Of a stretch of 64,000 nt of DNA, positions 1-64,000 are shown in pieces. A program made the translations under genes and the position numbers. This stretch comes from Octopus sinensis. Its lineage: Eukaryota. Position 1 is the first letter of the stretch. Every line of letters starts with the position of its first letter. The notes beneath the pieces were generated by a model that searched no databases, had not been told where the DNA came from, and saw only the letters and a list, made by a program, of their open reading frames with translations. The stretch is from the NCBI RefSeq assembly GCF_006345805.1, contig NW_021835962.1, positions 124,001 through 188,000 of the forward strand, in the 5' to 3' direction.

Positions 1-295
1 AGATTCTCAAGTACGGCCACCTTCCCAACTCGCTGTTCTTTACTCCAATTGCCGTGGAGTTTTCCGGGATTTTCGGCCCCAAGACACTCCGCTTCCTTCG
101 CTCGCTCGGCCGACGGATTTCAAGGACTAGCCACGATCCAAGAGAGTATTCTTGGCTTCTGGAACGTCTGTCGTTTGCTGTGATCCGAGGGAACGGCTTC
201 GCCATTCGAGAGGCTGGCCGGGTGTCTCGTGAGGCCAGTAATTAGTTTAGCTATCTTTTCACTTCCATTCACTTTAATTCTTTAATTAAAAAAAA
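1..295 (+). mobile_element. 3' end of a CRE-clade non-LTR retrotransposon (restriction-like endonuclease C-terminus, short 3' UTR, A8 tail)
   Basis: Translation KYGHL..FTPIAVEFSGIFGP..DPREYSWLLERLSFAVIRGN is homologous to the C-termini of the ORFs at 1570 and 26637. Stop at 243-245, then TTAATT plus A8 at 288-295. Confidence 0.9.
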
Positions 296-1522
296 TATAA
301 TTGATTTGAAGTTTGAAAAATAAACTTATGATTCAACTTTCTTAGCACACTTTCAATGCCAATTTAATTTTTTGGTGTTAAAAATAGAGGCTTTTCTCTT
401 TTATGCTCCGCAACCACTGAGGATCGCATTTTTATCTCCATTTTTGTATATCCCCTTGCATTTTTATTGCTTTCTACAGTAGTAGGAAAGCAGGGTTTAT
501 GGCTAGATATCCATATGGCCATTCAGCCATTAACAGATAACTAAAGCTAATCAATGCCAGATTTAGTCTGCTCCGATATTTTAATTAATTCGTCAATCAT
601 TAGCTAATTCTAGCAAATAAGCTGTTTTTATGTTAATTCAGATCATTTGAATGTTTTTATATCTCTGTTTAACATTTTCCCATATCTCAGTAAACGTTTG
701 ATTCTGCTCTTATATTAGAATAAACGTGTTTTTTCTATATTCACCGTTTGTGACAGATACTTTCTATTCAGATCTACTGACCACCTACGTCAACGTATAA
801 TCATACTAAATAAAAAAGCACTTCGTTTTTTATCATTGTCATCAAGGGACTACAAGGAGGTTGAAGAGCCCAATGATCACGAGTCTGATATTAGACAACA
901 TCTGACTTTTTTCCAGTTGATTTTTAATTAATATTATTTTATATTTAATTTTAAACATCCAATATTGTATTTAATCTAGCAAAATATATTTTTAGAAAAA
1001 GAATTTTTCAAAGTAAACAAATTCCGAGATTCATTATTATTCATGCGTTGTGTTAAAAGCAAAAAAAATTTCAGTTTTAATGGAAATTCGCCACAATTTT
1101 TCAAAATTCAAAATTAAAATTTTGGTTATCAATATGCATTGTCGCAGTAAATAGAGGTACCGGGATTCAAAATTCAAAATTATTAATTCAAAAATTGGTA
1201 AATAATACGTTTTTTAAAAAAGGCCCACCGTCGTTTTAGTATTATAGTAAATATAGTGCGACCTCGATTCGGGGAAAACCAAGTAGCGGAAAAACCTCTT
1301 TTTTGCTTTTGAAAAAATATTTTCCCCATCTCTATTAAATACGATGATTTTTAATGAAATAGACCTAAGGGGAAAATTTTTGTATTATCATAAACGATTT
1401 ATTGAGATATTTCTAAAATTTTTTATTTATTATTATTTATTGTAACTTGTTTTTTCATATCAGTAATTAATAATTTAAAAATTTTTTTAACCTGGTAATT
1501 TAGTTAGTTAACTAATTTTTTT
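296..1522 (+). repeat. Dispersed AT-rich repeat Rep-A, longest copy
   Basis: 543-1522 is nearly identical to 40614-41629. 296-540 is homologous to 25910-26160, 29750-29860, 42150-42360 and 43960-44204. Confidence 0.9.
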
Positions 1523-4500
1523 AATGTGATTAACGTTGTGTGCTGTGGTGTGATTAACGGAAACCTCAGATGGTAAATAAAGAACGAAGCGAAGACGAAG
1601 TACGAGGAACAAAGCCACTGAGGACAACTCGGGCATGTCTCTTTTGTGGGCAGTCGAATATCAGGAAATTTGGAATTAACTGCACGCCATGTGAATCATT
1701 CGCCCATTTGGGCTGCATAAAAATGAGCAAAGCCTGCGCCGAGACGCTGTCAAGCTGGCAGTGCCCCCCTTGTATTGGAAACGAGGTCCCCAGGCGGGAA
1801 ACAACAGCTCAGCCAAACTTTACATCACCACATACTGACCACATTCTCTTGAAGATCTCGAACCTCCGGAAAGCCAGGAAAATCCCAGTAAAAATCCCAA
1901 AAGGAGCACGTATTGCCGCAGCAACGTGCCTTTCAGACCTCATTGACAACGCACTGTCCTCTGACAGCTGGGAATCCTGGCTAAAACTTATATGCTTCGC
2001 ACCTGTTGCACTCGGAACACCTACAACGGAATCTGATAACCAGAGTAAAGAAACAAACCCCCGGCTAAACTTAACCGGGAAACTGAAAGGGAGAATATTG
2101 AATTTCGGCAGTCATAGCATACACGCAATACTTGAACAGCCACTTATTGCCAATGCGGTCAAAACCAGAGGAGCATTCACCAAAGATGCCCCCAACAAAC
2201 TGAAGGAGCGAGTGAATCGGAAACTTCTGGAGGGCGATGTGCGGGCAGCCCTACGGGTTATCACGTCCGATGACACCGTGCTGTCTAGCACCCCCGAGGT
2301 CCTGAATACCTTAACTCAGAAGCACCCAAGTGCACCGAGTGATTATGTAAAGTTCTCGAATCCTGAAGGAACCCAAGAGATTATGATTACCGAATCAGAA
2401 GTGCGGCGCGGAATCGCTTCTTTTGCCGCCAGCAGCAGCGGAGGCTTGGATGGGTTACGCCCCGGCCATATCAAGGACCTAACGTCCACCTACACCTCGG
2501 AAGCAGGACGCTGTCTTGTTAAATCGATCACGGACCTAATAAGGAAAATGGTGAATGGCGACATCCCGGAGTATGCCAGAGAATTGCTCTTCTCCGCAAG
2601 GCTACTCGCGTTCAAAAAACCCAACGGAGGAATCCGCCCCATTGCGGTCGGAAACTATTTCAGAAGACTCGCAGCGAAGATTGCTTCGACCCTCGTGAGC
2701 CGCCCACTCGGTGCGGAGTTCTTCCCAGAACAAATGGGTGTTAGTATCCAGAACGGATGTGAGGCAGCGGTTCATGCAGCAAGGCGTTTCTTCACACAGA
2801 AGAATACTGCAAACGAATGCATTGGAATCAAATTGGACATAACCAATGCATTCAATTCTCTCAGAAGAGACTCCATTATGGAAACGTGTTGGAAGAGGGC
2901 TCCCATACTTTTCCCTCTTGTTAAATTGTCATACGGAGAAGATACGTCTCTGGTTTTTGATGATGAAATCATTAAATCAAAAACTGGTGTCCAGCAGGGA
3001 GATCCGCTCGGACCCCTCTTATTTGCCCTGACAATTGATGATGTTGTGAGATCAATTGACGCACAACTAAATCTCTGGTATCTCGACGATGCCACAATTG
3101 GAGGATCATTCGAGGAAACATACAACTCTTTACGTCAAGCACTTCCCGCATTAAAACACTTGGGATTGGACATCAATATTAACAAATCAGAGTTAATAAA
3201 TGTCTCATACTCAAACACCGACTTTCTCTCTATCAAGGAGTTTTTCAACGAACTGCTTCCCGGGATCCCGACTGTGCCAGTTGATAAACTATATTTCCTT
3301 GGATGTCCACTCAGTGAAGACGAACTCAGGAACCATCTACTTTCTAAAAATGAAGAATTATCTCGCCTCGCAAATAGATTGTCATGCCTCGACTCTCACA
3401 CATCCTTCTTCCTGATGAGAAACAACATCGGACTACCCAAGCTTTTATACCTACTGCGAAGTTCACCCTGCCACGAACATTACGACAGTCTACTTTCGAT
3501 AGACAAATCTCTCAAACAAACTGTTGAGTCACTAATCAACGTCCGCTTCGACGAACTCGGTTGGAAGCAATGTAAGCTTCCCTCTGGATTTGGGGGTGTC
3601 GGTCTAAGATCGGCGCTGGAGGTCGCGTACCCGGCATATCTTTCGTCTCTCTCAAGCTGCAACCATTTGACACGGCAAGTCCTTCGTCACACTATTGGAC
3701 TTCGCTGGAATGAGTCATTTGATGAAGCTTGCCGGGATTGGAACGGGTCAGGACTCAAAATCCCCGAAGACACAACGAAACAAAGGAACTGGGATAACAT
3801 TGTCTGCTCCAAAATTTCAGAAGGGCTTAAAAAAGAAGCAAATCAACATCGCCTTGCTTGCCTGGTGTCAGCCTCAAGTGGAGGGAGCGGAGCATGGCTT
3901 GGTGCAATCCCTTGCCCAAATCTCGGGACTTTTTTGGACGACGATTCTTTGAGGATTGGAATCGGACAAAGACTTGGACTAGACGTTTGCCAGGAGCACC
4001 GATGCCGCTGCGGGAAAACGGTCGATGCGAAGGGATTGCACCCGCTATCCTGCAGGAGATCCGCCGGAAGAGGACCACGTCACGCCGCTCTGAACGACGT
4101 GATCGTCAGAGCTCTGAAGGCTGCAGGCTTCCCAGCACAGCTTGAACCAGTGGGTCTCGATCGAGGTGATGGAAAGAGACCTGACGGGATGACTCTTTTC
4201 CCTTTCAACTCCGGACGATCTTTGGTCTGGGACACAACTTGCGTCGATACTTACTCAAGCACGAATCTCCTTAAATCGGTTCAGACACCTGGAGCAGCTG
4301 CCTCAATCGCGGAAAACCTTAAAACCAAAAAATATTCCTTCCTCGGGGACCGCTACAGATTCACCCCTGTTGCGGCTGAGTCATCAGGAGCTGTTGGCCC
4401 AGCGACTGCCGAGTTCTTGCGCGAACTCGGAAGAATGCTCGCCACAAAGAAAAATGATCCTCGTGAAGGAGTATGGCTAAGACAAAGGATCGGAATAGCC

Positions 4501-4610
4501 ATACTCCGAGGGAACTCGCTTTCCATACAGGCAGCGGGCTTCCTCAATTGATTTCTCAAATCAATCTCTTCTCTGAATTTATTAACTGACATTATTAATA
4601 ATTAAAAAAA
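1523..4610 (+). mobile_element. Full-length CRE-clade non-LTR retrotransposon (CRE1)
   Basis: Single ORF 1570-4551. The 5' boundary is set by where homology to the second Rep-A copy stops (T7 at 1516-1522 vs 41623-41629). The 3' end is TAATT plus A7 at 4604-4610, the same ending as the element at 1-295. Confidence 0.9.
1570..4551 (+). CDS. 993-aa PHD finger - reverse transcriptase - CCHC - restriction-like endonuclease protein
   Basis: C4HC3 PHD (CLFC..CTPC..H..C..WQCPPC). RT motifs RPIAVG, KLDITNAFNS, GVQQGDPLGPLLF, WYLDD. LPSGFGGVG, CRCG..H..C zinc knuckle, RHAALND..EP.GL.RGDGKRPDG..WDTT endonuclease. Confidence 0.95.
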   Translation: MVNKERSEDEVRGTKPLRTTRACLFCGQSNIRKFGINCTPCESFAHLGCIKMSKACAETLSSWQCPPCIGNEVPRRETTAQPNFTSPHTDHILLKISNLRKARKIPVKIPKGARIAAATCLSDLIDNALSSDSWESWLKLICFAPVALGTPTTESDNQSKETNPRLNLTGKLKGRILNFGSHSIHAILEQPLIANAVKTRGAFTKDAPNKLKERVNRKLLEGDVRAALRVITSDDTVLSSTPEVLNTLTQKHPSAPSDYVKFSNPEGTQEIMITESEVRRGIASFAASSSGGLDGLRPGHIKDLTSTYTSEAGRCLVKSITDLIRKMVNGDIPEYARELLFSARLLAFKKPNGGIRPIAVGNYFRRLAAKIASTLVSRPLGAEFFPEQMGVSIQNGCEAAVHAARRFFTQKNTANECIGIKLDITNAFNSLRRDSIMETCWKRAPILFPLVKLSYGEDTSLVFDDEIIKSKTGVQQGDPLGPLLFALTIDDVVRSIDAQLNLWYLDDATIGGSFEETYNSLRQALPALKHLGLDININKSELINVSYSNTDFLSIKEFFNELLPGIPTVPVDKLYFLGCPLSEDELRNHLLSKNEELSRLANRLSCLDSHTSFFLMRNNIGLPKLLYLLRSSPCHEHYDSLLSIDKSLKQTVESLINVRFDELGWKQCKLPSGFGGVGLRSALEVAYPAYLSSLSSCNHLTRQVLRHTIGLRWNESFDEACRDWNGSGLKIPEDTTKQRNWDNIVCSKISEGLKKEANQHRLACLVSASSGGSGAWLGAIPCPNLGTFLDDDSLRIGIGQRLGLDVCQEHRCRCGKTVDAKGLHPLSCRRSAGRGPRHAALNDVIVRALKAAGFPAQLEPVGLDRGDGKRPDGMTLFPFNSGRSLVWDTTCVDTYSSTNLLKSVQTPGAAASIAENLKTKKYSFLGDRYRFTPVAAESSGAVGPATAEFLRELGRMLATKKNDPREGVWLRQRIGIAILRGNSLSIQAAGFLN

Positions 4611-5086
4611 CTATTTATAATTATGTATTTATTAATAAAATATAATTTTATTTACTTATAATTTCATTCCCTACAATTTTATAGTGCCCCAAAATTTCCG
4701 TACTTTTTATCGATTTTTCATTTTACTCTGCCAAAATGTTGGCCAAAAAAGTGCCCCAAAATCCGAGGGTGCTCCACCCCTGTGGTTTGCCCCAATTCGG
4801 GGTCGGACTGTAGCGATTTTGACACAATTGTTATTTTATAAATAGAAGGAGGTAGTTTATCGAAGAAATATTTGTTTTAGATTAACCTCCTTGAATTGTA
4901 AGCCGAACCGACTAAGGAGAAGAGTACGCTTCTTAAAGATTTTTAAAAAGCTCGATTTTTTAGGCAGAAGTATTAAAACTGAACCAATCAATTAAAGTAT
5001 TTGAGAACACCAATTAGTTGAAATGTCTAATCAATTCGCACGAGCCACAGCCCACTTAAAGAATATTTCCGCAATTAAAAAACTAA

Positions 5087-5574
5087 ATGATTGAAGAAAA
5101 TTTGAAAGTCCGGGAAATAAAGAACAGTACAAATGAGTTCTAATCAAGCAGTAGATTCCCCAACTCTAAAAAACTATGAATGGCTGGTTGGGGATATTGG
5201 ATGTGATGAGAGTGATGAGGAGTCAATATCTGACCGAGTGACATTGGGTTATTATTATTACGAAGAGCATCAGGCGGTTGTAATTTTAAAATGATTGTTA
5301 GCACATGTCTTGCTGGTTATTTTCTGATACAAGGGCGGTCATTAAGCAAGTGAAATATCACCATTCTTTGTCAAAAAGATTTGTTTATTTTGATGATTAA
5401 ATTAATGAGGGGATGTATGAGGTGTTGTTGAGAAGTTTAATTCGCAAATTTACAAAGGAAAAAGTTCAGCAAATCGTGTTGGACTGCACGAGCGGCTTGA
5501 TCCCAATAATGACCAGAATGGGTTTTGTTTACAGTGGTAAAATGAGAAAAAGTGTTTATTATGATTATTTATAA
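5087..5574 (+). CDS. Small GNAT-fold acetyltransferase-like protein (about 137 aa) with three micro-introns
   Basis: Removing GT-AG introns 5127-5151 (or to 5154), 5280-5301 (or from 5277) and 5383-5409 gives one open frame: MIEENLKVREIKN..AVIKQVKYHHSLSKRFGMYEVLLRSLIRKFTKEKVQQIVLDCTSGLIPIMTRMGF. This resembles GNAT motifs A and B. Absent from the ORF track. Confidence 0.55.
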
Positions 5575-5929
5575 CAGGGTTCCATGACAGAACGAACTAT
5601 ATGTATGAATTTATCCTTCAATGTTAATAAACTAATATTATTAATTTTTGTTTTTGACCCAAGCCAAATAAAAAATTTTCTAAATAAACTTTCTTATTGT
5701 CATTTTTTATACAATCCATTTGCTATTTTGAATGAAACACAAATAAACCACTGAGTTTGAAAAGTAAAGCCTCAGTACTGGGAACAAGTTTGTTACTTTT
5801 GACAATATTCATAGCTATTAATCAATACGTCAAATCTGTATATCTTTGAAATTGAACGTTTCATTTACTGAGGTAGTTATTTAACAGAAAAAATGATTAA
5901 TTTAGCAGAATTTAACAGAAAAATGTATA

Positions 5930-7600
5930 CAGTGAACCCTCGCAAATTGGCCATTTTTGGTACATACAAATTTTATGGCCAATTTGAAACAAAATCAATA
6001 CCTACAAATATAATAAACACGTTTAAATTTTATTAAAAAAATTCAATCCCTAATTCCTTTTTATTGACTCTTTTTAACTTTGCTTTGTAATTTCTTAAAT
6101 GAGCGAAACATCATTCTCATTTTCTGCATTACAGTAAAGTTCCCTTTTTATTTCAGTTAATCTTCTTGCAATATCCTTTCTATTGAGTGGATATATGATT
6201 TTTGTCTCTTCGTCGCTACCTTCAAACTCTTGATCTTCTTTTAAACAATTTTTGTTTATATCTTGATCTATGCATTCGATATCTAAAAAATCTTCACTCA
6301 TTAAAAGATCGAAAATATCAGTTCTTTCAATTTCAGTGTCATAATGTTTAATTTATTAAATTTATTTAAAATCTTAAAACAATTTTGAATGGTTTCAGTA
6401 TATACGTCACCCCAACCCATAATAACAAACAAAATTGCATCTTTTCATGTCAATTTTTTGTATGAATTGTATAAAGAAATATTTTCAGCCTCCACCAAGT
6501 CAATTAAGTACTGGAGCTTTCTTCTCATGAAATGAGTCTTGAAAGTTTTTATAATTCCAATATCCATTGGTTGTAGTAATCCAGTAGAATTTTTAGGAAA
6601 AAATAAAATCTAAATACAATCCAAGTTTTGAGGAATAGAATGTGCAGGACAGTGGTCTATTAGCAATAAAATTTTCTTCTTTTCAATTTTAAGCTGAAGA
6701 TCAAAGCTAATAATCCAATCAATAAAAATAGATCCAGTCATCCAAGTTTTCTGCGAGCTATAATATGAAACAAGACATCCATAGTCAAAATTTCTAAAAC
6801 ATCTAGGCATTTTCGGTTTTCCGATCATCACAGGTTTCAATTCATGACTTCCGGTCATGTTTGAGCAAAGCATAATAGACACAAGGTCTTTAAAATTATT
6901 GTATCCTTGGAATCGGTTTCTGCTTTTCGATGGAATAAGCTTGTAGTATAATGCAATTTCATCTAAATTATAACTTAGATCAGGCTTATACAGTTTAGAA
7001 ATTTCTTTGAATTCTTCACGAAAGGAATTAATGTCAACTTCTCTATCAGTTCACATCTCTCCGTGTAATTTTGGCATTCTAAAACCGTCTCTTTTTGAAT
7101 TTTGCCAAATATCCATTAGAATTTTTAAGTTACTAAGTTGTAACTCTTCGGTAAAATGCGCAGCCTTACACGATATTAAGGAATTATTCAAAAAACAACC
7201 TATAAATTAGTTTTCAATTAATACCTTTAGACTCTATTGTATCCATTCGATCAATTTTTCTTCACGCGTAGGAAATTTTGGCAGCTTTAAACGAATTTTG
7301 ATAGATTTTCGAATCCCGTAAAATAGAGTTTTTATTAAGCAGTAGATTATTTATCGTCTTTCTCGAGATCGTCTTGCGGAATAAATGTGAAAATCTGTTA
7401 GCCATAAGCTGACACGAAACACTGTCATTTTCTTCCTTGTAGTTTATAATTTGTGTTTTATAAAGAAAATTCAGCCGAGTATAACGTCCACGAGAAATTT
7501 TATCAGACATGTGATTAAAAAAATAATCTATTTTCTAATTTTTATAAATAAAAAAATTAATTCAAAAATTGTGGCCAATTTGAGAATTGGCCAATTTACT
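5930..7600 (-). mobile_element. Degenerate pogo/Tigger DNA transposon (CENP-B HTH + DDE_1 transposase)
   Basis: TA followed by TIR CAGTGAACCCTCGCAAATTGGCCA at 5930. Transposase pieces 7262-7510, 6610-6882 (MLCSNMTGSHELKP..KTWMTG..LLLIDHCPAH) and 6095-6301, with frameshifts. 25-nt intron at 7200-7224. No outer TIR found at the other end. Confidence 0.88.
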
Positions 7601-8167
7601 TAGAAAATTGATTTTTTTCTTAGTTTAGTCAACGGTGTATTTAATTTTGGTGTATAAAAATAATAAAGGTATGTGGAGTACCTGCCATAATCACTCCGAA
7701 GGCTTCTTAATTGAATTAATTTAATAAAATACTTATCATTTGTTAGTTGTTTACAATCACTGTAGGTTATTTACTAAATTACTTTGTATTAAATCATAAT
7801 ATTAACGGAGATTTCCGGTTATCCAAAAATCTGCCAACATAATCAAACTCTCCATTCAACTTTGTAAAACCAACCACTCGGGTTCAGAAGTTAGGGTTCA
7901 GTTTGGTATTATTATCATGGCACTTTCACGAAAGCCAAAATGTTTATAGCTCCACACGTGCAAAGTTCAAAGAAACAATATTTATAGTTAGTTTTTTCCA
8001 TCTTCCTCCATCGAATGAAAGTGATCTCAACTTCTCCAGGGTGTCCCCCGTCTTTAGATTTTTTTCTCACGCGATTTAGATCTTTACGACAGTCAGAAGT
8101 GTCGATCTAAGTAGTCGCGAAAAAATTTGTCAAATTCTTAGTCCAAATAGCCTACATTGGCCATATA

Positions 8168-8950
8168 TCATATTATTGCTGATGTAAAACACATAAAGTT
8201 GTTGTGGATACTGGTAGTTGATATTCTACGTGACCACTCCATTCCGAGTAACCTCCTTAGTTGCCTTCTATGGAACGAATTCAGTTTCAATAGTTTGTTA
8301 AGGGACTCCCCGATGTCCCAAGGTTGTACAGTAAAATCGGTTTCACAAACGCGTTGTAAAGCCTGCATCCTGTGTAAATTCCAAGTGCCTTGGCTCTTAA
8401 CCATCCTTTCTTCAGTTTAGCCACTTCCGCATTTGCCAGTGTTTTCCTCCTTCGTAACGCATCAAAGAGCGACCGTGTTGAGATTATATCTATCCAGAGT
8501 CAATAAACAGACAGAAACTGATAAATGTGCTTGAGCAAATATTTAATGAATCGTCGGTTAGGATAATCAGAAATATATTTGTGTACACAAGACTATCTAT
8601 GTGGACAGAAGGATCAACTTTCCGCAGTTTCAAAACAACAATTGGGATACCGCAGGATGATTCCCTCACCACTTTACTATTCACCATATATTTTGAATCA
8701 GCACCCCGCGACCTCCGTAAGGCATTTTATGCAGATGATGTGGATTTCGTATCACGGGAAGTGATCGCACTCCAACACCCACTAGAAAATGCACCTGCAG
8801 AGGTCGATAAATAGTTTTTCAGCGTAAATGTAAACGTAAAATATAGAAATTAAAAAAGAAGAGAATATTACTCATGAAAGATGGAGATGTCTAATAAGCT
8901 TGGCTATCTACTAGGAGACACTGAAAATGTTCAGTTAAGTAAAACTTGAA
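8168..8950. mobile_element. Rearranged RTE-like LINE fragments
   Basis: Plus-strand RT piece GIPQDDSLTTLLFTIY..FYADDVDF followed by NKLGYLLGD. A minus-strand piece, LNSFHRRQLRRLLGMEW, is typical of post-RT regions. Confidence 0.65.
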
Positions 8951-9459
8951 ATTAGTAATCACTCAAACTTATTTTGGCAAGGATTTGATTTCCTGACAAA
9001 CTCTATGACAGTATATCTTATGTCCATATTGTTTCCCTCAAATTCGGCGATGATTTCTGCAACCAATATTCTCGCCCTACACGGCATGATTTCTGTTGAA
9101 TGACCGAATTGTCGCTCTCACGGCATAATGGCCAATATGTTTACTTGAATTATGTAGTTCTATTTGGGATATCACACATCACCGGCAAGTCACAACCCGT
9201 CAATTCTTTTACTGAAGACGTTTAGTTAAACAAAGCACGTCTGATAGTCACATTCTCTGGTTAGCTGTCATAACTTTAAAGGATTGTCGACGGCCTTTAA
9301 ATGGAATTGGTTCGCACAAATTTTTCCAATTAACATTGCCCGCGGACAAATTTACTAAAGTATTTATACATACATTTTATCTATTATTAAAAATTAAATA
9401 AATTTTTAAAAGTTTTAGTAATTTTGTTTGGTGAATTTGAATCTTGAATTATCCGAAAA

Positions 9460-10630
9460 GAATTAAAGATGTCCAAGTCCCCACGTTTAATCCAGATTGG
9501 ACTCATGAATATTTAGGATAATGAAAAACCTATATGTTTAATATGCTTCGAAAAAGTTGCTGTCCAAAACTTTATAACATTTAGCAATATTATGAATCTC
9601 TTCATTACGAAAAATTTAACAAGTTTACAGGAGAATTTTGCATAAAAGAAATTAAGAGTTTTGAACAAAATTACCAAAAGCAAACAACATTTTTTATAAT
9701 TTGAGGTGTAAAAAAGATGATATCACAAGCACAAATTACGATTCTATTGACGTGACCCTACGCAAAAAGGAATTCAGAGTTTTTAAACGTATCAGTCAGT
9801 TGGACTTACATACAGCATTACTTCTTCTACGGAATTGCTTTTCAATCCAAAAGCTCTCTTATTTGCTATGCTCTTCTCCGTGCTTTGCTTTTCCAGGGAG
9901 ACTATGCAATTCCCCCTGGAACAGGCGCAACCCTCCCGTTATTTTTTGGGGGTGTTGGCATCCGCTCATGTTCAGACTTATCGGTCCCTGCTTTTGTCTC
10001 GTCCGTCTCCTCGAGCCAAACACTTATCATGGAAATTCTACGCTCCTTTTCTGAATTTTCCTTGGACACAAATGTGGCTCATTTCAGCGAAGTCTGGAGG
10101 GAACAAGGTCTTGACTCTCCGGAAGATCGAATGTCTCAACGAGCCTGGGATCAAATTAGATGCAAGCAAACTTTCAATCTGCTGCTCGAGTCGTCCAACC
10201 AACACCGCCGCGCTTGCCTTCTGTCGGCAGCATCCCCGGCTAGTGGAGCTTGGCTTTGTGCATTCCCGAACGCCCCATCTGGCACTCTCCTTGACAATGA
10301 ATCGGTAAAGATCGGAATCTCTCTGCGCCCCGGGTTCCTCCGCAAGCTCGGGCCAAAATTTCCATGCGCACTCACGATCCTTGGGAGGTGGACTGGCTTC
10401 TTCAGTGGTTCTCGATCGCCGTTATCCGGGGGAACAGTTTGGCGATCCGCCAGGCTGCTGGCCTTCCCTTTGATTACGAAATATTAAAGATAATTGCGAA
10501 ACGAATGAAAACATTTTCAGACGGAGAATTTATTAAAGAATGTTTAATGACAGTAGCTGAAAATCTATTACCGTAAAAAAACATTTTTGAATCTATCTGT
10601 TTATCGCTAAGAACGGTGACAAGAAGAGTT
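9460..10630 (+). mobile_element. hAT (GTF2IRD2/SPIN-like) transposase N-terminal remnant, interrupted by a CRE fragment
   Basis: KPICLIC at about 9530. Removing 9742-10479 joins ITSTNYEILKIIAKRMKTFSDGEFIKECL, followed by SLRTVTRRV. Confidence 0.75.
9742..10472 (+). mobile_element. 5'-truncated, internally deleted CRE fragment with 7-bp target-site duplication
   Basis: LHTALLLLRNCFSIQKLSYLL, GGVGIRS, SGAWLCAFP..GTLLDNESVKIGISLR, then a jump to FLRKLG..RFSIAVIRGNS. Flanked by ATTACGA at 9735-9741 and 10473-10479. Confidence 0.85.
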
Positions 10631-11589
10631 TTTTCGAATTACAATTAATATTTTGAAATTTTTGTTTTTAGTAGACATAACATCACATATAAATGACATA
10701 AATCCGACTGATGTTCCGGCCCCTCCCATTTTACATTAAATTGTTCAGAAAATATTTTTTTGAGAATGTGGTTCTAATTATCATTGAAGAAGGACTAAGC
10801 TCGCCATAGCACGTGTCAACCAATTTCCACATTAAAATGATAGGACTTTCTTATTCCTTTAAAAATTTCATAACTTGAGTAATTTCTTTAACATCTAAAA
10901 ATAGACTTTCTTTTTTATAAATATTTTATTTTTCTTTAAAAGTTCTTTACACCTTTTCTTTATGATTATGGCAGAGAGAGAATTTAACATGATGTTAAAT
11001 CCTTTTAAAAGCCGGCATTGAAGCTTGTTTTCTTATGAATGATTGAAAAATGTTTTAAATAATCCAATTGAATCACAAAAGCTTGAATATAGAAAAAATC
11101 AGGAAAATGTTAACAAGTCCTCGATCAGTCGTCATTTTTGTCTCCTTCCAAACCACGCCAGAGTTTCCCCAATTCCCAGGTGACTCCTTAATCTATAATA
11201 TAAAACCACCAAAGTACGTGGCAACACTTTTTTCTTGGCATTAAGCTGAACCGGATCTTTCTAATGGAGAATCCATTAAAGTAGACGGAATCCGCTCTGC
11301 GACTGTTCAGACACAAACAGCGACCCAGCTTTGCAAATATCAGCACAAACCAGACGTCTACCTCTTCTCAGAATTATCAGCCTTTCCATGTCAATCATTC
11401 ACTCATACATAATCCCACGAAAATTTACTACTTTCAAATTCATTAACTGCAAAAAATATTTTCCCGCATTCATCTTCAGTGGCCTAATCCGACAACAATA
11501 AATAAATCGTAAAAAATTTTCCCAACACGGAAATCACCGAAGTTTGGGTTGGAAACAACTGTTTTACAAGAAAAGTCACCACAAGTACT

Positions 11590-12340
11590 TTAGGCAATAT
11601 TATTCATTTTTGGCGACATCAAAGAATTTATTCCTCGAGTAAGTGTATCTTTGACATCTGTAAGGTGAAGTTTAAGGGACAGAAAGTCCTGCTCAATCTG
11701 CCGATAAACGAGTACTGGACAGTCCCCAGTTCAGGAGACTCAACACAAAAGTACTGGATTGATTTAAAACCGAAGACATGAAGCACGACCATTTTGAGGA
11801 ATGAGAAAAGCCCGCAGTAGTCAGGTGATTCCGGCATAAAGAAAACCATCCTGCTCATTTTCAACCACTTTGAGTCGATCGAAGAAGTCAATGTTGTAAT
11901 TAATATGATAAACAGTCATTTCCCCTTGTTGGCCAAGGAATTATCCAAACGGTAAGTAGAACTTTCTGGGAATTTAAAGATCTTCCTTTGATCGACTCGA
12001 ACTGAGTGTCCACGTGGACTTACTCTCCGTAAAGTGACTCAAGACAAAGATAGAGCAGTACATCAAAGAGAAAATTCTCCACTTGTTTGACCAGCTCCTG
12101 ACTTTAAGCGAATTTACTCAATCTGTCCAATTGAAAGTCAGTGCCCTTCACAAAAACGGTCGACCAGGTCCCCGTCCGCCTTCAGGTTGTCAAGTACAGT
12201 GTAGAGATCTGCCAAAATAATGGTCATATGACAGCTCGCTTTACGGAGTTGTGCTAGTGGCACCAAATGTGGGGTTTCCCCATGGTTGCAGTGCCCTGTT
12301 CACTTTTGACAAGTCTTTTATTTACTCCTTCTTTGAGGTA
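11590..12340 (-). pseudogene. YARS1: Cytoplasmic tyrosyl-tRNA synthetase pseudogene
   Basis: Colinear minus-strand blocks GTATMGKPHI, TIILADLYTVLDNLKA, VFVKGTDFQL, ELVKQVEN..LLY, VDTQF, VDQRKIF, GLFSFLKMV, LHLTDVKDTL..INSLMSP match eukaryotic TyrRS in order. Several stops, frameshifts and deletions. Confidence 0.85.
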
Positions 12341-12456
12341 ATCGAATTATTAAAAAATATTTCTCATCAACGTTTACACCAAGAGAAACATTATTATTAT
12401 TAATTTTAATCAATTGATTTTTTGAACTAAAAATGTAAATTATTCGAATAAGTTAT

Positions 12457-13845
12457 ATGAAGCACTTATCTGAGAGTGCACTACTTATTCCTGACCAAGC
12501 CTGTATCCTCAATTTCATCACAGTAAAGCACGTACTGTCATTCGCCTTCCTCGACACAATCCTCATCTGTTTGCTGTGGTGCATATTCGTGATGGTCTGT
12601 ATTCCTACCCCAATATTCAGGTCAACAAACCAGAAGTTAGTTTTGCATCCGAAATAATCCATTATTCATTCAAGACGTCACTTTTTGACTTTGTGGTGAG
12701 TTTTTTAGTTTATGTCAGTGTCTTTCCGTGTTTAGGGGCCTCCTCATTTCCCTGTGGTTTTTCGTCACTTTCCGCTACCGACTGGTCCTTCTGATTGTAA
12801 TCGACTCCCTCAAACTTAGTCTCTCGCATTTGGGACGACTGCCATGATTGTGGTCAAAATACTAAAGTACTACATGTTCACTAACTACCCCTCATCACAC
12901 ATACAAGCACTCAGTTTTGTCATTCCAATCCTCCTTCTGAGCTTTGCACTCTCCTGGCTGCAGTTGTGGAAACTGTCCAGTTCAGACATCACCGATAACT
13001 CCAGTCGGGCGGAATACAGAGGGGACTTGCACAAAAACGTGCAGGACTGGCTGGATCAGTCTGACCTGGCATCCTTTTATACAGTCCAGAGCAAATCCGG
13101 CAGAGATAAGATGGTATTTTGTCGCCTGACAACTCGAGGACATGGAAGAAGAGAAAAAAAAAGTTTGGCAAGTCGTTTTGCCAATTTTTGATTCGACATG
13201 TTGGAATTCGTGCTACAATGAAAACCAAGTCTCGATCTGGTCGTTGTCTCACCCTGAATTGGGGGATATTTTCTGTGGAAGGGTATTTCCTAACAAACAT
13301 GAAAGACTACGATTTTGGCACCCCTCGAATTGATCGTGTCTGAACTGATTCATAACGTAGAGAACAGTGTCGTGTGGGACAAGTCGATTTCCTCCATCAA
13401 TGTAATTATTTCTGTCATTTTAGAGGCGTGTTTTATCAGAGGATTCTGACGTGGTTATGATGGTATCCAAGGAAGTACTGAGAGGATTAATCAAGTCGAG
13501 GTATTCTAATTATCTTATCAGGTCAGAGTATTCACTTTCCGGAGGACATGGCAATATTTCCAGACAGAGGCCAGTCGTTCTTGTGTGCTTGCGAGCATAT
13601 CAGTGGTCCCAGAAAATACGGTGACACAAGTGAGAGGCACGATCAAGCTGGGGACAGGCTTCCGCATAGTCACCCTCCCCGATAACCTCTCATGTGAATT
13701 GTCCGTATTCTCCAACATGGATTTTAATGTTCATAATTATTCGTCACCATTCTAGATGAACATTCCCAACTCTATTCTCCACCGCGAACTCAAGAAAGGA
13801 CTACACAAATACATTTTCTCATTTAAGAATCACATTGAACAATGA
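12457..13845 (+). CDS. STARD3: STARD3/MLN64-like sterol transfer protein (MENTAL + START), 397 aa, 9 exons
   Basis: GT-AG introns 12595-12620, 12696-12718, 12797-12819, 13114-13138, 13283-13305, 13402-13423, 13501-13526 and 13729-13755 give one frame. MENTAL motifs DTILICLLWCI, EIIHYSFKTSLFDFVCLSVFR, IPILLLSFALSWLQLW. START motifs PLELIVSELI..VWDKSI, SRVFTFRR, QVRG, SNMDFNMNIPNSILH. Confidence 0.9.
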
Positions 13846-13962
13846 TTATTAATATTTAAATAAACCAGACAATATTTCTTTCAGGGTCTAAGCTCGCATA
13901 TACCTGTCGTCGGAAGGCAATGTCAAAGTAAATTGGTTTGGCCAACGGTCAAACGAATCTTC

Positions 13963-14395
13963 CTAAAGCCATATGAGCACATGGTGTTCGTCAGTCAGTT
14001 TTTTCTTCATCATCATTTCGCTAGCAGTTAGGACTTGCTCAAGCTGTAGTTTAAATTTGGCGATTTTCCCCCTCATTGATTCTTCCCAGATACTCTTAGG
14101 CCTGATGTTGTTGGTAAGGCTTTCATATGTGCACTGTCCTGCATAGATAATAGCGGTAATATCGATGATATTTAAATTTGGCAGGGGACCAATATATTGC
14201 TTGATTGATGCGTTGATTCCATTTAAAATGTTCTTTTTCAACAGTTGTCTTGGAATTTTCCTGGTTGGGACACGGAGCTTCCTTCCGGTTGTTCGCCAAT
14301 TTGGAAACAAAATTCTTCAAAACATTTTCTAAAAATGGACATTTCAGGCCACATACACTCCTCGACAAAAAATGATTCCTCAACCTAAATTCCAA
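13963..14395 (-). mobile_element. Probable N-terminal remnant of an R4/Dong-like retrotransposon ORF
   Basis: Two overlapping frameshifted ORFs (ITAIIYAGQCTYESLT..PKSIWEESMRGKI) resemble the pre-RT region of the family seen at 16878 and 39905. Recognition is from memory only. Confidence 0.3.
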
Positions 14396-14596
14396 CTATT
14401 TTTGTTTTTAAATCCAATAACTGTTTTATGAATCACTATTCTTACAAAATAATAGCGTACAAGTGTTAGGGAATAAAGAATGAAATTACCAAAAACATTC
14501 AAACACAATTAAAATTATTTTAAATATATTAAATTGTTTATTTTATTAAAACGATTTAATTATTATAAATAATAATAATTTAAGGACACGTATTTA

Positions 14597-15694
14597 ATGG
14601 GTGTTGTGAAAAAAAGTAATATTATTTCATCCCTGTTTTATTTTATGGGAATATTTTCAAGTTATTTAATCTATGGATTTTTTCAAGAAAAAATGTTAAA
14701 ATGTTTTTTTATTATTTTGTAGAACAAAATCAGTTTATATTAGTTCGGACAACCTAAAGACAAGATTCGAATATACTCTCACTTTGGTGTTTTGCTTATG
14801 TTTGGCCTCACTCGTGGCAGCCATAATCGGTAAATGAAATCCATTGAGTATATTTTAGCAAATTATATTATGAACGGCAAAATATGTCAGGAAAATAATA
14901 TTCCTTTTTATTATTTTATATCATGTGGAGTAACGTATGTGGTGGCAATGCTTGCTAGTAATTATGCATTAAAATATGTCAGTTACCCAACACAAGTTCT
15001 GGCAAAGTCTGTTAAGCCAATTTCTGTTTTATTCCTTGGCGTTCTGATTGGGCGGAAGAGATACTCAATCCATAAATATATTGCTGTGGCAGTAATAGTA
15101 CTGGGAATCACCGTGTTCTTCTACAAACCCAATTATTCTAATTTTGAGTCAAAACAGTCGAATGGGTTATTTCCCATTTTTCTCCTGGTTTTTTCTGTTT
15201 TTGAGACTTAGATTATTTCTTTGTTGTTTGATGGCTTCACTGGTGGAATCCAAGACAGGATAAAGTCTTTTTACAAACTTGATCCACTTATTTTAATGTT
15301 CAACATGAATTTGTGGTCGTGTCTTATTCTTTTTTCGGGTACATAAAATAATATGTATTTTAGTCATTTCATTCACCGGTGAATTCACGCGTTTTTTGAA
15401 ATTTGTAAGAATTCACCCAAAATTGTTGGGGAATATAATTTGTGCTGCGGGGACTAGTTCGATTGGTCAGGTTTGCTCGGTTTGAATGTACTTTAGCTTT
15501 TTATATTCGGAACTATTGCACATTTAGGACCACTTGTGTGTTCTATATTTACTACAACTAGAAAATTTTTTACGATTGTTCTGTCGGTGATTGTATTCGG
15601 GAACGAAATGATGGTTCATCAATGGATTTCAACTGCGGTCGTTTTTATAGGCATTGCCTACGACACTGTCTTCGGGAAGGGGGGTCGTTTATGA
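14597..15694 (+). CDS. SLC35B1: Nucleotide-sugar (UDP-galactose) transporter-related protein with five micro-introns
   Basis: Introns 14695-14722, 14830-14858, 15188-15211, 15339-15363 and 15471-15496 give one frame: YLIYGFFQEKIT, SNYALKYVSYPTQVLAKSVKPI, LLFDGFTGGIQD, GPLVCSIFTTTRKFFTI, QWISTAVVFIG. Confidence 0.93.
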
Positions 15695-16877
15695 CAAGTC
15701 GGATAAATATTTATGTAGGAATTTTGAATAACCTTTTAAATATTATGTATGGTTTTTGAGGTGTTTGTTTGATACGAGTTTATATTTGTGGGCATCTGAT
15801 TATTCTGCATAGTTACTGCTCAGTAATATTATCAGATTAGTATTGCCAATCCATGATGCCAGGGATCACCAAAACTCCAAACCATGTAAATTATCGCGTT
15901 TGTGACTGAATAGTAATCCCAGGGTTTCCTAATAGGTTTATCGTAATTGCAAGGCTGCCTAACATACGGATTTCAAACATGAATGGACTTCCGGATGGGA
16001 CGTCACAAGCTTCCAAGCTTTGTAACAGCCGCACAGCAATCAAAAAGGAAACTTATAAGACAGACTCATAATTCGGAACTAATTAAAATAATTAACTTCC
16101 TTGTTCTCTTTTGTAAAATTCTCTTTGTGCAACTGCCGCAAACAAGACCTTAGTCACCTACGGGCCTCTACATGCGCTGGTTCTGTTGTGGGTGTTGTTT
16201 AGTGTTTAAATTGCTCGAAGTTTTGCTTGTGTTCTAAAGAATTAGGAATTCAAATTTGGTTCGAGTATTCCCATAATAAATACAAAAACTTAAATCAAAA
16301 ACTGCCAGTCGTATCGCAAATGTACAATCAGGTGAGATTAATCACAAGTATTACTTTGTCGATAAAGAAAATTATAACATCATACTCTACAGCAGAGGTT
16401 TTCAAATGATGAGGCGCGCATCCCTAACGAGTTTTTTTCCTTCATTCTGAGGCCACATCTTTATATTGAACAATTAAAATTAGAAATTTTACTGAAACAA
16501 AAAAAGCATTTAACAATCAGGTATCCTCAAATCGCCAGAAAATATAAGAGCAAAAAATTAAAAAATTAACTTTATTAAAAATTGTTGACTACTAAAAAGC
16601 ATCAAAATTAGCTACTTTCAAGCATATAGAAACTCTGTTGAGTATGTGAACAATTCTGGACGATCATCTCCGAGCTATTAGTAGCTTAAGTTACCAGTAC
16701 GTCTGATTTATGGAAAATAACTATTGTTTGTTGTAAGTTATAAAACCGGTTGATAACTCAAATTTATGATTCAAAATCAGACCTTATAACTTGAATTATT
16801 TAGTTATCATTTTGAGCAGAAGAAATCAGATTTTATCAATCCCCCCTTCGACCCAATAAAATTTTCTCCAACATTAA

Positions 16878-17307
16878 TTACTTAATTTTCCTTTCAAATA
16901 ACTCAGAGTTTAAAAGAGCGTAAAATATTGGCTTATGGGACGGGTCTTGCTGCCTCAGTTCGATGATAAAATTATGAAAGATATTGAGTTTTAATGAAAA
17001 AACAAACAACAACAGAGGCATACTGTCGCCCTGTAATATGCCCCTCTCTACCTTAACCTCGTATTTGTTGTAGTGCATGTTCCATCTGTCCATTACAGTC
17101 ACAACAAATTTATAAAGTAAGAAGGCAAATTGAGTCTTTGCAGATACTCAACAAGGTAGGCATGGTCATCTTCTTCACATCCACCCACATCGACACTAGT
17201 GAGTTTCCGTAGGCTCTCGCAAGGCATTTGTTGATCAGTGCCTGTTCCTTAGCTGGCTGGCAATCCCTCCAAGTACCTGACTGGTTCTCGAACAGAATTC
17301 CATTCAC
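16878..17307 (-). mobile_element. R4/Dong-like RT fragment with internal deletion
   Basis: AKEQALINK..LVSMWVDVKK (RT domains 2-3) and ERGILQGDSMPLLLFV (domain 4). Confidence 0.7.
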
Positions 17308-17479
17308 CTCAGATTTTGCATGAATTTAAATTATCTTAACTTTTTGCTTACTTAATCTTACCACTAACGACAAACTATTATTTATATTTAATAATTACGG
17401 GTTAACACATAAAAATGGATGTAACGCTGTTTTAATAAAAGGGGCCTAAATTAACAAAAATTATTGTTCTTTCTCAAAT

Positions 17480-18240
17480 AAACGAACAGAGGAAATCATT
17501 TGCTGTGGATGATTGCGTCGCCGTATGAGAAAAGCTGGGATTGCCATTGCCATCTGATGTGACCTGCCAATCGGAGTGGACGTCGAAAGTCCACGCCAAT
17601 ACGTTTTCATGCCTAAAGGAAACCATGGACCAGAGAAGGTTGGCTTGTTTACAAGCGGGCAGCCAGCCCCTAAGCGGCGCGTGGCTAAACTGTTACCCTT
17701 GTAATACAACTGGCTGCCTTCTTAATGATGAAGCCGTAAGAATAGGAGTTTGTCTGCGCCTCGGTCTACGCGTCTATGCAAAACACCAATGCCGGTGCGG
17801 AATGTGGACTGACGAGTTTGGATATCACTCCCTCTCATGTCGAAACGGAATTGGACGTTCCTCACGGCATTCCGAACTGAACCAGATCATCTGTCGATCT
17901 CTTCGAACTGCTGGATTCCACACACAATTGGAACCTGCAGGGATTTTCGTAGAGGACGGCAGAAGACCCGATGGGATGACCACATTTCCATTCCAGAGGG
18001 GAAAGTGTCTGGTTTGGGACGTCACGTGTGTGAACTCCTTTTCTAATCAGAATATCAAATTATGTCATTGAGACGTCAGGAATACAGGGGCCTTCTACTC
18101 GGACCCTACTTTAGCGCATTGCCTCATTAATCGAAAGGGTTACCGGCGACCCGTGTGAGCACCGGAATTTAATCGAAAGTATCTATAGCAATAGTCAGAG
18201 GCAATACTCTGGCTATCTGCCAATGACTATTTCTCTTTTG
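17480..18240 (+). mobile_element. CRE 3' fragment with internal deletion
   Basis: SGAWLNCYPC..LLNDEAVRIGVCLRLG..CRCG..H..C..RHSELNQII..EPAG..DGRRPDG..WDVTCV, then IETSG..GP and AIVRGN. Confidence 0.85.
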
Positions 18241-18506
18241 ATTTAAAATATATTTTATATCGTCGAGAGACGGTTAGTTTTATTTAAAATTTATTATTAC
18301 AATAATACGGTAAATTTAAGTAATGCGAATATATTGATTTTCAAAGTATTTGATCTAGTTTTATGATTTTTATATGAAATGAATGTCATTTAGACAATTT
18401 TGTATCAATTTATCATGATAGATCGCGATAATACCCGGATATCAACACTTATTACAATACGTTTTAATTTGTATTTTTAAACACTTATAAAAATGTCTCT
18501 AATCAT

Positions 18507-18685
18507 TCATTGAGACGTCAGGAATACAGGGGCCTTCTACTCGGACCCTACTCCAGCGCATTGCCTCATTAATCGAAAGGGTTACCGGCGACCCGTGTGA
18601 GCACCGGTATTTAATCGAAAGAATATCTATGGCCATAGTCAGAGGAAATACTCTGGCTATCTGCCAATGACGATTTTTCTCTTGA
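18507..18685 (+). repeat. Second copy of the last about 175 bp of the preceding CRE fragment
   Basis: TCATTGAGACGTCAGG...CTGGCTATCTGCCAATGAC is nearly identical to 18065-18240. Confidence 0.9.
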
Positions 18686-20139
18686 CCTAATTTGTTTAAA
18701 AAAATTATTGTAATTTACGTCTTGCAAACAATATAAGTACGTATTTGTCGTTCTGTAAATTATTAAACTACTTTGAAATGAAAACTTGTTTATATTAATT
18801 TCTTTCTGAAATTTGCTCAAAAAATGTCCTTATATAACATGGATTTGGATGTCGAATCAAACTGAACTTGCTAGAATGTAGAGAGAGTTAAAGGGCAACC
18901 CTAAGATGAGCGTTAAAAGTTCAGCCGCGTCTTAAGGCTGTACTACAACAACCCCAAGATCCTAGAAAAGAAAAAGAATAAAAGAACACATACACATTTT
19001 ATGATGAAATTTAGACCAAAAAATCCCTCTTGTAAATCTTATAAGAAATGTACGCGTATCCAGTGCTGATTTAGTAAATATGAGTCCCCACTCCCAGAAT
19101 ATTATTAAGATCTCTACAATATAAAATGTCACAGTCCAGACGTGCGACCCGTACAGACGCGTTACACTTGTGTGCTTAGAAAAAAAATTGATTTTGTCAA
19201 TAAAAAATTTATAAATTGACAAATACCCATTTTTGCCAAGCTAACAAACGAACAAGTTTATTGTAATTAACCGAGAAAGAGAAAGTGACAGGAATTAAGG
19301 ACGGTGATAGGACGAGACTGATGCCAAGGCAACTGAACTCTTCTGAGCTTGCGTCCAATTTATCTGTCGTGAGCCAGAGTTAATAGTGGCTATGTTGCTG
19401 AATTGCTCCCTTCTAGCAGGAGCTCTTGCTGCATATCCATATCCACTCCAAGTTTGGTCAGGGCTCCTACACAGCGGCGGAATAATTCCAGTTGGGAATC
19501 TCTGTTGTGTAGGTCCTGATCCAAGTGGGCACCCCTACACCAATGTATACTTCAATTATGATAAAATATGGAAATCAAAATAATTGTGTTTATCATATTG
19601 AAAATGCATTGATGCTGCGTCAAAATTAGTTCATAAACTATGTAGCCCAGTTATAATGTAGGCTTGTTTTTTACGAGAATTTCTTCTCGACGCGTAGAAA
19701 GCCAGGCAGTAAACCTCATATGTGTTTCTTTATACTTTTCAAATAATTTCTTTTATATTGAAATTACATCACGAAATGCAAATATTTCTACATCACTGAT
19801 TATTCATATTTTATTATTGTTTCTTTCTCGTGCATGGGAGTTTTTCGTTTTAGATGTAGCCTCAGAGTAAAGATACAATTTTATATTTTCATTATACTTT
19901 AATTCATAAAATTAAAAAATATACCCATGCAAGTTATTCTTCATGAACGAATAAAAAGTTCGCTCGTAACAGTTGTGGACCAGGAAATAATATAATGTAC
20001 CCGAGACCCAGCTGTAATCTAGGCTTTTTATTAATAAAAAAATTTCTTTCCCCCGTAGGTGAAGTTTTCCGAAAAATACAACAGCATTTGTTTACTATGT
20101 TCATTGTACTTTAATAACATGATATTAGAAAATATATTC

Positions 20140-21207
20140 TGTCACCGGCTGAATAATGCCCTGGGTTGGATAATGCCCCCTCAACGTTATTTTAAAAAAA
20201 TAAATATTTTTTCAAATTAATTTTGATTAGATTTTTTGATTTTCTTAATTATTTTAGTAATTTATCAAAGTTTTTTTTTCAAATTAATCTAGCGTGAAAA
20301 TTTGTTTTGGTTATCTAAGTTTTCAAATTTGAAAAATAATAAGTATATTCGATCAAATCTATATTTCAGAAATGGTTTTACTCAACTTTACTAAAGATGA
20401 ACTTGAAGTAATCAAAAATATTCAAATAGATGTTTTTTATATTGACCGATTTCAGAAATCTGAAAAGAAAAGATACAGATGAGGACACATTTTGGAAGAG
20501 ATAAGTTGCTTTCGATATTGAGAAAGGAAATTTATGCAGTAACCCGAGACGAAATTACTGCTGTGATCTCAAAATGCGTTCACTGTCAGGTGCATATGTA
20601 TTGAATTATTTTTAGTCAAAAAAGTTGATGGCGACTAAGCCAACAATCACTCCTATTATTGCAAGAGGGCCTAAAGATCGCTATATTGCAGATTTAGTGG
20701 ATTTAAGAAGGTATGCTAGCCTTAATAGCGATAATGGATTGGTATTTTTTTGTATAAATTGTAGTTGGTTGTGGTTATAGACCCAGAGCATTATCCAGCC
20801 GGTGACATGAAATATCGGAGGTTGATAAAAACAAGTGCGTACTTAAAGATCTTAATGACGAATCATCCAAATATGTACAAAAAGTCGTATAAAAAAAATA
20901 TGACTCTTATAAAAAATTTTTATATAATAAAAATTCATGAATTTTTAATATTTATTTTTAAATGGTAGACCTAAAAAATTGTATAATTATAATAAAATAC
21001 GTTATTGATTCGGAAAAATTTTTGATGCCGGTTTTTGCCGACTCTTTGAAAAATTTTTTCAATCAAAAAATTGATAAAAAATTGAATAAATCGACTTAAT
21101 TCCATTATCAAGTTATTTTTAATTAATTATCAGGTTATTTTCGTTTGATTTTAAAAAAAATTTTAAGGGGGTATTATCCAACCCAGGGCATTATCCAGCC
21201 TGTGACA
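20140..21207 (+). mobile_element. Internally deleted Ginger (integrase-type) DNA transposon
   Basis: About 42-bp TIRs TGTCACCGGCTGAATAATGCCCTGGGTTGGATAATGCCCC with TGT...ACA ends. 5-bp TSD TATTC (20135-20139, 21208-21212). Integrase pieces TRDEITAVISKCVHCQ and PIIARGPKDRYIADLVD. Introns 20590-20615 and 20742-20764. Extra partial right TIR at 20781-20807. Confidence 0.85.
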
Positions 21208-21288
21208 TATTCATACAAATTATTCCCGTGGGGTTCATATATTTTTTATTTATAGTAAAATTCTATTACATAATGGTTGTTTGCTAAA

Positions 21289-23157
21289 CAGTGACTCTTC
21301 TGAAATTGGCCACCTCTGAAATTGACCACACTTATAAAATTATCTTAAGAAAAATTCGAATTTCCATTGAAAGTGGCCAATTCTCAAATTGACCATAAAT
21401 TTTAAAATATATTTTATATAATTTGCAAATTAATAAAATTTCAGTTATTTTATGTCTTCGAACAATTCTCGTGGTAATTATACTCGTCTCACTTTTTATC
21501 AAAAAATACAGATTTTAACTTATAAAAATCAAAATGAAGATGTTTCATGTCAGTATTTGGCTGATAGATTTTCCCATTTGTTTAAAAAGAAGATTTCCAG
21601 AAAAACAATTAATAATATTATTTTGAAAAAGATTTTTTTCTCAAAGAGTGTAAAAAACAAAATCTATCTTCAAAAAATGCGCATAGACTCAAGTTCCCAC
21701 AGCTTGATGGTATGTTAGTTGAATGGATGGATTCGATTGAGTCTAAAGGTAATTTGTACTAATTTATGATTAAGGTGGCTTTCTTAATGATGCTTTAATT
21801 TCAAATAAGGCTAATTTATTCGCAGCTGAATTAAAACTGGATAATTTTAAAAACTCAAATGGATACCTTCATAAATTCAAAAAGAGGCATGGTTTTCGAA
21901 TGACCAAGTTACATGGAGAAATGAGAACTAATGATCCAGTAGATGTCGACTTATTTATCGAAAAATTCATAGAAATATCAAAGAGTTATAATGCCGATCA
22001 AATTTATAACTTGGACGAAACGGGATTGTATTACAAGCTGATTCCTTCGAAGAGTATTTGTAGAAACAGATTTCAAGGATATAAAAATTTCAAAGATCGT
22101 GTTTCTATTATGCTATGTTCAAATATGAGTGGAAATCATAAATTGAAACCTGTGATGATCTCGAAACCTAAAATGCCAAGATGCTTTAAATCTTATGACT
22201 ATAAATGTTTCATTGATTATTATAGCTCAAAACGAGCTTGGATGACAGGAACAATTTTTACTAACTGGCTATTAAACTTTGATTACCATCTCAAAAATGA
22301 AAAAAAGCAAATTTTACTTCTCATGGACAATTGTCCTTCACATTGTGTTCCATCAAATTTGGATAACATAAAAATATTGTTTTTTCCTTCAAATAGTACT
22401 GGTCTTATTCAACCTATGGATTTGGGTATAATAAAAACATTTAAAACACATTTTACTTGACACAAGTTAATGTATTTGACTGATTTGTTGGAACAGCAAA
22501 ATATTTCAGTATACAGTTCCTACAAAAAGTTAACTCTAAAGGATACTGTAATTTTCGTAAAAATGGCTTGGGAAGATGTGTCTGAAAAAACGATTGCAAA
22601 TTGTTTCGGAATTTTAAGCAACCCATTCAAAAAGAATCATGTAGTTGAAGTTCAAGATATTGCAGTAGAAAAAACTGACATTTTTGATCCCTTAGAAGTC
22701 GAAGAATTTCTTAATTTTGAATATTCTGAAAATGATACATTTCAAGACGTTGAGGATATTGAAAATATAAAAAATGAAGAAGAAGTAGAAGCTGAAGTAG
22801 AATCCAATGAAGTAGAATCCAATGATTCAATTGACAAAGAAGACATTGTGGTTAAGTTAACTAAAATTGAAAACGACCTCCTAAAAAACATTGAGAACGA
22901 ACATGAAGTTCAATTGATTACATCCATAAGGTGCTATAAGGAAAATGTCATTAAAACTCAAAAAAAGCAGATGGGCATCCAATTCTACTTTAAGAACATT
23001 AATAATGCTTAATTACTTAAAATTTTCTGGATAAAAGTTGTTCTTATTCAAAATTTAATTTACACAAAAGATTGATTTTATTTCTCAAATTGGCCATTTC
23101 TCGAATTGACCACAAAAACACGTGGAACCAAAAATGGCCAATTTCAGAGGAGTCACG
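21289..23157 (+). mobile_element. pogo/Tigger DNA transposon, near full length but with a frameshift and a stop
   Basis: TIRs (CA)GTGACTCYTCTGAAATTGGCCA at both ends. HTH pieces at 21452-21900. DDE_1 region (IYNLDETGL, AWMTG, MDNCPSH, QPMDLGIIKTFK) at 21900-22460. Acidic tail to 23012. 26-nt intron at 21749-21774. Confidence 0.92.
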
Positions 23158-24409
23158 TAGTTATTACTTCTTCAATTATTTCTTTTTTTGTTTAGTTACT
23201 TTCTAAAACATGCCGGTTTTAGCTTCCATAATCATTTTTAAAAATACTTCAACACCAGATTTGTATAGTTTACTATCGAAAAAATTGTGTTAAACATATT
23301 GAAAATGCATTAATGTATGGGGTCATTTAAAGAGCGAATACAAAGTTCGCTCATAATTTCGTATCATTTGTACCCCAGCTATAATGTAGGATTTTAAAAT
23401 AGAAAAATTTCTTTTCCTCGTAAGTGAAGCCTTCCAAAAAAATACAATCGCATATGTTTACTATGTTCATTATATTTTAATTACATAAATTAGAAAATAT
23501 TCCCGTAAGTTATCATATATTTTCTATTTATATTGAAATGCTATTACATAATCGTAGTTACCTAATAATTATTACATTCTTTATTATTCCTTTTCTTATT
23601 TGTTTACATAATGAAACAGCAGTTTTAGCTTTTATAATCATTCATTAGAAATACTCCAACAGCAGATTTTTATAGTTTGCTATCAATATAAACAATATTT
23701 TTGTCTCCATTCCAAGGGAAGTGTTAGCAGGCAAAAGTTTTCTCACTTTTTTTCTAAACTTTTGTTTAATAATAAATTTGTGAAATACGCTACATAGATC
23801 TTCAAAAGGTGGCCATTGATTATATGTTCATGTGAATGCCTGATCTAGCAACCCCACTTAGTTCTCGGGAGCAGTCTTTCTCGTGTTCTTTGTACTCACA
23901 CTCATTCACCACAAAATTTTCCAAGACAGGAGACTCGTCATTTCTTTCTAACTCTCTATTTCAGCTGGTATCTATGCCTTTGCCAATGGTCCTCAACTTT
24001 TCTCACTCTCCTTACGCTATGCTCACTCCATCAAAATTCTCCATGCCACAATGACGAACATAGTAGCCTACATACATCACTTTATCACCGACCACAACAA
24101 ACAACTGGAGATTTACCGCCAGTTTAGCCAGCTATTCCAATCCTATCTGGAGAAACAACTCCGACTGAATTCCACTTCAAGAGAGTCTCAGGTTCCTCAA
24201 GAACCAAGGAAGTAGCAGTGAGTCCTCTCTTTTTATTGACAGTGCTCTTCTAGGTCGTCTAATAAGGACAGTTTTTTTAAGCTTGAAATTGAAAAATATG
24301 AAGGCAATAGATTTCCAAGAAACTTTTTCCTTCGTATGGCTTGCCATTTAGAAGGCCTTCGATAGTATCTGGCACTTAGATGTTTTCAAAAGAATTTTAT
24401 AGGGTTTTC

Positions 24410-24512
24410 GGATCAATATAATAACTTTTCGAATCATATAATAATTTTTCGAACCAATATAATAATTTTTAGAATCAATATAATATTTTTTCGAATCAAT
24501 AATAATTTTTAA
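24410..24512. repeat. Minisatellite, about 5 copies of a 21-bp unit
   Basis: Unit GAATCAATATAATAATTTTTC repeated with small variations. Confidence 0.8.
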
Positions 24513-25339
24513 ATTCAAAGAATTTTTAAACTCAAAGAAATTCAAAGAAAAAAAGATCAAAAAGAGTAAATTATCGTTATTCTTGAATCACTTCAGAATT
24601 TGAGCATCTAACTCTTTTAAAAGAATTTAAAGCCTTGGTGACGGTTCTCAGTGATATAAATTTCAAATTAAATTTGAAAAATATCCATTCGCTCAAATCC
24701 TTCAAAGATCTGGTGCAATCTTCATCAACATTTTCAACTAATATGATGTCATTTAAGAAAAAAGCTCAATATTAGCCTAAATTTTTTTTCGGGCCGCAAT
24801 CTGTCGTCTTTCAGTCTGTATTTCACCTCTTAAAAGGAGTTTAGGGATCGTGTATAAAGGTCATCATGAGAATTCCGGCAATCCTCCCAGGTTCCGAATA
24901 CGACGGGGAAAAAAGATGGTGGCCCATGAGAGTTTGGTATTTGTAGGTTTTCACGCGCCTCACCCCATTTTGGTTATGATATGCATTGTCCCAGTAAATA
25001 GAGATACCAGGAAACAGCGATTCACTGTAAAATAATTATAATATTTTACGCGTGAAAACCTACGAATCGCTATATCCTGACATCTCTATTTATTATAAAA
25101 GTGATTCCCCAGTTTGCCAAATTTATAGTTCTCAGATTTTTGAGTACGTGACATAATATTTACCTTAAAAAACAAAAATCGATTCTTTTCTTTAATACGT
25201 AAATATGAAAATTTTCCGACGCCCAAACACTCCTCATTTCATAAGTATTCATAATTGCATGCTATTTTTCCTTTAAGCGTAGTTCTTTAGCTCCTCGAAC
25301 TTTAAGGGTGCGAGTCTAAAACACCATGTCGACGTAAAA

Positions 25340-26340
25340 ATAGATTTTGTTTCATTTCTCTAAATATATACGTTACGGTTGATTCCATCCATAAAAATGG
25401 TCGGAATATTTTTACTCTTTCTTATTTTGCCTTCACAGCTACACTTTGAACTCAAAATTTTTATCAAAAGCAGGGTTTAAAGAGGGATATTCATATGGCC
25501 ACGTGGCCATTTTTATGTTACTTTTAAATTATAAGTAATCAATGACAGTTGTAGTCTGCTACAAAATCTTTAGTTAATTCTAGCAAATGAGTTGTTTTTA
25601 TTTGAATCCATATCATTTGAAACTTTTTATATCTACATAATTAATGAAAAAAAATCACGAAAAAGAGCTACAAAACCTTGAATATGAAGTTGAAGAGTAC
25701 AAACACGAAGCCCAAATGTATGCATCTGTAAAGATGCTAGGGCGAAAGAAGAAATCTGAAATTCTATAATTTGTATGTGTAACAAAAAGTTTTAGTGTTT
25801 TTATTTAATCTTTAACTTAAATTTTTAGGTTAATTTTTCTAGTACTTATGGTAATCAAGTTATTTTTTGGTGTATTTTTTTTATTTTTTAGCTCAAAAAA
25901 TCGGCCTAGTTATTATAATTGATTTGAAGTTCGAAAAATGAACTTCCATGAAAATTGAATTTTTTGGTGTTAAAAAAAAGGCTTTTCATTTTTATGCCCC
26001 AAGCGACCCTCAGTGGTTGCATTTATTTCTGTCAGCCATATTTGTTTGATAACCTATTTTTCTTTACTTTTAGTATTTTACAGTTGCATGAAAGCAGGGT
26101 TTATAGACTGCTATCTATATGGCCATATGGCCATTGGTAGTTTACTTTAAATTGTAAGTAATAAAGCTAATCAATGACTGTTTTAGTCTGCTACAATATT
26201 TTAATTAATTCGTCAATCATTAGTTTATTCTAAAAAATTCTGTTCAACATTTTTCAATGTTCAGTGACGTTTGATTCTGCCCAGATATTAGAATAAAGGT
26301 TTCTTATCTATATTCCCCGTTTGTGACAGCGTGCCTTCTA
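25340..26340 (+). repeat. Composite Rep-A copy, including a short RTE-like coding remnant at about 25640-25750
   Basis: Homologous to 43740-44204, 42290-42790 and 296-760. The ELQNLEYEVEEYKHEAQMYASVKMLGRK segment is shared with 42680-42780. Confidence 0.85.
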
Positions 26341-26449
26341 TAACGATTTTAATTCATTTAATTAACTGTTCGTAATTAAATAAAAAATTATCTTGAATTA
26401 GTTTGCGATTAACAGACTTTTAAAAACACTTTAAAACTAATTAACTAAG

Positions 26450-29400
26450 CGTTGAAATCTGCACGTTGCACGTTGTTGCTGTTGTGGTGCACTTTTTTCT
26501 TTTTCTTTTCATTGTTATTTGCTATCCAATAATCCATTGTTGCTTCCCTTTCTCTTTTTTGTTTTTCTTTTCCTCTTTCTCTTTCTTTCTATCTCACCAA
26601 TAATCCATTTATTGCTAATTCTAATTTTCCATATCTATGTCTGTCTGTTCTGTTTGCAATATCCGTAATAATCGGAAAAAGACCATCCGTTGTGACCGTT
26701 GTTATGCCTTTTTCCATTTATCCTGCATCAAGCTTTCTAAGAAATCTGCCTCTTCCCTTTCCCGATGGGTTTGCTCTGCTTGCTCTTCTTTCCCCCCGTC
26801 ATATTTCGCTCCTGCCATCTGTACCGGGTCCTCTGATTTTACTAATCCTATCCCTTCGCCGGACCCCTTCCTGCTTAATCCAGAGTCTGTCTTAAGACTC
26901 GCTCGTGATTACCGGGCGTCCTATCGTATTCCTATAAGAATTCCTCGTTCTGCCCGTTTTTCCGCGGCGAAGGCTCTGTCTGCTTTGATCGAGTCAGTCA
27001 TTTGTGTTCAGTCCATTCCGAATTGGAACCGTTTGTTTTGCTTTGCCATATTTGCCCTGGGCTCCCCAGTTCAAGGCTTGGGCTCGGTAAAATCCCTTTC
27101 CTCTTCCATCAAGGAAAATATTAATAAGTTCATGGAGGATTCCTTCATTCTGCCTCCTCTTCTGGGCAAGTCCCATGAACCAACTACTCTTAAAGATAAT
27201 CGTATTCGTTTACGCAAACGTGTCAATTCCTGCCTTATGGCGCATGATGTCGGCTCTGCGGTCCGTATTCTTTCGTCTTCCGATTCCGTCCGTTCGATAA
27301 CCCCGGATGTCCTCAAAATTCTCAGCGCCAAGCACCCGGCTGGCGATGTCCCTGCCTTTTGTGCCCGGACCCCTGAGGAGGTCTCGATCGCCTCTTCATC
27401 TGTCCAACAACTTTTGTTTGCTTTGAAATCTTTCAGGGGGAACAGTAGTGGTGGTGTTGACGGTCTCCGTCCCATTCACTTAATGGACCTCATCTCCAAT
27501 ACTGCTGAGGCTGGAAACCGTCTTTCTCAATCCATTGCCAAGCTTTGTAACCTATTTCTCCGTGGGGACATATCCGAGCATGCCAGACTGCTCTTCTTCT
27601 CTGCGAACCTGTCTGCTTTGGGGAAGAAAGACGGCGGCATCAGACCTATTGCCGTCGGGAACGTTTTTCGTCGCTTGTTTGCAAAGGTCGGATGCAAGCT
27701 TGTAATTCCTTCTATTAGCGACGAACTCCAGCCCATTCAGTTGGGTGTGGGGGTACCTGGTGGGTGCGAGGCCTCGGTCCACGCTGCCCGGTGTTTCATT
27801 GAATCGGCTCGTCTCTCAGAGCGGCCCCAGTTATTATTAAAATTGGATGTGAAGAACGCTTTCAATTCGCTCAATAGAAAGCATCTTCTTGAGGTTTGCA
27901 AGGCCAGAATTCCTTCTCTGCTGCCCTTCATTTTTCTTTCTTATGGTAACCCGAGCCTCTTGGTTGCTGGCGATTCTTTCATTTCGTCTTCCTGTGGCGT
28001 ACAGCAAGGCGATCCTTTGGGTCCTTTATTATTTGCCCTCTCGGTGGACTTTGTCGCCCGCAGGATTGCGTCCCCTCTTAATATTTGGTATTTGGACGAC
28101 TGTACTATTGGTGGTCCGCCCGACATTTTGCTAAACGACTTGCAATCTCTACTCCCGGCGTTGTCATCTATTGGTCTTGAAATCAATTCTCTAAAATCTG
28201 AAATCGTTAATCTTAACGTCGAAGACCTCACCTTCGAAGACCTTTTTGCCCAGTTTCGTGGCCTCTTGCCCGATCTGAGGCAGACCTCTCATTCTGAACT
28301 TGAAATCCTGGGTGCCCCGATCCACCACCAATCGGTCTCTCGTATTCTCGATTCCAAGAGAAATGCTCTTGCTTCTCTTTGTGATAAACTTGTGGACATC
28401 GATCCCCATCCCGCTTTTTTTATCCTCAAAAACTTTCTTTTGATTCCGAGGATCAATTATGTCCTAAGGAGTTCCTGTTGCTTTTCTGTTCCCTCTGCTT
28501 TGGAGTCTTTTGACGCTCTGGTGCGTTCTTCAGCCGAGATTATTTTTAACGTCAAGTTCGATGATGTCGGTTGGCGTCAGGCCAAACTTCCTGTTCCTTT
28601 TGGTGGGCTTGGGCTCCGCTCGGCTCTCGACATTTCTCTTCCCGCTTTCCTTTCATCGTCTTCAGGATTGTATCTTCTTGTCCATAAGATTCTTGAAAAA
28701 TCGCCCGGATCTCGTTTGGACTCTGATATTAATTCTGATATTAATTCTGCACTTTTGCTTTGGAAGGAAAAAGGGCTTGAGTTCCCTTCTGATAGGTCCC
28801 TCCAACGTGAATGGGATAAAATTCTTAGTAAGCATCATGCGGACTCGTTGGAGGCTCTCCTGAACCAGCACAGACTGGCTTGTTACCGTGCCAGCCGCCA
28901 ACCGCATTCTGGCTCTTGGCTTAACTGCCTTCCTTCGACCCATTTGGACACCTGTCTTGACTCCGACGCCCTCCGTTTTGGCATTTGCCTCCGCCTCGGA
29001 CTTCCGATCTGTAGTCCCCACCCCTGCCGGTGCGGATCTACTATGGACGTATACGGGCTCCATGCCCTCTCCTGCAAGAAAAGCGCGGGTCGTATTCCAC
29101 GCCATTCGGCGATTAACAGAATCATTCTCGACTCACTCGAAAAGGCCGGCTACCCTTCTGTCCTTGAGCCTAAGGGTCTCGACCGTGGTGACGGGAAAAG
29201 GCCGGACGGCTCTACGTTGTTCTCGTTTTATTCTGGGAGACCTTTGGTCTGGGATTCCACTTGTGTGGATACCTTCTCAAAGTCTTTCATCAACGAATCG
29301 GCCTCTCTTGCTGGGTCTCGTGCTAATAAGGCTGAGCTTTCGAAGTGCCGGAAATATCAGTCTTTGATGGATGACTTTTGGTTTTGGCCAATCGTTGTCG

Positions 29401-29620
29401 AGACTTCCGGCGTCTTTGGCTCCGGGACCCTCACTTCCCTAAAGAAATTGGGACATCTTTGTTCTTCGCGGTCCAAGGACCCTAGGGAATTTACTTTCCT
29501 CATTCAGAGGATCCTGCTGGCTGTCATGCGTGGCAACAGCTGTTCCCTCCGTCTCGCTGGGAGAATTTATTAGTTTGTTGACTTTACTTAGTTAGCTGCA
29601 AAATTGACTTTAAAAGTTAT
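26450..29620 (+). mobile_element. Full-length CRE-clade non-LTR retrotransposon (CRE2), boundaries approximate
   Basis: Intact ORF 26637-29573 with a pyrimidine-rich 5' UTR, flanked by Rep-A modules on both sides. No clear poly(A) tail or TSD seen. Confidence 0.85.
26637..29573 (+). CDS. 978-aa PHD finger - RT - CCHC - restriction-like endonuclease protein
   Basis: CSVC..CDRC..H..C..WVCSAC PHD. RPIAVG, KLDVKNAFNS, GVQQGDPLGPLLF, WYLDD, CRCG..H..C, DGKRPDG, WDSTCVD, VETSGVFG. Confidence 0.95.
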   Translation: MSVCSVCNIRNNRKKTIRCDRCYAFFHLSCIKLSKKSASSLSRWVCSACSSFPPSYFAPAICTGSSDFTNPIPSPDPFLLNPESVLRLARDYRASYRIPIRIPRSARFSAAKALSALIESVICVQSIPNWNRLFCFAIFALGSPVQGLGSVKSLSSSIKENINKFMEDSFILPPLLGKSHEPTTLKDNRIRLRKRVNSCLMAHDVGSAVRILSSSDSVRSITPDVLKILSAKHPAGDVPAFCARTPEEVSIASSSVQQLLFALKSFRGNSSGGVDGLRPIHLMDLISNTAEAGNRLSQSIAKLCNLFLRGDISEHARLLFFSANLSALGKKDGGIRPIAVGNVFRRLFAKVGCKLVIPSISDELQPIQLGVGVPGGCEASVHAARCFIESARLSERPQLLLKLDVKNAFNSLNRKHLLEVCKARIPSLLPFIFLSYGNPSLLVAGDSFISSSCGVQQGDPLGPLLFALSVDFVARRIASPLNIWYLDDCTIGGPPDILLNDLQSLLPALSSIGLEINSLKSEIVNLNVEDLTFEDLFAQFRGLLPDLRQTSHSELEILGAPIHHQSVSRILDSKRNALASLCDKLVDIDPHPAFFILKNFLLIPRINYVLRSSCCFSVPSALESFDALVRSSAEIIFNVKFDDVGWRQAKLPVPFGGLGLRSALDISLPAFLSSSSGLYLLVHKILEKSPGSRLDSDINSDINSALLLWKEKGLEFPSDRSLQREWDKILSKHHADSLEALLNQHRLACYRASRQPHSGSWLNCLPSTHLDTCLDSDALRFGICLRLGLPICSPHPCRCGSTMDVYGLHALSCKKSAGRIPRHSAINRIILDSLEKAGYPSVLEPKGLDRGDGKRPDGSTLFSFYSGRPLVWDSTCVDTFSKSFINESASLAGSRANKAELSKCRKYQSLMDDFWFWPIVVETSGVFGSGTLTSLKKLGHLCSSRSKDPREFTFLIQRILLAVMRGNSCSLRLAGRIY

Positions 29621-29621
29621 G

Positions 29622-29860
29622 TAATTTGTATGTGTAACAAAAATTATTTGTGTTTTTATTGTTTAATTAAGTTAAGCTTTCAAGTTAATTTTTTTAGCTT
29701 GTAGTTTAATAAAGTTATTTTTTCGTTAAATTTTTTATTTTTAGCTTGAATAATTGATTTGAAGTTTGAAAAGTGAACTTCCATGCAAATTGAATTTTTT
29801 GGTGTTAAAAAAGAGGCGTTTCTTTTTTATGCCCCATGCAACCACTGAGGGTTGCATTTA
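29622..29860 (+). repeat. Partial Rep-A copy directly downstream of CRE2
   Basis: Homologous to 25767-26025: TAATTTGTATGTGTAACAAAAA ... ATAATTGATTTGAAG ... GAATTTTTTGG ... hairpin. Confidence 0.85.
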
Positions 29861-30207
29861 CTAATCCGCCTTGTTTGTTTTATTTGTTTCATTACCTGAT
29901 TCATGAGATGCACAAGTATTGAAATCTTATCATAAAGATGCACGACAGCCAGTCGTATTATCTGTCACCCCCGATAAAATCCAACTTGGATTTCTAGCAG
30001 ACTATAATTGTAAAATTTTTGTTGTATTTCACATGAAATATCAAGAGAAACAGATAGTTTGTCTTTTTATTAGCTTTTGCCTGTATCTTATAAATTTTTT
30101 AATGAGTCTCCCAAAGTTTATAACACAATATATTTAATTTCAATTTATTCTAATTATTATTATTTTGTGTTAAATTAAATTAAAAGAATAAATATATTCA
30201 CGCTTGT

Positions 30208-30908
30208 ATGTCTGTTCAGGTATATTCCAAGTGTATTTTGGAAATATTAAAATTATTACGCCAAAATTCTGATTCCAACGAGGAAATTAAAGCAGTTAGA
30301 ATTCTCAAATATCAATTAAATAGGTTTTTGAATATATGAAAAATCAGCTTACTGAGTCAGACCTTCTGGTTCTTTTATCTTTATTTCACATTCTAGAAGG
30401 AACTTCCTTTTAATGAAGATACAGTTTATTGCCGACTTACATCAGCTCCGTAAGTTAACTTTGATTATCTTAAAGAGATTGTAAATTAGAGGACATTGTA
30501 GCTCTCACTAACAGTTATTATGGCTATGATATTTTAAAAGACCAGAATATTCGACAAACTTCAGAAAGTTCAGATTTGTTAACAATTAATTTCGAATCGG
30601 AAAAGGAAACTGATTATTTTTCTGCAGAAAATAGTTCCACAGATTGTATTAAGTCAAATCGAATTTTATGGTCTATAAAAGAAGAAGCGACATTGTTGGA
30701 TGCTGTTAAGGTTTATGGAAAGGATTTTGATTATATTTCTACAATTTTACATGAGAATCAACGTTCAGCTTCGGCAAATGGGAAAAGATGTCATGTGATA
30801 AAAAGTTGTTCAAAAAAGTTAGTAAATATTGGAGAATTCATTTCAAAAAATAATTCTTCATTTATTTTTTTAATATTTGTTTACAATTTTGTTTTTATTG
30901 AACATTAA
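30208..30908 (+). CDS. SANT/Myb-domain protein (about 205 aa) with three micro-introns
   Basis: Introns 30295-30323 (29 nt), 30369-30396 (28 nt) and 30450-30475 (26 nt) join an ATG at 30208 to the ORF containing WSIKEEATLLDAVKVYGKDFDYISTIL..RS..A..KR. The C-terminal end is uncertain. Confidence 0.72.
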
Positions 30909-31465
30909 TTTTTTGTGTTTATTAAAATGTTTTTAAACCTTACTTGATTTAATTTTTTAGTTATATTTGTACGAGAGTGTTTCAATAATAAAACTAATTT
31001 TAGTTTTTAACCCTTTTTTAAAAGGATAGTTCTACATTTAAATTAGTAGTTTTGTTCTGTGGTTTATTGCTACATTCATTAATGTGTATTATTTAATACA
31101 AAAGTATTCCATTCCTAAAAATATTGATTCGTACTTGACGAAACGAAACATTTTTATTGTAAAACAAAAAAGGATAGTGACAACAATTAGGACGGAAATA
31201 TAAACGAGACAATTGATCATTGAAGGAACGTCCGGTTTTCTGTCTAGAGGCAAGTTATTGATTCAGACCGATAAATGGGTCGGTCACCCGAATTCGTCTC
31301 TGGAAAGACTGGAAAGATTCTTTGATGGTCTGCCGCATCTCCGAGGACTCGTAGATCTAACCTATAGGCTAGCATCTCCGAGGACTTTAGGCTGGGTCTC
31401 GTAATCTTTTCGATTTCATTAGAATTATCTTATTTAGCATCGATTGTGACTCAAGTACTGTAAAC

Positions 31466-32541
31466 CAGTGGTTCTCAACCTTTTTTGTCCGCGAACCCCT
31501 TGTGAGTAAATGAAAAATTTCGCGGACCCCCTACATATTTATTAAGTTTTTTGTCAAAAAAATTTTACTTATCTAAAAACAAAATTTATTATTAAATCAA
31601 TAAAGAAAATTAGTGAGAAGGTTGATATTGTTTTTTCGAGGCAATTTTTTCAATAAGAGGCTCGGTTGTCGACAAGCAAACCCTGATGTCATCTTCAATA
31701 TTCAGTCTTGCGCGATGATTATTTTTTATATTGAGAAGTGCTGAGAAGCCATGTTCGCATAAATATGTTGTCAGGAATATAAGCAACAAATTTAATGCAT
31801 TTTCGCTTACGGAAGGATAATGCTTACACATTTCGCACCAAAATCTTGATAAAGCAAGTTTTTCATACAAATCTCTTGCGTTTGAATTATTGATCATGTC
31901 AATAAAAGCCTCTTCGATATTTTCATCGACCAAACGTGGACCAACACTGAATGGTATACGAATGAATTTCAATGAGCAACACAAGTTACCTCAATTGTTA
32001 AAATTTTTAATTCTGCTTGATCAGAAGTAACAAATCGCATCCTAAATCCACTTTTCAAGTAAAATTGTTTTTCATCATCAAATTCAAACGATTCAGACAA
32101 TTTTTTAAGTCTATACTTTTGTCTTTTTGGAATTTCAGGACAATAATAATCATTCATTTTAAAATTTTTAATTATTTGCATTTCGCTCGCAGACAGTCTC
32201 AAGTAACTCATTTTTTTCGCGTGCGATTGATTATATTTTAGCAAAATAAAAATATTATATTTTAAAAAAATATATAATAATTTGTCATCATTAAGTCATT
32301 ATTATTTGAAATGATATGTTTTTTTGTTTTAAAGTGATGTACGGTCCGGCAAATGGCGGGTCCGGCAAATGGACGGTGACAATTTATAATATATCTAAAA
32401 GATATATTATTAATTATGATTTAATTCTATTATATATTAATTTAAAATTGTTATCATTAAATAGAAACATTTAAATAAAGTTTCAGAAAAATTTCGCGGA
32501 CCCCCTGGAATCTTTCGCGGACCCCAGGTTGAGAACCACTG
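31466..32541 (-). mobile_element. Non-autonomous hAT Buster/Charlie element carrying a Ginger 5' fragment
   Basis: Perfect TIR CAGTGGTTCTCAACC at both ends. 8-bp TSD CTGTAAAC (31458-31465, 32542-32549). hAT dimerisation domain at 31610-31950 (FWC..YP..ALNLLLIFLTTYLCEHGFS). Ginger-type terminus TGTCACCG at 32381 with an N-terminal ORF at 31980-32220. Confidence 0.92.
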
Positions 32542-32559
32542 CTGTAAACAGTAAGGGCA

Positions 32560-33700
32560 AGTAATTTTCACCAGGGACCGAGGTTTTTGATCTGCTCAGT
32601 TTCTTTTGTTGATTTGGAGGTAGGCCGATTTTTCCATGGCCAGCGCGAGTCGCTTACTGATGCACCCCCACTTTATCACCTCAATGTAACTGAAAAACCG
32701 TTTTCCGACGCTTTTGTGTCCTTTGAGATGTCCAGGACGAGAACTTCGTCAGCGTATAGGAAGAAAGTTGTCGAATAGTGAAGGGAAATTGCTCATTACC
32801 AAGTTGAATAGAAGTGGACTAAGAAAAGATCCTTGCAGCACCCCCTTTTCGGAGCCTGATGTTTCTTGTATGGAAGCCAGATTCAGATACGAATGAGTTG
32901 CTGTTCGAGAGGAAGCACCGCATTCAGAGCCTCTCCTGTTGGCTTACAGATTTGTACCTTCTCCTAACAGGTCCCGATACCATTGGCTGTCGAAAGTCTT
33001 TGAAATGTTTAGGCATTAGAGAAATAGAGTTTCTTTGAACTCTATTGACTAGGCAGTTAGGAAGCTTGTCACTTTGGCGTTTGGACTGATTTCCCGCATG
33101 TAGCCTGGTTGCGTAGGTGGTTAGATAGTGATGCATAAAATTGTTTAACTCATCACTCGCGGAGTCGATATCAAGAACAAAGCTGTACCCGTCCAAGCGA
33201 CCATTGTCGTGCAGGAGTATACTCAAGGAGCTCCTGCAGTGCGGTCAGTTGATCTTTAAGAAGCTGTACTGAATGAATTGGGGAGGTTGTCCCCCCATTC
33301 TTGTCTCTATAACAGTCAAACAAATAGTCATCCCAGGATTTGAAGATGTCCGTCTGGACTTATAGCGCTACGTGCATTAGAAGTCCTTCATGGTTGAATA
33401 TCAAGTAAAAATTGAAGGAAATGAGAATTTGGGGGTACACTCCCTGACTGAGACACACTTGGTGGATCAACTCGGTGATATGGTCCACTATAAAGTTGAT
33501 GACGTCTTCAATGTGGGAGGGGAGTCCATGCTTCTCCAGATATGCTTGGGCAGTCTCCTGTTATGTCCAGAACTGAAAAACGACCGACAAGACATGGTAT
33601 GGCTGGCAACAATAATTAAGACACTCAATAGGGGAGCCCGCAGGTTTTCTTCTTTTAGACAGTCAGATGAGTAAAGAGGTTGACTATTTATTTTAGATAA
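32560..33700 (-). mobile_element. Heavily degenerate Jockey/I-group-like LINE RT
   Basis: CLNISKTFDSQWYRDLL, KGVLQGSFLSPLLFNLVM and a frameshifted YADEVLV, with many stops. Confidence 0.7.
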
Positions 33701-34059
33701 AGCCATATTGTCAGAGGAGGAGCGCGAGATTGTACTGCAGTTTGGGCACGACTGGGAAATAACATGCATGGAGATGGATGAGCGGAGAAAGTAAAGAACT
33801 TTGCATTGATATATTTGGTGGACATAACGAAGATAGGAAATTCATTGAGAGTGCAGATATTCGACTCAACGTCTGGGGTTCAGCGTAAGGGGATACATTA
33901 GGATTTCTCCTATTTGTCTTCGCAATGGACCATATTGCCCAATAGCTGTCAAACCCACTCCATTTCTGGTATCTTGACGATATCCATGCGTTGATATTAT
34001 TTCGGATTTTAGCCAAATTGGTCTATCACTCAATGGTTCAAGTCGAAGTTCACTCTCCT

Positions 34060-34557
34060 TTTTCTATTTTATTATGCTTTCGCATTCCTTTCTGAGAAGG
34101 TTGTCGGTCTCAGATTGAGAACTCCAAAAGATCTGTTTGTCCTTGGTTTGCCAATCTTTGGTCGAGGGATATCCACATCTATTGCGGATAAGAAACGTGA
34201 GTTAATCCTAACTATGGAACAATTTTCCGAACTTGGTGCACATGTGGGACTATTTCTCACTAAAAACTATCTTTTTGTCACTTATTTTGTCAATTCTGTT
34301 CTTTTCCCTCTTGTGAACATTTCAAACTGACTGAATTTTCTTCTGCCCACGAAATTTGGAGTGTATCTGGTCTAGTCATCCACGAGCTGGATCATTTACA
34401 AAGAAGTTGAGATTCTATTCGAAGTAAAGAGATCGTGGAATGTTTGAAAACAAAGGCCGATCAAATCAAACTCGCCTTCATTAACGCAGCTGCGGAACTA
34501 CATTCAGAAGACAGGTTAAATTCCGTCCTACTATCTTTAGCCGGTTTACTCTTGGAT
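34060..34557 (+). mobile_element. Degenerate CRE fragment (post-RT region)
   Basis: LFVLGLPI..DKKREL..QFSELGAHVGLFLTKNYLF parallels LEILGAPI..DIDPHPAFFILKNFLL of CRE2. Confidence 0.55.
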
Positions 34558-35500
34558 GATCAAATCAAATCAAATCAAAATTTATTCCAAAGACCACCGT
34601 TAACCAAAAGAAAAAACTAACTAGGTGATCCCGACGAATTTGATCATTGCTCTCAGTTTCGCTCTGTGCTGCTCTCTTGAGCCCACACAAGATCGTTGAG
34701 GACGGATCGTTTCTTTATACCATTGATGCCCTTTTGTATTCTTCTCAATGAGAGTTTCGAAGGAGATTGGTGGTTTGATAGCTTCACCTGTATACCACCT
34801 TTCGGTAAGTGTGAAAGCTCTTTTCTGGGTTGCGGAGATTTTACGGATGTTTGTATTCGAAATCAGTGACCCCCATGAGGCACAAACATATGAGATACAT
34901 GGTTCAATATACTGTGAGTAGAGTGTTTTAAGTATAGGGTGATTTCCCATTTTCCATAGACCAGTTAGGCATTTCAGGAGGTTGATTTTCTTTTCACATT
35001 TGTTCAGCACATTTGTGACATGTTTAGAGAAGTTCATGTGCGTGTCATAAGTTAATCCCAATATCTTTTGCCATTTGCTGAAAGGTAATACTCTTCCCTC
35101 CACAACACCTTCGATTGAAGTTTTCGATAGTCTTTTGGCTGAGGAGTAGAGAGTTGTGACAGATTTTTCTGTGTTGATCGACATCCGGTTTACGTTAAAC
35201 CACTCAACTAGGTGATCCAGGTTTTGTTGTAACCTTCCTTTTGCTGTTTGGATGTTCTGGTCCCGTGATGCCAATACAATGTCATCTGCATAGGCCAGAA
35301 GCAGATCGTCATCGCCATTAGGCGTCGGAATATCGGCCGTAAACAAATTGAATAGGAAAGGTGATAATGGTGAGCCCTGGGGTACACCATGAGTCAGTTT
35401 GAATTGGTACCTGTCTACGAATCGAAATCTCTTTATGCCAATACCACTTGTACAAGTGCGGAAAGTTGATAGGCTCCGATGGTCTCCACAAAAACACCAA
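34558..35500 (-). mobile_element. 5'-truncated APE-type LINE (RT C-terminal half) with (TTTGA)n tail
   Basis: GVPQGSPLSPFLFNLFTADIP..YADDIVL..LGLTYD..KHV..IEPCISY..W. AATAAA is followed by TTTGA repeats at 34558-34580. Confidence 0.88.
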
Positions 35501-37059
35501 TTTGGCAGATTTGCTTATAAAACTAATTAAGAAAATTTCAGAATTATTTCACACGTTTCATCACATACACCTTGACTCATTTTTTTCCTTAGTAGAGTTG
35601 ATTTAGTAAATACACCAGTTGCAGTAGAAACTACAGTAAACACAAATATTGCTGGCTGTCCTTCATTAAGACCTCAAAACCGTGTTTTTTATGACCAATG
35701 CATAATGATAATAATATAAACACGCGATTTAAATGATGTAAAAGTATCATATTTATCATTATTTTATAAAATCTTTAATTATTATATCAGTTTAGTCTAA
35801 AATTTTTTTGTTTATTTATTCACCAGTTTTCTCACTAAAGTCAAATAATATTAGTTAAATAGGTTTTTGCAAAAATAGATTATTTAAACAGATATTTTCT
35901 TACAATAAAATTAAGTTACCCGTCAATGCCAGTCTTTGTTCCTTTGATTTACATTCAGGATAAGAAAAATCTAGACTTTGTTTAAAATCCGATTTTATTA
36001 AGTAGAAACGCCCAAATCCGACTATAAATACTGCCAATATTATTTAGACTTTGACGAACACAAATGGCAGGAGTTAACCCCAACTGTAATTGTATGAGAA
36101 TTCCATGTAAATGGCAAAACGAGGATAATTTAGGTATGAGATCCAAACAGTACAATCGGGAGTAGATATGTACAAACAGAGCAACATGCACAGCTATTCA
36201 GTACCAAAGAAGAATAGAGAAATGATTCTCAGCAGTCTTACTTTAGACTCTAAAGTAAGATGGAATCGCAGGGGATGTAATCAAAATGAGCAACACTTTC
36301 AAAGTGATTGGAATATTCAGAGGAATAATTACTGCGTAATACGAAACGACTATTTGAGTGATCCGGACTACCACAACATTTGTTTGATTCATTTGAAAAT
36401 GATTTTATTTAGATGTTCTTAATGAATCTCGAACATACACAGCTTATTTATTAAATACGGTAATACCAGAAGAAAAACGAATTTATAACGTAATTCCAAA
36501 TTTGAATGGTTTTTTAAAAGTAATTTTACATTTCTATTAGATGGACATTTAAGAAATGTCAAAAAAGGTGTTTTTTTAATTAATATAAAACTTTTTTAGA
36601 CGATCCTCCAGATTTTAGCATTGATTGGTTTCTCAAAAAATAGTTTTAGTTTTGATTACTTGCTTTTTTAATAGTTTTATTGATTTCGTTAAATACTTTT
36701 TAAACTCACTTTGCGTTATTGATATTTATAATTTGAGTTATTTAGCTTTTTATGAAATAAATTATCAATATGATTTATTTGTATTAAGAATATACGAATT
36801 AAAAAGAAATAGATACGTGTCTACAAAAATTAGTACAAAATTCCAAAAAGATTTAAATAAATAAACAATTTTAAAATCCTTACCATTAAAAAAACCGGGA
36901 CTGCTTATTTTATGTAATACAGCTCGCTAATTTTAATGCACATCATTCAACAAGGACAAAGCGTAAGAAAAATTGAACGAGCGCATAGACTAGGGCTTGC
37001 TAACATGTTTAAAAATGAATAATTTGCCTCTGAGCCGTGCTTGGCCGAAACTTATGTTT

Positions 37060-37330
37060 TTAAGCAGCTGGTCGCCACTGTGAGGATTGGAATCTGCCTA
37101 CCTCTGGGTTCACTTGTATCGCCCAAACATAAATGTCGATGAACTTGATTAACACTCTTCTTTCTGTCACGGAATTGGACGCTTTCCCCGTTACTTCGTA
37201 ATTCCGGATTTCACACAAAGATTTCACTTGATCTTTGCAAAAACGGCAGAAGACCAGACAGTATGACGACCTTTCCTTTCAATGGAAAAATTGTCTGATT
37301 TGGAACGTCCAGAACATAAGAGAATCACTC
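37060..37330 (+). mobile_element. Degenerate CRE endonuclease fragment
   Basis: VRIGICLPLG..KHKCR and NGRRPDSMTTFPF. The DNA is similar to 17730-18030. Confidence 0.6.
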
Positions 37331-37393
37331 GAAAGTCCCGGAATTCTATCCAAAGAGGCCAAAAGCAAGAAAATAATTTTAAAAACTGTAGAG

Positions 37394-37924
37394 CAGGGGT
37401 GTCAAACATGCGGCCCTCAAAAGACATAGGTGTAGCCCTCAGCGTACTTTGGCAAACATAAGTGCGGTCTGATTTAATGGCTATAAAATACAAAAAATTA
37501 TTTTTTATTTTTTTATATTTAATTAAAATTTTTAATGATAATAGAATTAAAATGAAATAATTCGTTATCAATTTAATTGTATTGTATTTTTAAATCGTGT
37601 TTGTCAATGTCGCGTGCTTCTTCTGGAATAAAAAAGAAACGGTGCTTGAAAGATGAACGGAAAGTGTTTCAAGATAAATGGTAACTTCTCTATTTTTGCA
37701 CAAGGGTCGATGGAAAAATACATTGTTTGATATGTAACAAGTTTATCGCTATACCGAAAGAATACAACCCAAAGAGGCATTATCAATCTAATCATCTATC
37801 ATACAATTATTTCGAACGTATTAAGTTGTTTATTAACCAAGAAGGTCCAATTCGCGTTTCAAAGCTAAATGAATTGCGAAAAAATTTATCTGCGTTACAG
37901 GCTCATTTCACAAAAAGTCATAAC
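37394..37924 (+). mobile_element. hAT (SPIN/GTF2IRD2-like) 5' end with zf-BED remnant
   Basis: TIR-like CAGGGGTGTCAAAC at 37394. KRCLKDERKVFQDKW..CLIC..KEYNPKRHY. Confidence 0.75.
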
Positions 37925-39164
37925 TAGAGCAACATTTTTATTGACTTAAAAAAAATAAAAATTGCCCTTAAAAAGTCAATGTAATTGACCTTAAAATTTT
38001 AAAAATTGACCAAATAATTGACCGTAAAAATACTACTTTATTTTCATATATAAACTACGTTTATGAAAATTTAAAGTAATTTTATTCATCGTTTATCGAG
38101 TTATTTACAATTAAGTAATATTTTACATTATCCACTTTAAAATTCCTATCCTTGGTTAAGATATTGTTAAGAATCGAAAATGATCGTTCTACTGCGCAAT
38201 ATGTTGCCTGGCATTCAATCAACAAAGAATAATCTAAAGGTGAAATGGAATGATCATCGAAATTCATAATTTTTGTGATATCATTGGAATTCATCCTTTT
38301 GATAATATAATTTTTTATTCCACACACGTCTTCTCTAAAATCCAATGTTTTCAAATAATTGAATGCTTTTTTTATAGTAAAATTGGTCGATTCTAAATCA
38401 TCAAGCAAATGTAATAAAGGTGAATATTGTGATATTATCGTCGTTAGATCTTCATGAACTTGTTCATTAAATAAACATTCTTTCGCTCTTTTAATGAGCA
38501 AAGAATTTCCTTCTAAGGAAATGCATACTTGAATAACATTTGGCAGGTTTGTAGCATAGTAAGAAACAACTTTAATTTCTCAATTTATAGAGCGGAATGT
38601 TTGCGGATACAAATGCTTCTGTTACGTCTGTTGCAAAATTTCTGAAGACATAATTTGGAGGAACAATATTCAATTGTTTTTTATTTGTGGATATATTATT
38701 TGTTCGGGAAGAGTGTTTCTGTGTTTCCCTGTGTTTTTTCACAAAAAATTGTTTCTTGCATGTCACATGTAACTCACATAATTTACAAAAAAAGCATTCC
38801 ATTTGGTGTAATTGTAAACTCTTTAGGATATTTTTCACAAATATTTTTAGCTTTTTTAAAATTCGAAGGTTTATTTTTAGGCATAAGTACACTATAATTT
38901 AGTTTAAAATTTGTTACAATAAGAGACAAATGTCACTGCGACTATTTTAAATTTATTTTGATGCTTTAAATAATATTATTTAAATTTTTATTTAAAAATT
39001 GACCTAATTAAAAAAATTGACCTGAAAATCTAAAAAGTTGACCAAATTGACCTAAAGAACTTTTTATATAAACATTTTTTTGACTTTATTTTAATTTAAT
39101 CATTATTTTTAGACTTAAGTCTAACTCTGGATTGAAGTTGACTTTATTGACTTATGTTGCCCTA
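37925..39164 (-). mobile_element. Internally deleted hAT-like element with a CGGBP1-type zinc finger
   Basis: Inverted termini TAGAGCAACAT / ATGTTGCCCTA with many subterminal TTGAC(C/T) repeats. ORFs FCKLC..KKH..TQKH..AFVSANIPLYKLRN and AVERSFSILNNILTKDR. Confidence 0.75.
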
Positions 39165-39904
39165 CTAATAACTCTTTCTCGCCCTGCTTTGAAAGAGGGA
39201 GCAAGCTACTCGACTTGATATACAAAATTGACCAGAAAGTGGTAAGACAGGTCTTAGCAATGTTGAGAAAAGGCAACTGACAAATCCCAGTCTAATCTGA
39301 GTTGTCTTAATAGTCCTGCCTATTCTCACAAGAGACGGTTCTCAACTCCATGAAGTGGGACTTCTATAAATCTGCTCGCGACATACTCGCGAGAATTGAG
39401 AGACAACTTTGTTGTAAAAATGGAGAAAACACCGATTGTGGACTCCTTCGTTGAGTAATATAGAACAGGACAACAACTTTGTTCTAGGATTGACGGAGGA
39501 GAACGTGTTTTTCCACCAATTAGAATTCGGAAGAAGGGAAGGAGATTTCCAAAATTCGGTCGTTATCATAAAGTTTGTTAATGAAAGTGATCCTATCGGT
39601 AATCTAAGCCAACAGTAAAGGTTGAAGTTCTAAGACTTGTTGGTTGTGTGGAAAAATGGAGTGATGTAATTTGAATTTTGCTGGTTAAATTGACTCATGC
39701 ACGCATTTGTTTATAAATCCCACTTTTCATGCCAACCTAGATTGCTTATTTATATTATACTAATTGACAAAAATTGAGTATTTTTTGTCACTGTCTATCC
39801 AATAAACCACGCCGTTGAATAGACCGACTACTTTTCATTAAAATAAAATATAATTTTTATGAAATAGATGACCATCGAATTATTAATAGTTAATATCTTG
39901 CAAC

Positions 39905-40610
39905 TAGATGCGTGCTGAATAGCTCATATCTTAGACGGCATAACGAAGTAGTCAGATGTATTCACTTACATCTCTGTCGTCAGTATGGAATAAGGAAAAC
40001 TAAGAGACTAAAGACACACTCAGTTCAATCTGTTGTTAGCAATGAATTTGTGGAGATTCGTGTGGATACTACGATTAATACGGATACAGCTGTGGCGAAT
40101 AACAAACATGATATATTTGTCCATGACAAAGCGAGGAATACAATCACTCTTATCGAAGTTGGGATTACTTCGCAAAATTGCCTCAAGCACGTCGAGGTTG
40201 AGAAGTTCCACAAATATGACTTATTGGCAAATTAACTTGAAGCAATTCATCACGCAAAAGTGAAAGTAATCCCTGTTGTAATGACCTGGGATGGAATTGT
40301 CTCAAGATTTTTCAAGGGTCATCTTGATGTCCTCAAGCTGGAAGAAAGAGTGAGAGCATATATTCAGACTGTGGTTCTGAGGAAGACATTGGAGAGCATG
40401 CAGGCTGAAGAGAGGCATGGTATATCGATACCTAGTGAGGAGAAAGCTGAAACGGAATGTCAACCAAGGGCAGCCTCAGAATGTGGAGTGTGCTTCGACG
40501 AGAACACACCCATACGGTCACTGGATTATGGGCCCAAAAAGAGAAGATTAAGCTAATTAATTACTTTAACATGGATTTTTATTTTTCAATTCAATAAATA
40601 ATTACTAGTA
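39905..40610 (+). mobile_element. 3' end of an R4/Dong-like RLE retrotransposon
   Basis: YLRRHNEVVRCIH..VDT..DIFV..LIEVGIT..EKFHKYDLLAN, frameshifted into VIPVVMTWDG. Followed by AATAAA and an A-run. Confidence 0.85.
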
Positions 40611-40613
40611 AAA

Positions 40614-41629
40614 AAAGCTAATCAATGCCAGATGTAGTCTGCTACGATATTTTAATTAATTCGTCAATCATTAGTTAATTCTAGCAAATAAGCTGTTTTT
40701 ATTTTAATCCAGATCATTTGAATGTTTTTATATCTCTGTTTAACATTTTCCCATATCTCAGTAAACGTTTGATTCTGCTCTTATATTAGAATAAACGTGT
40801 TTTTCTAAATTCACCGTTTGTGACAGATACTTTCTATTCAGATCTACTGACCACCTACGTCAACGTATAATCATACTAAATAAAAAAGCACTTCGTTTTT
40901 TATCATTGTCATCAAGGGACTACAAGGAGGTTGAAGAGCCCAATGATCACGAGTCTGATATTAGACAACATCTGACTTTTTCTAGTTGATTTTTAATTAA
41001 TATTATTTTATATTTAATTTTAAACATCCAATATTGTATTTAATCTAGCAAAATATATTTTTAGAAAAAGAAATTTTCAAAGTAAACAAATTCCGAGATT
41101 CATTATTATTATTCATGTGTTGTGTTGAAAGTAAAAAAAATTCCAGTTTTAATGGAAATTCGCCACAATTTTTCAAAATTCAAAATTAAAATTTTGATTA
41201 TCAATATGCATTGTCGCAGTAAATAGAGGTACCGGGATTCAAAATTCAAAATTATTAATTCAAAAATTGGTAAATAATACGTTTTTTAAAAAAGGCCCAC
41301 CGTCGTTTTAGTATTATAGTAAATATAGTGCGACCTCGATTCGGGGAAAACCAAGTAGCGGAAAAACCTCTTTTTTGCTTTTGAAAAAATATTTTCCCTA
41401 TCTCTATTAAATACGATGATTTTTAATGAAATAGACCTAAGGGGAAAATTTTTGTATTATCATAAACGATTTATTGAGATATTTCTAAAATTTTTGATTT
41501 ATTATTATTTATTGTAACTTGTTTTCTCATATTAGTAATTAATTGTCAATTTATTTTTTTCAAAACAAAGTAATTAATAATTTAAAAATTTTTTTAACCT
41601 GGTAATTTAGTTAGTTAACTAATTTTTTT
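40614..41629 (+). repeat. Rep-A copy, near-identical to 543-1522
   Basis: Colinear over about 1 kb. It has 35 extra bp at about 41543-41577 bounded by the direct repeat AGTAATTAA. Confidence 0.93.
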
Positions 41630-41800
41630 GATTAAGATTCTGAAAATAAAAAAAGTCCGGAACCAAAGACAAGCTCGATCCGCGAGCATTGCCAGATAAC
41701 GGTGAGATCCAGACTAAAAGAATAGCTTGAGCTTTGCCGCCCATGATTATAATTAAGATCCCCTGTCTCAGCCAAGAGGATTTGCGTTCATCCAGGTTAA
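41630..41800 (-). mobile_element. Degenerate CRE 3' end
   Basis: Minus-strand DERKSSWLRQGILIIIMGGKAQAI resembles DPREGVWLRQRIGIAILRGNSLSI. The T7 at 41623-41629 would be its A-tail. Confidence 0.5.
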
Positions 41801-42149
41801 CTAATTAACATGCTAAAAAATTAAAATGCCTAAGTTTAAGAGATTTTTTGTAATCTCAGGTCAAAAGGTTTCCCAAACAATGGGCCAACCTTAAAACTTA
41901 TTGCATGTAGAATTGTGTATAAAAATTTAAATCATGATTTCACAGTTTCTAATTGATGGCCTTACAGATTTAAGAAACAATTCGAGTTCACAGTACGGCT
42001 TTGTGCTGACAGTCCTGTTTTTGTAAGAAAAGCACTGTTTTCCTAAGCCTTCTCTTTTTCAAAATGAAAGATGGGAGATTGGTCAGATCCTCTACGTTCT
42101 CCCTGACATTACATTTAAAATCTCGAACGGTCAAAAATTTTAAAAACTC

Positions 42150-42660
42150 ATATAATTGATTTGAAGTTTTAAAAATAAACTCATGATTCAATTATTTTAC
42201 CACACTTTCTATGCTAAACTAAGAGTCGCTTTTATCTGGTTTGTCATGGTATGTTTTTCTTGCCATGTAGCCTTTTGCAATAGTATGAAATCAGGGTGTA
42301 TAGAGGGATATGCATATGGCCACGTGACCATTTTTATGTTACTTTTAAATTATAAGTAATCAATGACAGTTGTAGTCTGCTACAAAATCTTTAGTTAATT
42401 CTAGCAAATGAGTTTTTTTTATCCATTAATAACAAAATGGGATATCGAACAATTATTGTCAGTATTATGTTTATGATAGATATGTAGCCTGGGGGATTGC
42501 CAAACTGTTTCCCCGGATAATGGCGATCGAGAACCGTTGCATTAGCCAGTCCGCCTCCCGAGGATCATGGGTGCGCATTGAGATTTTGGCTCCGAGCTTG
42601 CGAAGGAAGAGTTGTTTTTATTTTAATCCATATCATTTGAATCTTTTTATATGCACATTT
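42150..42660 (+). repeat. Rep-A copy interrupted by a short CRE insertion
   Basis: Homologous to 296-350 and 25470-25630. Confidence 0.85.
42415..42608 (-). mobile_element. 194-bp 5'-truncated CRE insertion with A-tail and GAGTT TSD
   Basis: Minus strand reads FLRKLGAKISMRTHDPREADWLMQRFSIAIIRGNSLAI. GAGTT lies at 42410-42414 and 42609-42613. The empty site is visible near 25589. Confidence 0.88.
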
Positions 42661-43290
42661 CTAATGAAAAAAAATCACGAAACAGAGCTACAAAATTTTG
42701 AAAATGAAGTGGGAAAGTACAAACACGAAGTCCAAATCTATGCATCTGTAAAGATGCTAGGGCGAAAGATGAAATCTGAAAACCTATCAGTTCACGATGA
42801 ACTTGGAAGAACCATTTACAACAACCAGGCACAGAAACTATTGCCGACCACTTTGAAAAATATTTCAATTTTGAAAACGAAGAAAAGCATTGTCCTTTCG
42901 GTGAAGCGTCCAGAAATCTATCACAAGAAATTACTTGATGCCAGGAATAATATCCCCATTCATATTACAAAAGTCATCTTCGAAGATGACATAGATCTCA
43001 CTGCAACAGACCACCAATTAGAAGGTATTATGGACAAATTGGCCAACACATTTGAAAAATCATTCCTAAAACTTAATACTGGGAAAACAGAATACACTAT
43101 AGTGAGGCGATGCGAACAACAACACGAGGAAAAATGAAGATATATAAAGAAACTTGGCACTCTCTTAGGAGATACAGAAGATATGATACAAAGAAAATCA
43201 CTAGCAACTTTTGCGCTTAAAAGATTAAACAACGTATAGTTTTAGTTAACCAAATTTCTGCGTCTTTAAAAATCAAACTATACAATATGT
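42660..43290 (+). mobile_element. Internally deleted RTE-like LINE fragment
   Basis: FEDDIDL..LKLNTGKTEYT..KKLGTLLGDTED..RKSLATFAL, the same family as 8527-8950. Confidence 0.65.
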
Positions 43291-43739
43291 TTGTACGTTT
43301 TTTAATATCTCTTCAAAATTTTCCCAGACCACAGAATGTTCGATTCTGTTCTAATATTACTAATCGTTTCTTTTCCATATTTATTAATTTGTGACAGCTT
43401 TATTTAAGTCTTTAGAAAAAGAATTTCGCGTTTTCCTTAACATAAGTTGCAAATTTTGCAAACTACCCTGTGCAAATAATTACTTTATTTAACAGACGTC
43501 GGAAAGTAAGTTGCTATGTTTTTCAAAGATTATATTTAGATTCTTTATTATCGATTAGACCGAGAAATTAAATAAAAGCCTCAATAAACTTTATTGTCTT
43601 TTCAGCATTGTTTTTTACTACATTTTCAATTTTCACAACACTTGTTTAGGGTAGACTTTAACCAGACTTTTGAACATTCCAATTGAAATCGATAAAATGA
43701 AAGTTCCATCTAAAATTCGGTCACCTCTAAATTGCATTT

Positions 43740-44204
43740 TTATCCCAAATTGACGTTGTTCCATTTTTCCAAATATGGACGTTACGGTTGATTATATATA
43801 AATAGTCGGAATGTTTTTACTCTGAAGTGTCAAAAGTTTTCGTGTTTTTATTTAATCTTTAACTTAAATTTTTAGGTGAATTTTTCTAGTTCGTACAGTA
43901 ATCAAGTTATTTTTTGGTTTATTTTCTTTATTTTTTAGCTTAAAAAATCGGCCTAGTTATTATAATTGATTTGAAATTTGAAAAATGAACTTCCATGCAA
44001 ATTGAATTTTTTGGTGTTAAAAAAGAGGCTTTTCCTTTTTATGCCCCAAGCGACCCTCAGTGGTTGCATTTACATCCTCCATATTTGTTTCATAACCTAT
44101 TTGTCTTTACTTGTAGCATTTTACAGTTGCATGAAAGCAGGGTTTATAGACTGCTATCTATATGGCCATATGGCCATTGATAGTTTACTTTAAATTATAA
44201 GTAA
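43740..44204 (+). repeat. Rep-A copy cut by a Helitron
   Basis: Near-identical to 25800-26160 up to TTATAAGTAA, where the Helitron end begins. Confidence 0.88.
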
Positions 44205-45829
44205 CTAGCTCAGCAGTTCGCTTCGCTCACTGCGAGCTAGCTCCTGCGGAGGCCCTGCTCGCTACGCTCGCAGTTTCCTTAAATAACTATAAATTTATGT
44301 AGATATATAAATGCGACCTGCTTTGATATAACCTTATTCTAAGGCCTGTGGATAAACGATGTTTGCAGTCCGTCCATCCTTGGCAAATATAAATAAATTT
44401 CTCTTCTACCTACCCTTGAGCACCCCACATACAGCTGGCCATGTGAAAAGCACTCGTTCTCTAAAAATAAGCCTACTACCTTTAAAGACTGTCCCTGGGC
44501 CTTGTTTATTGTCATAGCAAAACTTATCTTCAGCGGAAATTGTAGTCTCTTAAATCTATCGCAGGCCCTTTCATGGTCCATAATAACGTCGACCGATTTA
44601 TATATTCTTTCTCTGCCAGGGATTTTCATTAATAAATCTAAATTTATATTAAGTACCTCATCATTAAGTGGAGCTAATATAGCTCGTTCACGCAGCCAGT
44701 CGAAATTCACGTAGTGTTCAGATAGTTCGGAATAGACGGCATTCAATAATTCTTCTGCTGTTTCTACGAAAATACATAATTCTTCCGGTAGCCTAATTTT
44801 CTGGTCGTGCATTTCTGAAGTGATTGCCCCATTTCCAATATCTAGAAGGATTTGTGGGAATATGCTATTAACGCCTTGTAAATGTGCATGTACATTTACA
44901 TCTAAGCTTACCTTTTTCACGTGTGTCCACAAATATGACGATTTGAGGCAGGCATTCAATTCATCCGCAGGCGTCCCTCTTTGAATAATTGGCAGCGTCT
45001 GTCTAAAATCACCTGCCAATACAACTAATGCTCCCCCAAACAAATGGTCGCTACAATTCTTGATATCTCTATATGTTCGGTCAACTGCTTGAATGCGCCT
45101 TTATGAGCCATCGTACATTCATCCCAAACAATTAACCTAGAATGCATAATTCTATTACCCGTAGTTGAGTCTAACAGCAGTCCTGACCTTGTTCAGCTGT
45201 TGTCTAAGTTCCCTCACCATTTAAGCACATCTTCCCTCGTTTCTCTTTTTTTGTTATATGGTTCATATTCTCTTGTTTGTTAACATTCTCAGATCTCTCT
45301 TTATAGGACATTCTTATGATTTTGTAAACGCGAATCAGTAATTTATATTAAATTTTCTACGTAAATTTATTTAGTGAAATTTATGTAAAGTGTATTATCC
45401 AATCAAAGCCATTATACTTAATTGCCTCTATGTTTAAAGGAATTGAAACTTTAGCATAATCGAACTTGTCTGTTTCGGTAAAGAAAATGATAATCAGCTT
45501 CATCTTTGTAGTATTATAAGGAAAAAAAATTAAAGCCTGTTAAATCAAGGAGATTTAAATATAGGCAAATTGAAATTTACATGACTAATTTAAATTTTAT
45601 TTGCCTCTATCTTTTAAGAAATCTAAACAGTAGCATAATCGAATTTGTCAGTTTCGGCAGTTAAAAAGAATCAATTATGTAAATCTCTAATAATTTTTGC
45701 TTTTTCCTTTTTAGTGGTTTTCAAAATCTGATAATTGCACAGTCTATTCATGGTCGATAACAATTAGAGCTTTTATTTTATTTTTTAACGAAAATTTAAC
45801 AAAAAAGAATTTATGTCATCGAAAAAAGA
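44205..45829 (-). mobile_element. Internally deleted Helitron with PIF1 helicase remnant
   Basis: LIVWDECTMAH, FGG..V.LAGDFRQTLP, QFPLKISFAMTINKAQGQS, FSHGQLYVGCSRV. The 3' end is hairpin + CTAG followed by T at 44205. The putative 5' TC at 45829 is followed by a Rep-A-like continuation (5' end less certain). Confidence 0.85.
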
Positions 45830-45856
45830 TAGCTAAGCTAATTAATGGCCTCACGA

Positions 45857-48800
45857 GGCTTGAAGGTTGTGGAGGACCTCATCATGTGAGTCGAGGACTT
45901 TCTTGTCGTTCATTTTAACAAAAACGCAGAAAATATTTTTTTTAATTTTTGGGCTTGAAGGTTTTGGGGGACCACATCATGTGAGTCGAGGACTTTCTTG
46001 TTGTTCATTTAACAAAAACGCAGAAAATAATTTTTTTTAAATTTTTTGGCTTGAAGGTTTTGAGGGACCACATCATGTGAGTCGAGGACTTTCTTGTTGT
46101 TCATTTTAACAAAAACGCAGAAAATAATTTTTTTAATTTTTTGGCTTGAAGGTTTTGAGGGACCACATCATGTGAGTCGAGGACTTTCTTGTTGTTCATT
46201 TTAACAAAAACGCAGAAAATAATTTTTTTTAATTTTTTGGCTTGAAGGTTTTGGGGGACCACATCATGTGAGTCGAGGACTTTCTTGTTGTTTATTTTAA
46301 CAAAAACGCAGAAAATAATTTTTTTAATTTTTTGGCTTGAAAGTTTTGGAGGACCACATCATGTGAGTCGAGGACTTTCTTGTTGTTCATTTTAACAAAA
46401 ACGCAGAAAATAATTTTTTTAATTTTTTACTTGAAGGTTTTGGGGGACCACATCATGTGAGTCGAGGACTTTCTTGTTGTTCATTTTAACAAAAACGCAG
46501 AAAATAATTTTTTTAATTTTTTACCTTGAAGGTTTTGGGGGACCACATCATGTGAGTCGAGGACTTTCTTGCTGTTCATTTTAACAAAAACGCAGAAAAT
46601 AATTTTTTTAATTTTTTAGCTTGAAGGTTTTGGGGGACCACATCATGTGAGTCGAGGACTTTCTTGTTGTTCATTTTAACAAAAACGCAGAAAATAATTT
46701 TTTTTAATTTTTGGCTTGAAGGTTTTGGGGGACCACATCATGTGAGTCGAGGACTTTCTTGTTCGTCATTTAAACAAAAACGCAGAAATAATTTTTTTAA
46801 TTTTTTAGCTTGAAGGTTTTGGGGGACCACATCATGTGAGTCGAGGACTTTCTTGTTGTTCATTTTAACAAAAACGCAGAAAATAATTTTTTTTAATTTT
46901 TTGGCTTGAAGGTTTTGGGGGACCACATCATGTGAGTCGAGGACTTTCTTGTTGTTCATTTTAACAAAAACGCAGAAAATAATTTTTTTTAATTTTTTGG
47001 CTTGAAGGTTTTGGGGGACCACATCATGTGAGTCGAGGACTTTCTTGTTGTTCATTTTAACAAAAACGCAGAAAATATTTTTTTTAATTTTTTGGCTTGA
47101 AGGTTTTGGGGGACCACATCATGTGAGTCGAGGACTTTCTTGTTGTTCATTTTAACAAAAACGCAGAAAATAATTTTTTTTAATTTTTTGGCTTGAAGGT
47201 TTTGGGGGACCACATCATGTGAGTCGAGGACTTTCTTGTTGTTCATTTTAACAAAAACGCAGAAAATAATTTTTTTTAATTTTTTGGCTTGAAGGTTTTG
47301 GGGGACCACATCATGTGAGTCGAGGACTTTCTTGTTGTTCATTTTAACAAAAACGCAGAAAATAATTTTTTTTAATTTTTGGCTTGAAGGTTTTGGGGGA
47401 CCACATCATGTGAGTCGAGGACTTTCTTGTTGTTCATTTTAACAAAAACGCAGAAAATAATTTTTTTAATTTTTTAGCTTGAAGGTTTTGGGGGACCACA
47501 TCATGTGAGTCGAGGACTTTCTTGTTGTTCATTTTAACAAAAACGCAGAAAATAATTTTTTTAATTTTTTGGCTTGAAGGTTTTGGGGGACCACATCATG
47601 TGAGTCGAGGACTTTCTTGTTGTTCATTTTAACAAAAACGCAGAAAATAATTTTTTTAATTTTTTAGCTTGAAGGTTTTGGGGGACCACATCATGTGAGT
47701 CGAGGACTTTCTTGTTGTTCATTTTAACAAAAACGCAGAAAATAATTTTTTTTAATTTTTGGGCTTGAAGGTTTTGGGGGACCACATCATGTGAGTCGAG
47801 GACTTTCTTGTTGTTCATTTAACAAAAACGCAGAAAATAATTTTTTTAATTTTTTGGCTTGAAGGTTTTGGGGGACCACATCATGTGAGTCGAGGACTTT
47901 CTTGTTGTTCATTTTAACAAAAACGCAGAAAATAATTTTTTTTAATTTTTTGGCTTGAAGGTTTTGGGGACCACATCATGTGAGTCGAGGACTTTCTTGT
48001 TGTTCATTTTAACAAAAACGCAGAAAATAATTTTTTTTAATTTTTTGGCTTGAAGGTTTTGGGGGACCACATCATGTGAGTCGAGGACTTTCTTGTTGTT
48101 CATTTTAACAAAAACGCAGAAAATAATTTTTTTAATTTTTTGGCTTGAAGTTTTGGGGGACCACATCATGTGAGTCGAGGACTTTCTTGTTGTTCATTTT
48201 AACAAAAACGCAGAAAATAATTTTTTTAATTTTTTACCTTGAAGGTTTTGGGGGACCACATCATGTGAGTCGAGGACTTTCTTGTTGTTCATTTTAACAA
48301 AAACGCAGAAAATAATTTTTTTAATTTTTTACCTTGAAGGTTTTGGGGGACCACATCATGTGAGTCGAGGACTTTCTTGCTGTTCATTTTAACAAAAACG
48401 CAGAAAATAATTTTTTTAATTTTTTAGCTTGAAGGTTTTGGGGGACCACATCATGTGAGTCGAGGACTTTCTTGTTGTTCATTTTAAAAAAACGCAGAAA
48501 ATAATTTTTTTTAATTTTTTGGCTTGAAGGTTTTGGGGGACCACATCATGTGAGTCGAGGACTTTCTTGTTCGTCATTTAAACAAAAACGCAGAAAATAA
48601 TTTTTTTAATTTTTTAGCTTGAAGGTTTTGGGGGACCACATCATGTGAGTCGAGGACTTTCTTGTTGTTCATTTTAACAAAAACGCAGAAAATAATTTTT
48701 TTTAATTTTTTGGCTTGAAGGTTTTGGGGGACCACATCATGTGAGTCGAGGACTTTCTTGTTGTTCATTTTAACAAAAACGCAGAAAATAATTTTTTTTA

Positions 48801-51800
48801 ATTTTTTGGCTTGAAGGTTTTGGGGGACCACATCATGTGAGTCGAGGACTTTCTTGTTGTTCATTTTAACAAAAACGCAGAAAATAATTTTTTTAATTTT
48901 TTGGCTTGAAGGTTTTGGGGGACCACATCATGTGAGTCGAGGACTTTCTTGTTGTTCATTTTAACAAAAACGCAGAAAATAATTTTTTTAATTTTTTAGC
49001 TTGAAGGTTTTGGGGGACCACATCATGTGAGTCGAGGACTTTCTTGTTGTTCATTTTAACAAAAACGCAGAAAATAATTTTTTTTAATTTTTTGGCTTGA
49101 AGGTTTTGGGGGACCACATCATGTGAGTCGAGGACTTTCTTGTTGTTCATTTTAACAAAAACGCAGAAAATAATTTTTTTTAATTTTTTGGCTTGAAGGT
49201 TTTGGGGGACCACATCATGTGAGTCGAGGACTTTCTTGTTGTTCATTTTAACAAAAACGCAGAAAATAATTTTTTTAATTTTTTGGCTTGAAGGTTTTGG
49301 GGGACCACATCATGTGAGTCGAGGACTTTCTTGTTGTTCATTTTAACAAAAACGCAGAAAATAATTTTTTTTAATTTTTTGGCTTGAAGGTTTTGGGGGA
49401 CCACATCATGTGAGTCGAGGACTTTCTTGTTGTTCATTTTAACAAAAACGCAGAAAATTTTTTTTAATTTTTGGGCTTGAAGGTTTTGGGGGACCACATC
49501 ATGTGAGTCGAGGACTTTCTTGTTGTTCATTTAACAAAAACGCAGAAAAAATTTTTTTTAATTTTTTGGCTTGAAGGTTTTGGGGGACCACATCATGTGA
49601 GTCGAGGACTTTCTTGTTGTTCATTTTAACAAAAACGCAGAAAATAATTTTTTTTAATTTTTTGGCTTGAAGGTTTTGGGGGACCACATCATGTGAGTCG
49701 AGGACTTTCTTGTTGTTCATTTTAACAAAAACGCAGAAAATAATTTTTTTTAATTTTTTGGCTTGAAGGTTTTGGGGGACCACATCATGTGAGTCGAGGA
49801 CTTTCTTGTTGTTCATTTTAACAAAAACGCAGAAAATAATTTTTTTAATTTTTTGGCTTGAAGGTTTTGGGGGACCACATCATGTGAGTCGAGGACTTTC
49901 TTGTTGTTCATTTTAACAAAAACGCAGAAAATAATTTTTTTAATTTTTTAGCTTGAAGGTTTTGGGGGACCACATCATGTGAGTCGAGGACTTTCTTGTT
50001 GTTCATTTTAACAAAAACGCAGAAAATAATTTTTTTAATTTTTTAGCTTGAAGGTTTTGGGGGACCACATCATGTGAGTCGAGGACTTTCTTGTTGTTCA
50101 TTTTAACAAAAACGCAGAAAATAATTTTTTTAATTTTTTGGCTTGAAGGTTTTGGGGGACCACATCATGTGAGTCGAGGACTTTCTTGTTGTTCATTTTA
50201 ACAAAAACGCAGAAAATAATTTTTTTTAATTTTTTGGCTTGAAGGTTTTGGGGGACCACATCATGTGAGTCGAGGACTTTCTTGTTGTTCATTTTAACAA
50301 AAACGCAGAAAATAATTTTTTTAATTTTTTAGCTTGAAGGTTTTGGGGGACCACATCATGTGAGTCGAGGACTTTCTTGTTGTTCATTTTAACAAAAACG
50401 CAGAAAATAATTTTTTTAATTTTTTGGCTTGAAGGTTTTGGGGGACCACATCATGTGAGTCGAGGACTTTCTTGTTGTTCATTTTAACAAAACGCAGAAA
50501 ATAATTTTTTTTAATTTTTTGGCTTGAAGGTTTTGGGGGACCACATCATGTGAGTCGAGGACTTTCTTGTTGTTCATTTTAACAAAAACGCAGAAAATAA
50601 TTTTTTTTAATTTTTGGCTTGAAGGTTTTGGGGGACCACATCATGTGAGTCGAGGACTTTCTTGTTGTTCATTTTAACAAAAACGCAGAAAATAATTTTT
50701 TTTAATTTTTTGGCTTGAAGGTTTTGGGGGACCACATCATGTGAGTCGAGGACTTTCTTGTTGTTCATTTTAACAAAAACGCAGAAAATAATTTTTTTTA
50801 ATTTTTTGGCTTGAAGGTTTTGGGGGACCACATCATGTGAGTCGAGGACTTTCTTGTTGTTCATTTTAACAAAAACGCAGAAAATAATTTTTTTTAATTT
50901 TTTGGCTTGAAGGTTTTGGGGGACCACATCATGTGAGTCGAGGACTTTCTTGTTGTTCATTTTAACAAAAACGCAGAAAATAATTTTTTTAATTTTTTAG
51001 CTTGAAGGTTTTGGGGGACCACATCATGTGAGTCGAGGACTTTCTTGTTGTTCATTTTAACAAAAACGCAGAAAATAATTTTTTTTAATTTTTTGGCTTG
51101 AAGGTTTTGGGGGACCACATCATGTGAGTCGAGGACTTTCTTGTTGTTCATTTTAACAAAAACGCAGAAAATAATTTTTTTAATTTTTTAGGCTTGAAGG
51201 TTTTGGGGGACCACATCATGTGAGTCGAGGACTTTCTTGTTGTTCATTTTAACAAAAACGCAGAAAATAATTTTTTTAATTTTTTGGCTTGAAGGTTTTT
51301 GGGGACCACATCATGTGAGTCGAGGACTTTCTTGTTGTTCATTTAACAAAAACGCAGAAAATAATTTTTTTTAATTTTTTGGCTTGAAGGTTTTGGGGGA
51401 CCACATCATGTGAGTCGAGGACTTTCTTGTTGTTCATTTTAACAAAAACGCAGAAAATAATTTTTTTAATTTTTTGGCTTGAAGGTTTTGGGGGACCACA
51501 TCATGTGAGTCGAGGACTTTCTTGTTGTTCATTTTAACAAAAACGCAGAAAATAATTTTTTTTAATTTTTTGGCTTGAAGGTTTTGGGGGACCACATCAT
51601 GTGAGTCGAGGACTTTCTTGTTGTTCATTTTAACAAAAACGCAGAAAATAATTTTTTTAATTTTTTGGCTTGAAGGTTTTGGGGGACCACATCATGTGAG
51701 TCGAGGACTTTCTTGTTGTTCATTTTAACAAAAACGCAGAAAATAATTTTTTTTAATTTTTTGGCTTGAAGGTTTTGGGGGACCACATCATGTGAGTCGA

Positions 51801-54800
51801 GGACTTTCTTGTTGTTCATTTTAACAAAAACGCAGAAAATAATTTTTTTAATTTTTTGGCTTGAAGGTTTTGGGGGACCACATCATGTGAGTCGAGGACT
51901 TTCTTGTTGTTCATTTTAACAAAAACGCAGAAAATAATTTTTTTAATTTTTTGCTTGAAGGTTTTGGGGGACCACATCATGTGAGTCGAGGACTTTCTTG
52001 TTGTTCATTTTAACAAAAACGCAGAAAATAATTTTTTTTAATTTTTTGGCTTGAAGGTTTTGGGGGACCACATCATGTGAGTCGAGGACTTTCTTGTTGT
52101 TCATTTTAACAAAAACGCAGAAAATAATTTTTTTAATTTTTTGCTTGAAGGTTTTGGGGGACCACATCATGTGAGTCGAGGACTTTCTTGTTGTTCATTT
52201 TAACAAAAACGCAGAAAATAATTTTTTTAATTTTTTGGCTTGAAGGTTTTGGGGGACCACATCATGTGAGTCGAGGACTTTCTTGTTGTTCATTTTAACA
52301 AAAACGCAGAAAATAATTTTTTTAATTTTTTGGCTTGAAGGTTTTGGGGGACCACATCATGTGAGTCGAGGACTTTCTTGTTGTTCATTTTAACAAAAAC
52401 GCAGAAAATAATTTTTTTTAATTTTTTGGCTTGAAGGTTTTGGGGGACCACATCATGTGAGTCGAGGACTTTCTTGTTGTTCATTTTAACAAAAACGCAG
52501 AAAATAATTTTTTTAATTTTTTGGCTTGAAGGTTTTGGGGGACCACATCATGTGAGTCGAGGACTTTCTTGTTGTTCATTTTAACAAAAACGCAGAAAAT
52601 AATTTTTTTTAATTTTTTGGCTTGAAGGTTTTGGGGACCACATCATGTGAGTCGAGGACTTTCTTGTTGTTCATTTTAACAAAAACGCAGAAAATAATTT
52701 TTTTTAATTTTTTGGCTTGAAGGTTTTGGGGACCACATCATGTGAGTCGAGGACTTTCTTGTTGTTCATTTTAACAAAAACGCAGAAAATAATTTTTTTA
52801 ATTTTTTGGCTTGAAGGTTTTGGGGGACCACATCATGTGAGTCGAGGACTTTCTTGTTGTTCATTTTAACAAAAACGCAGAAAATAATTTTTTTAATTTT
52901 TTGGCTTGAAGGTTTTGGGGGACCACATCATGTGAGTCGAGGACTTTCTTGTTGTTCATTTTAACAAAAACGCAGAAAATATTTTTTTTAATTTTTTGCT
53001 TGAAGGTTTTGGGGGACCACATCATGTGAGTCGAGGACTTTCTTGTTGTTCATTTTAACAAAAACGCAGAAAATAATTTTTTTTAATTTTTTGGCTTGAA
53101 GGTTTTGGGGGACCACATCATGTGAGTCGAGGACTTTCTTGTTGTTCATTTTAACAAAAACGCAGAAAATAATTTTTTTTAATTTTTTGGCTTGAAGGTT
53201 TTGGGGGACCACATCATGTGAGTCGAGGACTTTCTTGTTGTTCATTTTAACAAAAACGCAGAAAATAATTTTTTTTAATTTTTTGGCTTGAAGGTTTTGG
53301 GGGACCACATCATGTGAGTCGAGGACTTTCTTGTTGTTCATTTTAACAAAAACGCAGAAAATAATTTTTTTAATTTTTTGGCTTGAAGGTTTTGGGGGAC
53401 CACATCATGTGAGTCGAGGACTTTCTTGTTGTTCATTTTAACAAAAACGCAGAAAATAATTTTTTTAATTTTTTGGCTTGAAGGTTTTGGGGGACCACAT
53501 CATGTGAGTCGAGGACTTTCTTGTTGTTCATTTTAACAAAAACGCAGAAAATAATTTTTTTAATTTTTTGGCTTGAAGGTTTTGGGGGACCACATCATGT
53601 GAGTCGAGGACTTTCTTGTTGTTCATTTTAACAAAAACGCAGAAAATAATTTTTTTAATTTTTTGCTTGAAGGTTTTGGGGGACCACATCATGTGAGTCG
53701 AGGACTTTCTTGTTGTTCATTTTAACAAAAACGCAGAAAATAATTTTTTTTAATTTTTTGGCTTGAAGGTTTTGGGGACCACATCATGTGAGTCGAGGAC
53801 TTTCTTGTTGTTCATTTTAACAAAAACGCAGAAAATAATTTTTTTTAATTTTTTGGCTTGAAGGTTTTGGGGGACCACATCATGTGAGTCGAGGACTTTC
53901 TTGTTGTTCATTTTAACAAAAACGCAGAAAATAATTTTTTTAATTTTTTGGCTTGAAGGTTTTGGGGGACCACATCATGTGAGTCGAGGACTTTCTTGTT
54001 GTTCATTTTAACAAAAACGCAGAAAATAATTTTTTTTAATTTTTTAGCTTGAAGGTTTTGGGGGACCACATCATGTGAGTCGAGGACTTTCTTGTTGTTC
54101 ATTTTAACAAAAACGCAGAAAATAATTTTTTTTAATTTTTTAGCTTGAAGGTTTTGGGGGACCACATCATGTGAGTCGAGGACTTTCTTGTTGTTCATTT
54201 TAACAAAAACGCAGAAAATAATTTTTTTTAATTTTTTGGCTTGAAGGTTTTGGGGGACCACATCATGTGAGTCGAGGACTTTCTTGTTGTTCATTTTAAC
54301 AAAAACGCAGAAAATAATTTTTTTAATTTTTTGGCTTGAAGGTTTTGGGGGACCACATCATGTGAGTCGAGGACTTTCTTGTTGTTCATTTTAACAAAAA
54401 CGCAGAAAATAATTTTTTTAATTTTTTGGCTTGAAGGTTTTGGGGGACCACATCATGTGAGTCGAGGACTTTCTTGTTGTTCATTTTAACAAAAACGCAG
54501 AAAATAATTTTTTTAATTTTTTGGCTTGAAGGTTTTGGGGGACCACATCATGTGAGTCGAGGACTTTCTTGTTGTTCATTTTAACAAAAACGCAGAAAAT
54601 AATTTTTTTTAATTTTTTGGCTTGAAGGTTTTGGGGGACCACATCATGTGAGTCGAGGACTTTCTTGTTGTTCATTTTAACAAAAACGCAGAAAATAATT
54701 TTTTTAATTTTTTGCTTGAAGGTTTTGGGGGACCACATCATGTGAGTCGAGGACTTTCTTGTTGTTCATTTTAACAAAAACGCAGAAAATAATTTTTTTA

Positions 54801-57800
54801 ATTTTTTGGCTTGAAGGTTTTGGGGGACCACATCATGTGAGTCGAGGACTTTCTTGTTGTTCATTTTAACAAAAACGCAGAAAATAATTTTTTTTAATTT
54901 TTGGCTTGAAGGTTTTGGGGGACCACATCATGTGAGTCGAGGACTTTCTTGTTGTTTATTTTAACAAAAACGCAGAAAATAATTTTTTTAATTTTTTGGC
55001 TTGAAGGTTTTGGGGGACCACATCATGTGAGTCGAGGACTTTCTTGTTGTTCATTTTAACAAAAACGCAGAAAATAATTTTTTTAATTTTTTGGCTTGAA
55101 GGTTTTGGGGGACCACATCATGTGAGTCGAGGACTTTCTTGTTGTTCATTTTAACAAAAACGCAGAAAATAATTTTTTTAATTTTTTAGCTTGAAGGTTT
55201 TGGGGGACCACATCATGTGAGTCGAGGACTTTCTTGTTGTTCATTTTAACAAAAACGCAGAAATAATTTTTTTTTAATTTTTTGGCTTGAAGGTTTTGGG
55301 GACCACATCATGTGAGTCGAGGACTTTCTTGTTGTTCATTTTAACAAAAACGCAGAAAATAATTTTTTTAATTTTTGCTTGAAGGTTTTGGGGGACCACA
55401 TCATGTGAGTCGAGGACTTTCTTGTTGTTCATTTTAACAAAAACGCAGAAAATAATTTTTTTTAATTTTTTGCTTGAAGGTTTTGGGGGACCACATCATG
55501 TGAGTCGAGGACTTTCTTGTTGTTCATTTTAACAAAAACGCAGAAAATAATTTTTTTAATTTTTTGGCTTGAAGGTTTTGGGGGACCACATCATGTGAGT
55601 CGAGGACTTTCTTGTTGTTCATTTTAACAAAAACGCAGAAAATAATTTTTTTAATTTTTTGGCTTGAAGGTTTTGGGGGACCACATCATGTGAGTCGAGG
55701 ACTTTCTTGTTGTTCATTTTAACAAAAACGCAGAAAATAATTTTTTTAATTTTTTGGCTTGAAGGTTTTGGGGGACCACATCATGTGAGTCGAGGACTTT
55801 CTTGTTGTTCATTTTAACAAAAACGCAGAAAATAATTTTTTTAATTTTTTTTGAAGGTTTTGGGGGACCACATCATGTGAGTCGAGGACTTTCTTGTTGT
55901 TCATTTTAACAAAAACGCAGAAAATAATTTTTTTAATTTTTTACTTGAAGGTTTTGGGGGACCACATCATGTGAGTCGAGGACTTTCTTGTTGTTCATTT
56001 TAACAAAAACGCAGAAAATAATTTTTTTAATTTTTTAGCTTGAAGGTTTTGGGGGACCACATCATGTGAGTCGAGGACTTTCTTGTTGTTCATTTTAACA
56101 AAACGCAGAAAATAATTTTTTTAATTTTTTAGCTTGAAGGTTTTGGGGGACCACATCATGTGAGTCGAGGACTTTCTTGTTGTTCATTTTAACAAAACGC
56201 AGAAAATAATTTTTTTTAATTTTTTAGCTTGAAGGTTTTGGGGGACCACATCATGTGAGTCGAGGACTTTCTTGTTGTTCATTTTAACAAAAACGCAGAA
56301 AATAATTTTTTTTAATTTTTTGGCTTGAAGGTTTTGGGGGACCACATCATGTGAGTCGAGGACTTTCTTGTTGTTCATTTTAACAAAAACGCAGAAAATA
56401 ATTTTTTTAATTTTTTGGCTTGAAGGTTTTGGGGGACCACATCATGTGAGTCGAGGACTTTCTTGTTGTTCATTTTAACAAAAACGCAGAAAATAATTTT
56501 TTTAATTTTTTGGCTTGAAGGTTTTGGGGGACCACATCATGTGAGTCGAGGACTTTCTTGTTGTTCATTTTAACAAAAACGCAGAAAATAATTTTTTTAA
56601 TTTTTTGGCTTGAAGGTTTTGGGGGACCACATCATGTGAGTCGAGGACTTTCTTGTTGTTCATTTTAACAAAAACGCAGAAAATAATTTTTTTTAATTTT
56701 TTGGCTTGAAGGTTTTGGGGGACCACATCATGTGAGTCGAGGACTTTCTTGTTGTTCATTTTAACAAAAACGCAGAAAATAATTTTTTTAATTTTTTGGC
56801 TTGAAGGTTTTGGGGGACCACATCATGTGAGTCGAGGACTTTCTTGTTGTTCATTTTAACAAAAACGCAGAAAATAATTTTTTTTAATTTTTTGGCTTGA
56901 AGGTTTTGGGGGACCACATCATGTGAGTCGAGGACTTTCTTGTTGTTCATTTTAACAAAAACGCAGAAAATAATTTTTTTAATTTTTTGGCTTGAAGGTT
57001 TTGGGGGACCACATCATGTGAGTCGAGGACTTTCTTGTTGTTCATTTTAACAAAAACGCAGAAAATAATTTTTTTTAATTTTTAGCTTGAAGGTTTTTGG
57101 GGGACCACATCATGTGAGTCGAGGACTTTCTTGTTGTTCATTTTAACAAAAACGCAGAAAATAATTTTTTTTTAATTTTTTGGCTTGAAGGTTTGGGGGA
57201 CCACATCATGTGAGTCGAGGACTTTCTTGTTGTTCATTTTAACAAAAACGCAGAAAATAATTTTTTTTAATTTTTTGGCTTGAAGGTTTTGGGGGACCAC
57301 ATCATGTGAGTCGAGGACTTTCTTGTTGTTCATTTTAACAAAAACGCAGAAAATAATTTTTTTTAATTTTTTGGCTTGAAGGTTTTGGGGGACCACATCA
57401 TGTGAGTCGAGGACTTTCTTGTTGTTCATTTTAACAAAAACGCAGAAAATAATTTTTTTAATTTTTTGGCTTGAAGGTTTTGGGGGACCACATCATGTGA
57501 GTCGAGGACTTTCTTGTTGTTCATTTTAACAAAAACGCAGAAAATAATTTTTTTTAATTTTTTGGCTTGAAGGTTTTGGGGGACCACATCATGTGAGTCG
57601 AGGACTTTCTTGTTGTTCATTTTAACAAAAACGCAGAAATAATTTTTTTAATTTTTTGGCTTGAAGGTTTTGGGGGACCACATCATGTGAGTCGAGGACT
57701 TTCTTGTTGTTCATTTTAACAAAAACGCAGAAAATAATTTTTTTTAATTTTTTGCTTGAAGGTTTTGGGGGACCACATCATGTGAGTCGAGGACTTTCTT

Positions 57801-58795
57801 GTTGTTTATTTTTAACAAAAACGCAGAAAATAATTTTTTAATTTTTTGGCTTGAAGGTTTTGGGGACCACATCATGTGAGTCGAGGACTTTCTTGTTGTT
57901 CATTTTAACAAAAACGCAGAAAATATTTTTTAATTTTTAGCTTGAAGGTTTTGGGGGACCACATCATGTGAGTCGAGGACTTTCTTGTTGTTCATTTTAA
58001 CAAAAACGCAGAAAATAATTTTTTTTAATTTTTTTAGCTTGAAGGTTTTGGGGGACCACATCATGTGAGTCGAGGACTTTCTTGTTGTTCATTTTAACAA
58101 AAACGCAGAAAATAATTTTTTTTAATTTTTTACCTTGAAGGTTTTGGGGGACCACATCATGTGAGTCGAGGACTTTCTTGTTGTTCATTTTAACAAAAAC
58201 GCAGAAAATAATTTTTTAATTTTTTAGCTTGAAGGTTTTGGGGGACCACATCATGTGAGTCGAGGACTTTCGTTGTTTATTTTAACAACAAAACGCAGAA
58301 AATAATTTTTTTTAATTTTTTTAGCTTGAAGGTTTGGGGGACCACATCATGTGAGTCGAGGACTTTCTTGTTGTTCATTTTAAAAAAACGCAGAAAATAA
58401 TTTTTTTAATTTTTTAGCTTGAAGGTTTTGGGGGGACCACATCATGTGAGTCGAGGACTTTCTTGTTGTTCATTAACAAAAACGCAGAAAATAATTTTTT
58501 TAATTTTTTGGCTTGAAGGTTTTGGGGGACCACATCATGTGAGTCGAGGACTTTCTTGTTGTTTCATTTTAACAAAACGCAGAAAAAATTTTTTTAATTT
58601 TTTAGCTTGAAGGTTTTGGGGGACCACATCATGTGAGTCGAGGACTTTCTTGTTGTTTATTTTACAAAACGCAGAAAATAATTTTTTTAATTTTTTAGCT
58701 TGAAGGTTTTGGGGGACCACATCATGTGAGTCGAGGACTTTCTTGTTGTTCATTTTAACAAAAACGCAGAAAAATAATTTTTTTAATTTTTTAGC
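45857..58795. repeat. 95-96 bp tandem satellite, about 135 monomers
   Basis: Consensus GCTTGAAGGTTTTGGGGGACCACATCATGTGAGTCGAGGACTTTCTTGTTGTTCATTTTAACAAAAACGCAGAAAATAATTTTTTTAATTTTTTG. Variation is mostly in homopolymer length, and monomers are more diverged at the array edges. Confidence 0.99.
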
Positions 58796-61428
58796 AGCGA
58801 AGTCTCACATATTGATTATCAATGACTAAGCTGAAGGAAGCTACGAGGGTGGAATTCGAAAGGCTATAAGTCATTAATATACCATGGAAAATAAACTCAG
58901 TGGCGGGGACAGGAACCTCAGTCTACTACAGGGCGAACCTTAAGGTAAGAACATCAGAATTGTGGAGGAGTCACTCTGTGAACTTATTGTGCTCGAGCTG
59001 CACACGACTGCTGGCTGGCTAACCGTCGGGGGAATGTACTCAAAGTCGCTAAGGGCGCTATTCAAACGTTATTGGGACGTTCTTTGAGGAAAATGCCGTC
59101 AATCCTAGCAGGAGATCTTAATGCCAAAATGTGAGTTATGGATGTGAAACTACGAATATGGATGGAACTGTCCTTGAGGACTTGGCCAGTAGCTTGGGTT
59201 TTTCGGTCTTTACATCGGAAGAACTGAATCATTATGCAGACAGAGGCAGGGCTGATCGCTTGGGTCTCTTTCTATGCTCGGCATCAATTAGTCCTTTATG
59301 TTTACATACCGAGGTTGGAAGCGGACATTGGCTCTGACCACGTGCCGCAAACGATGTTGATAAAGATGACTATGAATGTTACGGAGGACTTGTTCATTGG
59401 TTACAACCTCGTGAACATGAACTGGAGTTTATTCGAATCATATATGCGGGATTCTCTTCGAAATGTCGTGTCCAGCCTCTGAGAAGCAGAGATGATATTG
59501 ACAATCTCGATGATCACCTTAGATCGTCAATCATAAAATTCCTGGATGTTTATGCATTAAAAAATGTATGGAAACCCAAAGGAACGCAAAAGCGGATGAA
59601 TTCGAAACTTGTCACTCTGATCAGAACGAAAGTACCCTGGAAAATCGCAGGAGAAGATGTCGGGTTGAGTCAATCAAATGCCGCCTGAAATTGGAGATCG
59701 ACAAGATAAAATTTACTATTGCAAAAATGGCCAAGACTGAGGTCGAAAGTAAATGGAGGTCTGAATGCAGAAAACTGGATAAGCGAAACCCTAATTTCTG
59801 GAAAGCATATCAACGCCTTACCAGAAATGATGCCAAAGGATTTGAAATTTCACTAAAAGAACCAGACGGGAAATATATCTCCTCTGATCGTATCCCGGAA
59901 GTACTCAGGAACCAACTGAGTCAGGTTCAAGAGGTCGAATCTACCGTTCCACGAGGGACTTATGACCGAATTGTGAAGAAGCTTGGCTCTTCGCAATTAT
60001 CGGAGGGACCATTATGTGGGGCGATAACACAGGAAGAGGTTGAAAGGGCAATTGCTGGGTTGAAGAACAAGGCGCCTGGCTTCGACTACATCCCTCCGAA
60101 GTTGTTAAAGAAGGCCCCTGAAATCTTGATACGAGCATTGACTATGTTGTTTCACGCCAGCTGGACGTTCGGACACCTTCCATCGGCGTGGAAGCATACG
60201 ATTGTTCGAATGATTCCAAAATCTGGTAAATCGACACTGCTGGCACAGAACTACCGGCCAATTAGCCTCATTTGTGCTTTCTCTAAGACAATGGAAAAGA
60301 TTGTCTTTAACAGACTCTCTGGTCATATAGAATCACAAAATTTGCTTTTACCTGAACAATGGGGATTTCGTGGAGGAAGATCCACAGGGGACTGCCTCAG
60401 GGAGTTAGAGCACCAATTATCCCGTGCTGACAGAAATGAAGCATGGCTAACTGTGGTGTGTCTGGATCTGGCCAAAGCCTTCGATAGCGTGTGGCACCTG
60501 GGCCTACTCTCCAGAATCCATGACATCGGAGCCGGGATAAAGACCTATCGATGGCTGGAGAGCTTCTTGTCAGGAAGACAATCATTTGTCCGCTGTGGAA
60601 ACCGCCTATCGGGGTGTGTGGAACTTAGAAGGGGAGTCCCGCAGGGATCTATCTTGAGTCCACTTCTGTTCAACCTCTTCTTGGCGGACATTCCTCTGCC
60701 GTCGACACGTACTGGCAAGCTCGTTATCTATGCTGACGATATCCTGGTCATGGATACCTCGAAAAGGATATCGCAGTCTTGGAGACGACTGAAATCATAC
60801 ATTGCAACGCTAAAGATGTGGACTATAGAGAAGGGTTTGACCCTAGCACCGGAGAAGAGCACCATTTCATGGTTGCGGAGAGGGAGTCGCTATGCGGAGT
60901 CTTGTGCATATGCGATGAGTAGCTATGTGATGGATCTCTCGAAAAGAAAAAATCTTTCTTACCTGGGAGCAACCATTAACTGTCGTGGCTCGTACGTAGA
61001 GCATATAGCAAATCAGAGAAAGAGGAGTGTGAGGATCCTCAAAAGCTTAACCAGGTTCCATCTGGATCCGGAAACGTACATCTACGTATACAAAACGTGT
61101 GTGCAGCCAGTCCTCACATATGGCTACGAGGGCTGGTACGGTACGGAGGAGAGTGACTACCTGATCGAACAGTTGGAAAGACAAGACGTTTCGCTATGAA
61201 ATTGGCTTACGGAGTACAACTTGACGGAAGGCTAAAAGACTCACAAGAATCCTCTGTGCCCACGATCCGGATGGTCTTGGAGAATTGTCGTCAAACATGA
61301 CTAGTATTGGGGATACGCATGGAAAGAGACACTTCGGTGCCTTGTTTTTATCTCCCCGCCGATGTTTTTCTTCCTTGTTTTTCTTTTTCTTTTCGCTCAA
61401 TAAACACTATTCTATTCTATTCTTCTAT
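58796..61428 (+). mobile_element. 5'-truncated APE-RT LINE (Jockey/I-group-like) inserted in the satellite
   Basis: Frameshifted APE motifs ILAGDLNAK and GSDHVP. RT ORF 59568-61199 (KAPGFD, YRPISL, LDLAKAFDSVWH, GVPQGSILSP, YADD). AATAAA followed by a (TATTC)n tail. Confidence 0.92.
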
Positions 61429-64000
61429 ATTTTTACTTGAAGGTTTTGGGGGACCACATCATGTGAGTCGAGGACTTTCTTGTTGTTCATTTTAACAAAA
61501 ACGCAGAAAATAATTTTTTTTAATTTTTTGGCTTGAAGGTTTTGGGGGACCACATCATGTGAGTCGAGGACTTTCTTGTTGTTCATTTTAACAAAAACGC
61601 AGAAAATAATTTTTTTAATTTTTTAGCTTGAAGGTTTTGGGGGACCACATCATGTGAGTCGAGGACTTTCTTGTTGTTCATTTTAACAAAAACGCAGAAA
61701 ATAATTTTTTTAATTTTTTGGCTTGAAGGTTTTGGGGGACCACATCATGTGAGTCGAGGACTTTCTTGTTGTTCATTTTAACAAAAACGCAGAAAATAAT
61801 TTTTTTAATTTTTGGCTTGAAGGTTTTGGGGGACCACATCATGTGAGTCGAGGACTTTCTTGTTGTTCATTTTAACAAAAACGCAGAAAATAATTTTTTT
61901 AATTTTTTGGCTTGAAGGTTTTGGGGGACCACATCATGTGAGTCGAGGACTTTCTTGTTGTTCATTTTAACAAAAACGCAGAAAATAATTTTTTTAATTT
62001 TTTGGCTTGAAGGTTTTGGGGGACCACATCATGTGAGTCGAGGACTTTCTTGTTGTTCATTTTAACAAAAACGCAGAAAATAATTTTTTTAATTTTTTAG
62101 CTTGAAGGTTTTGGGGGACCACATCATGTGAGTCGAGGACTTTCTTGTTGTTCATTTTAACAAAAACGCAGAAAATAATTTTTTTAATTTTTTGGCTTGA
62201 AGGTTTTGGGGGACCACATCATGTGAGTCGAGGACTTTCTTGTTGTTCATTTTAACAAAAACGCAGAAAATAATTTTTTTAATTTTTTGGCTTGAAGGTT
62301 TTGGGGGACCACATCATGTGAGTCGAGGACTTTCTTGTTGTTCATTTTAACAAAAACGCAGAAAATAATTTTTTTTAATTTTTTGGCTTGAAGGTTTTGG
62401 GGGACCACATCATGTGAGTCGAGGACTTTCTTGTTGTTCATTTTAACAAAAACGCAGAAAATAATTTTTTTAATTTTTTGCTTGAAGGTTTTGGGGGACC
62501 ACATCATGTGAGTCGAGGACTTTCTTGTTGTTCATTTTAACAAAAACGCAGAAAATAATTTTTTTTAATTTTTTGGCTTGAAGGTTTTGGGGGACCACAT
62601 CATGTGAGTCGAGGACTTTCTTGTTGTTCATTTTAACAAAAACGCAGAAAATAATTTTTTTTAATTTTTTGGCTTGAAGGTTTTGGGGGACCACATCATG
62701 TGAGTCGAGGACTTTCTTGTTGTTCATTTTAACAAAAACGCAGAAAATAATTTTTTAATTTTTTAGCTTGAAGGTTTTGGGGGACCACATCATGTGAGTC
62801 GAGGACTTTCTTGTTGTTCATTTTAACAAAAACGCAGAAAATAATTTTTTTAATTTTTTGGCTTGAAGGTTTTGGGGGACCACATCATGTGAGTCGAGGA
62901 CTTTCTTGTTGTTCATTTTAACAAAAACGCAGAAAATAATTTTTTTAATTTTTTAGCTTGAAGGTTTGGGGGACCACATCATGTGAGTCGAGGACTTTCT
63001 TGTTGTTCATTTTAACAAAAACGCAGAAAATAATTTTTTTAATTTTTTACCTTGAAGGTTTGGGGGACCACATCATGTGAGTCGAGGACTTTCTTGTTGT
63101 TCATTTTAACAAAAACGCAGAAAATAATTTTTTTAATTTTTTGGCTTGAAGGTTTGGGGGACCACATCATGTGAGTCGAGGACTTTCTTGTTGTTCATTT
63201 TAACAAAAACGCAGAAAATAATTTTTTTAATTTTTTGGCTTGAAGGTTTTGGGGGACCACATCATGTGAGTCGAGGACTTTCTTGTTGTTCATTTTAACA
63301 AAAACGCAGAAAATAATTTTTTTAATTTTTTGGCTTGAAGGTTTTGGGGGACCACATCATGTGAGTCGAGGACTTTCTTGTTGTTCATTTTAACAAAAAC
63401 GCAGAAAATAATTTTTTTTAATTTTTGGCTTGAAGTTTTGGGGACCACATCATGTGAGTCGAGGACTTTCTTGTTGTTCATTTTAACAAAAACGCAGAAA
63501 ATAATTTTTTTTAATTTTTTGGCTTGAAGGTTTGGGGGACCACATCATGTGAGTCGAGGACTTTCTTGTTGTTCATTTTAACAAAAACGCAGAAAATAAT
63601 TTTTTTAATTTTTTAGCTTGAAGGTTTTGGGGGACCACATCATGTGAGTCGAGGACTTTCTTGTTGTTCATTTTAACAAAACGCAGAAAATAATTTTTTT
63701 AATTTTTTGGCTTGAAGGTTTTGGGGGACCACATCATGTGAGTCGAGGACTTTCTTGTTGTTCATTTTAACAAAAACGCAGAAAATAATTTTTTTAATTT
63801 TTTGCTTGAAGGTTTTGGGGGACCACATCATGTGAGTCGAGGACTTTCTTGTTGTTCATTTTAACAAAAACGCAGAAAATAATTTTTTTAATTTTTTGGC
63901 TTGAAGGTTTTGGGGGACCACATCATGTGAGTCGAGGACTTTCTTGTTGTTCATTTTAACAAAACGCAGAAAATAATTTTTTTAATTTTTTAGCTTGAAG
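61429..64000. repeat. Continuation of the 95-96 bp satellite, about 27 monomers, running off the window
   Basis: Same monomer, resuming in register after the LINE. Confidence 0.99.

What the first reader, a model, noticed from the sequence alone, without database searches (positions are those of the whole stretch)
7200..21774. Position-conserved micro-intron inside a pogo transposase
Seen: both diverged pogo copies are interrupted at the same site in the CENP-B HTH, after GAGTCTAAAG. The introns are GTATTAATTGAAAACTAATTTATAG (25 nt, minus, 7200-7224) and GTAATTTGTACTAATTTATGATTAAG (26 nt, 21749-21774). Only GT, ACTAAT and AG are conserved. Splicing the second restores SIESKGGFLNDALI..GYLHKFKKRHG, while retention gives a stop. 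Inference: the transposon depends on the host's micro-intron splicing, and the intron predates the split of the two copies.
Basis: partly seen in the sequence, partly recalled or inferred. Interest (0 to 1): 0.7.

Follow-up and report, generated by a model that had tools for sequence, protein, structure and literature searches.

The report
Tiny host-sized intron in pogo transposon
Two old, diverged copies of a pogo/Tigger DNA transposon each carry a real 25-26-base intron at the same codon. The intron matches the ultra-short introns of the probable host, a dicyemid parasite of octopus, so this jumping gene needs that host's unusual splicing to make its enzyme.

Summary
Both pogo copies carry a GT..AG insert right after GAGTCTAAAG: 7224-7200 on the minus strand (25 nt) and 21749-21774 (26 nt). 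Removing each insert restores the local reading frame.

Five further informative copies, fetched from contigs labelled Octopus sinensis, have the same insert at the same site. Two of them are intact. They give uninterrupted 517-aa and 509-aa transposases only when the insert is removed, and they stop at codon 103-104 if it stays.

The two subfamilies are sister lineages and diverged under purifying selection in both exons (dN/dS 0.14, dS saturated). So the intron predates their split and was removed from the RNA throughout.

The relatives whose DNA I read (a microsporidian, a TARA scaffold, a Logan contig) read straight through the site, and a co-resident pogo family has an unbroken second HTH. 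The intron is therefore most simply a single gain.

The host is very probably a dicyemid such as Dicyema japonicum. A PROPPIN gene on a contig carrying this transposon has 22-, 27- and 23-nt introns.

ACTAAT is not conserved: intact subfamily-B copies have ACCAAT. Both window copies are dead.

Introns in pogo are already known (55 nt in Drosophila), so this is a new variant of a known kind. No RNA evidence could be obtained.

The parts
21289..23157 (+). Copy 2: a full-length pogo/Tigger-like DNA transposon of subfamily A. It is a pseudogene.
   Evidence: 99.1% identical to L001 and 96.9% to L002 over 21299-23159. Its ends were defined by alignment with L001 and L002, where TIRs beginning CAGTGACTCC... 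are flanked by TA.
21289..21312 (+). Copy 2, 5' terminal inverted repeat (CAGTGACTCTTCTGAAATTGGCCA). It is followed by subterminal repeats of the unit TCTGAAATTG(G/A)CCAC.
   Evidence: L001 and L002 have three units of the subterminal repeat, the window copy has two.
21452..21748 (+). Copy 2, exon 1: the ATG through the first base of Gly100. It encodes the N-terminal HTH and the start of HTH_Tnp_Tc5. It is broken by a 1-nt deletion in the A-run at 21626-21630.
   Evidence: L001 has one more A and an unbroken 298-nt exon 1. Pfam gives weak HTH_Tnp_Tc3_2 and CENP-B_N matches.
21749..21774 (+). Copy 2 micro-intron: 26 nt, phase 1, GTAATTTGTACTAATTTATGATTAAG.
   Evidence: Identical in L001 and L007, and 25 nt in L002 through a 1-nt deletion.
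21775..23012 (+). Copy 2, exon 2: the rest of HTH_Tnp_Tc5, the DDE_1 catalytic domain and an acidic C-terminus, ending at TAA 23010-23012. It is broken by an in-frame TGA at 22458-22460, where other copies have CGA (Arg).
   Evidence: The P0001 cluster members read ...THFTRHKL at this point.
23135..23157 (+). Copy 2, 3' terminal inverted repeat (one T is missing compared with L001 and L002), followed by TA.
5930..7622 (-). Copy 1: a subfamily-B copy with its 5' end lost or degenerate. It is a heavily decayed pseudogene.
   Evidence: About 90% identical to L003 and L004 by BLAST, and 93% over the gene region aligned with L004. The 3' TIR ...GGCCAATTTGCGAGGGTTCACTG plus TA ends at 5930, and no 5' TIR was found. 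There are ten deletions and four in-frame stops compared with L004.
7225..7510 (-). Copy 1, exon 1, carrying an 8-nt and a 4-nt deletion compared with intact L004.
7200..7224 (-). Copy 1 micro-intron: 25 nt, phase 1, GTATTAATTGAAAACTAATTTATAG.
   Evidence: L004 has GTATTAATTGAAAACCAATTTTTAG (25 nt). L003 has 24 nt through a 1-nt deletion.
6020..7199 (-). Copy 1, exon 2 (HTH_Tnp_Tc5 remainder plus DDE_1), decayed.
   Evidence: tblastn gives 65% identity to copy 2 exon 2. Stops and indels are listed.

Best explanation
The two inserts are one and the same spliceosomal GT-AG intron of an autonomous pogo-superfamily (Tigger-like) DNA transposon.

The element (shown from sequence):
- About 1.87 kb long, with TIRs beginning CAGTGA..., TA target-site duplication and subterminal GGCCA-containing repeats.
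- Catalytic triad D180, D284, D315, i.e. DD30D spacing.

The transposase gene (shown from sequence):
- Exon 1 is 298 nt.
- A phase-1 intron of 26 nt (subfamily A) or 25 nt (subfamily B) follows.
- Exon 2 is about 1.25 kb.
- The intron lies inside the second CENP-B-type helix-turn-helix, at about position 20 of Pfam HTH_Tnp_Tc5.

Consequence (inferred):
- The 509-517-aa transposase can only be made if the host spliceosome removes this ultra-short intron.
- Unspliced RNA would give a 102-103-aa N-terminal fragment.

The host (inferred): a genome whose own genes have 22-27-nt introns, most probably a dicyemid such as Dicyema japonicum, the kidney parasite of Octopus sinensis.

History (inferred from the tree):
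- The intron arose once on the stem of subfamilies A and B.
- It arose after that lineage separated from relatives that lack it, found in microsporidia and marine metagenomes.
- It has been kept at the host's preferred length while its sequence randomised.

Both copies in the window are dead. The intron signal in them is inherited, not currently used.
For: Evidence that it is an intron:
1. The coordinates are right, and retention gives stops while removal restores the frame in both copies, although the lengths differ modulo 3.
2. Intact copies exist. L001 (A) gives a 517-aa ORF and L004 (B) a 509-aa ORF only after removal. Unspliced L001 stops after 103 codons, and L004 exon 1 is a 102-aa ORF.
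3. All seven informative copies keep GT..AG at the identical site.
4. Spliced proteins give one contiguous HTH_Tnp_Tc5 match (residues 82-142, profile 1-64 of 66, 45.9 bits, against 34.1 bits and profile 23-64 for exon 2 alone), plus a full DDE_1.
5. Relatives align across the junction without a gap: IMESKGVILNDNLI, YMESKGTIITDFLM.
6. A versus B: dN/dS is 0.14 overall, 0.17 in exon 1 and 0.10 in exon 2. pS is 0.69, i.e. saturated. Yet intron length differs by only 1 nt.

Evidence on its history:
7. A and B are sister lineages (100/100), nested in a clade (100/98) whose other members have no intron at the site. L005 Dictyocoela, L006 TARA and L009 Logan were read directly.
8. A co-resident pogo family at L008 12082-13434 also has an unbroken HTH_Tnp_Tc5.

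Evidence on the host:
9. The L008 contig, which carries an A copy, holds a PROPPIN gene. Removing its 22-, 27- and 23-nt GT..AG segments yields a 397-aa ORF. The PROPPIN match is then 10-329 of 345 at 99 bits, against 55.8 bits for one exon.
10. Literature on Dicyema introns: 26.2 +/- 1.9 nt (PMC2222250); median 27 nt (PMC6543705); signals reduced to GTa...AG with a few weakly conserved A residues (PMC13644364).
11. D. japonicum was collected from O. sinensis and has 36.7% GC and 48.9% repeats (PMC6736024).
12. The window is 28-47% GC and made of repeats.
Against: - No transcript evidence. No protein in the 5.8-billion-sequence collection spans the spliced junction for subfamily A or B. NCBI gene models all start downstream of the intron.
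- The window contains no host gene, so its origin is inferred. The inference rests on 97-99% identical transposon copies shared with contigs that do carry a micro-intron gene.
- Those contigs are labelled Octopus sinensis. No sequence labelled Dicyema could be compared.
- ACTAAT, the only branch-point-like motif, is not conserved.
- Both window copies are non-functional.
Confidence: 0.85

Rival explanations
1. The intron is ancestral to a wider pogo clade, and perhaps once longer. It was lost in the microsporidian and metagenomic relatives and merely shrank in the dicyemid lineage, rather than being gained on the A+B stem.
For: Microsporidia are known for massive intron loss (general knowledge). 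The relatives in the protein collections are biased towards uninterrupted ORFs, because intron-bearing copies would be called as fragments. The founding pogo of Drosophila also has one short intron (bioRxiv 10.1101/2023.05.27.542554, citing Tudor et al. 1992), whose position I could not compare.
Against: A+B is nested among at least four separate lineages that read straight through the site or whose predicted proteins are continuous across it: P0160; P0162; P0004/P0158; P0003/P0005/P0007. The next clades out are the same. This scenario therefore needs several independent exact losses against one gain. L005, L006 and L009 were checked at DNA level.
Confidence: 0.12
2. The contigs, and the window, are genuine octopus DNA. 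The element moved horizontally from the dicyemid parasite into its host genome, where a 25-26-nt intron cannot be spliced, so the copies are dead on arrival.
For: All close copies are in assembly GCA_006345805.1, labelled Octopus sinensis, on contigs up to 522 kb. A cadherin-domain ORF lies about 9 kb from the L007 copy, and octopuses have many protocadherins (general knowledge).
Against: The L008 contig carries a PROPPIN gene with three 22-27-nt introns. This is a host-type gene of a micro-intron organism, not a transposon. It has no detectable close homologue in the collection, octopus included. No protein named from another cephalopod appeared among the hits listed or the clusters looked up, although the two subfamilies are anciently diverged. 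Intact copies and copies 97-99% identical to each other indicate recent activity, which needs splicing.
Confidence: 0.06
3. The insert is not removed at all. Either it is a shared frame-breaking insertion in a lineage mobilised in trans, or the two ORFs are expressed separately or joined by ribosomal frameshifting or bypassing.
For: No RNA evidence for splicing was available. Gene models in the public annotation start downstream of the insert.
Against: Both ORFs stayed under purifying selection while synonymous sites saturated. The insert splits a single DNA-binding domain, which is matched as one piece only after removal. GT and AG are kept in 7 of 7 copies. The two lengths (25 and 26 nt) would need different frameshifts (+1 and +2). 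Each insert holds a stop in the incoming frame.
Confidence: 0.03

Closest known systems
Drosophila melanogaster pogo, the founding member of the pogo superfamily
   Same: A DNA transposon whose transposase is split into two ORFs by one short spliceosomal intron. The intron must be removed to give a single continuous ORF. Its length (55 nt) is close to the host's minimal intron size (bioRxiv 10.1101/2023.05.27.542554, citing Tudor et al. 1992). The superfamily features also match: TA duplication, TIRs, CENP-B-type HTH and a DDD catalytic domain.
   Different: Here the intron is 25-26 nt, below the roughly 30-nt limit usually quoted for animals. Whether the position is homologous was not tested. 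The closest relatives of the present family have no intron at the site.
Intron-bearing Tc1-mariner and pogo elements of fungi (for example TcMar-Pogo of Sclerotinia sclerotiorum, PMC4188875) and TLEWI Tc1-like elements of bivalves (bioRxiv 10.1101/656579)
   Same: GT-AG introns inside transposase genes. Copies transpose with the intron in place. Dependence on host splicing is discussed as a possible control point.
   Different: Those introns are 124-276 nt or longer. Some are optional, so that retention still gives a complete protein. TLEWI lack TIRs and look domesticated. Here retention is always terminating, and the elements have intact TIRs and near-identical copies.
Ultra-short spliceosomal introns of dicyemid genes (Dicyema japonicum, D. 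acuticephalum, Dicyema sp.)
   Same: Length 25-26 nt, against 26.2 +/- 1.9 nt (PMC2222250) and a median of 27 nt (PMC6543705). The 5' end is GTA, the 3' end is AG, there is no polypyrimidine tract, and there are A residues in the middle (PMC13644364).
   Different: Published dicyemid introns sit at positions conserved with other animals, i.e. they are old introns that shrank. This one sits in a mobile element, and its nearest relatives lack it, so it appears to be a new intron.
Tigger and pogoR families of the pogo superfamily (Gao et al. 2020, PMC7386202)
   Same: DDE_1 plus HTH_Tnp_Tc5 architecture, TA duplication, and DD30D spacing, which falls within Tigger (DD29-36D), pogoR (DD29-59D/E) and Lemi (DD29-42D). 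NCBI names the fragments 'tigger transposable element-derived protein 6-like'.
   Different: No phylogeny against the reference families was made here, so family-level placement is open. The closest named relatives are from the microsporidian Dictyocoela muelleri (44-53% identity).

Membership tests
pogo superfamily of IS630-Tc1-mariner DNA transposons | DDE_1-type catalytic domain with a D,D,D triad | tested here: met
   Pfam DDE_1 matched 1-177 of 177, E 2e-41 (A) and 2e-43 (B). The inferred triad is D180, D284, D315, spacing DD30D.
pogo superfamily of IS630-Tc1-mariner DNA transposons | Two N-terminal CENP-B-type helix-turn-helix DNA-binding domains | tested here: inconclusive
   The second HTH (HTH_Tnp_Tc5) is met at 45.9 bits against a cut-off of 22.2. 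The first HTH gives only sub-threshold CENP-B_N (17.4 against 21.2) and HTH_Tnp_Tc3_2 (19 against 31.5) matches.
pogo superfamily of IS630-Tc1-mariner DNA transposons | Terminal inverted repeats flanked by a TA target-site duplication | tested here: met
   L001 and L002 read TA-CAGTGACTCC...GGAGTCACTG-TA. L003 and L004 read TA-CAGTGAATCC...GGATTCACTG-TA. Window copy 2 has TA only at its 3' side, and window copy 1 lacks the 5' end.
U2-type spliceosomal (GT-AG) intron | GT at the 5' end and AG at the 3' end, at a position where removal restores a conserved ORF | tested here: met
   7 of 7 informative copies. ORFs of 517 and 509 aa after removal. Gap-free alignment with relatives that have no insert at the site.
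U2-type spliceosomal (GT-AG) intron | Actually removed from the RNA | not testable with these tools
   No RNA-seq access. No junction-spanning protein in the collection. Supported only indirectly, by purifying selection on both exons.
U2-type spliceosomal (GT-AG) intron | Branch-point signal | tested here: inconclusive
   ACTAAT is present in A copies and in window copy 1, but is ACCAAT in L003 and L004. The three PROPPIN introns lack it. A residues at positions 13-14 from the 5' end are shared by both subfamilies. The literature reports only weakly conserved A residues in D. japonicum (PMC13644364).
Dicyemid (Dicyema) nuclear genome as the host | Host genes with introns of about 22-30 nt bounded by GTa..AG | tested here: met
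   The PROPPIN gene at L008 1195-2463 has introns of 22, 27 and 23 nt. The spliced product matches PROPPIN 10-329 of 345 at 99 bits.
Dicyemid (Dicyema) nuclear genome as the host | Sequence identity with a genome or transcriptome labelled Dicyema | not testable with these tools
   No Dicyema-labelled sequence was returned by any search. The link rests on the host-parasite association O. sinensis - D. japonicum (PMC6736024) and on intron size.
Dicyemid (Dicyema) nuclear genome as the host | Standard genetic code and metazoan gene content, which would exclude ciliate renal parasites | tested here: met
   ORFs of 509-517 codons contain no in-frame TAA or TAG and end at TAA. There is a cadherin-domain ORF on L007. 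The window holds RT ORFs of 978-993 aa and a PIF1-helicase fragment.

The most novel reading that the evidence does not exclude
The intron was created de novo, at or near its present 25-26-nt size, inside a transposon that had entered the dicyemid lineage horizontally. Its nearest relatives are in microsporidia and marine metagenomes. If so, it is a datable example of intron gain in an animal otherwise known only for shrinking ancestral introns. It would also act as a host lock. Such a short intron is expected to be unspliceable in ordinary animals, including the octopus host, so the element could spread only among genomes with a micro-intron spliceosome. Partial retention would yield a 102-103-aa DNA-binding fragment that could damp transposition.
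Probability: 0.25. Interest if true: 0.6.

Novelty: new variant of a known kind. Interest (0 to 1): 0.45.

Why it matters
Introns shorter than about 30 nt were long thought absent from animals, and dicyemids are one of only two animal groups known to have them.

This finding shows that a mobile element living in such a genome carries an intron of exactly the host's preferred size. The intron has been held at that size while its sequence randomised, and it is most simply explained as a gain.

That provides three things:
- A natural reporter for what a micro-intron spliceosome minimally needs (GTA, about 25 nt, AG).
- A rare candidate for recent intron gain in a lineage that otherwise shrinks its introns.
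- A possible mechanism limiting horizontal spread of the element.

There is also a practical point. At least eight RefSeq proteins annotated as Octopus sinensis 'tigger/jerky-like' very probably derive from co-assembled parasite DNA, and gene finders miss the first exon.

Tried and rejected
- An exact-sequence look-up of the window's 993-aa RT ORF, to find the source record, found nothing on record.
- A window-wide scan for other frame-restoring 20-34-nt GT..AG segments gave 60 candidates. Longer length classes gave 45-58, so the scan was not discriminating. The window holds no recognisable host gene.
- A second upstream intron, to explain the exon-1 frame change in both window copies, was rejected. 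L001 and L004 have a single unbroken 298-nt exon 1. The window copies carry a 1-nt deletion (A) and 8- plus 4-nt deletions (B).
- A tandem-duplication origin of the intron from adjoining exon sequence could not be shown. By eye, 8 of 26 positions match the following exon bases, and synonymous sites are saturated anyway.
- Searching the spliced PROPPIN protein for a named Dicyema or octopus homologue gave no hit at E <= 1e-5.
- The cadherin ORF pair on L007 can be joined by any of four 20-26-nt GT..AG segments, so no unique intron could be called.
- Rfam and tRNA scans of the window returned nothing.
- The position of the Drosophila pogo intron could not be compared, because the primary papers are not held.
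- An oligohymenophorean-type ciliate renal parasite as host was rejected on the standard genetic code and the metazoan-type genes.


Full report
**1. Observation**

- On the minus strand, 7224..7200 reads GTATTAATTGAAAACTAATTTATAG (25 nt).
- On the plus strand, 21749..21774 reads GTAATTTGTACTAATTTATGATTAAG (26 nt).
- Each directly follows GAGTCTAAAG.

The two surrounding elements align over about 1.3 kb at 69% DNA identity. Exon 2 is 65% identical in protein.

Reading through copy 2 gives ...SIESKGNLY*. Removing the 26 nt joins SIESK to GGFLNDALIS.... In copy 1 the incoming frame gives TIESKGIN*, and removing 25 nt joins it to GCFLNNSLIS. The two lengths differ modulo 3, but each fits its own copy.

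Pfam places the downstream piece at HTH_Tnp_Tc5 positions 23-64 followed by DDE_1.

**2. State of the two window copies**

Both are dead.
- Copy 2 (21289-23157) has an in-frame TGA at 22458-22460 where other copies have CGA. It also has a 1-nt deletion in an A-run at 21626-21630, which shifts exon 1.
- Copy 1 (about 7622-5930, minus strand) has lost its 5' end. Compared with an intact relative it has ten deletions and four in-frame stops.
- The exon-1 frame changes I first suspected of marking a second intron are these simple deletions.

**3. More copies**

An HMMER search with the 227-aa exon-2 piece found near-identical proteins. They are RefSeq 'tigger/jerky-like' models of Octopus sinensis, assembly GCA_006345805.1. 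None of those models includes exon 1.

I fetched six of the encoding loci.

| Locus | Subfamily | Similarity | Insert at the site |
|---|---|---|---|
| Window copy 2 | A | - | 26 nt |
| L001 | A | 99.1% to copy 2 | 26 nt |
| L002 | A | 96.9% to copy 2 | 25 nt (1-nt deletion) |
| L007 | A | 98.5% to copy 2 | 26 nt |
| L008 | A | 96.8% to copy 2 | site removed by an internal deletion |
| Window copy 1 | B | - | 25 nt |
| L003 | B | about 90% to copy 1 | 24 nt (1-nt deletion) |
| L004 | B | about 90% to copy 1 | 25 nt |

Identities are, inserts. All seven informative copies carry a GT..AG insert at the same phase-1 position.

Two copies are intact.
- L001 gives a 517-aa ORF from its ATG once the 26 nt are removed, and stops after 103 codons otherwise.
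- L004 gives a 509-aa ORF once its 25 nt are removed.

The spliced proteins match HTH_Tnp_Tc5 in a single stretch (profile 1-64 of 66) and DDE_1 in full. The element ends are TA-CAGTGA...TCACTG-TA, with subterminal GGCCA-containing repeats. The inferred catalytic triad is D180, D284, D315, i.e. DD30D.

**4. Is it spliced?**

There is no direct RNA evidence. The indirect case is strong.
- Between L001 and L004, synonymous sites are saturated (pS 0.69, dS about 1.9).
- dN/dS is 0.14 overall, 0.17 in exon 1 and 0.10 in the core of exon 2.
- Both exons therefore encoded a selected protein throughout the divergence.
- The domain cut by the insert needs both halves.
- Over the same time the insert lost all similarity except GTA at the start and AG at the end, yet its length changed by only one base.

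This is the behaviour of an intron under a length constraint. It is not the behaviour of a frame-breaking insertion or a frameshift site.

**5. The ACTAAT motif**

It is present in subfamily A and in window copy 1. The intact B copies have ACCAAT, and the three host-gene introns found below lack it. It is not a conserved signal.

This agrees with a 2026 survey of D. japonicum introns (PMC13644364). That survey found the signals reduced to GTa...AG plus two or three weakly conserved A residues.

**6. Gain or shrinkage**

The relatives whose DNA I could read have no insert at the site.
- Dictyocoela muelleri (L005): a single 510-aa ORF, ...IMESKGAIINDN...
- A TARA Oceans scaffold (L006): 519 aa.
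- A Logan contig (L009): 56% identity.

Other full-length relatives are uninterrupted 517-534-aa ORFs on contigs of about 1.9 kb.

In a maximum-likelihood tree, A and B are sister lineages (100/100) on a long stem. They sit inside a well-supported clade (100/98) of these relatives. A more distant pogo family on the same contig as L008 (34% identity) also has an unbroken HTH_Tnp_Tc5.

One gain on the A+B stem is the most parsimonious reading. Several exact losses are the alternative.

**7. The host**

The window is entirely repeats and holds no host gene.
- Two PHD-plus-RT ORFs.
- Another RT ORF.
- A PIF1-helicase fragment.
- A 95-bp satellite.

On the L008 contig, about 8 kb from a subfamily-A copy, lies a compact PROPPIN/WIPI-like gene. 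Removing three GT..AG segments of 22, 27 and 23 nt gives a 397-aa ORF. Its PROPPIN match becomes one stretch, 10-329 of 345, at 99 bits, against 55.8 bits for the largest exon alone. It has no close homologue in the collection.

So these 'octopus' contigs come from an organism whose own genes have micro-introns. The standard genetic code and a cadherin-domain ORF point to an animal.

Among animals, only dicyemids and some myxozoans have such introns (PMC13644364). Dicyema japonicum lives in the renal sacs of O. sinensis. Its genome has 36.7% GC and 49% repeats (PMC6736024), with introns of 26.2 +/- 1.9 nt (PMC2222250).

I conclude that the host is very probably a dicyemid, and that the contigs are co-assembled parasite DNA. 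A parasite-to-octopus transfer is a minor alternative that read mapping would settle.

**8. Comparison with what is known**

Introns inside Tc1-mariner and pogo transposases are known.
- Drosophila pogo has a 55-nt intron whose removal fuses its two ORFs (bioRxiv 10.1101/2023.05.27.542554, citing Tudor et al. 1992).
- Fungal elements have introns of 124-276 nt (PMC4188875).
- Bivalve TLEWI elements have two to five introns (bioRxiv 10.1101/656579).

The new points here are these.
- The size (25-26 nt).
- The match to an extreme host intron class.
- The evidence for gain within the resident lineage.
- The length conservation after sequence saturation.

I rate it a new variant of a known kind.

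**9. Verdict**

The correction is that ACTAAT is not conserved and that both window copies are pseudogenes.

My confidence in the spliceosomal micro-intron explanation is 0.85. Interest is 0.45: a clear, well-supported case of moderate surprise, with a useful side result about mislabelled parasite sequence in an octopus assembly.

Noticed in passing
L001-L004, L007, L008 (GCA_006345805.1 contigs VCDQ01011782.1, VCDQ01010602.1, VCDQ01003981.1, VCDQ01010770.1, VCDQ01005863.1, VCDQ01001784.1): RefSeq proteins annotated as Octopus sinensis 'tigger transposable element-derived protein 6-like' or 'jerky homolog-like' (XP_029656955.1, XP_029656046.1, XP_029657973.1 and others) sit on contigs that look like co-assembled dicyemid DNA. 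All the models miss exon 1, because the 25-26-nt intron was not recognised. One model (P0002) is a chimera with an integrase-like N-terminus.
   Followed up: partly
L008 1195-2463 (+): A compact PROPPIN/WIPI-like gene with three GT..AG micro-introns: 1516-1537 (22 nt), 1739-1765 (27 nt) and 2281-2303 (23 nt). The spliced 397-aa product has no homologue at E <= 1e-5 in the word-indexed search, so the protein is very divergent.
   Followed up: yes
L007 19012-20636 (-): Two overlapping ORFs in different frames encode a cadherin-domain protein. They can be joined by any of four 20-26-nt GT..AG segments, so a micro-intron is likely, but its exact ends are ambiguous.
   Followed up: partly
L008 12082-13434 (+): A second, distant pogo family (34% identity to subfamily A). 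It has an uninterrupted 451-aa ORF with an unbroken HTH_Tnp_Tc5, and resides in the same genome.
   Followed up: partly
L008 about 9480-10525: This subfamily-A copy has an internal deletion running from exon 1 into exon 2 that removes the intron region. It is a non-autonomous deletion derivative.
   Followed up: no
window 45857-58792 and 61436-64000: A 95-bp satellite with 136 and 27 copies at 97-98% identity and a strong GC skew of +0.24. The array is interrupted at about 58.8-61.4 kb by a segment holding a 543-aa reverse-transcriptase ORF (59568-61199).
   Followed up: no
window 1570-4551 (+) and 26637-29573 (+): Two long intact ORFs (993 and 978 aa), each with an N-terminal PHD finger followed by an RVT_1 reverse transcriptase. 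They lie in segments of 43-47% GC, against about 30% around them. They may be active retroelements of an unusual architecture.
   Followed up: no
window 44339-45043 (-); L008 10639-11226 (-): PIF1-like helicase fragments that are 83% identical between the window and L008, probably Helitron remnants.
   Followed up: no
window 21289-21400 and 23080-23157; L001 and L002 5' ends: Subterminal direct and inverted repeats of TCTGAAATTG(G/A)CCAC in subfamily A and CTCGCAAATTGGCCA in subfamily B. These are probably transposase binding sites. The number of 5' units differs between copies: two in the window, three in L001 and L002.
   Followed up: no
P0004, P0010, P0158 (Dictyocoela muelleri); L006 (TARA_SAMEA2731618 scaffold); L009 (Logan SRR33639317): The closest relatives of this dicyemid transposon are in a microsporidian parasite of amphipods and in marine metagenome or read-assembly contigs of about 1.4-1.9 kb (whole elements). 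This hints at horizontal transfer among marine parasites and their hosts.
   Followed up: partly
window 20807-21208 versus L003 6002-6394: The sequence just 5' of window copy 2 is 93.5% identical to the sequence just 3' of the subfamily-B copy in L003. The two pogo subfamilies therefore sit next to the same repeat family in different places.
   Followed up: no
L007 about 12500-18800: A stretch with long ORFs open in several frames on both strands. The Pfam hits there (HrpB7, DHR-2) have no significant individual stretch. It looks like low-complexity or repetitive sequence rather than genes.
   Followed up: no
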